A stretch of DNA of 64,000 nucleotides from Paraspadella gotoi (taxonomy: Eukaryota > Animalia > Chaetognatha): assembly GCA_051294375.1 (NCBI GenBank), contig CM119263.1, positions 20,736,115-20,800,114 on the forward strand, written 5' to 3'. The position numbers and the translations under genes were made by a program. Shown here piece after piece: positions 1-64,000 of this stretch (position 1 is its first letter; each line of letters starts with the position of its first letter). The notes beneath the pieces were generated by a model, which did not search any database, was not told the DNA's origin, and saw nothing but the letters and a program-made list of their open reading frames with translations.

Positions 1-529
1 AGTCGCCAAGTGAAGGCTTTGAAGGAAGAGTCTGGCGGACAAAAAAACATACATAAAAACAAGAAAAAACAAAACGTCAATCATCGTCTCAGTTTGGCCC
101 AATTAACAAACGACAAATCATAGAAAACGCAGACTCGGATTTGTTTGTATTTATTTTTAAATTCATCTTTTTTTGCCTTTTTTATTTTACTATTTTTTCA
201 GGAGGGCAGACGGCGGGAAATAGAGGGAATGTAGCGATGAAAAGATTCTCAAACAAATAAAATTAGGAAATTTTATCTTCTCTGGAGGAAGATTTGCGAA
301 ATAAAAAAAAAAGGGAAAAAAGTTTTAACTTTAAAAAAAGTAAAACAGAAATGAGTTTTAAAAAAAATTAGCTTCCGACAAAATCTTTATCTTTTCTATT
401 TTTACTCTGATTCTCACTTTCTTGAATTGACTTTTGATTCAATTGAATTGTTCGATTGTTTTATGAATTTCCATTTTTGAATTGTTTAAATCTGTGGCTT
501 AAGGTTATTGTAATTAAATTTTTTCTCAG

Positions 530-2815
530 TGCATGGTCGGATGGGCGGGCAACGGGTTCGTCTGCGGACGCGACACGGACTTGGACGGATTCCCGGACAA
601 GAGACTAAAGTGTTCGGACGCGACCTGCTTCGCGGTAAGTGAGGATACCAATTTATGATCAGGTCTATTAAATATCAGCCAAGAATAATTACCTCGCAAA
701 AACGTGGCAAAGAAATGGATGCACTAAAGTCGACGACATTTTTTCGATGTCTTGATGACTTAAGGAAGTAAGAAATTCGAGACGAAAGTTTGCGAGATTA
801 TACTTTGCCTTTGGTCTTCCCAATGTTACTCAATAAAAAACGATAACAAATTTTTTTTTAGATGTAATGTATTCTGAGAGAATAATAGCTGCAGCTTATA
901 GCTTCCGGTCTGTGTGTATTCAGCTGCTTTTCCTTTCTCCTTCGCCCAAACATTCGATGTTATTTTTTGAATGGTGGTGTACCATTTCATCGACATCTTT
1001 TTCTATTGTTGTACATATTTTTTAGTTTTGAAATTTCTATATTTTGACCTTTAAGCTTAGCATCAATTTTGTCCGACAATCTGGCACTACTCACTTCGTC
1101 CTCTTGTCCCCCTTTTCAGGACAATTGCCCGGTTGTGCCCAACTCGGGACAAGAAGATGCGGATCGAGATGGAATCGGTGACTCGTGCGACGACGATGCT
1201 GATAACGACGGAATCGTTAACGATCCGGTCAGGCGGACACTCATGTAGAATGTTGGTGATGGAGAATGTGGAAATTGAAGCCATGGGTTTCCTAATGTAG
1301 AAATTGTAATATGTTTACTGTAAAATGAAACAAAAAGGGAAAATTAAAACCAAAATAAACAAACGGAGTAACTAGCCCCATTTTTTCCAGGACAACTGCC
1401 CGCTCGTCTCCAACGTGAACCAAGAGGATTCCGAGGCGGACGGGCCCGACGAACGAGGCGACGCCTGTGACAATTGCCCGACAATTCCGAACCCGGATCA
1501 GACCGACACCGACGCCGACCGACTAGGCGACAGCTGCGATCCCGACGCCGACGACGACGGTGAGAGATAGATCAAGTTTTTCGGGCGAATTTCATTCGGA
1601 TTCACAATTACTGTGACTTGTCATTCGGTTGTTGAATGGACATTTAGTTGTTATTCTGTTGTCATTTAGTTGTCCTTTCGGTTATTGTCATTCAGTTTTC
1701 TTTGAAATTTCTTCATTCTTGTCATTCTTGTCAATCCGTTGTCCATCAGATATTATTAATTGTCCTTCGTTTGTTATTCAGTTCTCGTATAATCTCCGCC
1801 CCTCAAACCTCCAGGCGTCGTGAACGAGAACGACAACTGTCCTCTGGTGCCGAATTCCGATCAACTGGATTCGGACGGAGATCTCATCGGCAACGCCTGT
1901 GACAATTGTCCCTTCACCGTCAATGTCGATCAGGTGAGAAAGAAGATGTGTGAGATGAAGACGATGACTTCGATTGTTTGATTGAAAGATTAAATGTTTA
2001 ATTTAAATATTTAAATGATTGATTGAACCGATAAATAAATTGATTGATTGATTGATTGATTTGACAGATTGATTAATTGATCTATAGATAAATATATGTT
2101 GTTTAATCGATTGATAAATTTTTGGGTTGATTTATTAAGTTATTGAATGATTAAATGTTTTAGTGATTTATTGATTGATTGGTTGATTTATTGATTGATT
2201 GATTGATCTATAGATATTTCTTGATTCTGTTTTTGGCGTTGCTGGTGTTGTAGTATTTAGGCCGGATGTAGGTTACAACACTCCGTATCACTACGTCCAC
2301 CCTCAATCCAGACCACCCCCTTCCACTTCCCCCCTCTTACCACCCTCCCCTTTTTTTTACAGATCGACACTGACAACGATCTGGTGGGCGACTCGTGCGA
2401 CACCAACATCGACAGAGACAGAGACGGAGTCCAGGACGACATCGACAATTGCCCGGACTCGCCCAACGGAGAGCAGGTCGACTCGGACAGGGACGGACGC
2501 GGCGACGTTTGCGACGACGACGACGACGACGACGGAATTCGCGACGACGACGACAACTGCGATCTCATCGCGAATCCTGCGCAGTTGGATAATGATGGTG
2601 AGGAATTGGGGGACGGGAGAAGGAGAGGGGGAGGACGAAGTTGAGAATAGAAAGAGGGAAAGGAAGATAAAAGATAGAAAATTTAGGAAAGAAATAAAAA
2701 AAGTCACAGAAGAAAAGAGAACTGAGTATAAAAAGAAGAAAGAAAAAAATAAAAAACAAAAACAAGAAAAAAAAGAAACAAAAAAAATAGAAAAAAAGAA
2801 AGAGAGAAACAAAAT

Positions 2816-2859
<44 letters not shown>

Positions 2860-4666
2860 TAACAAACAATTAAGGAACATTTCTGACGTATGTGATATTC
2901 ACATTACACAATACACATTACAATTACACATTACACAATACACAATGTAACATGAGCTTATACGAACCCTGATCATTCAATGATCATTCAATGATCATTC
3001 AATGATCATTCAATGATCAGTGATCATTGATCAATGATCATTCCCGCCTCCACCTAATAGGCGACGGAATCGGCGATCGTTGCGACGTCGACAATGACGG
3101 CGACGGAATCAACGACGACGAAGACGTTTGTCCGGACAACGGACTCGTCAAGGCTACCGACTTCCGGTCTTACCAAACGGTGGTGCTTGATCCCGAGGGA
3201 GAGTCGCAGATCGATCCTAATTGGGTCATCCTCAATCAGGTCTGCTGCCATCGGGTTTAGTTATATGTAGAATCTGTAGATGGTCGCCACCGTCACTCAA
3301 TTTTCAATCCGACTCTCTCTTAGCCTCACATTTTTTTATAAAAAACTTTTAAAAATCTTTTTCTAAAATCTATGCCAGATGTAAATTGTAATAGAACAAA
3401 CAAATTTAAAGATTTATTGTAGAAATAAAAAAAGAATAATAAAAGAAATTAAAAGTAACATCTTATAATTTTTACAAGCGGTGATTCTAAAAAAAATATT
3501 CTATTTTTATTTTTATCGAGCCTCCCGGCGAAGCCGGTTCAGGCTTGATATTGATTCGGGTGAGCTTCTTCTTCGTCGGCATCGTCGTCGTTGTCGTCGG
3601 CGTCACGCATTTTTATATAAAAACTACTACGCTTTTATAGTTTTGGCTGGGACTTACCGTTTTTTTAAAATAAAAATTACTATAAATTACAATGAAGTTT
3701 TATAAAAGTGTGCGATCATAGTAAGTTAAAAATTTAGATATGGCTTCTCATCTTAAAATAGCTCTAAAATTTTTATATTACATTTGGATTCAAGTATTTT
3801 TTTGTTTGAATTTCCACTTCATTATGATTTACTGCAATATGCAAATGAGATTATAGTACTCATTATAGTATCCAAATTAGTATATAGAAATATAGAAAAA
3901 ATCTTTGAATCAATGAAAAACATGTGAAATCAAAAGTCCTTTTTAATGAGAAGCTATATCTTAATTTTGATACAAATAAAAATAAAATCTTTTACAAGCT
4001 ATGATTTGAAAAAATTTTAAAAATTTCCAATTGTAAACAATTGTAACATTTTTTTGCCTTTCTTTTATTTCTTTAAATTATATATAAATTTTTCTTCTTA
4101 TTTTTATCAGTTTTTTGAACGTTCTTGAACGTTATATTTTATAGTGTCTTATGAATTAGTTCATAACATTTTATTTATGTGTCCATTTAAACGTTAGTGT
4201 CTTTTGTTTCTGTTCATATTTAATAGTTTAGTTTTTACTTGCCTACTGTTTTCTAGTTTTTTACACTGATACTGTTTTTGATTTTGTCAATACTGTTTTT
4301 GGTAATAAAAAAATATATATATTTTTATCAGTTGCTGCCTTTTCTGAACCCTTTAAAAACGAGTTCAGGCTCTGCAGTGACTGTTCAGCTGCCTTCCAGC
4401 GGCTGTCAAGCTTTCTCTCTCTCTCTCTCTTTCTGACTCTGTCTCTGTCTGTCTCTCTCTTTTTCTTTCTGTCTCTCTCTCTGTCTCTCTCTATCTCTCT
4501 GTACGATCTTTTGCGTGATCGTTTTTTGAAAAATTTTGATTATTTTTTTCCTTTTAAAAACTTTTATTATCGCCATTTATTCCGCGCTTTTTTCTCAATG
4601 CAAAATCCCAAATTTACATCCGAGATTTTCGTGGATTTATTCTCTTTCTTTCTCTCTCTCTTTCTT

Positions 4667-4698
<32 letters not shown>

Positions 4699-7600
4699 AC
4701 TCATACACGAATTTGTTTGTTTTATTTATGATGAATGATTCATTGCGTCAATGAATGACTATCATCGCATCAATGTATGACTATCATCGTATCAATGAAT
4801 TATTATTTTGATGATTTTACCGTAACGCCGTGAGCGAGCTAGTGTTTTCTGACTTGCTATTTATTTATAAAGATTCGAAGAATGTAAATTTAGTAATATT
4901 TATTGTAGTAGACATAACATGAGCGTGAGACGTGAAGCAAGTAGAAGGGAGACTATTTCTAAAGATACAAAAAAAAAGAACCTATTAAAAATAGTCAACT
5001 TTAAGCTTAACCATAAAATTACAAAATATCATTTTAAATGCTTACCGACTGTCACGAATCATTGGTAACTTATCCTCTTAGTTTTAGGTAAGCACATCTC
5101 TTTTATATCTTTGGTTAATGTACAATCATAAGGACTAACCAATCAGAGAGCGACTTTTAAAATACTTGATCAATCAGATACTTCGTAAGCAACAAAAATA
5201 CGAATTCAATAATAAAAAGGGCATCAAACAACCGAGAGACTATCTCGTAACAAATAAAAATTTAACAATCCCCCATCTATCGACAGATATAAAAATTAAA
5301 TTTTTATAGATAGAGGGTTACTTTTAAATATTATGTACATCTTCAAAATGATAACTAAATATCATAAAACAATTTTAAATCAACAGTAAGATAGCATGCA
5401 AGTAAGGTAACTACTTTTAAATCATAAGACAAAATTTGTATAAAATTAGGAACCAAATTTTTTTTTTTTTTTTAAGAGTGGATAGCGTCGTCTTTAATGG
5501 CAGAAGGATCAGGTTACCCCCATCGTCAAAAAGAACAGCGGCATGTAGTATGAGACAGGAAAAGTAATAAGGATAAGTCCTACCATATCTTGCATGGGCC
5601 ATGATCTTTTTACTGGATAAATGCACCAAGTAAATATGGCAAGCCTTTTCGAGAGTTTTTCCCAGGTGGAAGATTTGCTTGATGGACCATTTAGATTGCT
5701 GGATTCCTTGATATTTGTAAAGACCTGAATCGCAAAGCAATCAAGTGAATAGGCGTAAGATTGAGCTGCAGAAGCATTCTCAATAGGCCATTCAGTCTTT
5801 TCATGTAATAGATAATCTGGTCCATTGTGGTAAAACTGCCAGACTTTCTGATCATCAACAGCAAAGCTTTGTGAAAAAAGATCAACTGGGCTTTCTTTTG
5901 TAGGAAATAGACAAGCTAAAAATTGTATGGCATGAAAAATGGACATGAAAAATGAAACTTTAATATTTCCATTATCTTTTAATCTTTCATATGCAGCAAC
6001 CCTATAACTTTCCATAGATGCATCACTAGACATGTGCAATTCTTTGGAGATGATTTCTTTCATGTCTTTGGAGGAGAGTTCCTCAAGATGGAATAATGAT
6101 TTTTCAATCTGCTTGGTTTCTTCCTCTGAGATTATATCATCCCTTCCCATTTTATTTGCACAAAAAATTTGAACTTGTGGTCTAGCAATGAGTATGAAGG
6201 GTGCTGTGAAGCTTAATGGATCAAAAGTGGAAGCTGTTGAACAAACGGCTTTTCTTCTGGTTATAATGTTTTCCCCCATCTTTAAAATGCTTATTTTAAA
6301 CCCAAAACAACCAGTCATAACATCAGAAATTATACTCCAAGCTTTTTCAGATGGATTTCTTCCAAATCAAAAAACTTTGGGTTTACTTTGGTCATTTTAT
6401 ATGGGATTTGAACAAGGGAAACACAACTTTCCTTCAACCAAGTTTCTACTTGATCCGAAACATTAATTCTTGATTTCCATGTCGTTCTTAAGAACAGACT
6501 GGACCTTTCTTAATCTTTCAAGTGCCATTTCAGCATGGGCATCTGGGGTCTAAGACCTCAGCAGCTTTTGTCCGACTCTCCTTCCAAGGTAATGCAACTT
6601 GATAATGCCCATTAACAAATTTTACAGAGTCCTTTAAAACTCCAAGAGCTTTTTTATCGTTCTTTGACTCACGATTCTTATCATCAGATGGGTCATTAAA
6701 TTCATGATGGAAAAGGTTATCCAACTTTGGTAACAAATTTTTATTGTTAATTAATAGCATCACACTCAAACTGAGAGCAGGTTGAAGAGTTTCCTCCAAA
6801 TATCGTCCACCCCATCGTGTTCGAACCGCACATGGTGCATTCTGAGGGCCTCTACGCATAGAAAAGGCATCAGGTACAAGAGAGTTGGCAAGATCCATAC
6901 CTATTAATACATCAATTTTAAGAGGACCGCCTGTTTCATGTAAGGTTATATTCTTCAAATGAGGAAAATTTTGTAACTTGTCTGAAGTGGGGAATGAGAC
7001 ATTTCCATTTGAAAGGCTCTGAGCTATGACAACAGACTTGTGTTCGACCTTAAAGTCATCATCTAAGGAGTTTAAAGTTAGAGGGACTGTGGAACGTAGC
7101 TCAGTTCTGGTAGTATCAAGAGTTGACACTGTTAACCATGCTTTTTGTCTGGGTAGATTTAATCTTTGATAGTTCTGTGGAACAACATGTTCTTGTACTA
7201 CCCGTATCTAATAATGCATAAACATATGCACCTTTGTTCTTGTAATTCACTAGAATGGCGACTATAGGTCGATAAAGTACACCACCATCATTTGTAGCAA
7301 GAACCTGTGCAGATGTTAATCTGTACTTGTGGATGGCGATGGCATTGAACTTGTTTGTTTCACATTGGTTATGGAATCATCAGCGCTTTGAGTTTCTTTT
7401 GTTTGCCGATGAAGCAAAGAATGGTGGTTTTTAGAGTTACACGTTTACAGCATAACTTTGTGATCTTGCAGTCAGAAATTTTATGTTTATTCAAACACCG
7501 AAAGCATAAACGATTATTCTTAGCATACTCAAATCTTTGTACTTGGTCCCATTTAAAAAATGTAGGACAACCAGACAAATAATGTTTACTAGTGCACAAA

Positions 7601-10600
7601 GGGCATGTTAAAACTTTTACTTGGTCATTAAAATTTTTTTAGCACTAGATTTCTTTTCATCAGCCGAGCCATTACTCCAAGAATCCTCATTTGTATGATT
7701 GGAGCTACTAGAGTATTGCAAAGTCATGGAAGTGTTAGCAGCTGCCACTTTAATAACATCTTTTGGAGGAAAACTTGGACGAGCATATGGAGACTCCAGC
7801 TGTTTGACTTGATCATCCAGAAAGTATAAGAAATTGCGTCAAATGTTCCTTTTGCTTTTGATAAACGGTCAACTTGTGATGAGAAGTATTGCCATTTATC
7901 ACGTAGAAATGGAATGCGCTTATCAATCAAATTGTTTACAAGATCGATGTTAGAAAAACCTTCATAATCCCCAGACATGAGAGCAGTGTTTTTAGCCTCT
8001 TCAAGGCTCCATAACAGGTTTCTAAGACCAACAAGATCGCCTTTACTTAAAGTAGTCTTGTTTTATAATATCACGTAATCTTTCAGCAGCAGTATGTTGC
8101 CTATAACCCCAGTGATGAACTAACTTTTGTTTAGCATAAGCTAAAGCTTTGGTGCCATCCAGTTCATTTTCAAATTGCTTAATGGAATTATGAGCCTCAC
8201 CAGTCGTCCATTTCAACAACTCAAATACTTTTCACGATCATCTACCCCAGGAAGTCGTTCTACATCAATTATAAACCGAGATAGGAATGACGCTAAACTA
8301 TAGCTGTCACTTCCACCTCTTATCTTCCTTAGGCCGCGCTCGCTCCAGCTTAGCCGAATATGCCAGAATAATGCTGGGATCAAGGGCTTGAGTAGGAGCT
8401 GAAAAACATGAAGGTGGAAGCATCATTGGCTTAAATTGATTGCTTTGATTTGGTTGGGATGGAACCTGAGGAGTGGATGGGAATCCAGAATTCCAGATGC
8501 TGTTGGCGGGCAAGTGGTGATCTCAATTGGTTGGGTTTAAATAATGCATGAGGAACCGAGTCTTAGTGCTAAAGCTTGGGTTTAAATTCGTGCTTTTATA
8601 TGGATTAAATGAGGGAGCTTCATGATTTAAAGTAGAAGCTTCAGGCAAATGAACCAAGTCATTGCCCTTTGCCCTCTCTTGTTTATTCATATCATTCCAA
8701 TGTGTAACCTTGTCAAAGGCAGAAGGAGTCTTTGGTAAACCGGGTGTGTTAGGAATGGAGGCATCATCTTGTAAAATTTGGATATCGTCATTTAATTTAC
8801 TTAATCAGCCTTTTCGATCATCCTTTCCCTTTCCCTCTTTTTCTCATTGTCTTCCCTTGGTTTTTTTAATTTTAAGGCTAAATTGTTTAATTCCACTTGC
8901 TTCTCCTCCCATTCCCTTTGCTTCTCTTCCCATTCCTTTTGCAGTTTCCTTTTGGCTTCTTCCAATTCTAATGCATTTTCCCTTCTTCCCTTTCTTTTTG
9001 ATCGCTACGATCCTTTTCATTAATTTTATATCCTGATTTTTATATTTTCTTTCCGTTCCTTTAATTTTAAACTCCTGACACTACATTTGGTTCCCTTTGA
9101 CGAAGCCCTTGAGCTTTGAGAATCTACCAGACATGGAAACGGACTTGGAGCATTAGGGAGCAAAAGATTGTTATTGGCAGGCGTATTTAATGACTTAAGT
9201 AACTCTTCCATTTGATCATGAAATGTGGATTCTTCTTTTTCGTTATTCCTGTAATGCTTTTGTATTCTCAGCTTCCCTTTCTTAGTCAAACCCTCACCCT
9301 TCAATTCTTTGTATGTTTCACTAGCCAGAGTATGCAATCTTTCATGAGCTTGTTTTGCAATATTAATACTTTCCTCCTTACATGAGGTTTGGGCAGCTTG
9401 CAACTTGTATTTAAATCGTGAAATGCTATGGATAATGGATGTTTTCTTTAATTTACCCGCCCTTGTGAGTTTGACGAGTTAGACATGATTTCAAAAATTC
9501 ATTAAACCAACAAGACACGAAACCGAGATATAAAAGCAAAGCCAACCCTTATAATAAGAGGAAAAGCAAACTTGTAATGGCATAAAGAAACAATGAAAGC
9601 GAGAGAGCCAGAACTAAAGAATTTCTTAGGAAAGAAAGTCATATAGAACCGATTATAAAAGAAGAACGCGTTTCGTTAAAGTTAAAGCGCAAATTCGATT
9701 CGCGGAAGAGAGTCTTTATTTTAAAATTATTTCGCGTTTACGAGATAAAAGACGCGCGCTGAAATCGTTTTAATTTTCGCATTTCGAATTATTACGAGAT
9801 TCGCGTAGTTTATTCTTTTTTTTTAAAATGCACTCGAATTTTTTCGATTTATTTTTAGAAGCAAATTCGTTTTTTCTTTTTCGCGAGTTTATTTAGTCTT
9901 ATTCTTACGCCGCCGCTTAGTTGAGTCAATCGCTGACCGATCGTGAAGGAACGCGCAACAGAGATTCAATGAGATTTGAGTTCCTTTTTTAAAGGGCGTT
10001 TATTAAAGTCCGAAGTCGAAATAGATTATTGAGGATTTTACCGTAACGCCGTGAGCGAGCTAGTGTTTTCTGACTTGCTATTTATTTATAAAGATTCGAA
10101 GAATGTAAATTAGTAATATTTATTGTAGTAGACATAACATGAGCGTGAGACGTGAAGCAAGTAGAAGGGAGACTATTTCTAAAGATACAAAAAAAAGAAC
10201 CTATTAAAAATAGTCAACTTTAAGCTTAACCATAAAATTACAAAATATCATTTTTAAATGCTTACCGACTGTCACGAATCATTGGTAACTTATCCTCTTA
10301 GTTTTAGGTAAGCACATCTTCTTTTATATCTTGGTTAATGTACAATCATAAGGACTAACCAATCAGAGAGTGACTTTTAAAATACTTGATCAATCAGATA
10401 CTTCGTAAGCAACAAAAATACGAATTCAATAATAAAAGGGCATCAAACAACCGAGAGACTATCTCGTAACAAATAAAAATTTAACAATTATCATCACATC
10501 AATGAATGACTATCATCGCATCAACCATTTGGTTATTATCACATCAATCATTTGGTTATTATCACATCGATCATTTGGTTATCATCGCATCAATTATTGG

Positions 10601-13600
10601 TTAATGGTTATCATCGCATCAATTATTGGTTAATGATTATCATCGCATCAACATTTGGTTATCATCGCATCAATCCTTTGGTTATCATCGCTTCAATATT
10701 TGGTTATCATTGAAGGGAGGCTCGATCCTATTCTTTTAAGATTTTTGTATTCGGTTATAGATTTAAATTCCGTGGTATTTTAAGAATCTTATTATTCATT
10801 AGATTTCAAATTAGGTGTTCTATTTTGCTTAATGTTAAAGTGAAAAAATAAGAACATTTTCCATTTTAAAAAATTTACATTTTAAATTCCATGTTCTACA
10901 ATCGGCAAAAAAATTTGATTTCCAGGGTGCGGAAATCGTTCAAACGATGAACAGCGACCCCGGACTGGCCGTTGGTAAGGACCCGCTATTCGATTTTAGA
11001 TATAGTTATAATTTTAATATTATAAACAAACAAACATGACGACGACTTTGATCGTTGGGAAATTATCTTATTGCCATTCAGGCATCCCCCCTACCTTTAT
11101 TTTGGCGCGCGATTTGATTTGTGACCATTTAAAAAAAAAACTATTAAGGTCATCAAGGTAGGCTTCGCTATGACAAATACAAGGGAAGATGTTCCTTTTG
11201 TAACCATATTGTTCTGCCTTAAAAGTCTCCACAATTCATTTAAAATCAAATGCAGTCGGATACCAAATACTACTGTACATATACACTAGGGCGTTTAAAA
11301 ATAACAAAATATAACAAATCTAATAAGGTACATAGCTATTTTAGTGTAATCAAGACTGTAGAAGTCGCGGTACACAGTCTCGTAAAAAATTTTATTCACG
11401 CTGTTCTCATGCATAATTCTTTATCTTGTGACCAAAATTTTTGCTCTGTCTGATTACTAACATATGCCTTATTCGAACTAACATAGGCTCTTTTTACCAT
11501 GACTGTTTTTCATCACTAAGATCGCAAAGATAATCAAAATTTGTAAAAAATCAGGCTAAAAGTAGCTTGAAACGGTGACAAAATTTCTTACCATCGTCAT
11601 TGTAATTGATCTGGGTTAAACTTGTTCATTAAAAAAAGTTATATTCAAACTCAATTTACTACTAGAGATCAAGATAGAGCCAAACTTTGTCAATGGGGTG
11701 GGTCAGAAGTTTGATTTGGGAACCTTCTCAAATGAAACTTCATACATTTCTGAGAAAACTTTCAATGAACCAAAATCATCTAAAATGGCTAGAAGCACTA
11801 GTAATTAATTTTTTAATACTTATTTATAGATATGATATTTTTTAAATTTTGTATTTTTAAAAGCAGATTTAGAAAGTATAATTCTTTTTTCAATATTTTG
11901 ATGATAAGGGGGTTAAAATTGGTAAAAACCTTAAAAAATCATCATCATCATCCGATGATTTTAGCAGTTTTTACTAATTTTTAGTAATAAAACATCAAAA
12001 TTTTAAAAAGTTGTAATTATATTTTTTGCTTAACTTTTTGAGCTCTATCAGAATCAACTAAAAAAACCTAAAATATTCACACAAAAAATTTGACATTATA
12101 TAGTAATATAATAGACATCGTTATTTCCCTTCGATTCATTGTGTTTGGATGATAGAAGACGTTTTAGATTTTTAGATTTTAGATCTTTGACACAGATGAA
12201 AGCTTGTATGACTAAAGCCAAAACATATCCGTCTTATAATAATAAAATCGTTGTTTAAACAATCTAAAAGTCTTCTAGCAATATAATAATATTAATTAGC
12301 GAATTACTCATGGTTCGGAACATTTTTGCAAAAAAATATTTTAACACAATAATTAATACCAATAATGGATTAGTTTAATGCTGTTCCCATTAAAATTGGA
12401 ATTTGGTCGGCTACCGCTAATCAAGAGCTATGTTTTTTATCTATTATTTTTTCATTTAAAGGAAATTTAAGGCATAACGGTCAACCAAATATCTCTAAAT
12501 CAGAATGACAAAACAATATTGCTTTTTTCTAGTTTTTGTATTCATTTTGTGGCTGTGACTTGTTTGGCGTTTTAAGAAAGATCTAAATAACATTTTTGGC
12601 AAAATCATCTTCTTAGAACTTATTATAAATTTTTATAAAAATATTTTAAAATTTAGTACACTAAAATAATTTTTATTTAATTAAAAAGTTGAATTAAATT
12701 TTCGAAAAAAAACATTTGTCTCATTGAGAATTATGAATAAGGAACTTGTGAAATAATTTTGCATTTTAAAAAAAATCAGATTTTTCCCAATCGATTTTAT
12801 CACAATCTGATGTTTTTATTTTTTGGATTTATTTATTTTTTATGCAAAATTATAATTCTCAGTGAGCATGGTCTGAAAATTTTTTTTTAATTTTTAATTT
12901 TTTCTTTATTTTTTTTTGTTTATGCTTTCCATAAGTATTCAAGAGAGATATGGAGGACAGTTTTTCTTATCTTATGTTATTGTGATAATTTGCTATTAAT
13001 TTTTATAAACCATTACTTTTAATAATAATACTGTAATGTTTTTTATATTAAAAAAAATTAAGTTTTCTTTCGTCCCTATAACATTGATAGAAATTATTTT
13101 TAATGAATCAAAGACTATAATTATAGCAATAATAATTATTATCAATATTAACAAAAGAAATGGAAAGAGGAATTTTGACATGTTTATGACATAACAAGGC
13201 TGAGTAAGTGAGTAAAAGTTCTGAAATTGATGCAAAAACAAAAAGAAAGCGACAGAGAGAGTGAGGCAAAGAGTGAGGCAAAGAGTGAGAGCAAGAGAGC
13301 CAAAGCAAAAGTGAGAGAGAGAATTCTGATTGTTGTTTAAGATGCGAAGGTTGCACATTTGAGGCTATCACAAATATTTTTTTTTCGTAACCAGGAGACA
13401 TCAGAAAAGAAAGATATTGAATGTGACTAAAAAGTGAAAGCGCGGCACTGGTTATTGGTTAAGGAAGAAAGAGAGAGAGACTGAAAGAGAGTCAGCAACT
13501 GTATGTACAACAAAGTGAGCAACGGTAATGAACATGGTAATGTACATGGTGACAATTTTACAAGCGCCGGTAAAAAAACGCTGTCATTTGAAAACCCATG

Positions 13601-16600
13601 AATATTTTTTTAAGGTTAAATATGAATTTAAAAGTAACAAGTTTGAGCAAACAATGTCGATCATTAATTAGTTTTTTTTTAAATTAATTCAAGTGAATTT
13701 CAATGTTTGTTTTGAGATCTTTTCGTCCCTGACCACGACAAAAGCAACAATGACGATGATGACAATAAATTGATTGATTAATTGACTGATTAATTAATTG
13801 ATTAATTAACTGATTAATTATTTGATTAATTAATACATTTTGCATTTACATTTATTATAAAAAGAAGCATAATCAATTAGTGAAACAGGTTTTTTGTTTT
13901 TTCCATTTAAACTCATTTCCACTAAATTTCCAGCTTAATCTCACACTTTCCTACCCACATAAAAAAATTCAAGTTAATTGCCCCATCCACTCCCGAGTAA
14001 TTGGCGTTCAAATAGTGAAATATATTTTTTGTTTTTTCCATTTAAACTCATTTTCACTCGCACGATTCCATCGAAACTTCATATCCAGCTTAATCAGACA
14101 CTTTCCTACCCACACACAATCTCAATCCATCCATCCAATTATGAATTATTAGAATAATTATTATTTAATATATGTAAAAAGTTTTAAGTAAATGTGACTT
14201 ATGTTTTTTTTTCAATTTAAATCATTTCCACTCGCACGATTCGACTTTGATATGCCTCAGCATCTTGGAATGAGCGAGAGAGACAGTGACTTCGCGTCAA
14301 AATCATCAGAGATAAGGGGGAGATATGTTAAAGCTCTGCAAATTTTACAAGCATGCAGTTGTTATGGTTCTTGTTATTACTCGTTAAAAAGTTAAAAAAT
14401 CAGTTTAAAAATGTAAAAGTTCTAACAAAGTTTCTTGAAAGTTTTTCAAATACGTAAGTGGGATAGAAAATCTGACAGACACACTGACCAAAAGTTTTTG
14501 ATACACTTGCGTGGCTCTTAATCTTGGCGCATCTAAAAATAATGTTATATGGTGGACTAAAATCCACCAACCGTTCATTAGCGTACCATTGTGCCGGAGG
14601 CAAGTCATTCGCCTCCCAACCCAAAGGTCCGGGGTTCTAGCCCGGTGGTCGTCTGGCAGTTAAGAGGGACGGGGCGCTTAACCCGCCTGTAACATGGTGT
14701 TACAGCCTGATCCGAAGCTCAGGGGCTGCTTATATTGAACGGTTTCTGTCATTAACACTTATCAATAATTACTGTCTCTTCATTGGTGAGCCCGACTTCC
14801 GAACACAAACAGCAACAACAACACTTTCAGGCGACATGCCTCAACCTGGCGATGCACTTTCCGCCCACATCACATCAGGCGACATGCCTCAACTTGGTGA
14901 CGAACTTTCCATCAACAACAACAATTCACTGAAGAGACACAACAGACTTCTCCCTACAGGAGAGGGGGATGTATGGTGGACTAAAATCCACCAACCGTTC
15001 ATCAGCGACATTGGTGCCGGAGGCAAGTCATTCGCCTCCCAACCCAAAGGTCCGGGGTTCTACCGCCGTGGTCGTCTGGCAGTTAAGAGGGACGGGGCGC
15101 TTACCTGCGTCTTACTGCTGTAATGGGTTACAGCCTGATCCGAAGCTCAGGGGCTGCTTATATTGAACGGTTCTGTCATTAACACTTATCAATAATTACT
15201 GTCTCTTCAGTAGAGTATAAGAAACTCAAATTATTAAAATTTTATAAAAGCCATATTTAGCTTACATAATATGAAATAAAGACCCATATAAATATTTAGG
15301 TAAGTTTATTTACAAATTTTATATTTTATTAACTGTTTTTTAATTATATTTATTAATAAATAGGCTAAAGTGAAAAAATTAAATTTTAAAATTTTAAAAC
15401 CGGATTTGAATTTCTTATAAAAAGTTGATTTAAGAAAGTATAATCCATTTTAACAAATTTTTTTATTAAGTAGGTAAAAAATATTAAAAACTATTTTTTT
15501 TATTTAATTTTTTAATTTTTGGATTAAAATTATAGTTTTTCTGAATTTTGAATAACTTAATGACATAATTTTGATATAAAAATTATATTTTCTTATATCA
15601 ACTTTTTGCAAGGAATACAAATCCAGGAATAAAATTTTGAAATTATTATTTTTTTATTTTAACCTAATTTTTATTAATAATTATTAATAAATATGGCTAA
15701 CTTTTTATAAAATATAAAATTTAGAAATAAACTTACCAAAATATTTTTATAAGTCTTTATTTTTATATTTCAAAAGCTCATTTTAATTTTATAAAATTTT
15801 AATAATTTAATTTATCATAACTATTTTATGACAATTTTATATACATTAAAAATCATCATTTTCGACAAGAAAATCTTAAAAGAATAGGATCGAGTTTATC
15901 TCCAATGATAACCAAATATTGATGCGATGATAACCAAAGGATTGATGCGATGATAACCAAATGATTGATGCAATGATAACCAAATATTGATGCGAGGATA
16001 ACCAATAATTGATGCGATGATAACCAATAATTGATGCGATAACCAAATGATCGATGTGATGATAACCAAATGATTTATGCGATGATAATCATTCATTGAT
16101 GTGATGATAATCATTCATTGATACGATGATAGTCATTCATTTATGTGATGATAGTCATTCATTGACGCAATGAATCATTCATCATAAATAAATCAAACAA
16201 ATGCGTGTATGAGTGAAAGAGAGAGAGAAAGAGAGAAAGAAAGAGAGAGAGAGAAAAAAAAAGAATAAATCCACAAAAATCTCGGATATAAATTTGGGAT
16301 TTTGCATTGAGAAAAAAGCGCGGAATAAATGGCGATAATAAAAGTTTTTAAAAAGAAAAAAATAATCAAAATTTTTCAAAAAACGATCACGCAAGAGATC
16401 GTACAGAGAGAATCAGAAAGAGAAAGACAGACAGAGGCAGATTGAAAGAGAGAGAGAAAGCTGGACAGCCGCTGGAATGCAGCTGTACAGTCACTACTAA
16501 GCCTGAACTCGTTTTTAAAGGGTTCAGAAAAGGCAGCAACAAACAAAAATAGGAAGAAAAATTTATATATAATTTAAAGAAATAAAAGAAAGGAAAAAAA

Positions 16601-19600
16601 TGTTACAATTGTTTACAATTGAAAATTTTTACAATTTTTTCAGGATGAGAAGCCATATCTAAATTTTTAACTTACTATGATCGCACACTTTTATAAAACT
16701 TCATTGTAATTTATAATAATTCTTATTTAAAAAAAAACAGTAAGTCCCAGCCAAAACTATAAAAGCGTAGAAGTTTTTATATAAAATGCGTGACGCCGAC
16801 GACGATGACGACGACGTCACAAAGAAGCTCACCCGAATCAATATCGATCCTAAACCAGCTTAGCCGGTAGGCTCGATAAAAAGCGTGACGCCGACGCCGA
16901 CGACGACGACGACTACGTCACAAAGAAGCGCACCCGAAACAATATCGAGCCTGAACCGGCTTCGCCGGTAGGCTCGATAAAAATGGTCATCACCATCGAA
17001 TTCTACAGATTTGTTTACACTAAAATAGCTATGTACCTTATTCGATTTGTTATATTTCCTTATTTTTAAACGCCCTAATATACACTGTGTCGTTTGTAAC
17101 CCCCGTTCGTTGTTTTTTTTAAACCTAAAGGCGCGGATTGCTTTTTGACGTACATAATATAGAATAATTGTTTATCTTTTATTTCTGTATTTTTTATATT
17201 TTTTATTACTTTTTAAGAGAGATTCCTCTTTGAATATTTTTTTAATTCAAATTCTTTGCATTGGTCAGTATTGTCTATTATCTATTTTATCATCAATTTT
17301 CATTAATTTTGACTAATGTCAATTGAAATCTGAAGACTAATTGAAGAAAGCGATTCCCCCCTCATGTTCTGATCCCCAAAATATAATAAACATCATGGCT
17401 TTGCTTCACGATTAGTTCGTTTAAATTGCTGTTGATTTGGTTTCCTAGGTTACACGAGGTTTTCCGGCGTCGATTTTTCGGGAACTTTTTTTGTCAACAC
17501 CGAAGTTGACGACGACTACGCAGGCTTCATTTTCGGATATCAGGTGGCGCGATAATCAAGGGTGGCTCCGTTATAAAAACTGTCAATAATTTGGAACTAA
17601 ATGTATGTAAATTTGAAAGATTAATTTATGCTAAAATGAAAAAATTATTGGTAATAAGAAAGTCCAATGCCATCTACAAATATATTATTCTAATTTTTTT
17701 AAGGGAAAATAGTTATGAAATTGTTATAACCAATATAAAAATTATCCATTCATTTAATAAATAAGCATTAAGCAATCTTGCCCCTGACTTTGGACACTAG
17801 ACAATAGATAGGCTTTGATCTTAAGACTATGAGTCTTAAGAGTCTTTCTCGTTGCCTCCCAGGATTCGTCGTCGTTCTACGTCGTGATGTGGAAGCAGGC
17901 AACGCAGACCTACTGGCAGGCGACGCCTTTTAGGGCAGTGGCTGAGCCAGGTAACGACTTCTGATTATTAATAAATTTTGTAAAAAATCAATTTATTCTA
18001 CTATTTATAACTTAATCGATTGTAAGTCAGTTTAATCTTTATTAAATATTTTCACGCGCGCCTTTTAATTCACAGGCTAAGACAAAATTAAAAATTCCTT
18101 TCCTACAATCTTTTTGTAAAAAAAAAATTACCATTTGATCCAAAGAGGAAGGCTGAAGAAAAATTAAAAATAAATTAATATTTAAATTAAATATTAATGA
18201 TTTATATGTTCCTTTGTATTTACTCAGTATTTAACAGTTATCATAAAAAAGATTGTAAGAAAAGAATTTCTTACCATATAGGGCTGACGCAAAAGCAGGT
18301 ATGCTCTCGTTTTAATTGTCGATAAAGCGACAATCAGTCAATGTAAAGCAATGGGGTGTGTTTCCGCCACAAAACCAAAATATAAAAAAGAGCAATTCCC
18401 ATTAATTGCCGGGTAAATATTATCCCACATACACTATCGATGTGTACCCAAAAAAAAATCCTACTATAATAAAGACAATTTTCTTCCATCCATAGCAATA
18501 TGGAAACTTTTAAATGGGTCGTTTCCATATTGACGGGTACCTGTTTTGAGATTTAGAGGTAAATCAAATATTAATTAGGAGAAGGCACAACGGATATTTA
18601 TCTATATCTTTAAGGAATTCAACTCAAAGTGGTGAAGAGCGCGACGGGTCCGGGAGAAATGTTACGGAACTCGTTGTGGCACACCGGTGACACCGATAAT
18701 CAGGTCTACAAAACTGAGAGAAGAAATTTGTCGTATTAGTCGGTGCTAATTGGATCATGGCGTGGGTGTTTTGAAATATTACTTAAGGTTGGTATCAATT
18801 ATCAATTAGCACAACAGGGGCTGCTACTTTGGTGGACTAAAATCCACCAACCGTTCATCAGCGGCCATTGGTGCCGGAGGCAAGTCATTCGCCTCCCAAC
18901 CCAAAGGTCCGGGATTCTAGCCTGGTGGCCGCCTAGCAGTAAAGAGGGACGGGGCGCTTAACCCGCCTGTAACACGGTGTTACAGCCTGATCCGAAGCTC
19001 AGGGACTGCTTATAATGAACGGTTCTCTCTTTAACACTTATCAATAATTACTGTCTCTTCACTACTAAATTAAAGGCATTATGAAACAGAATAAAATACA
19101 ATAACCTTTTAGTATTGAGGTTTCTTAAAACTTACTTTTTTAAATTGATCAAACTACTCATACAAACGATAAGTACAATTACCGCCATGGCCATATATAC
19201 TTTTACTACTACTACCTATTACTACGTACCTACTACTAACTACTACTACCTAGTAAATACATACTAGTAACAACTATGTACTAGTTCGACTACTATCTAC
19301 TACTACTAATACTTACTAAGTAAGCTATTACCATTACTATCTCAAGGTCCGCCTCCTGTGGAAGGATCCCCGCAACGTTGGATGGAAGGAGAAGACCGCC
19401 TACCGGTGGGAGTTGATCCATCGCCCGCTGGCTGGTCTCATCCGGGTCAAGATGTACGAGGGAATCGAGTTGGTCGCCGATTCTGGCAACGTCATAGACT
19501 TCACTCTCAAGGGCGGGAGACTCGGGGTCTTCTGCTTCTCCCAGGAGATGATCATTTGGTCAGATCTCGTCTACAGATGCAACGGTGAGAGATCAAAGAT

Positions 19601-20547
19601 GACATATCAATTCGTCTCTCAATGAATTAAAGAAATAAAATCCTTCAATCGATTTATCAATTCGTCAATCAATCATTAAAATCCTTGAGGGCCAACGATC
19701 AATTATTTCAATTAATACATATAATTGTAAATCAATCCCATCAATCGATCAATCATTCATATTTTAAGTTATAAATTGTGATAGACTTTCTTTTCATTGC
19801 GTTTAATTTTAGTGTTGAACTGAAAACAAAGTTTATTTGTTTCATCAACGGAATGGACCGATAAACGGACTTGGTTGGCCTAGTGTTCTCTTAGCAATTT
19901 TGACCATCAATCCCTCCGTCGGTTCCTCTGTCGGTCATTGGTCATTCTAAGGTTGAAGTAAGGTCTGTGATTCGTCGGTATTCTGATGATTCGTGAAGGA
20001 GACGAGCAATCACATCACTAGGCCAACCAAGTCCGTTTATCGGTCCATTCCGTTGATGGTTTATAAACTACGGGTTTTTATTCCAAAATAACACACAAGT
20101 TTGAACTTTTATTTTGGAGTTTTCATCAACGCTTAATTAAGCTTAATTAAGCGTTGAAGAAGACTCAAAAATAAGAATCGAAATATGTCCGTTATTTTGG
20201 AATAAAAACCCGTTGTTTGTAAACAAATAAATTGAATTATATAAATAAATAAGTATATAAATAAATGAATTTAAAAAAAAAAATAATCCAACCAATCAAA
20301 CCAAGCAAACAAAACAAAAAAGATAACTATTTCTTCCTAGTTGTCAATATTTATTATTTAATTTATCCATACATTATTAATTCCCGACGATGTTGTATTA
20401 CAACGCGACGGAATCTCGCGATGCAAGCAAAGGCGCAACGCAAGAAATCCCTTGATATTTTTCGCAGAGGCTCTGCCACGAGGCTTCGTCGCTGAGGAAA
20501 ACAACGCCCTTCCCGAAGGAAGACGACGGAGAAGAAAGTCTTTTTAG
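530..20547 (+). CDS. Thrombospondin/COMP-like extracellular matrix protein, 5' part outside the window. Exons: 530-634, 1120-1227, 1391-1559, 1815-1933, 2363-2597, 3061-3239, 10926-10974, 17449-17543, 17863-17950, 18615-18703, 19347-19584, 20468-20547
   Basis: Exons are GT-AG bounded and phase-compatible. They translate to an EGF end ([23 protein letters not shown]), type-3 Ca-binding repeats (DNCPxxxNxxQxDxDxDGxGDxCD) and the TSP C-terminal domain ([79 protein letters not shown]). The last exon is the least certain; AATAAA at 20603. Confidence 0.95.
3513..10743 (+). mobile_element. DINE-1/Helentron-like non-autonomous element (family 1), interrupted by the BEL element
   Basis: Starts in a T-run with ATCGAGCCT..AGGCTTGAT, contains (CGT)n, (CT)n and ATCATCGCATCAA-type repeats, and has the subterminal inverted copy AGGCTCGAT at ~10718. 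A closely similar reverse copy lies at 15870-16983. Confidence 0.65.
4807..10487 (-). mobile_element. Decayed BEL/Pao LTR retrotransposon in a thrombospondin intron; LTRs ~4807-5267 and ~10027-10487
   Basis: Near-identical ~460-bp direct repeats, probable TSD ATTAT, and a purine tract GATAGATGGGGGA before the 3' LTR. Fragmented minus-strand ORFs carry Pao motifs (Cxx[54 protein letters not shown]...EWP). Many stops and frameshifts; no integrase remnant recognised. Confidence 0.9.
14548..15209 (+). mobile_element. TRIM with tRNA-like cassette in its LTRs (Helenus/TRIMp3-like), two-LTR copy
   Basis: LTRs at 14548-14782 and 14972-15209 (TATGG...TTCA). PBS TGGTGAGCCCGAC at 14784; PPT AGGAGAGGGGGA just before LTR2; ~190-bp non-coding internal region. 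Confidence 0.85.
15870..16983 (-). mobile_element. DINE-1/Helentron-like element (family 1), reverse copy with a tandemly duplicated 5' end
   Basis: Reverse complement of much of 3513-4800 plus 10490-10743. The ~95-bp terminal unit occurs twice (16790-16880 and 16882-16982). Confidence 0.7.
18828..19061 (+). mobile_element. Solo LTR of the tRNA-cassette TRIM
   Basis: Same LTR sequence; 4-bp TSD CTAC; tRNA-like segment at 18861-18933. Confidence 0.85.
19843..20058. mobile_element. MITE with perfect 43-bp TIRs, nested in a palindromic (foldback) element at ~19832-20232
   Basis: CATCAACGGAATGGACCGATAAACGGACTTGGTTGGCCTAGTG and its exact reverse complement; GTTT on both flanks. Confidence 0.85.
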
Positions 20548-21112
20548 TCCGAGATCATAAATTAATGTTGAGCGAGATGCTTAATTTCAAAAGGGTATTG
20601 TAAATAAAACATATATAAACTAACCCAATAGCTCCATTGACATATTTCTTCTTCCTTCCAATTGAATACTCATGTGTATGTAAATGTTAATAAGTGTATT
20701 GTTAAAGCGTCGTTACTTATTCTGTAGAATGTCGGTAGGGATTCTTAATCGCCAGTATTCAGTTTTAAGTCGAAGGAATGCTGAAAATTTCGTATAAAAT
20801 TATTTTTATAGATGAATATTGATTATCGAATAATGAAAGGCATGGGCTTACTAATACAATTTTTGTTGGAATTATACCGTAATGTTGTGTAAAATTTTTT
20901 TCTTTAAATATTTTGCAGTCAGCAGTCAGAAAGAACGCTATTCTCATCACTACCTACAAGCTTAGTAGAACATAAGTATGTACTGTTTGCTTCGATAGAA
21001 AGCGGAACCCCGTCGCCTGGAATTTCAATCCGGAGATGAAAGCCAGACCGCGTCATTATATAACGATTCTGCGTTCCCGCCGAAAGGTAAAAAAAATTCG
21101 TCGAGGGCGAAA

Positions 21113-24100
21113 ATGATTTTTTTTCCCGCGATTTTTTGCGCGATAATTTGCGTCGTCTTCGGGACCGCTAGCTCGTCGAACTCATTGTACACAGGTGTAG
21201 GAATTTAATAATTCACGATAAGCTTATTCAGCTTATTTATTATAAAAAAAACTTGTTTGCTTCCACGCGGCAGGTACGTGCCATAACAGATGCGGCGAAT
21301 ACCGATTCAATTTAGTCTCTCAAATCGGATGCCAGTGCGATGAATTGTGCGCGCAAATGGAAGATTGTTGCGTTGACTACGAACGGATCTGTCGACTAGG
21401 AACTAAAATGTAAATTTTTTTATTAAAAACAATAGATAATAATAAGTCATTAACAGTATAACACTTTTAAAATGTGGAGCTAAGACTAAGAAAGGTATAA
21501 TACATAGAAATACAACAGAAATAGTATTACATGAAACACTGAAACAGGACTGAAAAGAAATATTCAATATTTTATGCCCTTTCCAGTAGGGTGGAGTGAT
21601 GAAAAGATTTGAGCGATGGAACTATGTTTTTTTGTTGCCTTTGTATATATAATAAAAAATAATTAAGCCCTTTTTTAAAAAAATTTGCATAACAGTATCA
21701 TTAATTGAATTTTTTTATAGTAATATCCTTATAAAATTATAAAATTTTAAAATCATATTTTTTTAATTTTAAGAACAGTTTTGGATTCGCCAGAAAAGAA
21801 TTAAAAACATTTGTAAAATATGTTACATAATATTTTTAGGTTAAAGCTGCAAAAAATGATCAAAACGTTTCATCATATAATAGTTTTTACTACAAAGCGT
21901 AAAAAAGTGGAGTATTTAACTTTTTTTTCCCATTGTTAATGCTGAAGACATTGAAGTTTTTAATAATATGGTGGACTAAAATCTACCAACCATTCATCAG
22001 CGGCCATTGGTGCCGGAGGCAAGTCATTCGCCTCCTAACCCAAAGGTCCGGGGTTCTAGCCCGGTGGTCGTCTGGCAATAAAGAGGGATGGGGCGCTTAA
22101 CCCGCCTGTAACATGGTGTTACCGCCTGGTCCGAAGCTCAGGGACTGCTTATATTGAACGGTTCTGTCACTAACACATAACAATAATTATTGTCTTATGG
22201 CAACAGCCGGGTGGCTTGTGATGCCTATTGGGATGGGGCATCTCACTGTTGGCTTTGAGGGCTTCCGACCCTCAGTGACGGCTCCAGTCACTGGCGCAGT
22301 TACCCTAGGACGGTCTCTCTTTGCCAACGCAGAGCGAAGTCGTTAAGACTGTGGATAGAACACTACGCCTGGGATGGTGTGTTCCCCCTTTGAGCCAATG
22401 GATTTGGCTGAAGGATGGGGGACGTCAGGCGGTGTGAATATACCGCCACAGTCTCTTCAATAACATATTTTATATTTTTGATCTAACTTTTTATGAATAA
22501 TCAGAATCTTTAATAAAAATTTAAAAAAAATTATTTTAAAAATTTATGATTTTATAAGGATATTACTATAAATATATTATAATTAAAGATACTGTTCCCC
22601 AAATAATATAAGCAAAATATTTTTTATACTCCTTAATCATACTATCTCATGTCTAAATATCCTTGTTTGTTCATTCAAATACAATTTATGTTCCCCAGTA
22701 CTCCACTCTACTGTCCAGTGTCCAATAATGCCTCCTCGGATCCTGCTATTACCGATTTTTTCCCTCGCTCACGGCCTCGCGCTTTCTCCCCCCAAAAAAG
22801 TTCCAGCCTGGAATGTCGACGATTTAACTGGAAACGAAGCCGCGTCATCTTCGGATTCCACGCCGTCGCTTCCTGCGGCGCCGAATTCGAACGGCGTCAT
22901 TCGCGAAGCCCGACGCCGGAATCGCTGGCCCAGCGGCGTGGCTGTGTGGACCCTTGGCGCCTGGGCGAAGATTGGGGCGTCCCCATTCGACGCCTGATGG
23001 AAGTTATCCCCGTGACGAAGACGTCTGACGACGCCCGTTTTGGCGTCACCTTTGCCAACGTCCACTGCTTTCGATGCGCCGACGACACCGGCGATGGAGA
23101 CAGGAAGTTCCTTCATTGGGGCGCAGAATTTCTCGTCAACGGACGATTCGAGATAGCGCCTGTGCTGGCAGCTAATTCCACGCTAAGGATTCAGGCGCTG
23201 CTGCCGCCGGAAGGATTCGTTGACGCCGCCGTCGCAGCCACCCAACGCGAGATGGCGCCGTGTCTTGTGCAGGAGGATTGGCTCGATGTGTGCTACAGGC
23301 AGGAAGAACGGAGGAATAAAACTAAAGCTAAGAAGGAGGAGAAAACGGGAAACAAAACGCCCTCAGATAGTTCTATTAAAATTTACTTTTGTCATTTACT
23401 ATCACTTAAATAATAGTTAAATTTAATTGGCTATGTATTTTAATTAATTTGTGCCGTGAAAACACATCTGTAAGCTTACCTCTATCTTCAATTTTCACAC
23501 AATTTATTTAGCAATAATCAAGTTTCTCTTGATTTTAAATCAAATAATTGCCAAGGACAAGAATTCCATTCATGTCGTATCACACAAGTTTCGTTTTTCG
23601 ACAATAAAATTTGATTCACAAATTCCATTCAATCATTCGTACGACCCCCCTCCCCATTCAATCTTAACAATTAATTCACCGCCAGGAACCTCTCTTACGG
23701 CCCTTTCCCCCGCCACTGGACCCAAGCGACGAGGTTCTGCGTTCGCCGACCGGAGATGCTTCTTCTCTTCGCCAACGAGGAGGCGATCGGCTGTGACGAC
23801 CCTAAATTCTGTCGCGAATTCGTTTCTCCCAATTGGCTACTGAAGACACCCGGCCAGAAAAAGGTGTCAGTTCGAATTTATTTATTATTATCAATATCTC
23901 TTGTAAGACAACCGATGAAGAAAAAATATTTTTTTGGGGGCGATTATTTTTGATGAACTAAGTAGTTAGTAATCGACCAGTGACAAAACCGTTATTATCT
24001 GTTAGTTTTACATGGAACTGTAACTGTATTTGTAACTGTACCGGAAGTGTAAAATCAATCATCTCGATTCAGGGATTTTTAGGCTTCTACCCTCTAACTC

Positions 24101-27100
24101 TTCTGGTCGACTCTTCTGGCTTCAGCGTCGTCACAGTCGAGAACCAGACGATAGCCTCCTGCGACAACAACAACAACAACGACAGCAACGACAAAGTCGC
24201 GTCACTTTTTGGCGCCGAAATGTGTCGACGCCCGACGATAGAGGGCGGAGGTGGAGATTTCTCTTTGAAGGCGACTTTGACGCAGGTTTTTATGGGACGG
24301 GAAAGACAAGTGACGAACAAATTAACAACCAAAAAAACGAACAATTTATGCTAATGACCTATGATCATATAATGAAGATCTAATATTGGTCAATCTAAGG
24401 TCATTGTCAAAGCTAGGGCAAAGTGACCGTGTGGATAGACCGGTTCGGAGAAAAAGGAGAGAGGAAGGGTTTAGAGAGAGAGACCGGTGGTAAGTCGCCT
24501 CATCCCCCCCTCAAGTTCGGACCTTAGGGGTTCGAACTGACCCTATTTACAGTTGAGGTGACTTGTACTACTAATTAATGAACAAAGTACTTTACAATAT
24601 TGTTTCTCCTTTGGGGAATATTTGGGAAAACAATAAGGTCTAAGAGAAACAATTGGGGGGACCCACAAAAAGGGGTTTGTCTTCTACAATAAATATTTTC
24701 ATATATCTCTTCACAAAAAAAAAATATTTTGGGAAGAAATTTTACAACAAGGAAGTAGGGAGATAGGAAAAATGATTTGTTTGGTCAAAGTGTTATGATG
24801 ATTGCTTGCTGTACAATATATATCTACTAGATATATATTGTATTAGATGTTTAAGATCTATCAGTCATTCGCGAGATCCGTGATTGTTAGATACCCGGTT
24901 ATCAGCGCTATCACCAAATCATCACCAGTTGGTCACTGTTACAATTAATCACAACTTGCCTAACAGCAAGTAATCGTCAAAAACAAAATCATCAACAGCT
25001 GGTTATTTCACGATTTAACCAAGCTTGCCTAACAGCAAGCAATCATCATAACACTTTGACCAAACAAATCATTTTTCCTATCTCCATACTTCCTTGTTGT
25101 AAAATTGATATCATATAGTCCTTCAGAACCCAGACGATGGTATTGTCTTGCACGTGCTTGTCTTTGAGGTTAGAGTTGTGTTGGTTGTTGAGTCGATCGT
25201 TGTCGTGGTGGCCATTATTGCTGTTGCTGTAGAGGTTCTTGTTGACGTTGCTGTTGAGGTTGGGCTGCCTGAGGATAAAAAAAAATTGTTCTATTATTTG
25301 TTTGACCTTCCCCCCTAGGAAACGACTCGCCTGTTGCTGTTGGTGGTCGTCCTCTTCTTGGGGCTGCTGGAGGTGTTGGTTGGACATTCGGTTCGGTTGT
25401 TGCTGGCTTGATCCTGTTGATGAGATCTTCTCTTGTCCTTGGCCGGGGATGTCCACTGTGAAGGTCTTGTCATCTCTAGAGACTACTTTGTAAGGGCCCA
25501 AGTAGGGCACAGCTAGCGAGTGGCCCTGTTGGCCGCGGAGCACAAAAACCCAGTTTGCTGAGGCAAGACTGTGAGGAAGATGAACAGGTGGGTTTGAGTG
25601 CCAATTAGGAACTACTGGTCTCAACAATACAACGTTGTGTCTCAAGTTTTGCAGCTCGTTTTGGGCATATGCTCTTGTTGGCTGTGTACCTATTACCAGT
25701 TCGCCTGGGATTGCTATTGTATCTCCGAATACAAGTTCTGCTGATGATGCTTTTAGGACTTCTTTTGGTGCGGACCTGAGTCCTAATAAGACCCAGGGTT
25801 GTTGATTGAACCAGTTTGCGCCGGACGCATCCCAACGCACTTTCAATGATGCCTTCATGGTACGGTGAAACCATTCGACCATCCCGTTCGCCTGCGGGTG
25901 GTAAGCTGTGGTGGTGTTAAGCTTGTAGCCTATAGCTTGGCTCAGCTTATGCCACAATTCAGAAGTGAATTGTGTTCCACGGTCGGAAGTGACCGTGGCT
26001 GGTACACCGAATCTGGCGATCAAGTTCTGAAGGAAGGCTGTTGCTACGGTTACTACAGAGATATCCCGAAGGGGATATGCTTCAGGCCAACGAGAAAAAC
26101 GGTCTACACAGGTTAAAAGGTATGTGTAAACGCCTGAGGTGGGCAAGGGACCCACCAAGTCAATGTGAATGTGTTCGAAACGTCTGCTGCGCTGGCAGTC
26201 AAGGCAGGCCTGAGCCCATTTTGCCATGTCTGACGCGGCTTTTGGCCAAACAAATCTCTTTGTTACCAGCTTTTTTGTTCATCTGACGCTCGGGTGAGCG
26301 AGGTTGTGGATGGCATCATATACTCAACGGCGTCATGTTGTGGGAACCAAGGGGCGCGCCCTGCCTGAACTGACATCGCAGATGATGTCAAAGTCGTTCA
26401 GGCGAACTATCTTGAATCGCAGGCTGGTGTGGGCGTCCGCCAGGAGTCGCTGGATCTCCTTGTCGGAACTTTGGTCGCTGACTAAAGCGGCAAAATCGAC
26501 GCCTTGGGGGCCAACTGCGTTGACCGTTGCGACCAACGAGGGCTTTTCTGAAGGTCCTGATGCTCCTTCAGGTTCTGGGCCGCTGCTTGCTGGGCTGATG
26601 ATTCTTGATTGTGTGTCCGCTACCTATATCATCACCCTAATCATTGTCCGTCATTAATAAAACTATTGTCAACCAAATACTTTGTCACTTATTATTTACC
26701 CTCGTTATTTGACTGAACGTCAACGGTACATTAACAAATTAACAATGAAAAACTATTAAAATTATTAATCAAGGAATATTGTATCAATTACTACATAGAT
26801 AAAAACGTAAAAATGTATCTATTATTTCGATTTCGCTGTTGATCCGCATCATTTTGCATCAGGTCTTTTTGTGGATCTCCCTCGTCTCACTGACGAGCGT
26901 CTCGGCCCTCCTGCAAACTTCGCCGACCAAATCGTTCTACTCCGGTCTCCAACTTCAGATGATCGTCGCTTTGATCCTCAACAACCTTCTCTTCGTCACG
27001 GCCGGGTTCGTCGACGGCAGCGGCGACTTATGCAAAGCCGTCGCCGTCCTCCTGCACCTGTTCCTCCTAGCGGGTCTCTCTTGGACCACCTGCTTGGCAG

Positions 27101-27747
27101 GCTGCATCTGTTACGGCCTCTGGCGCCTGGTCGAGGACGCCACGTCGATGTTCCTTGTCTCTCGGCCGGCGTCGTTTCTCGGCGAACGGAAGTTCTTGGG
27201 GGTGTCCGCGGCGATCTGGGCGGCGCCATCGGCGATCGTTCTCTTCTTCGTTCTCGCCGACGAAGCGCTGGCGCCCGGTAGCGTCGGCTACGGCGCCAGC
27301 GGTGTCTGCTGGATCGGCGACCGACATGCCCTGGCGCTGGCTCTTGTGGCGCCGGTCGGAGTCGCCTTTCTCGTCAACCTGCTACTGATCCTGGCCATCC
27401 TGCTGCTACTTCGGCGTCTGTCTAGATCCGGCTCCGTTTCCGGCCGCTGCGTTCGCCGCAGCGTGAATCTGACGGCGGTGTTTTTCCGGTTGGCGGCGAC
27501 GTTTGGCCTCCAATGGGTCTTCGGATTCCTCCTTCATTTTATCTCTTCTGACGTCCTTGAGTTTCTCTTCGTTGCCGCTACGTCGCTGCAGGGGGCGTTC
27601 GTCGCCGTCGCCGTCGTCGTCTCCGCCGAATGGAAGCAGCGCCCGGCGTGGCAGAGCCTTTTGGGGGCGTGGCGGAAAAGGCGCGGCGTTGTGGAACCCG
27701 ACACCGGGGTACAAGCGGAGACGACGAAAGATATGGAACGATGTTGA
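21113..27747 (+). CDS. Somatomedin-B-domain, family-B (adhesion/Methuselah-like) 7TM receptor, ~697 aa. Exons: 21113-21194, 21274-21409, 22699-23298, 23686-23863, 24073-24285, 26863-27747
   Basis: Signal peptide MIFFPAIFCAIICVVFG; SMB cysteine pattern TCHNRC..CQCDELCAQMEDCCVDYERIC; Cys-rich ectodomain (FANVHCFRC); 7TM region with CKAVAVLLHLFLLA..W, GYG..GVCWI, FGLQWVFG, SLQG. Exon phases are consistent (2094 nt in total) if intron 3 is GC-AG. Confidence 0.85.
21967..22459 (+). mobile_element. Solo LTR of the tRNA-cassette TRIM, with a second element inserted at 22196-22450
   Basis: Outer TSD ATAA. The LTR end TGTCT|CTTCA is split by an insertion with TSD GTCT. Confidence 0.85.
22196..22450 (-). 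mobile_element. Hairpin-rich solo-LTR-like element (family 2); partial second copy at ~40907-41053
   Basis: 255 bp, 4-bp TSD GTCT; the minus strand reads TGTGGCGG...GCCATA. GC-rich, with several short inverted repeats. Confidence 0.7.
25046..26560 (-). mobile_element. Ty3/Gypsy integrase fragment in the last intron of the receptor gene
   Basis: RFEHIHIDLVGPLP, LLTCVDRFSRWPEA, SDRGTQFTS, TTAYHPQANGMVE, PYLGPYKV. Clearly homologous to the 3' part of pol at 33076-36075; 5' truncated and frameshifted. Confidence 0.9.
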
Positions 27748-28168
27748 CTGTTGTGTCGTTTTTAGTCGGATCAGCTTATCAGCAGATTCCGATTCTATGA
27801 TTCACTTTGTCGGTCCGTCGGTCTCACCCCCCAAATCTTGTCGGGCATTCTAAGGTGTGGATAGGAATCTGTGATTGAGCTGGATATAAAATTTTAATAG
27901 AATCGTCCGAATGGAAATGAGTTTAAATGGAAAAATCATAAGTCACGTTTACTTGAATCTTTTTTCTTATAATTACTCTAATTAATCCTAATTGGATAAA
28001 TGGATTGAGATGAAATTTTGTGTGTGTGAAGGAAAGTAAGTGCTTGAACTGAATATAAAATTTAAATGGAAAAAAAACAAACGTCACTTTTACTTAAATT
28101 TTTTAAAAATTTTAAAGTTTCTCTTTTTCTCTCACTGAGATAAAATGATGGATGGGCTGATTAATCAG

Positions 28169-29343
28169 TAAGGCGTAGTGAAAGTTGCAGATCAAAATTC
28201 GAATAGTTGTTCAATGTTCATGAACAGTCTTGTACTAAAGAACATTGATATATAAAGAATTTTTTTAAAAAAATTTGTTAATTTTTGCATACGCTCATAT
28301 TTATATATAGTACTTACCATAGAACATGTCAAAATTTAAAAATAGTTTTTTTTTAGTTTTGAAAGCAGATTCGAATTCCTATAAAAAGTTGATAAAAGAA
28401 AATATAAGTCTTAATCAAAAATTCTTTCATTAAGTTAGTTAAAAATTAAAAAAACTATATTTTTTATACTTAAATTAATAATAATAGTTTTTTAACATTT
28501 TGACCCCCTCAATGAAATAATTTTTTAAAAAGTGTTATATTTCCTTCTATCAACTTTTCGTGAGGAATTCGAATCTACTTTCAAAATAAAAAAAATAAAA
28601 AATTTAAAATTTTAACATGGGCATATGCAAAAATTGAAAAATGTTTGCAGGTACAAGCTTGTTCGTAATCTACTATTCGAATTTTGATTCTACTGAAGAG
28701 ACAGTGATTATTTATATGTGTTAATGACAGAACCGTTCAATATAAGCAGTCCCTGAGCTTCGGATCAGGCTGTGACACCATGTTACAGGCGGGTTAAGCG
28801 CCCCTTCCTTCTTAACTGATAGGCGGCCACCGGGCTAGAACCCCGGACCTTTGGGTTGGGAGGCGAATGACTTGCCTCCGGCACCAATGGCCGCTGATGA
28901 ATGGTTGGTGGATTTTAGTCCACCATACATCCCCCCTCCTGTAGGGAGAAGTCTGTTGCGTCTCTTCAGTGAATTGTTGTTGGTGGAAAGTTCGTCACCA
29001 AGTTGAAGCATCTCGCCTGATGTGTTGTGGGCGGAAAGTGCATCGCCAGGTTGAGGCATGTTGCCTGAAAGTGTTGTCGTTGCTGTTGTGTTCGATAGTC
29101 GGGCTCACCAATGAAGAGACAGTGATTATTTATATGTGTTAATGACAGAACCGTTCAATATAAGCAGTCCCTGAGCTTTAAGGCGGGTTAAGCGCCCCGT
29201 CCTTCTTAACTGATAGGCGGCCACCGGGCTAGAACCCCGGACCTTTGGGTTGGGAGGCGAATGACTTGCCTCCGGCACCAATGGCCACTGATGAACGGTT
29301 GGTGGACTATACTACTTAATTTTAATACTTTTGCTATGCTTTA
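28169..29343. mobile_element. hAT-like MITE (TAAGGCGTAG termini) hosting the reverse TRIM copy
   Basis: Termini TAAGGCGTAG...CTATGCTTTA, 8-bp TSD TTAATCAG; related to 49260-49876. Confidence 0.7.
28694..29306 (-). mobile_element. TRIM with tRNA-like cassette, reverse two-LTR copy
   Basis: LTRs at 28694-28927 and 29112-29306 (the latter with small deletions). Internal region, PBS and PPT are similar to 14783-14971. Confidence 0.85.
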
Positions 29344-31155
29344 TTAATCAGTTGTTTGAATGATTGATTGATAGATTTTCCTTATATCAATAATTGATTA
29401 ATTAATACAAGTTGACAAAATTATGCAAGTTGACAAAATTATGCAAGTTGACAAAATTATATAAGTTGATAAAATTATACAAGTTGATAAAAGTATGCCA
29501 GTTGGTATTGGCGCAGATACTGGTTCATTGATAAATCAATTGATTTATAATTTTTCATAGATTTATTAGGAAGTCAATTATGATTTATTAAGTTATATTT
29601 TGTTATAATCTGTTAAGATCACAAATTGAAAGTCAGAAAGAATTATCATTTTTTATCACTTAATTTACCACTTAATTTACCACTTAATTATCGTAGGCAG
29701 ATCCGACATTGTTTGCTCAAACTTGTTTTAATGTTTAGTCATTAGTGATAGTTGACGTTTTTTATCGTCGTACATTGTGATATTATTTGATATAAAATTG
29801 GTACGACCAATATAAAGAAGTATTTTGTGATATTACATATTACTACTAGTAGTTGTTATATGTTGTGTTTAGATCTTTGATATCGTTCCAAATTCTTCAA
29901 CTTTCCGCATTTAGATTTTAAATTGGGCGAAATACGCGGAAATCAGTTGCATGCAAAATTTCTAGCGGCAATTAAAAAAAAACAATTAGGCAATAAGTAT
30001 TTATTTCAATTATATAAAATAGTAATCGGGGTAGAAAAAGTTTATTCCTTCTTCCCGACTCTATAATTCACTTTGTCGGTCCGTCGGTCCGCCCCCCTCA
30101 ATCTTGTCGGGCATTCACTTATATCATGTCAGAACAATCGAATTATGATAAATTATGCAAAAAAAACGATGTCCCTCTGTCCGTCTGTCTGTCCGTCCGT
30201 CCGTCCGTCCGTCCCACCTTAGCAAAAAACACCAATTACTCGTGATTGGATGGAATCGTCCGAGTGGAAATGAGTTTAAATGGAAAAAACAAAAAAATAT
30301 ATTTCACTATTTGAACACTCATGAGTGGATGGGGCGATTGACTTGAAATTTTGTATTTGGGTGGAAAAGTGTGTGATTTAAACTGGAAATCAAGTTTCGA
30401 TGGAATCGTTTGAGTGGAAATGAGTTTAAATGGAAAAAACAAAGAACCTGTTTCACTAATTGATTATGCTTCTTTTTCTTTTTATTTTAAATGTAAATAC
30501 AAGATGTATTAATTAATGAAATAATTAATTAGTTAATTAATCAATTAGTCAATTAATTAATAAATAATTAATTAATCAGTTAATTAATCAATCAAAACGA
30601 ACATTTTGGATCAAATTAATTGCATAATTGCATAATTAATTAAATAATTAACTTGAATAAATTAATTATTAATTAATTAAATAATTAATTATTAATTAAT
30701 TAATAATTAATTAATTACCGATAATGATCGTGGCAGATCCGACATTGTTTGCTCAAACTTGTTATACTACAGAATAGGAAAATATATCATAGTATACAGT
30801 TTTTCAAGGGCTTTCAGGCAATAAAAATATTATTGTTATTTTTTGAAAGACTTTTTTTTATAAAGTATAAAGAAAGAAAAAAAAAATTATTTAACAACAT
30901 TAGGCTATCGAGTAAGGAAAACATTTTCTAAGCTATCTTTTGCCTCTTCCTTTTAAAGTAGAAGTAAACCGAAAGAAATGATATTTATACATAAAAAATG
31001 AGTATGTCTCGTCTTTAAGTATTTCTTTTTAAAATGTTAAAATCTCTTAACATTTTCCTTTGGTGAATTTTTTCTTGCTGTGGGTTTCAAATGGTAACCT
31101 GTTTACATGGAAATTCGATGTTTTTTTATCTAAAATATTCGTTGACAGCCAATAC

Positions 31156-32139
31156 TAGGGCGTTGAAAAATAACGAAATATAACAAATCAAGTGAGGTAC
31201 ATAGCTATTTTAGTGTAATAAAGTCTGTAGAATTCGATGATGATAACCATTTTTTTGTATAGTCTCATCTTCTTTGTCGGAAATGGCGATTCTTGCAGCA
31301 TATAAGGTGCTATTAAAATGGAGCAAACATTGTAGAGTATAAGAAACTCAAATTATTAAGATTTTATAAAAGCCATATTTAACTTACATAATATGAAAAT
31401 AAAGACCCATATAAATATTTGGTAAGTTTATTTACAAATTTTATATTTATTAATAAGTTTGTGAGCTATATTTATTAATAAATAATAATAAAAATAAGCT
31501 AAAGTGAAAAATAAAAATTTTAAAATTTTAAAACCGGATTTGAATTCCTTACAAAAAGTTACGTATAAGAAAGTATAATCCATTTTAAAAAAATCTTTCA
31601 TTAAGTAGGTTAAAAATATTAAAAACTATTATTTTTGTTTAATTTTTCAATTTTCGCTTAAAATTATAGTTTTTCTGAATTTTGACCAACTTAATGACAT
31701 AATTTTGATATAAAAATTATATTTTCTTATATCAACGTTTCCAAAGAATGCAAATCATGAAAAATTTTTGAAATTATTATTTTTTAACTTTAGCCCAATT
31801 TTTACTCATAATTATTAATAAATATAGTTAACTAACTTTTTATAAAACATAAAATTTAAAAATAAACTTACCAAAATATTTTTATAAGTCTTTATTTTTA
31901 TATTTCAAAAGCTCATATAATTTTTTTAAAATTTTAATAATTTGATTTATCATAACTTATAATGGTTTTGCTATTTTCTATAACAAATTTTATAAACATT
32001 AAAAACCGCCATTTCCGACAAGAAAGATAAAATTATACAAAAAAATGGTCATCACCGTCGAATTCTACAGACTACATTACACTAAAATAGCTATGTACCT
32101 CACTTGATTTGTTATATTTTGTTATTTTTCAACGCTCTA
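31156..32139. mobile_element. hAT-like MITE (TAGGGCG termini)
   Basis: Long imperfect TIRs and 8-bp TSD GCCAATAC. Confidence 0.85.
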
Positions 32140-33075
32140 GCCAATACCATATATTATGTAGCCAAGTAGTTCTGAGTTTTTGACATGTAATTAGTTTAAT
32201 TGTTTGTTAAAATTTTGAGTCCATGTTGGAGTGAATTACAGAAACAATAGCTGATGTATACACGTCGTGGTTTTTTATGGTGCAACAGTTATACACAAAA
32301 AATGACAAATGGCCAAGTGTGGTTAGTAGAAGAAGAAAACTCATGAAGTTCAAAAAATAAAATTCGAAATAATTAAAGCGCACTAAATTCACCAACGCAA
32401 TTCATCACGCAAAATATCATGTCAGAGAGTTTGCCCGCTCTGCCAAATTTTTAAAAAGATACTAAGATAAAATCTCTAACCAGAGATGTGGACGCGATCC
32501 GGAACGCGTAAGCGAACACTGTGGAAGCGGCCGATTTTTGAGGAACGCAAATCTGGGAGCAATAAAACAAGTTTGAGCAAACAATGTCGGATCTGCCTAN
32601 NNNNNNNNNNNNNNNNNNNNNNNNNNNNNNNNNNNNNNNNNNNNNNNNNNNNNNNNNNNNNNNNNNNNNNNNNNNNNNNNNNNNNNNNNNNNNNNNNNNT
32701 GTCGTCGTTGTTGTTGTTGTTATCAGATGAGCTTCTACACATCCCCCCCCAAGCACTGGTGTTGACTTGATTTATGCCAGTAGGTGATATGTTGTGGCTC
32801 ATCGTCGTCTTGACTTGGCTCGGAAAGCGTGATAGGAGAGGAAAACGTTGTTTGACTCGTCTATCGGGTTGGATGCGTGTCGGAGCTGGCGCGGATTTTG
32901 TGCGCGGCGCCCCTTTGCGGCGCGGCTGTCTAATTGATGGCCGGTGTCTAGTTGCGGTGACTCTGGGATTGACGAGCGTGATGATGTCGAACTTGATCGA
33001 CGTGGCTGATGGGCAGTGCCTGAGATTTTGGGGGGACGCCCGCGAGTTGGAGCGATTGGAGGCGCCGGTGGATTT

Positions 33076-36075
33076 TCAGAGTCGATGGCGGCGAGGTTGA
33101 TTGCGGTCCAACGTTACCGTTTCTGGGCCTCGACCAGGGACGTCTATGACGACGTTGCGTTGGCGTCGTTCAAGGATCCGGTATGGGCCAGAGTAAGGTT
33201 GGGCAAGGGCGCCGCTGTTGGGAGGTCGTCGGATGAAAACAAAATCTGTTTCATCCAGAGAGTTAGGGATTTTGGTCGAAGTTTGGCCATGCGCAGTGCC
33301 GGGGATTGGTCGCATTAAGGCAACGTCAAAACGAAGTTTTCGTAGCGTCTCTGCGCGTGCGCCATCATCCACTTCCGGTTGTGGATCTCCTGTGTTGATT
33401 AGCTCGCCAGGCACGGTTAATACATCACCTGTGACAAGTTCTGCTGGCGATGCATTGAGGTCAGCCTTGTGAGTTGTTCGCAAGCCCAGGAGTACCCAAG
33501 GGAGCTGGCTCACCCACTTGTCCGCGGCTTCCTCGCAGCGAGCTTTCAGAGACGATTTGAGGGTGCGGTGCATTCGCTCTACCATTCCGTTTGCTTGGGG
33601 ATGGTAAGCGGTTGTCAAAGTGAGCTTGAAACCAATTGTATCTGCAAGTTGGCGCCACAGTTCTGATGTAAACTGTGCGCCTCTGTCTGTTGTCACTGTG
33701 GCTGGGACGCCAAAACGGGCTACCCAGTTCTGGAGAAAGGCGGAAGCGACAGTTGATGCAGTCGTGTCTTGGATTGGAATTGCCTCTGGCCAGCGAGTGT
33801 ATCTGTCGACGCAAGTTAGAAGGTGGGTGTGGCCGGATGAGTGAGGGAGAGGCCCAACCAAGTCAACGTGTACATGCTCGAAACGTTTCTCAACTTGAGG
33901 GAATTCTTGTGGTGGCGCTCGGATATGGGTATGGATTTTTGCGCGTTGGCAGGTCGTGCATGTTCGTGTCCATTCTGCTACATTGGAGGAAGCTGATGGC
34001 CAAGTGAAGCGGCTGGTAAGCAGTTTTTTGGTTGCACGAACGCCAGGGTGGGAAAGGCCATGGATCACCTCAAAAACGCGCCGGCGCCAATTCTCTGGGA
34101 CCAGCGGTCGCGCGCGGCCACTGCTGACATCACAGAGGATGTCAATACCATCGACTTGGACTCTTTGGAGGCGAAGGCTTGTATGGGCATCTGCGAGGAG
34201 GCGTTGCACATCCTCGTCGTCAGACTGATCGCGCGCCATTGTTTCAAAATCGATTCCGTTTGGGCTTACGGCGTTTATGGTTGCTCGTAGCGTCGGAGTT
34301 GCGGCCGGAGGAAGTTCGACGCGGGAAAGAGCGTCGGCAACGGAGTTGGCTTTCCCTTCGATGTACTGGATATCAGTTGTGTATTCTGATATCGCCGCGA
34401 GCTGATACGCCTGGCGCATTGTATGGGGTTCAGCTTTTTTTCTGATAGCTGGAACCAAGCTGTTGTGGTCTGAGAAAAGAGAAAAAGGTCGGCCTTCGAT
34501 AAATGGGCGAAAGTGGCGGACGGCGCGGAATGCTGCTAGCAACTCGCGGTCGAACGGTGGCCATTTCCTTTGGTGCTGCTGCAGCGGCGCTGAGAAAAAA
34601 CCTAGCGGCTTCCATTTTCCGTTGACGGCTTGTTCGAGAACGCCACCTATGGCGGTTAAGGAGGCATCTACTGTGAGGGCGAGCTGTGCATCTTCGCGAG
34701 GGTGCACTAACATTGTTGCTGATGCAAGGGCTTCCTTGGCAGCTGTAAAGGCTTCCTCACATTCCGGAGTCCAGTTGAGGCGTTGAGGCTTCCCGCGAAG
34801 TGCTTCGTAGAGTGGCTCAAGGACGTGAGCGGCGTGTGGAACGAAACGCCGATAGTAGTTTAGTACGCCGAGAAATCTCTGGAGGTCCTTGATGGATGCG
34901 GGAGTCGGGAAACGATTGATGTCGTTGACTCGGCTAGGGAGCGGGGTGACGCCATGTGCATCGACGTGATACCCCAGGAATTCGAGTGATGGGGCACCAA
35001 AAACGCACTTGGAACGGTTGATAATTAAACCGTTGTTTTCCAGGGCATTAAAGACGCGAGTGAGATCGTCGATGTGCTCGTCAACTGATGAAGAGGCGAC
35101 TAGAATGTCGTCTAGATAGACGAATACATGAGGGATTCCAGATAAGATGGCATCCATCATTCTCTGGAAATCCTGAGCAGCGTTTTTAAGCCCGAACGGC
35201 GTTCTCAGGTATTCCCAGAGGCCGAAAGGAGTGATGACCGCTGTTTTTGGGATATCGGCTTTGTTGACAGGGATTTGGTGGTATCCCTTGTAAAGATCGA
35301 CTTTGGAAAATATGATTTTTCCCGAGATTTCTGAGTTGAAATCAGAAATGTGTCTGATTGGGTAGCGGTCATCTTTTGTTGCGGCATTTAAACGGCGGTA
35401 GTCTCCGCATGGCCTGAGACTCCCGTCGGGTTTTGTCACGACATGTAGTGGCGATGCCCATGGGCTGCGGCTTTTTCTCACAATGCCTAGCTTCTCGAGT
35501 TTTTCGAATTCTGCCTTGGCGGCAGCGAGTTTGTCGGGGGCTAGGCGGCGCGCGCGGGCGTGTACTGGAGGGCCCTCGGTGAGAATGTGATGCTCAACCC
35601 CATGGCGAGGTTGGGCCGGGTCGAATGATGGCGTCGTGAGAGCGGGGCGGGCATCAAGGAGCTGAGTGAACACATTATGGACGTGATTCACTCTGAATGA
35701 TCGGGCAAGTTTAACTTTGCCCGTGACTGTTGTGAAATCTTCGCAGTCGACGAGGACTTCTAGTTTCGGGAAAGGTGCGAGGTTATGACCCATCAGGAAG
35801 TCATTTCCTAAGATGGGTGAGGCGACGTCCGCAACTGTGATGTCCCACTCAAAAGTTCGTTGGCCGAGGCGTAATGTCATTGAGCGCTTGCCATAACAAG
35901 GAATTGGCGTGCCGTTGGCCGCGTGAAGGGGCGTGGCTGCTGGGCCGGCGCGGCGCTCCGAATCGTTTGGTGAGATAAGGGAGACGGACGCACCGGTGTC
36001 GACGAGCCACGTGAGGTCGTTGTTGCTGTCGCGGACGTGGAGCAGGGTTTCGACTGCGCCGGCGGCGGCGCTCAC
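33076..36075 (-). CDS. pol: Gypsy Pol polyprotein (protease, RT, RNase H, integrase)
   Basis: LVDTGAS, PWASPLHVV, CGDYRRLN, PFGLKNA, VYLDDIL, TVDASL, FSDHNSL, HGLSHPG, HVDLVGPLP, TDRGAQF, GPY; 999 aa uninterrupted. Confidence 0.95.
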   Translation of the reverse strand: MSAAAGAVETLLHVRDSNNDLTWLVDTGASVSLISPNDSERRAGPAATPLHAANGTPIPCYGKRSMTLRLGQRTFEWDITVADVASPILGNDFLMGHNLAPFPKLEVLVDCEDFTTVTGKVKLARSFRVNHVHNVFTQLLDARPALTTPSFDPAQPRHGVEHHILTEGPPVHARARRLAPDKLAAAKAEFEKLEKLGIVRKSRSPWASPLHVVTKPDGSLRPCGDYRRLNAATKDDRYPIRHISDFNSEISGKIIFSKVDLYKGYHQIPVNKADIPKTAVITPFGLWEYLRTPFGLKNAAQDFQRMMDAILSGIPHVFVYLDDILVASSSVDEHIDDLTRVFNALENNGLIINRSKCVFGAPSLEFLGYHVDAHGVTPLPSRVNDINRFPTPASIKDLQRFLGVLNYYRRFVPHAAHVLEPLYEALRGKPQRLNWTPECEEAFTAAKEALASATMLVHPREDAQLALTVDASLTAIGGVLEQAVNGKWKPLGFFSAPLQQHQRKWPPFDRELLAAFRAVRHFRPFIEGRPFSLFSDHNSLVPAIRKKAEPHTMRQAYQLAAISEYTTDIQYIEGKANSVADALSRVELPPAATPTLRATINAVSPNGIDFETMARDQSDDEDVQRLLADAHTSLRLQRVQVDGIDILCDVSSGRARPLVPENWRRRVFEVIHGLSHPGVRATKKLLTSRFTWPSASSNVAEWTRTCTTCQRAKIHTHIRAPPQEFPQVEKRFEHVHVDLVGPLPHSSGHTHLLTCVDRYTRWPEAIPIQDTTASTVASAFLQNWVARFGVPATVTTDRGAQFTSELWRQLADTIGFKLTLTTAYHPQANGMVERMHRTLKSSLKARCEEAADKWVSQLPWVLLGLRTTHKADLNASPAELVTGDVLTVPGELINTGDPQPEVDDGARAETLRKLRFDVALMRPIPGTAHGQTSTKIPNSLDETDFVFIRRPPNSGALAQPYSGPYRILERRQRNVVIDVPGRGPETVTLDRNQPRRHRL

Positions 36076-37568
36076 TTCCGGCCGCCGGCCCGGGCATTTC
36101 CCAGAGCGCAGGCGACGCCAGGGCGGACCTCACGGCAGTTTCGGGCTCTCTTTCCGAATTCTACATGGTACCAGCATAAGTCTCAATCCATGTCGGTGGC
36201 AGTTGACGTGGGCTTGGGGAGTGGAGGGCGTGGGCGCTGTTTACGACGCTCTACGCGCTTCCATGTTTGAGAGCCATTGCCGACGGCACAGATTTCCGTG
36301 TAGGTGCGAGTTTGGTCATCGGCCTCGTCATCGTTGCAATCATTGACGCAGGCGTTGACAGTGGAGCTGGTCGTAGGTGCCTTTACTAGCAGGCTGCCGG
36401 TGCGGTCGTAAAAGCAGTCCGCTGCCTTTGCTGCTTCATCAAGAGAATTTGTGTCCGTGAAGGCTATGTTCTGAACGTGAGTGGGCAATGCATTGGCGAG
36501 GATCTCTTTGAAGATTGCCTCTGGCTTAATATTTTCAAAGGTAGCCCGAATGATGGTTGCTAATTGAGATGGGGTTCTCCCGCCTAGCATCATGGGTTTG
36601 TGAATCCTTGCAGCGCGTTGTCAAGGTTTTTCGTCAAAAAGGTCGATCAGGCGTTTGAAAACTTTGCGGTACGAGGGAGTGCGGTCGGGAACATAGAAGT
36701 CTTGAAGAAGCAATTGATGTTGCGATGGTATCGCTGCAAAAGCGTGGCTGGCGCGAGCGGTATCATCAAATACATCGGCGACAACGAAGGATGACTCGAC
36801 GCCCGCTAACCATAGGCGAATGTTTGTTGAATCAAAAGCTGGGAGCTTGGGAGAGCGGGGGCGTGGCGGCGCTGGCGGCGCCGGTGGCATGACAGGAGGC
36901 GGGGCGGGGAAAGTGAATGTTGGAACTCGCGGCATTGTGCTTGCGCACGGCGTCGTGAATGCTGACAATGGGGGAAAAGGAGAGTCAGTCTCTGAGTTGA
37001 CTTGAGATGTGGATCCGTTTGACCGCCGGCGAGGGTTAGGGTGGTTGGCGCCGGAGGCCACATAAGGCGGGTTCAGCATAGTGGTGGTTGATTTCGTGCT
37101 CTCAGATGAGCTCGTCGTTGGTGTCGATTGAATTCCGGCAGTTGGAGTCACCGTCGGCAGGGCACTGGATGCTGGAACGTCGATGCGAACGGGTTTTGGC
37201 AAGGTGGCTGAGGCACGACTGACGGAAGGCAAGGCAGCTTCGTTTGCTGAGCGGCGTCGTGATGCGGAGTTTGAACGTTTTATATCCTCCAGAGCGGCGA
37301 CGTGATTTTGTCCCATCTCGTGAACGGACCTTGTGACGGCGTCCTTGACGGCCTTTTTGAGTGCGACGTCCAATTCGCCGCGAAACTGGTTCTTGAAGAG
37401 ATCGAAATGTTCACCTAAAGGGTTGCTGGAGTCGCGAAGCTGAGGGTGGGTAGCGCCACCACCGACGGCGCCAATCACTCTAGAGCAATGGCCGCGTCCG
37501 CGATATGAAGGAGCGGACCCTCGGCGGGAGCGGTTGAATTCATCTTCAGCCATATCTTCCATTTGCAC
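36073..37568 (-). pseudogene. gag: Gypsy gag interrupted by two in-frame TGA codons
   Basis: ORFs 37568-36621 and 36593-36183 and the following DLCWYHVEFGKRARNC knuckle are all in one frame; KLPAFDSTNIRLW and LGGRTPSQL motifs. Confidence 0.85.
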
Positions 37569-38593
37569 ATTTGTCTTGGGATTTTGAAAGAGTTTTGTGA
37601 GTAAGTAGTACGGAGTGAGTAAAGGTTGCGTGATTTTCTTTTTTGTCGGGCGATCACCAATTGAGGTGACTAACTTGGCGAAATATTAAGATTGAAAATT
37701 GAGACAAGTTTTCCGTATTTTTTTTCAACATGTAATGATTCGGAAATCATAAGGAAAGACAGAAAATATCAAATCAAAAACAATGGTTAAACAATTCGTG
37801 GTCAAAACTAACTAAAGGAAAGGAAACAAATGAATTGGTTTAGTGGCCCAATTAAGTAGACCCACTTAACGGTCAAATGGTTGATTCATTCTAGACACGA
37901 TTTGGTCGTTGTCGTCGTTGTTGTTGTTGTTATCAGATGAGCTTCTACAAAAGCTTAATATAAGCTGTATCAAGTTTAATGTCGCTACTAAAAGCTTTTA
38001 TAAGCTTTAAATATAATTTTGACTGCGTTATGTAGCTCGGTACTTATTTTCCATTTTGCTTAATTTTTAGCAATTTTTATGAAAATACTTATCATTTAGA
38101 ATCACTCAATATTTATATAAACAGGTTTTTTGTATTTTTATGGATGAAAACTGGTTTAGTTGTTTTAGTTATATTTCACTAACAAAAGTGAACTTAACCA
38201 GCTTTCTTTGATGTCAAATTTTATCATTTTTTTCAATTTTTTTGCATCAAATTGCTTTATAAAATCGATAGAACGGAAAAATTGAGCAAGCGAATTTTCT
38301 TTTTTTTATCTTGGGGCATAGTATTATATCAAATTCAAAAAATTAAGGGGAAACAAGAGGTCATATATCATATATTGTATTTATTCTCCGCGCTAATGTT
38401 CACCACCTCTCTCCCCTCTTTCTCCCCCCCCCCACTTCGCCAGCCGAATTTTTGCAACTTAGAAGGAATTTAAAAGTTTTTTTTTCTGTCGGCGATCAGC
38501 AGGTGGCGTCGCCCGATTGCAGACTCGCTGTTCATCAGTCCAAAGCCAATCACCGCCTGAGCACCATGAAAAACCTCTTCTATGGCACCAGTG

Positions 38594-39466
38594 CACAGTG
38601 ATCCAAATGGACTAAATTTCCGGATAAACCTCTCTTTTTTGGCAAAAACAACTTTTTCTCGTATGCTGATTATCGTAGAAGCCCTCTGAGGTTGTTGGAA
38701 AAGTTTCAAATGTTTAAGATTGATTTGAAAAGATATGGAGAAAAAATTCATTAACCGACAAATTTGGTTCTTAAAGAAATTATTTATGGTAGTTGAACGA
38801 CTTTTGAATTATAATTTTGATATTAAAAAGAAATTGACCTAACTTAATATTTTTTTGATATTTATATTATAAGTAATAGGTATACGTTTGCTAAATATAA
38901 AATCATTAATTTAATCTCTTTAACAGTGCGCTAAGCAAATTAAGATTGGAAAATCGTTCAAAGAAAAGAATCATATGGTAATTTCTGAAGAATATCGAAT
39001 TCTTTTTTATTATTTTTTAAATGAAAAGCATTTTTAAATTTCTCAAAATGGCGGACGAATGCGGATGAGATTAAATTAGTAACTGATTAGTGAGAAGATG
39101 TATCATTAGGAACTAAATCTGGTTGATTGAAATCGGCTGAAATTCGATGAGTTTTTACTATGTTTTTTATATTATACATAGTGACATATTATGAAAATCT
39201 TTTTTTTATTTGTTAACAAACTAGACAAAGTGCTGATACCATAACAAAGTCAAATAATTTTTCTCTTCTACCCATGTGGGTGAAACAAACCTCTCAAAGA
39301 CTCACCCAAAATAGAGATTTGCTTATAACTTTAAAAAGAATAATTTTTGGAAACTGTTATCTTACCTAAGACTTCGAAGCATTACTATGGAAATACTGAA
39401 TAGGTATTTATGCCCGTATGTTCAAGTGGCTTTTATCCGGTTTTAATTTTTTTTTGGATCACTGTG
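38594..39466. mobile_element. Non-autonomous Transib-like DNA transposon
   Basis: 14-bp perfect TIRs CACAGTGATCCAAA / TTTGGATCACTGTG and 5-bp TSD CAGTG. Confidence 0.8.
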
Positions 39467-41144
39467 CAGTGGCGCCAACTCTCGGATTCTAAGTTATTTT
39501 TTTTTTGACGGAGAATGAATAAAAGTCGAAAGTCTGAGCGGTTTTACAACTTATGAGCGGAGGATAGAGGGAGACCGATTCAATACTATTGACAATAGCT
39601 CTACCAGACTACCTATATAGTATATACTTAACGTTTACGGGTGACATTTAAATTTTTAGGTGGATGTAAACAAAGAGAATAATGTGAGGTCGTCGAGATA
39701 ATAATGTGGAACAAAATGAGATGAATCGAAGTCAAAAAGGAAGAATGTAATCTAATTGGTTAATTGTACCATGAAGCCATTATTTTTTATAGAAAATAAT
39801 ACTAAAATATTTTTAAATAAGGAAAATTATATTCACCTAATTTCAACGAAAGAAACCAGCTAATGACGAAATGCGACTGTATTTTTACTGTTGTTCACTG
39901 AACTATTTTTTCCCTCGTACAACACAAAAAGCTACAGAGGTTCCCGGACCATCGTTATCTCTCCACAGCAAAAACTTCTTTCTTTCCTCTTTATTCTCTG
40001 AACTCGAGGCCGGTAATTCCCTTAAGTTTCGAGCTCGTCATATGAGCATGATCGATATATCAGATTCACTCTTTGTTTAGATGAGACATAACGGCGCGCG
40101 CAACGAGAAGAGAGAAAGAAACCTCACGATCTGGTATCGTTTCAATATTGTTGTCGGATTTGACAAACGTTCAGATTAGTTTCTTAATTCAACTTGATCG
40201 AAAGTCTCAGTTTTCTGTAGAGACTCGAACCCGTGACCTTCGCGTCTTCTCGTCGGACCGCAGTGACCCGAAAATGAAGCCTCATCCCCCTGACGCGAGA
40301 TCTTGTGACAGTCACCGTCTTCCTCACGCCTCCGTTCTCGAAAATGTGGCGCCCTCTCACGATCAACCTCCTCCTCTCATTAGCCAACGCGCCGTTGGCA
40401 AGCAACCGTCGCCTTTTCCGACCTCGTCATATGATAGTCAAGTCGTAATTCTCTTTAATGAATCAACGTTTTCAGGCTCTACAAATAGATCCGGGGATGA
40501 TCTTTTTACATCACAGCATGACCCTCGTTTTCACATTAAGTTTTCCCGCAATGTGGAAATAACTACTACGACAACACGTTTTTCTTTTCAAAATATAACG
40601 ACTGATCATCATGTACTCATCAAGTTTTCCTAAATCTCTAAATTAAAAAAAAGGAAACTGTGTACAGAAAACAAGTTTGAGCAAACGATGTCGGATCTGC
40701 CCACGATCATTAGCGGTAATTAATTAATTAATACAAACTATATAAAATAACAAAATAAATTGATTAATTGAATAATTAATAGATTGATTAATTGACCGAT
40801 TAATTTATTATTGATTAATTAATTGACTAAGTGATTAATTAACTGATTAATTATTTGATTAATTAATACACTTTGCGTTTACATTTAATATAAAAATAAA
40901 AAGAAGCAGTCACTGGCGCGGTTACCCTAGGACGGTCTCGCTTTGCCAACGCAGACGGAAGTCATTAGGACTGTGGATGGTGTGTTCCCCCTCTGAGCCA
41001 ATGGATTTGGCTGAAGGATGGTTGACGTGAGGCGGTGTGAATATACCGCCACAGCATAATCAATTAGTGAAACTGGTTTTTATCGAGCCATGACCGGCGA
41101 AGTCGGTTCAGGCTCGATATTGATTCGGGTCAGCTTCTTTGTGA

Positions 41145-41176
<32 letters not shown>

Positions 41177-42092
41177 GCGTCACGCTTTTTTGTATAAAAA
41201 CTACTACGCCCTAAAGTTTTGACTGGACTTACCCTACCCACACACAAAATTTCATTCCAATCCATCCATCCAATAACGAGTAATTGGTGTTTTTTACTAA
41301 GGTGGGACAGACGGACGGACGGATGGATAGACAGACATACAGACGGACGGACGGACTTAATTTTTTTTCCATAATTTATCATAATTCCATGTTCTGACAT
41401 GATATAAGTGCCCGTCAAGAGTCGGGATCTGCTGACTGCATCTCTGGAAAAACTCAGTCTCCCCGCCAAAAAAAAAAACTCCCCTACTTCCAGTCTCACA
41501 GTAGCCTCAAAAAATCATTCAATCTACAGTGGAGATCCTGATTATTATTATTAGTAAGAAAGAAAGTAAAATTGCATCGAATTGTTTAAAAATTCCAATG
41601 CCCGCTAAGAAATTGTTTTGCTCCCTCTGTTCAAACGCCGGTCGCAAAACGTTACCTTATTTGGAAGTATTTTTAGAATTATTTACTTTACAAATGTAAA
41701 CCAAATTTTCTCTCTCTCGCCGTATAAAAATGAATGCCACTTGGTACAATTAGCAAATTCGATTCCATTCGCTTTTCTGATTTCAATAAATCGATTCATC
41801 TCATTTTTATCTCGACCACCTCTACTTGGTGTTCAGCGCTTGTTCCGAATTAAAGTTTTTTTTGCCTCCAAATAAATCCTCGGATTATTCGCTACCACAA
41901 ATTAAATTTTCGGCGAATAAAAGAGAGAAAATCTTTAAAACTATGCTTTGCTTCTACCTGTTCCCATTTTTAGTCGGATCTGCTCTACTTTGTCGGTCTG
42001 CGGTCCGCCCCCTCAATCTTGTCGGGCAATGACTATATCATGTCAGAATGTCTAATTATGATAAATTATGCAAAAAAAAACGATGTCCGTCC

Positions 42093-42156
<64 letters not shown>

Positions 42157-45100
42157 GATAGGATGGATGGATTTGAATGAAATTTTGTGTGTGGGTAGGG
42201 AATTGTGTGATTGAGTTGGATAAGTTTCGATGGAATCGTGCGAGTGGAAATGAGTTTAAATGGAAAAAATAAAACAGATTTTTTCACTATTTGAACGCCA
42301 ATTACTCATAGGTGGACGGGGCGATTGACTTGAAATTTTGAATGTGTGTAGGAAAGTATGTGATTAAGCTGGAAATCAAGTTTCGATAGAATCTTCTGAG
42401 TGGAAATGAGTTTATATGGAAAAAACAAAAAAACCTGTTTCACTAATTGATTATGCTTCTTTTTCTTTTTATATTAAATGTAAATGCAAGATGTATTAAA
42501 TAATCAAATAATTATTCAGTTAATTGATTAATTAATTAGTAAATAATTAATTAATCGGTCAATTAATCAATCAATTAATTAATCAATCAATTTATTTAGT
42601 TATCTATTAATTAATTATTCAATCAATCAATTTATTTATAAGTTAAATAATTATTTAATCAGTTAATCAATCAATCAAGTCAATCCTTATCGACATTATT
42701 GTCGTCATCGACATCATCGTCGTCGTTGCTTTTGTCGTAATCAGTGACGAAAAGACCTAAAAACAAACATTTCGGATAAAATTAATTAATTTATTAATTA
42801 AATTATTATTTTAGTTTATATAGTTTTTTATTAATTAATTAATTAATTACCGCTTATGATCGTGGGCAAAGAGTTGGAGTGGAATCTCGAGAGAGTAGTG
42901 AGTGAGAGAGACAACGCTTTGGAAGAGAGAGATAATGCGGTAAAGGAAGCTGATGAAAAGAGAAATGTCATTCGTTGCAACCATCGAGGTCGAAGAGCAG
43001 CGCGGTGGTGCAGCATTTGGGAGCGATCACGGAAGCAGCAGCGATGAGGAGCAGAGCAACGACAATCATGATGAACCAAAAGTAGAGAAGTACGTTTGAT
43101 GGGGCGCGTCGATTTCTCGTCAACTGACGCAATAGATCGGAAGTCGACTGGGCCAGCTTCTGCGTCACTCATTGGTCTAGACAAGAGCATCACGTTTAAG
43201 GACCTGAACTTCAATGATCAATGGACAAAGTCATCTTGCGTATTGATTGCATCATCTTCAGCTTTGTTAAGCAGCAAACTGGAATCAATGTCAATTGCTT
43301 TTCTGTATGGAAGCTCATACCTGGGAGCGAGGTTGAGCATCAAAAACCCTCCCTCCTTTTATCCACTTCCTCAAAAAAAAAAACCGGCTGAAAAAACCCC
43401 GCCTTCCGTAACCCCCTAAAAAATCCCACATTCTATAACCATGAACCAACCAGTTAAAAAATTCTCCCTCCATCAATCCACCACCTTCGAAAAACCCCCA
43501 TTCTATCACCACTCCCTCAAAGAGTCCCCCTTCCACCCACACGCCCCCCTCGACGCCTTCGTTCTCGCGAGACACGGAGATGAAACGAGGCCGCGCTCGC
43601 TTCCTCACGCTACATTTGTGAGGAATGTTATTGTTGTCCCGGACGTTGGTCGTTGTCGTTGTCGTTACCCGAGGTTGTTTGCATTGTCGAATTCGCGTGA
43701 CCGCCTTGTTTTGCATCGACGTATCTCGTATGAAAAGTATAAAGAACAGTTCCACCAAATTTTTTTAAAAATATAATTTTCAGAGCTGGTCAAACATACA
43801 TGCTCTACAAATCATTCACTTTAATTAAGAAAGTCTGGTGGGGAATAGCAAAGATGAGCCTTAATGAAAACTGTTTACCAAGCGATCTAATAAAAAACAA
43901 CTCAAAACCGGTCAAACATTCCCATTCACTATCCCTAATCATGTTGAGAATTACTCGACCCATCTCTTTTTCCTCCCAAACGATGATTTTTAACGACGCA
44001 ATTTTCTACACTTTGACTCCATTGTTTTTCCATTGCGATGAAAAGGGAAAAGGCGGGGAAGTCTGCCCGATCTTTTCTGTCGCATTCGTCATCCGTAATG
44101 GAGAGAAAGACGATTGTTATTAACCTTCCTTACTTTTTTATTTTCTCTTCGGGATATTTTCCCAGTTCCACCTTTTTTTATTCTTTTTTTTTAAATACTG
44201 TCTGAGTCTCTACCCTCGTAATAATTTCTCTTTCCTATTCATAAACTTCCTCAAACAATCATTGTCCATTTGTTTCTTGCTCGGCTTTTTTTTAAGTTCA
44301 TGTTTTCTCCCATGTTTTTATTCCCTGTCGTTTTTCTCCCAAGCACCTACCTCGTCAATATTTATATTGGTGTCTCTCTGTTTTACTTCTATTTACTTTT
44401 TTAATAAACTTTTCCTCATAAACTCTTTGGCTGCATCTATTCCAGGCACTTTTCTCGACCGCAATGTTAACTGATTCTTCTTGGCTTCATGCCTCATCAC
44501 TCATCAGTCAATGGCTTCGTGCTCCTTTTTGACTTATATTCTCCTCTTCGATCTGCTTTCTTTCAAAGAAACGACAAAAAACAAATGACAATTATGACAA
44601 TTGGTTTACCTGGAAGATCCTAATACGGTACTTGGCCTATTGTTTTCTTTGCGCGAGTGGCGGCGCCTAGAGATAATACGGCGTTGTAATCACTAATCAA
44701 AATTACGTCGGCGATGGAACGAACAATTGGTCAATTAGTCATAATGATTAATTGATTATTATAACACACAGTAAGTAGCAAAGTGGACAAACGAGGTCTC
44801 CGGACGAGGGCCCAAATGTCGTCGTCGTCGAGTCCCTACTCCAATATTTTTGGTTTATTAGTGTGACAATTTGTGCATATTTTCCTACTTACTACGATAC
44901 GAACTTTGATTATATCGTTATTTTTACAAAACTCAGCATATATCCAATAAAAAAATCTATTAATTCCAATGTTTAACTTTAAAATAACAACTAAAAAAAT
45001 CTTAAAAGTATAGTGATCTCGCCAGAACTTACTATCAAAAAGTATGAAAAAGTACTATAATCTAATTTGCATATTGCAGTAAATCATAATTAAATAGAAA

Positions 45101-45204
45101 TTCAAACAAAAAATATTTGAATAGATATAAAACAAATAAAATGGATACATATTTCAACTTCCTTACTGCCTCACTAATGGAACTTGATAATTATAGTATA
45201 AAAT

Positions 45205-45515
45205 TAAAAAAATGCTGCAAGTTAAAAAAATTATGCAAGTTGAAAAAATTATGCAAGTTGAAAAAATTATACAAGTTGAAAAAATTATGCAAGTTGAAAA
45301 AATTACGCAAGTTAAAAAAATAATGCGAGTTGAAAAAATTATGCAAGTTGAAAAAATTATGCAAGTTGAAAAAATTATGCAAGTTGAAAAAATTAAGCAA
45401 GTTGAAAAAATTATGCAAATTGAAAAAATTATGCAAGTTTAAAAAATTATGCAAGTTGAAAAATGTATGCAAGTTAAAAAAATTATGCAAACTAAAAAAT
45501 AATACAAGTTGAAAA
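45205..45515. repeat. 18-bp minisatellite (AAAAATTATGCAAGTTGA)n; related array at ~29405-29495
   Basis: Tandem array visible directly; it explains the KLKKLC repeat ORFs. Both arrays are followed by TATTGGCGCAG..ACTGGTT. Confidence 0.9.
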
Positions 45516-45714
45516 AATAAAAGAAATTAAAAATGATGCAAATTCAAAAAAATATTATTATTTCCGCAGAAGCAGTTAAGTTTAAGCCCTTGAAAGCAAT
45601 TTATATGTATTGGCGCAGCCACTGGTTATTATTGTAATGTAAGAGAAGTTGCGAGCAAGAATAGAAGAGTGGCTTAACCTAGATTATGATGCGACGACAA
45701 CAATGACGACAACA

Positions 45715-45794
45715 ACGAATAAATGGCGATAATAAAAGTTTTTAGAAGGAAAAAAATAATCAGATTTGTTCAAAGAGATCGTACAGAGAGAGAG

Positions 45795-45851
<57 letters not shown>

Positions 45852-46067
45852 AGAAGAAGCTGAACTGACGCTGCAGAGCCGAAACTCGTTTTACTCGTCG
45901 CCCTAGTGACGGTGGTGAAAAAAAAGTGACTACAAAATTAAAAAAAAAAAAAAAAAAGAGAGAGAGAGAGAGAGAGAGCGAGCCGGAACTCTGTTGCTCG
46001 TTTACTCGTTGCCTAGTGACGGTGGTGAAAAAAAAATGACTAAAATTTTTTTTTTTTAAAAAGAGAT

Positions 46068-46107
<40 letters not shown>

Positions 46108-46254
46108 AAAAAAAGAAAGAGAGAGATAGAGAGAAAGATAGAGAGAGAGAGAGAGAGAGCCGGAACTCATTTACTCGTTTACTTTGTTGCCTTATGACGG
46201 TGGTGAAAAAAAAACTGACTAAAATTTTTTTTTTTGTAAAAAAAAAACAAAAAA

Positions 46255-46285
<31 letters not shown>

Positions 46286-46373
46286 AGAGAGCCGGATTTC
46301 GTTTACTCGTTTACTCGTCCCTAGTAACAGTGGTGAAAAAAAAGTGAATACAACTTTTTTTTTGTAAAAAAAA

Positions 46374-46406
<33 letters not shown>

Positions 46407-46592
46407 AGAAGAGGAGAGTGAGTTTTCCCGCCAAACGATACGCAATATTAGGTCACTCTCGTTTATATCGGTTATCCGTTGCTTCGCAACGGCGGCGTGA
46501 CCTCGGTCAAGTTGATTTTTTTTATATCAAAACGCGTTATTAGGTAATGTTCCTTGACATTGTTTACTCGTTGCCGGTCCTGGCTCGATAAA
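45715..46592 (-). mobile_element. DINE-like family 1 variant with four internal tandem units separated by (AG)n; related fragment at ~55050-55322
   Basis: Shares GAATAAATGGCGATAATAAAAGTTTT and the GGCTCGATAAAAA end with 15870-16983. Repeat unit GCCGGAACTC..TTTACTCG..GACGGTGGTGAAAAAAA. Confidence 0.55.
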
Positions 46593-47441
46593 AACAAAAA
46601 CAAAAACAAAAACAATGAAATTGTAAATAGGGAAAATGAAAAATTGTCTTTTGTATTTCATCGTCACGTCTCGTGAGTCTTTTGTTTTTACTCCGAGAGA
46701 TTCCAATTTCCGCCGTTTCTCAAACGGCGGCGTTGATCAAATGTTTTGTCTTTGATGTTGTCTCCGGAATCCGCCTCCAAAATTCAGTCTTTCTCGTTTC
46801 GCCTTTGAAACTTCCTTTTCTGTTTCCGACCGATTTCACAACAGACTTATCCTACTCATTTCCTGTTTGCGAGGCCTAGCAGAATGTCAGTATATCTGGG
46901 CGCTTGTCTTCAAGAGTATGAAATAAAAAACATAAATTTCACAAAACGAAACTCACTTTTAAAAGATTTCTGTATATCAATATCTAAATAACTTTCTGCA
47001 CCCTCATTTCCTTCCTCACCTTCTCTATATTCAAAATTTTAACTTATCTTCCCCCAGAGCCAGCCCCTACTAAAATCGTTCCCCACCTAGTACAGCCCCT
47101 CCCCCCCAACGCCTCTCCTTTCTCCTCCTATTTCTTTCCCATATTCCCCTCTTTCTCTCCCACTATTCCTCTCTCCCCCACCCCCCGCTCTCCCGCTCCA
47201 TATTTTCTCCTTGAGACACCGCCCCCCTATCGCGTTTGAATTATCTCGCTCTCTCTCACCTGGCGCCGAGATCGTGGTGCGAGGACGCCCATCTATCGCT
47301 TCGTCGTCGTTGTTGGTATCGTCGTCGCCGTTAACGTCGAGGTCGTCATCCAGTCGCTTCATTGGCTCCGTCGTCGTCGCCATTGGCTTCGTTGCTGTTG
47401 TCGTTATCTTCATCGTCACTGTTGTCGAGAAGCGTAATCAT

Positions 47442-47936
47442 TAAGGTGGATCGACTAGCGAATTAAGCCCTACCTCTCGAATTTCCCTATACTTTAAAAT
47501 TTAAAAATTATTAAAAAAAATTTTGGCCTTTCCTATTTATATATAAATATTTAAAAAATTAATTATTTGGGTATAGAGCCACATAAGAAATGCTTTTTCC
47601 ATTGAAAGTATACTTAAAAATGTATAAATTTTCGTTTGAGCATATAATCATTCTAAATTTTTGACTCACCCCATAGAGTGCGGCTTCCCCTAATACAACT
47701 ACTAAATAACTTTTTACCCTAAAAAAATCTTTAATATACGAAGATTTTAAGGTCACGTGACCGATATTGACCAATCACATATCGCGAATGGCTATTTTTT
47801 TTAAATTGAAAAAAGGCGTGTGATCCCGAATATTTATTAATCAATTGCTGTTGTGAAATAAAAGAAACTAAAAAGGGCAAAGGAAAAGCCGAGAGGTAAA
47901 AGATTTTGAAAAAATTCTACATCAGAATCCACCTTA
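47442..47936. mobile_element. hAT-like MITE (TAAGGTGGAT termini) inserted into the TSD of the ribozyme retroposon
   Basis: TIR TAAGGTGGAT/ATCCACCTTA and 8-bp TSD GTAATCAT; internal part related, in reverse, to ~54884-54990. Confidence 0.8.
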
Positions 47937-47944
47937 GTAATCAT

Positions 47945-48303
47945 AGACTTGAACTTGAAAGGCATTCGTCCAACGAGGGACTACCTCACTCTCAAAGCTG
48001 TCTAAGATGGTAAACTTGAGACTTGCCTTGAGAGGCTGCAGCCAGAATGTTGTTAAATAGGGTGGGAAAAGATAGAGGAAGAGAGGGAGAGAGGTGGATG
48101 GAGGGAGGGGATTGGGAAGGGGAGGAAGAGGGGGGAGGTGACCAGGTCGTCTGGGCCTGACCCACTCCGTTACCCAAGAAAACAGATCGGGATTCCGCCT
48201 TTCGACTTTTCCTTCTCCTTGTTTGATTGAGCCTCCCGTCTCTTTTGCCATCCGAAAGGATGTTCCCGCTAGCACCGCGTGGAGGTAAAGACGTACTGCT
48301 AGC
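47945..48303 (-). mobile_element. ~360-bp non-coding retroposon headed by an HDV-like ribozyme (RTE-type non-autonomous element)
   Basis: Flanked by the TSD AGCGTAATCAT (47431-47441 and 48304-48314). 3' end ...GCCTTTCAAGTTCAAGTC; 5' end at ribozyme G1. Confidence 0.75.
48237..48303 (-). ncRNA. HDV-like self-cleaving ribozyme (predicted)
   Basis: P1 GCUAGC/GCUAGC; P2 CGUCUUU/AGAGACG; P3 ACC/GGU; L3 UCCACGC; GG available for P1.1; GAA then P4 CAUCC/GGAUG; J4/2 G-C-AAA with the putative catalytic C at 48247. Confidence 0.85.
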
Positions 48304-48687
48304 AGCGTAATCATTGACTTGATTGTTGTCGTTATCGTCCTCCTTGTCGTAGTGGTAGTTCTCATCGTCGACTTCGTCATTGTTGTCGTCATTTTCAGAT
48401 TGTCGTCGTAATCGTTGTGGTTGGCGACATCGTCGACCGAGTTGTGGTCGTCATCGTCGTCATGGTTGTCGTCGTCGTCGTCATCATCGAAGCCGATTAA
48501 ATTTGGTTGTGAGAGTTTTAGCGGCAAAGGGAGAAAGTAACAGAAAGTGTGAACGCTCAGATTAAGTACTATTTTTTTTTATTTCAAGGCAGGTGTGAGA
48601 ATCTGGTTGAAGTAGGGTGAGAGGCAAGCAATTTAACTAGTAAAGACTAAAAGCGAATTAGCGTATTAGCGAGAGTGGGGTGAACAT

Positions 48688-48770
48688 TCGGGTTAGGACT
48701 CGGGTGAGGACTTAGGTGAGGACTTAGGTGAGGACTTGGGTGATGAATCGATTAAGGACTTAAGTGAGTC
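48688..48770. repeat. 12-bp tandem repeat (GGTGAGGACTTA)n
   Basis: 4-5 degenerate units visible. Confidence 0.7.
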
Positions 48771-49081
48771 ACCACTTTAAGGTAAAAACTTCGCTTACAG
48801 CTCGAGTGGAGGTCACAAGTTCAGGAAGTTTTTTAATCAGAGGAAAAGGTTCATGGAGGAAAAGAAGGTGGAGGCGCTTTTTTCATTAGCATGACGAAAA
48901 TAGATTGAGGTCTAGACTAGTTTTGAGATTTCTGGCAATTTGATAATGTACATATTTTGCTGTGAACGTATTTTAAATTGTTCATTGTTTAAAATATTTG
49001 AGAAGGGTAAGAAATGTGTGGATAAGGCGCTAAGTGGGCAGAAGATGATTATCCGTAACTTCTATAACCCCCCTTAGAAGC

Positions 49082-49927
49082 TATGGAACGGGTCCTGGGC
49101 TTGGAACGCACTTGCCGAGGTTGCCACGCCCCAAGGCGGCTTACCGGCCGTCCTCACGCTTCCCCCAGGGTAGGTACCGGGTTTGGATTGAAACCCGGGT
49201 ACCTAGTGGTCATGAGCTGATGGCTTTACTACAATGAGCCACCGGGTCAGGACTGAAGGTAAGGCGTAGTGAAAGTTACGTATGGAAATTCTAAAAGTAA
49301 ATTGATGACAACATACCATCAGTAAACATTAATTTGTAAAAAAAATATTTTATGTTTTTTAATTTTCGCAGTCAGGCTATATTTTATATGATAAGTACTA
49401 TCCTTATAAATATCGAAAAATTTCAAAATAGGCTTTTCTTAATTTTGATTGCAGATTGAATCCTCGTCAAAAGTTGATAAAAGAAATATTAATTATTTTT
49501 AAAAATTCTTTCATTAAGTGGGTTAAAAATTAAAAAAAAATAATTTAATATATAAAAAGTTAATTTTCAGCTTAAAATATAGCTTTTTTTTAATTTTTGA
49601 ACCCAACTTAATGAAGGAATTTTTCAAAAGGGTTATATTTCTTTTTATCAACTTTTTATGACGAATCCAAATCTGCAAAAAAAAACTTTAAAAAAACTGT
49701 TTGAAATTTTAACATTTATTGAATTAGTACTAGTATAAATATGGCCTACTGCGTAATTTGTAAAATTTATTATAAATTTTGTTTTAATATATATATGTTC
49801 ATTAGTATAATGTTGTTCGTTCCTCACTTTTAGAATTTTTAATTTAAAGTTAAATTTAGAAATTTACTACGCCATACTGAAGGTGTCATGCTTATAGCGG
49901 GGTGAACCTAGGCAATGCCCGACTACA
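49082..49927 (-). mobile_element. Third GC-rich, solo-LTR-like element with a tRNA-like segment, split by a MITE at 49260-49876
   Basis: Minus strand reads TGTAGTCGGG...GTTCCATA. It contains an A-box-like TGGCTCATTGTAG, a CTCATGA loop and a B-box-like GGGTTTCAATCC. The inserted MITE has TAAGGCGTAG/CTACGCCATA ends and a duplicated (A)CTGAAGG. No outer TSD found. Confidence 0.5.
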
Positions 49928-50282
49928 AATGTCCAAAGACTAATGTCTAAGGTTTTAGTAAACGCAGAAGACTCAATAGGCTCAAAATTGTAGTCATATG
50001 TGAAATATTGTTTGTGGATTCAACTTCTAGCTCGCCCGAGAACTGGGCAAATCAGGGTCTTTACTTTTTTTTTTCATTTTTTCGTTTTTTGTTTTTTTGT
50101 TTTTTGTTTTTTTCCCAGATTTTCAATATTTAGAAAATGAGATGGCGACTTCAATCATGCATACATTTCCATTTTTCATTTCTTTTCTTGTCTGTTTTTT
50201 CTTTCTTTTTTTCTTTCTAGTCTTCTTTTTATATTTTCACTCTATTTCTATTCACTTTTTGGCTTTTTATTTTAGATTTGTT

Positions 50283-50338
<56 letters not shown>

Positions 50339-51018
50339 TTTTTTTCAATCTTTATTGTTTTTTTCTGTCTTTTTTAAATTTCCTTATTTGTTTTTTCTTT
50401 CTTTTCCTTCTTTCTTCTATCTTCGCCGCCATGCCCCATTTCCACTCGAAGGTCTGCCAAGCGATTTTTCTCTCTTCCGCGTCCGGGGGTGTGAAGTTCA
50501 CTTATCACCCGCGTGTTATTCACTAAGTGAATTTGAATTAATGTCTACCTGTAAGGTCTCGGTCTGTCTCTCTGTCTTTTCTTTTCGTCGAGGTGACATT
50601 GGTTTAACTGTCGTTTTTGATAGACGTAAAATAAAAATAAACATACCGATTGAATAAATAACTATGAAATATAAGAGATTCTTATAGAAAAATCTTAAAG
50701 GAACAGTTTGAATATTTTTGCAACAACAATTTGTTTAATGATAGACGAACATGTTTCGGCTCAAATTGAAGCGCCAAAATGTTTTGTGAATTACTCACAA
50801 ATTTTTCATNNNNNNNNNNNNNNNNNNNNNNNNNNNNNNNNNNNNNNNNNNNNNNNNNNNNNNNNNNNNNNNNNNNNNNNNNNNNNNNNNNNNNNNNNNN
50901 NNNNNNNNNNNNNNNNNNNNNNNNNNNNNNNNNNNNNNNNNNNNNNNNNNNNNNNNNNNNNNNNNNNNNNNNNNNNNNNNNNNNNNNNNNNNNNNNNNNN
51001 NNNNNNNNNNNNNNNNNN

Positions 51019-51050
<32 letters not shown>

Positions 51051-51550
51051 TAGAGAAAATAATAAATTTCTTAAAGTACAACAGTTGAAAAGATTTTTGT
51101 ATACTGAAATTTTTAACATNNNNNNNNNNNNNNNNNNNNNNNNNNNNNNNNNNNNNNNNNNNNNNNNNNNNNNNNNNNNNNNNNNNNNNNNNNNNNNNNN
51201 NNNNNNNNNNNNNNNNNNNNNNNNNNNNNNNNNNNNNNNNNNNNNNNNNNNNNNNNNNNNNNNNNNNNNNNNNNNNNNNNNNNNNNNNNNNNNNNNNNNN
51301 NNNNNNNNNNNNNNNNNNNNNNNNNNNNNNNNNNNNNNNNNNNNNNNNNNNNNNNNNNNNNNNNNNNNNNNNNNNNNNAAGAAAAGAAAATAGAAAGTGA
51401 AAGAGATACATTTGGTGAAGGATAGCAAAGTAATTAGTAACGTGAAAGGTTAAGAATTAATAAAGAGCTCAAAATGAGCTGGCCCCCCTTGGCTTTTGCA
51501 AATGAGAGACTTGGACGATAAGGCCGGGTCATTGACGTGTCATTGGTTGG

Positions 51551-51617
51551 GCTGGCAGAACGTCTCAACGTCCTCGCGGTGCCAGCGGGAACATCCCACG
51601 GGATGGCAAAAGAGACG
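51551..51617 (+). ncRNA. Second HDV-like ribozyme copy (more degenerate)
   Basis: P1 GCUGGC/GCCAGC; P2 CGUCUC/GAGACG; L3 UCCUCGC; GGGAA-CAUCC/GGAUG-GCAAA; P3 has a G-G mismatch. The ~75 nt downstream align with 48159-48236. Confidence 0.75.
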
Positions 51618-52663
51618 ACAGGCTCAAAAAACAAGGAGAAGGTCAAGCCGAGAGGTGGATCCCCGATCTGTTTTTATGGGCAACGGAGTGGGCATGGAAT
51701 TGCCACCCATGTCACCTGCTAAAACAAAAAAATGGCTACAGCAAGGACCCAACTCCGAAAATAATATAAAATTTCGACTTTTAGCAAAGTTTTTTAAGTT
51801 GTCTTGACTAAATATTTAAGCTATCATTTTCCAAAAAAATTTACATTATACGTCTTGATTAATACATTAAATATTACATTATAAAATTGTTTTTTAAATC
51901 TTAAAATTTAAGATGGATTCTGATAGAGCATAAAAAGTTAAACAAGAAATAAAATTACAGCTTTTAAAAATTCTTACACTTTCTAAGTGAAAATAAAAAA
52001 ACAACTGATAAAATCATTGAAAGATGATGATGATAATGATTTTTTATGGTTTTTCTTATTTTTGAATCACTTATCATGAAAATATTGAAAAAAGAATTAT
52101 ACTTTGTGTAGACAACTTTTTATTAGCTATCTGAATCTGGTCTTAAAATTACCCCTACTACTACTACTACCCCTACTACAGCCTCTCAAGGCTGCGTCGT
52201 ATGATTTATTTATAGTCGAGGAAAGAAGAAGGTTGATGGCGGTGGGAAAGTGTGTGATAAAGCTGGATATAAAGTTTCCGACGGTAATCGTGTGAGTAGA
52301 AATGAGTTTAAGTGGAAAAAAACAAGTCGCATTTACTAAAATATTTTTACTTATTTTAACCATAAGTACTCATAATTAATCATAATTGGATGGATAGATT
52401 GAGTTCAAATTTTTCATGTGTGGGTAGAAAAATGTGTAAACGATGCTAATGATATAAGTTTCGGTGGAAACGTACGAGTGGAAATGAGTTTAAATTAAAA
52501 AATATGAGTCACATTTACTTGAATCTTTTTACTTATTTTAACCCATAATAGATTGAGATGAAATTTTGTGAGTGGGTAAGAGAGAGAGAGAGAGAGAGGA
52601 GTGAGAGAGCAGAAAATGAGCATAAGGATCGTCGCAATTGCAAGAGAGAGAGAGAGAGAAGAG

Positions 52664-52708
<45 letters not shown>

Positions 52709-52741
52709 CAGTAAAAATTGAGCATAAGGAACGCTCGCATT

Positions 52742-52773
<32 letters not shown>

Positions 52774-52828
52774 CAGAAAAATGAGCATAAGGATCGTTGC
52801 AATTACAAAGAGAGGAGAAGAGAGACAG

Positions 52829-52862
<34 letters not shown>

Positions 52863-55800
52863 AAGAGAGAGTATTCCGGATTAAAATTAGCAAAAAAAAA
52901 AGTTGTTATTTTACTCACTGAATAAAATGCTTTTAAATACTTACAAAATACATATAAAATTGATAAAAAATATTATTCCGATAACATTGTTTATATCACA
53001 TGCAATATATACACTAGTAAGGCGGGCGCAAAAATTGAACACGTTTTATAACTTCTAGTTCTCTCAAAAAAATTTATTTTTTCCTTCTACTAACTAAATC
53101 GATTTTCAATGTAACTTTTTGAATTAGTTCATTGGGTTGTTGCACTGAAGCTTTTAAATTTTTATTAAAATATATATAATTATAATAAAGTTTTGACGGA
53201 ATTGTGTCAGTGGAAATTGAGTTTAAGATGGAAAAAAACATAAAGTCACATTTACTTGAATCTTTAGTAATAATGATTATAAATAAATGTTTTAAAATTA
53301 ATTAATTAATTAATTAATTAATTATGTGAAAAAATGATGCAGTTAAAGAATCTTAAAAGCATAAAAGATCGTCGCAATTGCATAAAAAGAAGAGAGAGAG
53401 AGAGCAGAGAGAGTGAGAGGAGTGAGAGAGAGAGAGAAGGAGACATAAAATAAAATAGAGGATATTTGGTTTTTTTTGAAAAAATAGTAAACAAAACATA
53501 TTTAATAACTGTCCTAACCCAATTTTAAAGACATCGATGATGATAAGTTGAATATAAATTTAAAATTAATTATTACATATTAAAATTAATTTAATTAATT
53601 AATTAATCGATTAATTAATTAATTAATTAATTATCGTGAGGCAGATTCCGACATTGTTTGCTCAAACTTGTTTATGTATAAGTTTCATTTCGTGTTTTAT
53701 TCATTTACTATTTACTATTTATGAATTATATTTATTAAATATTTGAAGTATAGTAAAGATTTTTTTAGTGTCACTCGCGAACGGACACGGGGTAGAGCTC
53801 CCAGAAATACCATGCATTTTTGAAAGTTTCTGATACCTGCAAAGTTTCTTGTGCCAAATTTAGTGGAGAAAACGAATATCAAAATAAAAAATTTCCCTGA
53901 GGTTTCGCATACAATCAGAGTCTTTTAGACAACGAAATCTGAACTTCAATAATTACCATCTTTCGTGATCTCATTGGTTAGTACGAAGCTTTCTTCATTT
54001 AAAAAAATGGTAGTCTCAAGTTATCTCCTTCTTATCACTTAGAACTTCCCATGTAAATTTCTATGAGTTAAAAATATGGTAAGACATGATTTCTTCAATG
54101 ATTGTTTATCTAATCTCATTAACTGCTTAATTTTAGAAATAAGTATGTTTGAATTTTTATGGTACAGATAAATTTTAAAGATAGAATTCCTTAATAGAAT
54201 CTTCGTGTCTTTTACTTACACAAAAGGTCTTAGGTAAGACGCCATATAATCTGATACAATTTTTAGTCGGATCTGCTTTTCAGCGGATCCCGACTCTATA
54301 ATTCACTTTGTCGGTCCGTCGGTCCGCCCCCTCAATATTGTCGGGCATTGACTTATATCATGTCAGAACATTGATTTATGATAAATTATGGAAAAAAAAA
54401 CGATGTCCATCCATCCGTCTGTCTCTCTGTCTGTCTGTCTGTTCGTCCGTCCCACCTTAGAAAAAAACACCAATTACTTGTGATTTCATGGATGGATAGG
54501 AATGAAATTTTGTAAGTGGGTAGGAAAGTGTGTGATTAAGCTGGAAATTAAGTTTCGATGGAATCTTTCAAGTGGAAATGAGTTAAAATGAAAAAAACAA
54601 AAAACCAGTTTCACTAATTGATTATGCTTCTTTTTCTTTTTACAGTAAATGTAAATCAAATAATTAATCAGTTAATCAATTAGTCAATTAATTAATCAAT
54701 AATTAATTAATCAGTTAATCAATCAAGTCAATCATTATTGGCATTATTCTTATCGTCGTTATTGCTTTTGTCGTGGTTAGTGACGAAAAGACCTAAAAAC
54801 AAATTTTGGATAAAATTAATTAATTAATTGCCTAATTAATTAATTAACTTGTTTTCTTCTGATTAAGTGTAGCCCCTCTCAATGGGTGAGTCAAAAATTT
54901 AGAATGGGAACATGCTCAAATGAAAATTTATACATTTTTAAGTATACTTTCAATGTACAAAAAATTTTTATATGGCTCTATACCCAAATATTTATTTTTT
55001 AATATTTAATTATAGAAAGGAAAAGAGTTCGACCCTATTCAGATTGTCTAAAAACGAGTTCAGCTGTGAAGCGGCTGTGCAGCGGCTGTCCAGCTTCTGT
55101 CTCTCTCTCTTTCTCTATCTCTCTCTGTACCTCTCTTTCTCTCTCTCTCACTCTGTAAGATCTCTTGCGTGATCGTGCGTTTTTTGAAAAATTCTGATTA
55201 TTGTTTTCCTTCTAAAAACTTTTATTATCTCCATTTATTCCGCGCTTTTTTCTCTCGACCTGGATTTTGTTGGCCGTTGCGGGGCAACGAGTAAACAATG
55301 TCGAGGAACATGACCTAATAACTAGGACTAAGCTCTGACGAACAAAGCCCGAGGTTTTTTAATATATTCTTATACCGCCAAGGTAGAATGATGGCAATAT
55401 TGTTAATATTAAGTTTCAAAAAAATCAACCATAAATATAGAAAATATTAACCAAAATCTTCGGAAAATCACCCCTTCTTTGGAAATTTTTGCCATAGAAG
55501 ATTTTTCCCGAATCTGATTCCCGGTTGAAAACTCTTAGAATTCCGATCATTAGCTCCTCTTTTACTTTTACTTTAAATAAAAATTTCACCAAAATGCAAT
55601 AATTCACTTTACCATGATCATAATATATCAAAATAAGCAAATAAAATGTAAAGAAAAATTTTGAAAGCCCTTCAGACACTTTGCAAAAGGATTCTAAAAT
55701 TGGACCTCATTTGTTGAACAGGAATATACCTCAGTCACGTTTATATCGTTTTCAAGGAAAAAAATCCCTTTCATTTCTATATAAAATCAGAGATAGAAAA

Positions 55801-57262
55801 TTTTTTTGTCCAGAAGCAGTCTATTTGTTTTGGCTTATTTGATATCAAGATGTTGATGATTTGACAAGAGAAAAAAGATGCAAAAAAGATGCAACAGGAT
55901 CGGAATCAAGTGTTTTTACATCGATATTTTACCAGAATTTTTACCAGGAGCATTTATATTGTTTGGTAGTCAGATTTGAACAAAAATCTCCATTGAAAAA
56001 GTCTTCCTCGATCTCTAAGAACGACGTAGATTCCTATAATAACAAGTTTCGACGGAAACGTTACATGTATAAAAAAAATCAACATGACCCAATTTCAAGA
56101 CGGCGAGGCGTTGAATGTAAACAAAAGGAAAAATCAACTTGACCTAGTTGACACATGGCGGAAACTTTGTATAAAAAAACTGTGTATAAAAAAAATCAAC
56201 ATGACCTAATTTCACACTCATGCACTTTCCTCACCTTTTTTTCTCATCTTCATTCTTTCCCTTTTTTTCCCTTTCTTTTCCCTTTCTTTTCCCCTCTTTT
56301 TCTTTATATTTTTTCCCTCTTTTCTCACCTTACAATTGTTTCACTATTTTTTCTCCATTTGCCTTCGTTTTTTTGCCTTTTACCCTCTTTTTCATTCTCT
56401 CCCCATCTCCTTTTCTTGTTTTCCCTTTCCTATTTTCTCTCACTATGTTTACATTGAGCCAAATCTTTAATATGCAATATAAGAAAGAAAATGAACGGTA
56501 GCGCATGATTTTTCTTTCAGTTTTGGTTGCTTAGCAAATTTAGTAAATCGACAGATTTTGCGGAAAAATTTTCCACAAAATCTGTCGATTCTGAGAAAAA
56601 ATAAGTCCTGACACCTTCTATTGGGTTAAAAGGATGCGGTTTTTTTTTATTAATCAACTAATAAATGAGTTGAAAATATTCTTTTTATGAAAAATAAATG
56701 CAAGTCACAAAAAGTCACAAATTAAAAATGTCTTTAAAAATTATTTGTGACTAAATCAAAGAAGTTTTTTTGATAATTTTATAGGTGTTAAAAGGTTATT
56801 CAATAGGCTATATTTTCTGTTAATTTCAACCAATTTGATTAATTTTTGTTTAACAAATTATGATAAAGACTGAAACTGCAACTTTTTGACTTGTTAACTT
56901 TAAAATTAATTCATAGGCAAACTGTAAATGATTTAAGCTAATAAATTTACCCAGGGGTAAAGAGGATAAGGAAGAATGGATTTCCAAAGTAAAAAAATTT
57001 TCTCAACTTTCCTTGGCATTTAAATCAGAAGTCGTAAGTAAAAATGGACAAAAATGGATATAATTTTTTTTCCTAAAAGTTGCCAAAATGGTACTCTTTT
57101 ATCATTAGAAACGGGTGGAGATGTTTCTAACCAATCCTTCGTTCGGCCTTATTTGTGTTGTGGTACAAAGTTAATCAACATTGTAAGTAACAACTGAACA
57201 ATATTGGAAAGAGACGTTTTTTTCCTAAATGCAACGTTTGTAAGCGGAACCCTGAATGCTCT

Positions 57263-59806
57263 TTATATGGATTTTCTACGCCAGGCTCCCATCCTTGAGG
57301 CGTTCGTTGTTCGAGGACGGCTCCGACTGCTATATCGGAGGCGTCAGTGGTGAGCGTCAGCTGTGCGTTGGTGCGAGGATGTCAGAGAAGCACCACTTTG
57401 GCGAGCAGTTAAGTTGCTTGGGTTTGCCTGCTAAAACGTCGTACAGGGCAGCGGCATGGTGAGCTGCGTTTGGTATAAAACGCCGGTAATAATTCACCAT
57501 GCCTAAAAACCTTTGCAACTCCTTAACGGTTGTAGGTGGGTTTGTTTCACGAATGGTGTCGACCTTCTACGGCAGCGGCTTGACTCCAGTTGCATCCACC
57601 AGGTAGCCTAAAAATTCGAGTGACGATTGTCCCACGAAGCACTTTTTCCTGTTGATAACAAGGCCGTTGTCGGCAAGGGAGTCGAAGACTTCCTTCAGGT
57701 CGTGGAGGTGTTCCTCTTGATTGGCACTGGCGACGAGAATATCAAGTATGCGGAATATCCCCCAATATTTCGTCCATAATCCGCTGAAAGTCTTGCCCCG
57801 CGTTCTTGAGGCTGAAGGGGGTGTGGAGAAAGACGAATAGGCCAAAGGGGGTTATAACCGCTGTCTTAGGAATATCTTCTTCTGCCACAGGGATCTGATG
57901 ATACCCCTTCAGCAGGTCGATTTTCGAAAAGATCTTCCCTGCCAATTCCGCGTTGAAATCCGCTAGAAGTTTGACAGGGTATTTGTCGTCCTTGGTGTTA
58001 GCATTGAGACGACGGAAGTCTCCACAACACCTCCATCCACCGTCTGCTTTGGGAATGCATAGTAGAGGAGACGACCAAGTGCTTTTGGCCCGTTTAGCAA
58101 CGCTGACAAGGACAATTTTTCCAATTCGGCCTTCGCCACGGCGAGTTTCTTCGGCGGAAGGCGGCGTGCTCGCGCTTGGCTGGGTTCGACCGAACGTTGG
58201 AATGTGATGCTTGACTCCGTGCTTTGGTTCCTTGATTTCAAAGGTAGGAGTCGCTAAGGTCGGATATTGGTCGAGTAGTTTGTAGTAGGCGTTGTTTTCC
58301 TCTTCAATTAAATTCGCGTGGGATGGGGGAGGGATGTTGGAGACGTCGCAGGAGATGGTCGATAGATCTTTGAGGTCGAGCAGAGTCCCGTCTCGATGAA
58401 TGGGGGCCAAATAAAATTCGGCTAAAAAGTCTGCCCCCAGTATGCCTTGTGTGACGTCCGCCACAACAAAGTCGAATGAAAATACCCTAGAGCCGAGTAC
58501 TACTCGGCGGCGGATGTTGCCGTAGGCGTTGATCGACGTGCCATTGGCCGCTTTAAGTTTTGGACCAGTTGGTCCTGCCACCCGCTGGGCTGCTGTCGGA
58601 GGGACGAGTGAAAGAATGGCACCTCCATTGATGAGCCATTTGCGTCCGTCGGAGGCGTCCTTGACATGCAGCAAGAAGTTATCGGATGAATCTGAGGTGG
58701 CGCGGGGCACAGCGTTCACCTGCGCTGGCCAGGGGCGCCGTTTCCCTATGCCGGCTCTTTACATTTCCATCGTTCGCTTGCAATGAAAGGCGGCGTTGCC
58801 GAACTTCAAGTGCCTCTTGCAAACTTGTTTGAGTCGGGCGTTTGGTGGACGAGTAGTCATTGACGGGCCGCTCGAGGAGTTCTGGCGCCATGCGTTGTTC
58901 TGGGAGCAATTTCTATTGCGGCGTTGCCCTTGAACTGCGTTGACGCCGGCGTCGTTTTCTCCTTCGGAGTTGCTTATCGAATTTTCGACGGGATTGTCGA
59001 GCGTTGCGGCGCTAATCGTCGGCGTTGGCGCCGCGAGAGTCGGACGGCCTTGCGAGTCGAAGAATTTGTCAGCTGCCTTAGCCAACTGGGAGGCCGTGCA
59101 GTTGTCCGCTTTGTCTTCGAGTGATCGCCTTATTTCTATGGGAAGTCCTCTAAAAATAGTTTCCTTTTTCAAATCGTCAATCGTTAGTGCCTTTATTTTG
59201 TCCTCGAGGCGGGCGAGATGCTGAGACGGCTTTAAGCCGTCTCTCGTGAAACCGCCAAGCATTATCGCCGCCTGCTGGCGCGGCGTGGTTCCATATTCCT
59301 TGCGGAGGTACGAGATAAACGCCGTCCAGTTGGCTTCCGTTGGTTCGCCATAAAGGAAGGCGTTAATACGCGGATTAGTATCGACGCTGATCTTTGCCTC
59401 CAGATGGGCGAATTTCTCGCTCGCTTCGCGTATATTGGCGCGGATGGAGGCCGCTTCTACTCGACGAATCCAAATCTCGATGTTTTGGAGTCAAACGCCG
59501 GTAGTTCCGGCTTTTTCTTTTTCTTCAATGACTTTAGGGCCGCCGCCAATGCTGAGCGGAGAGCCTCGGTCTCGTCGGAGCCATGTTGCCGTTGGCGTGT
59601 GCGAAGGTTCTTAGATTCTGATTAGTCGGTGGGAAGGCGAAGAATCTGGGGACGCTGGCGGAAGCACAGAAGCTGCCGGCGCCTGTAGGGACGGTGAGAA
59701 TAACTTGTTGGCGTAGACGGGCAGTTTGACGCATCTCCCTTGAACTCGCTCATCGATGGGTTGGGCGTAGAGAAGGTTGGATTTGTTTGTCATCGGGATT
59801 ACCAAT
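57263..59806 (-). mobile_element. Decayed, 3'-truncated Ty3/Gypsy element (gag, protease, RT, start of RNase H)
   Basis: PBS TGGTAATCCCGATG at ~59791-59804, directly after an LTR end ...CTACA. Gag motifs LPAFD and CKRHLKFG..AFHC; pol motifs ILGADFL, CCGDFRRLN, KIDLLKGYHQIP. Frameshifts; degenerate protease site (LINGGA). Confidence 0.9.
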
Positions 59807-62273
59807 GTAGATGGCGAAAAACAACTTACTTTGACACCACCTTTAGATCGTGCGTTGACAAGCCACTTGAGACGAGTTCAAAGGCTTCGAGAGGTCCGCG
59901 AAGGTCAGCAGAACGTCGGCCGGAAGTGGCGTAGAGATTGGCCCACGTGGCGTGAAGAAATTTGGAGACGAAAGCTTCGACCAAGTTTGTATTAGCGAAT
60001 AGAACTAACTTGTTTGGTTAGTGCATAAAAAAATGACCTTAATAAAATAATCAAAGAATATAGATATTCATATTGCTTTTGCCAACAAGCAATGAGAATA
60101 TCGATATGTAAAATCACAATGAAATTAATTGTTTAATTAATAAACAATAATAAGAATTAATGAACCAAATGTAGAGACTACTAATAAGCTTAGACTTTTT
60201 GTCCACAGTGTCCGGCATGGTTAGTTATAACCAAATGATTTTTGAAATAATTTTTTTTACAAAAATTCGATACAACTAATTTATTTTTTACAATATTCTT
60301 TTAGAGGAAATTTTGTTAAAAAATTTCAATTTAAAAAAAAGAAAAACCTTAATTCTTAACTAGGACAATTATAACTTGGAGAAAAAAAAATAAAAAGCAA
60401 AAAATGACAAAAGAAGAAAGAAACATAATTGAATCCAATTATCATTAAGATGTGGAGATTAGAGGCAAGTTGTTTGTCAATGTTAATTCATTTCTTTTCA
60501 TTTGAAAAGGAGATTTTTCAAATTTTTTTTTTTCGTTAATGTGATAATTATTCATTAGAATAAGTTATATTGCTAAGGTGTAGTTAGGTATATCTAAGGT
60601 ATATGGACTTTGACATCATTGTCTTATTCTGAATCATTCTTATATCATATTTCTTATCATCAATTCCATTTAATCCTTTTTATTGGCATTGTTTTTATGA
60701 TGACGCCTAATTTTTGGGCCATGAAATTTTTTTGTGGAAGGAAATTTAAAATAATATTAAAACTAGAAAGCTGTGATGGAAACTAAAACAAATTTAGATA
60801 TTTGATTAATTCAATACGAAATTTAGTGTTTAGAATTGTCTCTTACTGTTTTTACTAAAAAAAAATTCAGGAAACGATCTAAGAAAACCATGATAGAATT
60901 ATTTTCTTTTTTATCAAATTTAAAAAATCATACAAACATATTTACCATTTTATAAGGTAACGAATAAAGTTTTTGAAATATAATTACTTACAATATAACA
61001 ACCTACTAAAAACCAACTAATTGCACTGTCGGCATACTTTTTCGATCAATGGGAGTGGCGATATTCGTTGAGGTGCAGCCTAATGATACAGAGTCCCGAG
61101 TTCGAGACCGAGGAGCCACTCTTTTTATTTATTTTATAATTAAATATAAATTAAGTTAAAAATATATCGAAATGTTTTTTCGATCGGCCTTGGCCGTCGG
61201 CAATCACTAGTGGCTTGTGGAGGAATTATGTTGGGTTTGAATCCCACAGGGTTAGCGTTGAGTAGTTTAGGGTTAGGGTTGAGTAGTTTAAGTTTAAGGT
61301 TAGGGTTAGGGTTGAGTTACGTTAAGTTTATTTTAGGGTTAATGTTAATGTTTATTTTTGCAAGAAATCCAAATCCGATCTTAAAATTTAAAAGTTTAGT
61401 TTTAAAAATTTTAGCCTATTATATACTTATTATTATATATAAATATAGCTTCTGGTGCCCACTAATGTATAAAATTAAAAAGTTAATTTATCAAAGGTAT
61501 TTTTTTTGGTTTTTATTTATATTTTATATGTTAAATTTTAATTTTCGAAAATTTTATAATTTTCACATCACTCTAATCATCATCTTTCGATGATTTTATC
61601 GATTTTTTTAGATTTTTACTGAAAAAACGTAAGAATTTTTAAAAGCTGTATCTTGTTTAACTTTTTATGCTCTATCAGAATCCATCACAAAATTTTAAGA
61701 TTTCAATTTTTTTTTCTTTTATTAGTAATATAATAATTTTAATTAGGCTAGTACCCTCTGAAAAAGGGTTTTTGACAAAAAATATTTTAATATTTTAATA
61801 TTTTAATCTATGCTCATGATAGATTATTTGGCGAAATGCTCTTCCATGCCCCCTTGCCGTATGAGAGTAGGCTGGGGCATATCGTGTACTTTTCTTTATC
61901 TCATCGATCGAACAACAAAAAAAAGTTGTAAAATACATAGGTTTGTTTAATTATAATATTTTTTTAAAAATAATATGTGATCTTCACGATAGCAAATCGG
62001 GCTAAATAGTCGGACTATTTTTTTGGCGTAGAGATACACCGATTCACTCATTAAGTTATAAATTTCACTTCATCGTTAAAAAAAAATAATCCATCCAACC
62101 ACAAAGCGTGCATATAAAAAATCGACCAATCAGCATTCATTATTTTGCGGGTAATCATTTTGCTACTCATTTGTTTATTAGTTACGAAGAGAAAATTTCG
62201 AAAGTTTTTAGAATTAGAATTTTTAAAAAATAAGTAGAATAGTATTAGTTTTAGTACTAGACTAGACTTTGCA

Positions 62274-64000
62274 ATGCCAAAATACAAAAAGGTTTCAACT
62301 CGCAGTCAGGAAGACGACATTCTTGGTAGCTCGAAGCCCTTAAATCCATCTCAATTGCCAACTCTTCGCGATTTTTGTGTCACGCTAAATTAAAAAGGTA
62401 AATAATGTGTAGATTTTTGTTAAACAGCTGTTTGTTTTCGTTCATGGCTGATAATTCATAATTTATTTTCTTGTATTATGATCCTTTCATTTCGTTGTGT
62501 TTCGAGATTTAATGAAATAGTTCGAATGCGATTTCATCAACAATAATTTATTATTTTATTAGAAATTTATTTTCATTAAAGCTTGAAATAAAAAAGCATG
62601 TCTGTTTTTTCTTATGAAAATACAAAAATTCGTTTTTTGAAATCCAACTATTTCATGAAATTTTTTCTTATATAGTTCTTATATATTTCATCTGATTTAA
62701 ATTTCAGCTGGAAGGAAATAACCTCAACACCGCGTTTTTTCAATCGGTGGCCAAAGACATCTTGGATGTCTATCAGCGTGCCAACTCTTCTCTTCCGATT
62801 TCTGCTTTGGACTGCATTGCGGTGCGAGTGAAACGTGCGTGGAAAGGACTGACACAATGTCACCAATCCCACGGTTCACACTTTCATAACTTTTGCGATC
62901 GTCTCGACAAACTCTTTGACATTCTTAACTGTAAGTGTCCAATTACTTTGTGTTCTGATTCGGGATGCGATGGAAACTGTGAATGCAAGCGCATATAGTT
63001 TGCCATTGTTGAAAAAAGCAAATAAAATTCCATCAATCGACTTCGCTTCATCTTCGATCAGCGTAACAAAAGTTCACGAGTTGGAAAAATGTCTATTGGC
63101 TCGGTTGACCGAAAAACCACCAAAACGCTTGAAAAAAAAACTTCAAAGACAAATACAAGTATATTAATATTGTTACATGTCATAATGTTTGCAATCATTG
63201 AAGTATTTTGTTTAATAGGAACAAGAGCGTCTTCAACCCGTCGTAACTCCAAACATTTCAGCTTGCCTCTTAGAGTCTGAATCACGATGTGCTCCTTCCC
63301 GTTTTCTCATCGAAAATGAGGACCTTGGTGACGACTCTGAAAGTTTTGTTTTGGACCACAATAATTTGATTTGCGGAGGTAATTTTTTTCTTTTATTTAG
63401 TAAAATTAATTCATTATGAAATATGAAATAAATTTTTAAATTTACAAAATTGTATATGGTTCAAAAAACAGAAATTTCATTATATTTCATTTATAATAAT
63501 TAAAAATTTAAGCTGTAATTTAGCTTTTTGTCATTCCAATAGTATAAATACAAAACCAAACCATTTAATAATAAAGACGGATAATAACTTATTGTAATTT
63601 ATATAATGGCTTTTTTTACTTTAACAATTAAGAAATATTTTTGTAAATCGTTACAGAAAATCTTCGTCACCTCGACAATCTCGCTCGGGAAGCTGACCGA
63701 TGGCCGTCGGCGTCTGACCGTATGGTCGCCGCTATCGCAACGGCGGTTTTGGTCGATTACGGAATCGTGACAGAAGACAATCAGTCAGAGGCCATCGACC
63801 GTCACAAGGTACGGCGAGCTCGGGAGCGAATTCGAAAGGAACTCCAAAGCGAAGAGACATCAGGCGATGTCGAAGGCTTGTTCTTCGACGGCAAAGAAGT
63901 TGAAACTCTGAAGATGGTCAAAGACGATCAAGGAAGTGAAGAGGGTGAAGGTCAAAGAGGAGCATATTGTTGTCATAAACGATTCCCGAAGGGGAATATC
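62274..64000 (+). pseudogene. Intron-containing, frameshifted DNA transposase, hATm-like; continues beyond the window
   Basis: Segments read STRSQ..SQLPTLRDF, LDKLFDILNCKC, AIATAVLVDYGIV..AIDRHKVRRARERIRK, GLFFDGK and EEH, with GT-AG boundaries at ~62397, 62709, 63219, 63378 and 63656. The family assignment rests on recalled motifs only. Confidence 0.6.

What the first reader, a model, noticed from the sequence alone, without database searches (positions are those of the whole stretch)
47945..48303. Short retroposon that starts exactly at the cleavage site of an HDV-like ribozyme
Seen in sequence: the minus strand of 48303-48237 folds by eye into the HDV nested double pseudoknot (P1 GCUAGC/GCUAGC, P2 CGUCUUU/AGAGACG, P3 ACC/GGU, L3 UCCACGC, GGGAA-CAUCC..GGAUG-G-CAAA). 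This closely parallels the HDV genomic GGGCAACAU...AUGGCGAA core. The base just outside G1 belongs to a duplicated target, AGCGTAATCAT (48304-48314), whose other copy is at 47431-47441 once a later MITE is removed; the match extends through GACTTGA with one mismatch. The element ends in (TTCAAG)2, has no tRNA/5S head and has no credible ORF. Established knowledge: HDV-like ribozymes process the 5' ends of R2, RTE and L1Tc non-LTR retrotransposons, and RTE elements end in short tandem repeats. Inference: a promoter-less non-autonomous family that cuts itself out of read-through transcripts and is mobilised by an RTE-type LINE. The coincidence of TSD and G1 is genomic evidence that cleavage happened in vivo.
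Basis: partly seen in the sequence, partly recalled or inferred. Interest (0 to 1): 0.88.

Follow-up and report, generated by a model that had tools for sequence, protein, structure and literature searches.

The report
Ribozyme-headed short retroposon family
This is one copy of a short, repeated jumping element whose copies begin at the first base of an RNA fold of the hepatitis-delta self-cutting type; the fold likely cuts the element out of longer transcripts, an arrangement already known from several retrotransposon families.

Summary
The minus strand of 48303-48237 forms all five HDV helices with a catalytic-position C at 48247 (1 strict descriptor hit in the window, 0 in 100 shuffles). 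An 11-bp target duplication abuts G1 once a 495-bp MITE with its own 8-bp duplication is set aside. New here: a second, damaged copy starts at the same G (51551, +) and has one compensatory P1 change; contigs of public runs show a family of many copies whose likeness stops at or a few bases short of G1, followed by unrelated flanks; the family tail is (CAAGT)n rather than (TTCAAG)2. P1 has 6 bp, within the published R2 range. No partner LINE was found; RTE rests on the repeat tail, the duplication and a 13-nt RTE 5'-UTR motif. Cleavage and lack of a promoter are untested, and an internal promoter starting at +1, as in L1Tc, would give the same boundary. ORF-less LINE derivatives with a 5' HDV-like ribozyme are known (R2 SIDEs, NARTc/RIME/SIDER, bipartite RTE and Vingi). 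Verdict: real, a new member of a known kind; interest 0.3.

The parts
47945..48303 (-). Copy A: 359-nt ORF-less retroposon, full length from G1 to the tail
   Evidence: bounded by the duplication; family boundaries at 48303 and about 47953 in contigs of public runs
48237..48303 (-). HDV-like ribozyme fold, 67 nt: P1 6 bp, J1/2 4 nt, P2 7 bp, P3 3 bp, L3 7 nt, P1.1 2 bp, P4 5 bp; predicted cut 5' of G1 (48303)
   Evidence: cleavage not tested
48247..48247 (-). C57, the counterpart of the catalytic cytosine in J4/2
   Evidence: position in the fold; same in copy B; no variant listed
48207..48219 (-). 13-nt motif also found in the conserved RTE 5'-UTR domain of Kojima 2018; weak hint of RTE origin
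   Evidence: one occurrence in the window; its 12-nt core occurs 76 times in the supplement of PMC5786205, many as repeats of one SINE in alignments; altered in copy B
48061..48137 (-). Pyrimidine-rich low-complexity middle
   Evidence: sequence; internal deletions among other copies (table 5)
47971..48052 (-). Predicted long 3' stem-loop, a candidate recognition element for the partner's reverse transcriptase (inferred)
   Evidence: fold of 47945-48070: z -3.18, 1 of 200 shuffles as good; one of 5 stretches folded
47945..47957 (-). 3' tail: two CAAGT-type units; family tail (CAAGT)n; the last 8 nt overlap a match to the target
   Evidence: (13 contigs in X5, 18 in X6 with loose ends at 47953)
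48304..48314 (+). Target-site duplication, copy at the element's 5' side; match extends to 48322 (18 of 19)
47431..47441 (+). Target-site duplication, copy at the 3' side, later split off by the MITE
47442..47936 (.). Later MITE, 495 bp, with terminal inverted repeats and an 8-bp duplication (47434-47441 and 47937-47944); hAT-like by duplication length (recalled rule); not part of the retroposon
51551..51692 (+). Copy B: 5' part of a second, diverged copy, 82.5% over 143 nt, starting at the same G1; fold at 51551-51617 with a compensatory P1 pair (A-U to G-C), one U-G to C-G in P2, and mismatches at the last P2 and third P3 pair
52176..52192 (+). Short remnant of copy B's body beyond an inserted MITE-like piece (about 51908-52147); no 3' end or duplication found for B
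   Evidence: 16 of 17 match to copy A; nhmmer of the 3' part finds only A

Best explanation
This is a full-length copy of a multi-copy, ORF-less retroposon whose 5' end is G1 of an HDV-like RNA fold; it is likely a two-ended remnant of a LINE, most likely of the RTE clade, whose fold is predicted to cut it out of longer host transcripts and whose 3' end would be copied into new sites by the partner LINE's enzyme. Steps: (1) shown: fold, boundaries, duplication, tail, many copies with unrelated flanks; (2) inferred: a host transcript reads through the copy, the fold cleaves 5' of G1 using C57, leaving an RNA that starts at G1; (3) inferred: the partner's endonuclease/reverse transcriptase binds the 3' stem-loop and tail and primes at a nick, here at a site that matches the tail over 7 of 8 bases, leaving an 11-19 bp duplication; (4) shown by nesting of the duplications: a MITE then landed in the 3' duplication.
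For: Fold. Second copy at the same G1 with a compensatory P1 pair, 44 of 46 cells paired against 37-52% for slid partners. Family: summed contig depth in X1 8,270-20,531 across the element against 62.5 on the unique flank; in 5-base bins it falls from 4,442/1,389/1,129/43 (48300-48304) to 94.6/13.3/20.7/0 beyond, the level of the one locus-specific contig (X1, X6, X7, X9). Loose ends listed at 48303: 3, 7, 7 and 2 contigs, plus 1 at 48304; their agreement (0.51, 0.41, 0.41, 0.63) is what unrelated flanks give (0.49-0.63 for 3, 0.42-0.50 for 7, 0.55-0.70 for 2). Of 32 listed pieces none but the own-locus contig passes 48304. The base before G1 differs among copies. In the zone where can list variants (about 48245-48273) they fall on 5 of 6 P1 3'-strand positions, J1.1/4, the top P4 pair and L4, none on P1.1, the lower P4 pairs or G55-G56-C57, like the variable P1 and fixed core described for fly R2 ribozymes (PMC3774820). 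RTE signs: short tandem-repeat tail and 10-20 bp duplications are RTE traits (PMC2887409); RTE 5'-UTR motif right after P2. Depth at the 3' end is not clearly above depth at the 5' end in the DNA runs, as expected for a short element copied whole.
Against: No partner LINE found, so the clade and the two-ended origin are not shown; repeat tails and 5' ribozymes also occur in other clades (PMC5786205). The RTE motif is only 13 nt, purine-rich, was looked for after the fact, and is altered in copy B. No cleavage data. Rfam scores stay below the curated cut-offs. Pair conservation was counted on 2 copies only, the shuffle control is uninformative there (250 of 500), and B breaks two pairs. cannot list variants within 30 letters of a piece's end or below 1% of depth, so P3, L3 and both 5' strands are unseen in the family. 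Several copies stop matching short of G1 (listed loose ends at 48294 x3, 48297 x2, 48299 x2, 48300 x2 and x3; 29 rows not shown): either changed P1 5' strands or slight 5' truncation. Nested folding predicts competing pairings (A7-U30 in place of P3). Summed contig depth is no copy number, and the best DNA holders may include the window's source.
Confidence: 0.7

Rival explanations
1. Same mechanism, but the parent is a Vingi/Ingi element or another ribozyme-bearing clade (R1, R4, LOA), not RTE.
For: Ingi, Vingi and R2 also give ORF-less two-ended derivatives, and six clades carry 5' ribozymes (PMC5786205). No partner was found. Earlier notes of this scan report Vingi-derived ribozyme-headed minis in other genomes (unchecked).
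Against: RTE 5'-UTR motif; unrelated flanks argue against the site-specific R1/R2/R4 clades.
Confidence: 0.17
2. The 5' end is set by an internal RNA polymerase II promoter that starts at +1; the fold is inherited from the parent and serves mainly to protect the RNA end, or no longer cuts.
For: In L1Tc/NARTc the first 77 nt are both promoter and ribozyme, and several well-folded SIDER heads did not cleave in vitro (PMC4035085). The fold itself improves R2 template use (PMC11331408). Copy B has a broken P3.
Against: Catalytic-position C and P1.1 show no listed variant while the P1 3' strand varies, and one P1 change is compensated: the pattern of a working fold. A promoter and cleavage are not exclusive.
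Confidence: 0.1
3. A hybrid retroposon: ribozyme head from one element, 3' end from another.
For: R2/R1 hybrid SIDEs exist (PMC3414825). Copies A and B part after about 170 nt, and B lacks A's 3' end.
Against: B carries an insertion and still has a 17-nt remnant of A's body behind it, so decay explains the difference; contigs bridge the body from 47960 to 48203 and from 48059 to 48304, one build.
Confidence: 0.08
4. Chance fold in a repeat of another kind.
For: Rfam matches are below gathering; the nested fold of the 67 nt is not unusually stable (z -1.56).
Against: 0 strict hits in 100 shuffles, three HDV-type Rfam models agree on the place, boundary at G1 in both window copies and in most listed contigs.
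Confidence: 0.01

Closest known systems
Bipartite ORF-less non-autonomous LINEs of the RTE clade (RTESINE1/2, WALLSI3, RTE-N2_Lch, Bov-A; Kojima 2018, PMC5786205; parts 1-4 of 5 and supplement searches read)
   Same: Short, no ORF, no tRNA/5S head, repeat tail, RTE 5'-UTR motif; the paper says such elements usually keep the parent's extreme 5' end and links this to the 5' ribozyme.
   Different: Parent not identified here; this element's core motifs are absent from that supplement; the paper does not show folds for these elements in the text I read.
R2 SIDEs and R2/R1 hybrid SIDEs of Drosophila (Eickbush and Eickbush 2012, PMC3414825; abstract and Discussion read)
   Same: Non-autonomous element made of a 5' HDV-like ribozyme and a LINE 3' end, dependent on co-transcription.
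   Different: SIDEs sit at fixed 28S rDNA sites; this family is dispersed among unrelated flanks.
NARTc, RIME and SIDER elements of trypanosomatids with the Pr77 / L1TcRz head (PMC4035085; passages read)
   Same: Dispersed short retroposons that begin at +1 of an HDV-like ribozyme; cleavage there was shown in vitro for several.
   Different: Those start with C1, belong to the L1Tc/ingi clade and carry a shown promoter in the same 77 nt; this one starts with G1 and lies in an animal-type genome (thrombospondin exons, 7tm_2 gene, Pao and Ty3/gypsy pieces).
HDV-like ribozymes (Rfam RF00094, RF02682, RF01787 drz-agam-1; R2 ribozymes, PMC3774820, passages and two sections read)
   Same: Five helices in nested double-pseudoknot order, U and G at the conserved L3 places, catalytic-position C in J4/2; P3/L3 closest to drz-agam-1.
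   Different: P1 of 6 bp instead of the 7 of the standard descriptor (PMC6326823, passages); 6 or 7 bp is the typical R2 range, so this is no new build. Scores below the Rfam cut-offs.

Membership tests
HDV-like ribozyme | P1, P1.1, P2, P3, P4 can all pair in nested double-pseudoknot order | tested here: met
   23 of 23 pairs in copy A; 0 strict hits in 100 shuffles
HDV-like ribozyme | G1 paired with a pyrimidine; U...G in L3; C and A in J4/2 | tested here: met
   G1-C36, L3 U21 and G26, C57 and A60 in both copies
HDV-like ribozyme | P1 of 7 bp (standard descriptor) or 6-7 bp (R2 range) | tested here: met
   6 bp: fails the 7-bp descriptor, inside the R2 range
HDV-like ribozyme | Reaches an Rfam family's gathering score | tested here: not met
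   33.7 of 50, 27.9 of 44, 25.4 of 37 bits: not a member of any single Rfam family; those models are narrow
HDV-like ribozyme | Pairing kept by covariation across copies | tested here: inconclusive
   1 compensatory pair, 2 broken pairs on 2 copies; partner strands hidden
HDV-like ribozyme | Mg2+-dependent self-cleavage 5' of G1, lost on C-to-U | not testable with these tools
   needs an assay; no raw RNA reads were offered
Non-autonomous non-LTR retroposon | Dispersed copies with a common 5' end, repeat tail and unrelated flanks | tested here: met
Non-autonomous non-LTR retroposon | Target duplications of variable length | tested here: inconclusive
   one duplication seen (11-19 bp); none found for B; other copies' two flanks not available together
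Non-autonomous non-LTR retroposon | No coding capacity | tested here: met
Bipartite RTE derivative | 5' and 3' ends match those of an autonomous RTE element | tested here: inconclusive
   no partner in the window or the collections scanned; no genome held; only a 13-nt motif
Bipartite RTE derivative | Short tandem-repeat 3' tail | tested here: met
   (CAAGT)n; RTE trait per PMC2887409, not exclusive to RTE
SINE with Pol III head (tRNA, 5S, 7SL) | tRNA- or 5S-derived head with A and B boxes | tested here: not met
   no ARAGORN or Rfam hit, no box patterns
R2 SIDE | Insertion at the 28S rDNA site | tested here: not met
   no rRNA in the window; unrelated flanks

The most novel reading that the evidence does not exclude
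A stand-alone 'ribozyme SINE': a head that replaced the Pol III promoter by a compact 6-bp-P1 HDV ribozyme and was joined to the 3' end of an unrelated LINE, with subfamilies that keep re-pairing P1 by compensatory change, so that hundreds of dated copies form a natural mutational scan of the ribozyme under selection for mobility.
Probability: 0.1. Interest if true: 0.5.

Novelty: new member of a known kind. Interest (0 to 1): 0.3.

Why it matters
It adds a compact, 67-nt natural HDV-like fold with a 6-bp P1 that Rfam cut-offs and 7-bp descriptors miss, in a family with many copies and at least two subfamilies. If it cleaves, each copy on the sense strand of a host transcript is a potential cut site, and the family is a convenient test of whether ribozyme activity is what keeps such promoter-poor elements mobile. 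The principle itself is published, so the gain is one more clean example and a usable sequence set, not a new mechanism.

Tried and rejected
No whole genome is held, so copies were studied through contigs of public runs. Exact-pattern scans found nothing: viral contigs, metagenome contigs, genome contigs; these collections are mostly not animal DNA, so the blanks say little. No RNA holder listed; X9 is only guessed to be RNA, its 1207-nt contig joins 961 nt of flank across G1 and its 840-nt contig (depth 639) runs from 48088 through the tail into 703 nt of flank: neither shows strand, level or cleavage. I first read that 840-nt contig as a partner LINE's 3' end and withdrew this after checking the record coordinates (note). 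No joint that skips the element cleanly (empty site) among the 15 listed of 47; own-locus contigs are present in X1, X5, X6 and X7. Pfam scan of 102 of 144 stop-to-stop frames of 75 aa or more (42 left out, most of them overlapping frames already chosen) found no non-LTR reverse transcriptase or endonuclease. A model from the two copies finds no third copy in the window (next best 11.8 bits). A 7-bp P1 using the base before G1 (U-G in copy A) was rejected: that base differs among copies. A 7-bp P1 through A7-U30, favoured by nested folding, would leave P3 with 2 bp. Bacterial promoter scan: empty and not relevant to an animal genome. Paper search for this tail unit with RTE terms gave nothing relevant; for shortened P1 nothing relevant in the listing. 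The search of earlier findings by sequence and by place: nothing. Ruminski 2011, Webb 2009 and Webb and Luptak 2011 are not held; I know them only through PMC6765202 (passages) and PMC5786205. The supplements of PMC3774820 could not be read; these unseen texts may already list RTE ribozymes with a 6-bp P1. PMC4870747 and PMC10879173 (passages) gave no P1 length.

Full report
Observation. The minus strand from 48303 to 48237 can form every helix of the HDV fold: P1 6 bp, P2 7 bp, P3 3 bp, P1.1 2 bp, P4 5 bp, with a 7-nt L3 and a C at 48247 in the catalytic position. A descriptor of my own, written after seeing the motif, hits once in the 64-kb window under strict rules and never in 100 dinucleotide shuffles; relaxed, it hits twice against 34 hits in 100 shuffles. 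Rfam has no match at gathering score, but three HDV-type models match here below it: RF00094 33.7 bits, RF02682 27.9, RF01787 25.4, E 0.003-0.007. The 11-bp duplication occurs only at 47431 and 48304; its chance at one fixed place is 3e-7; it extends to 18 of 19 bases once the MITE is set aside. The MITE (47442-47936) has inverted ends and its own 8-bp duplication nested in the retroposon's, so it came later.

A second copy. BLAST of the element against the window finds a copy at 51551 (+), 82.5% over 143 nt, whose likeness begins at exactly the same G. Of 11 differences in the 67-nt fold, five lie in J1/2 and L4, one in L3, two form a compensatory P1 pair (A-U to G-C), one turns U-G into C-G in P2, and two break pairs (last P2, third P3). 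Forty-four of 46 cells pair, against 37-52% when partners are slid; with two rows the shuffle control says nothing. Copy B is interrupted by a MITE-like piece, keeps a 17-nt remnant behind it, and has no 3' end or duplication that I could find. Its subfamily is real: loose ends in X6, X7 and X9 match its sequence behind the fold.

The family. No genome is held. Nine public runs of one coded organism, from 3 studies, hold the stretch or part of it, as contigs only; I laid 5 of them (X1, X5, X6, X7, X9). Summed contig depth in X1 is 62.5 on the unique flank and 8,270-20,531 over the element; peak-to-flank ratios are 243, 349 and 309 in X1, X6 and X7. The tool warns that this is no copy number; I read it as many copies, probably hundreds. 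In 5-base bins depth falls from 4,442, 1,389, 1,129 and 43 at 48300-48304 to the single own-locus contig beyond. Listed loose ends pile at 48303 (3, 7, 7 and 2 contigs; 1 at 48304), with fewer at 48294-48300 (12 contigs over 5 rows); 29 rows were not shown, and the same loci recur between samples. Flank agreement matches unrelated sequence, so there is no conserved extension upstream of G1 among these contigs and no fixed target site. At the other end 13 and 18 contigs leave the reference at 47953 with further GACTT units: the tail is (CAAGT)n. The target of copy A matches this tail over 7 of 8 bases, so the true duplication lies between 11 and 19 bp and the site may have been chosen by pairing with the tail (inference). 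Internal deletions occur among copies (table 5).

Variation in the fold. One search lists 10 substitutions at 8 places: 5 of the 6 P1 3'-strand positions, one in J1.1/4, the top P4 pair and L4. None is listed at P1.1, the lower P4 pairs or G55-G56-C57. The table hides changes within 30 letters of a piece's end and below 1% of depth, so P3, L3 and the 5' strands of P1 and P2 are unseen, and I cannot say whether those P1 changes are compensated. The base before G1 varies, so P1 starts at G1 and has 6 bp. The standard descriptor has 7 (PMC6326823, passages), but R2 ribozymes typically have 6 or 7 (PMC3774820, section 16).

How it most likely works. A host transcript runs through a copy; the fold cuts 5' of G1; the freed RNA is bound at its 3' stem-loop (z -3.18) and tail by a partner LINE's enzyme and copied into a nicked site. 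The boundaries, copies, tail and duplication are shown; cleavage, the source of transcription and the partner are inferred. RTE is the best guess: repeat tails and 10-20 bp duplications are RTE traits (PMC2887409, passages), a 13-nt piece of the conserved RTE 5'-UTR domain follows P2, and the site-specific clades do not fit unrelated flanks. No partner was found in the window or in the collections scanned.

Comparison with what is known. It works like R2 SIDEs (PMC3414825, abstract and Discussion), like NARTc, RIME and SIDERs, and like the two-ended ORF-less RTE and Vingi derivatives, which usually keep the parent's 5' end, a fact linked in print to the ribozyme (PMC5786205, parts 1-4). A review states that hundreds of HDV-like copies with conserved downstream and differing upstream sequence were already seen, and that RTE elements and some SINEs use such ribozymes (PMC6765202, passages). 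It is not an R2 SIDE, not a Pol III SINE, and not a member of any one Rfam family by score; membership in the RTE-derived class is likely but unproven. Earlier notes of this scan describe the same arrangement in other genomes (AI notes, unchecked, not used as support); none is like this sequence. I did not find this family in print, on the strength only; Repbase and Dfam were not available.

Verdict. A real and tidy example, new as a family, known as a kind. Interest 0.3.

Noticed in passing
window 14548-14782, 14972-15209, 18830-19064, 21967-22195, 28694-28927, 29112-29306: A 235-bp repeat family with six copies about 80-93% alike and a tRNA-like stretch by eye, although ARAGORN calls no tRNA; probably an ordinary SINE.
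   Followed up: partly
window 32700-37949 (-): Ty3/gypsy-type LTR element with a 1017-aa frame holding protease, RT, RNase H and integrase matches and a gag-like frame; 40 identical bases at both ends, the left end running into an N gap. Decayed relatives at 25049-26278 and 57570-59490.
   Followed up: partly
window 51908-52147: MITE-like piece inside copy B whose inverted ends resemble those of the MITE at 47442-47936; both window copies of the retroposon were hit by this kind of element.
   Followed up: partly
window 47870-47896 (+) versus 48198-48224 (-): A 27-nt purine-rich stretch inside the MITE is 78% like the retroposon's sequence just behind the ribozyme; may be chance (I2).
   Followed up: no
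window 2261-3257 and 19320-19622 (+): Exons of a thrombospondin gene (TSP_3, TSP_C), with a Pao-type retrotransposon remnant at 5512-6366 between them.
   Followed up: no
window 26803-27747 (+): Intron-less 314-aa frame with a secretin-family 7tm_2 match, next to a gypsy integrase remnant; possibly a retrocopy or one long exon.
   Followed up: no
run X9, contig of 840 nt laid at 47952-48088: One contig of high depth (639 against about 60-70 over the ribozyme) carries the element's 3' part and 703 nt of flank; if X9 is RNA, one copy lies in an abundant transcript.
   Followed up: no
window 47290-47430 and 48320-48490: Copy A sits in a degenerate (GTC/GTT)n low-complexity tract that reads as Asp/Asn-rich on the minus strand; no Pfam match.
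   Followed up: partly
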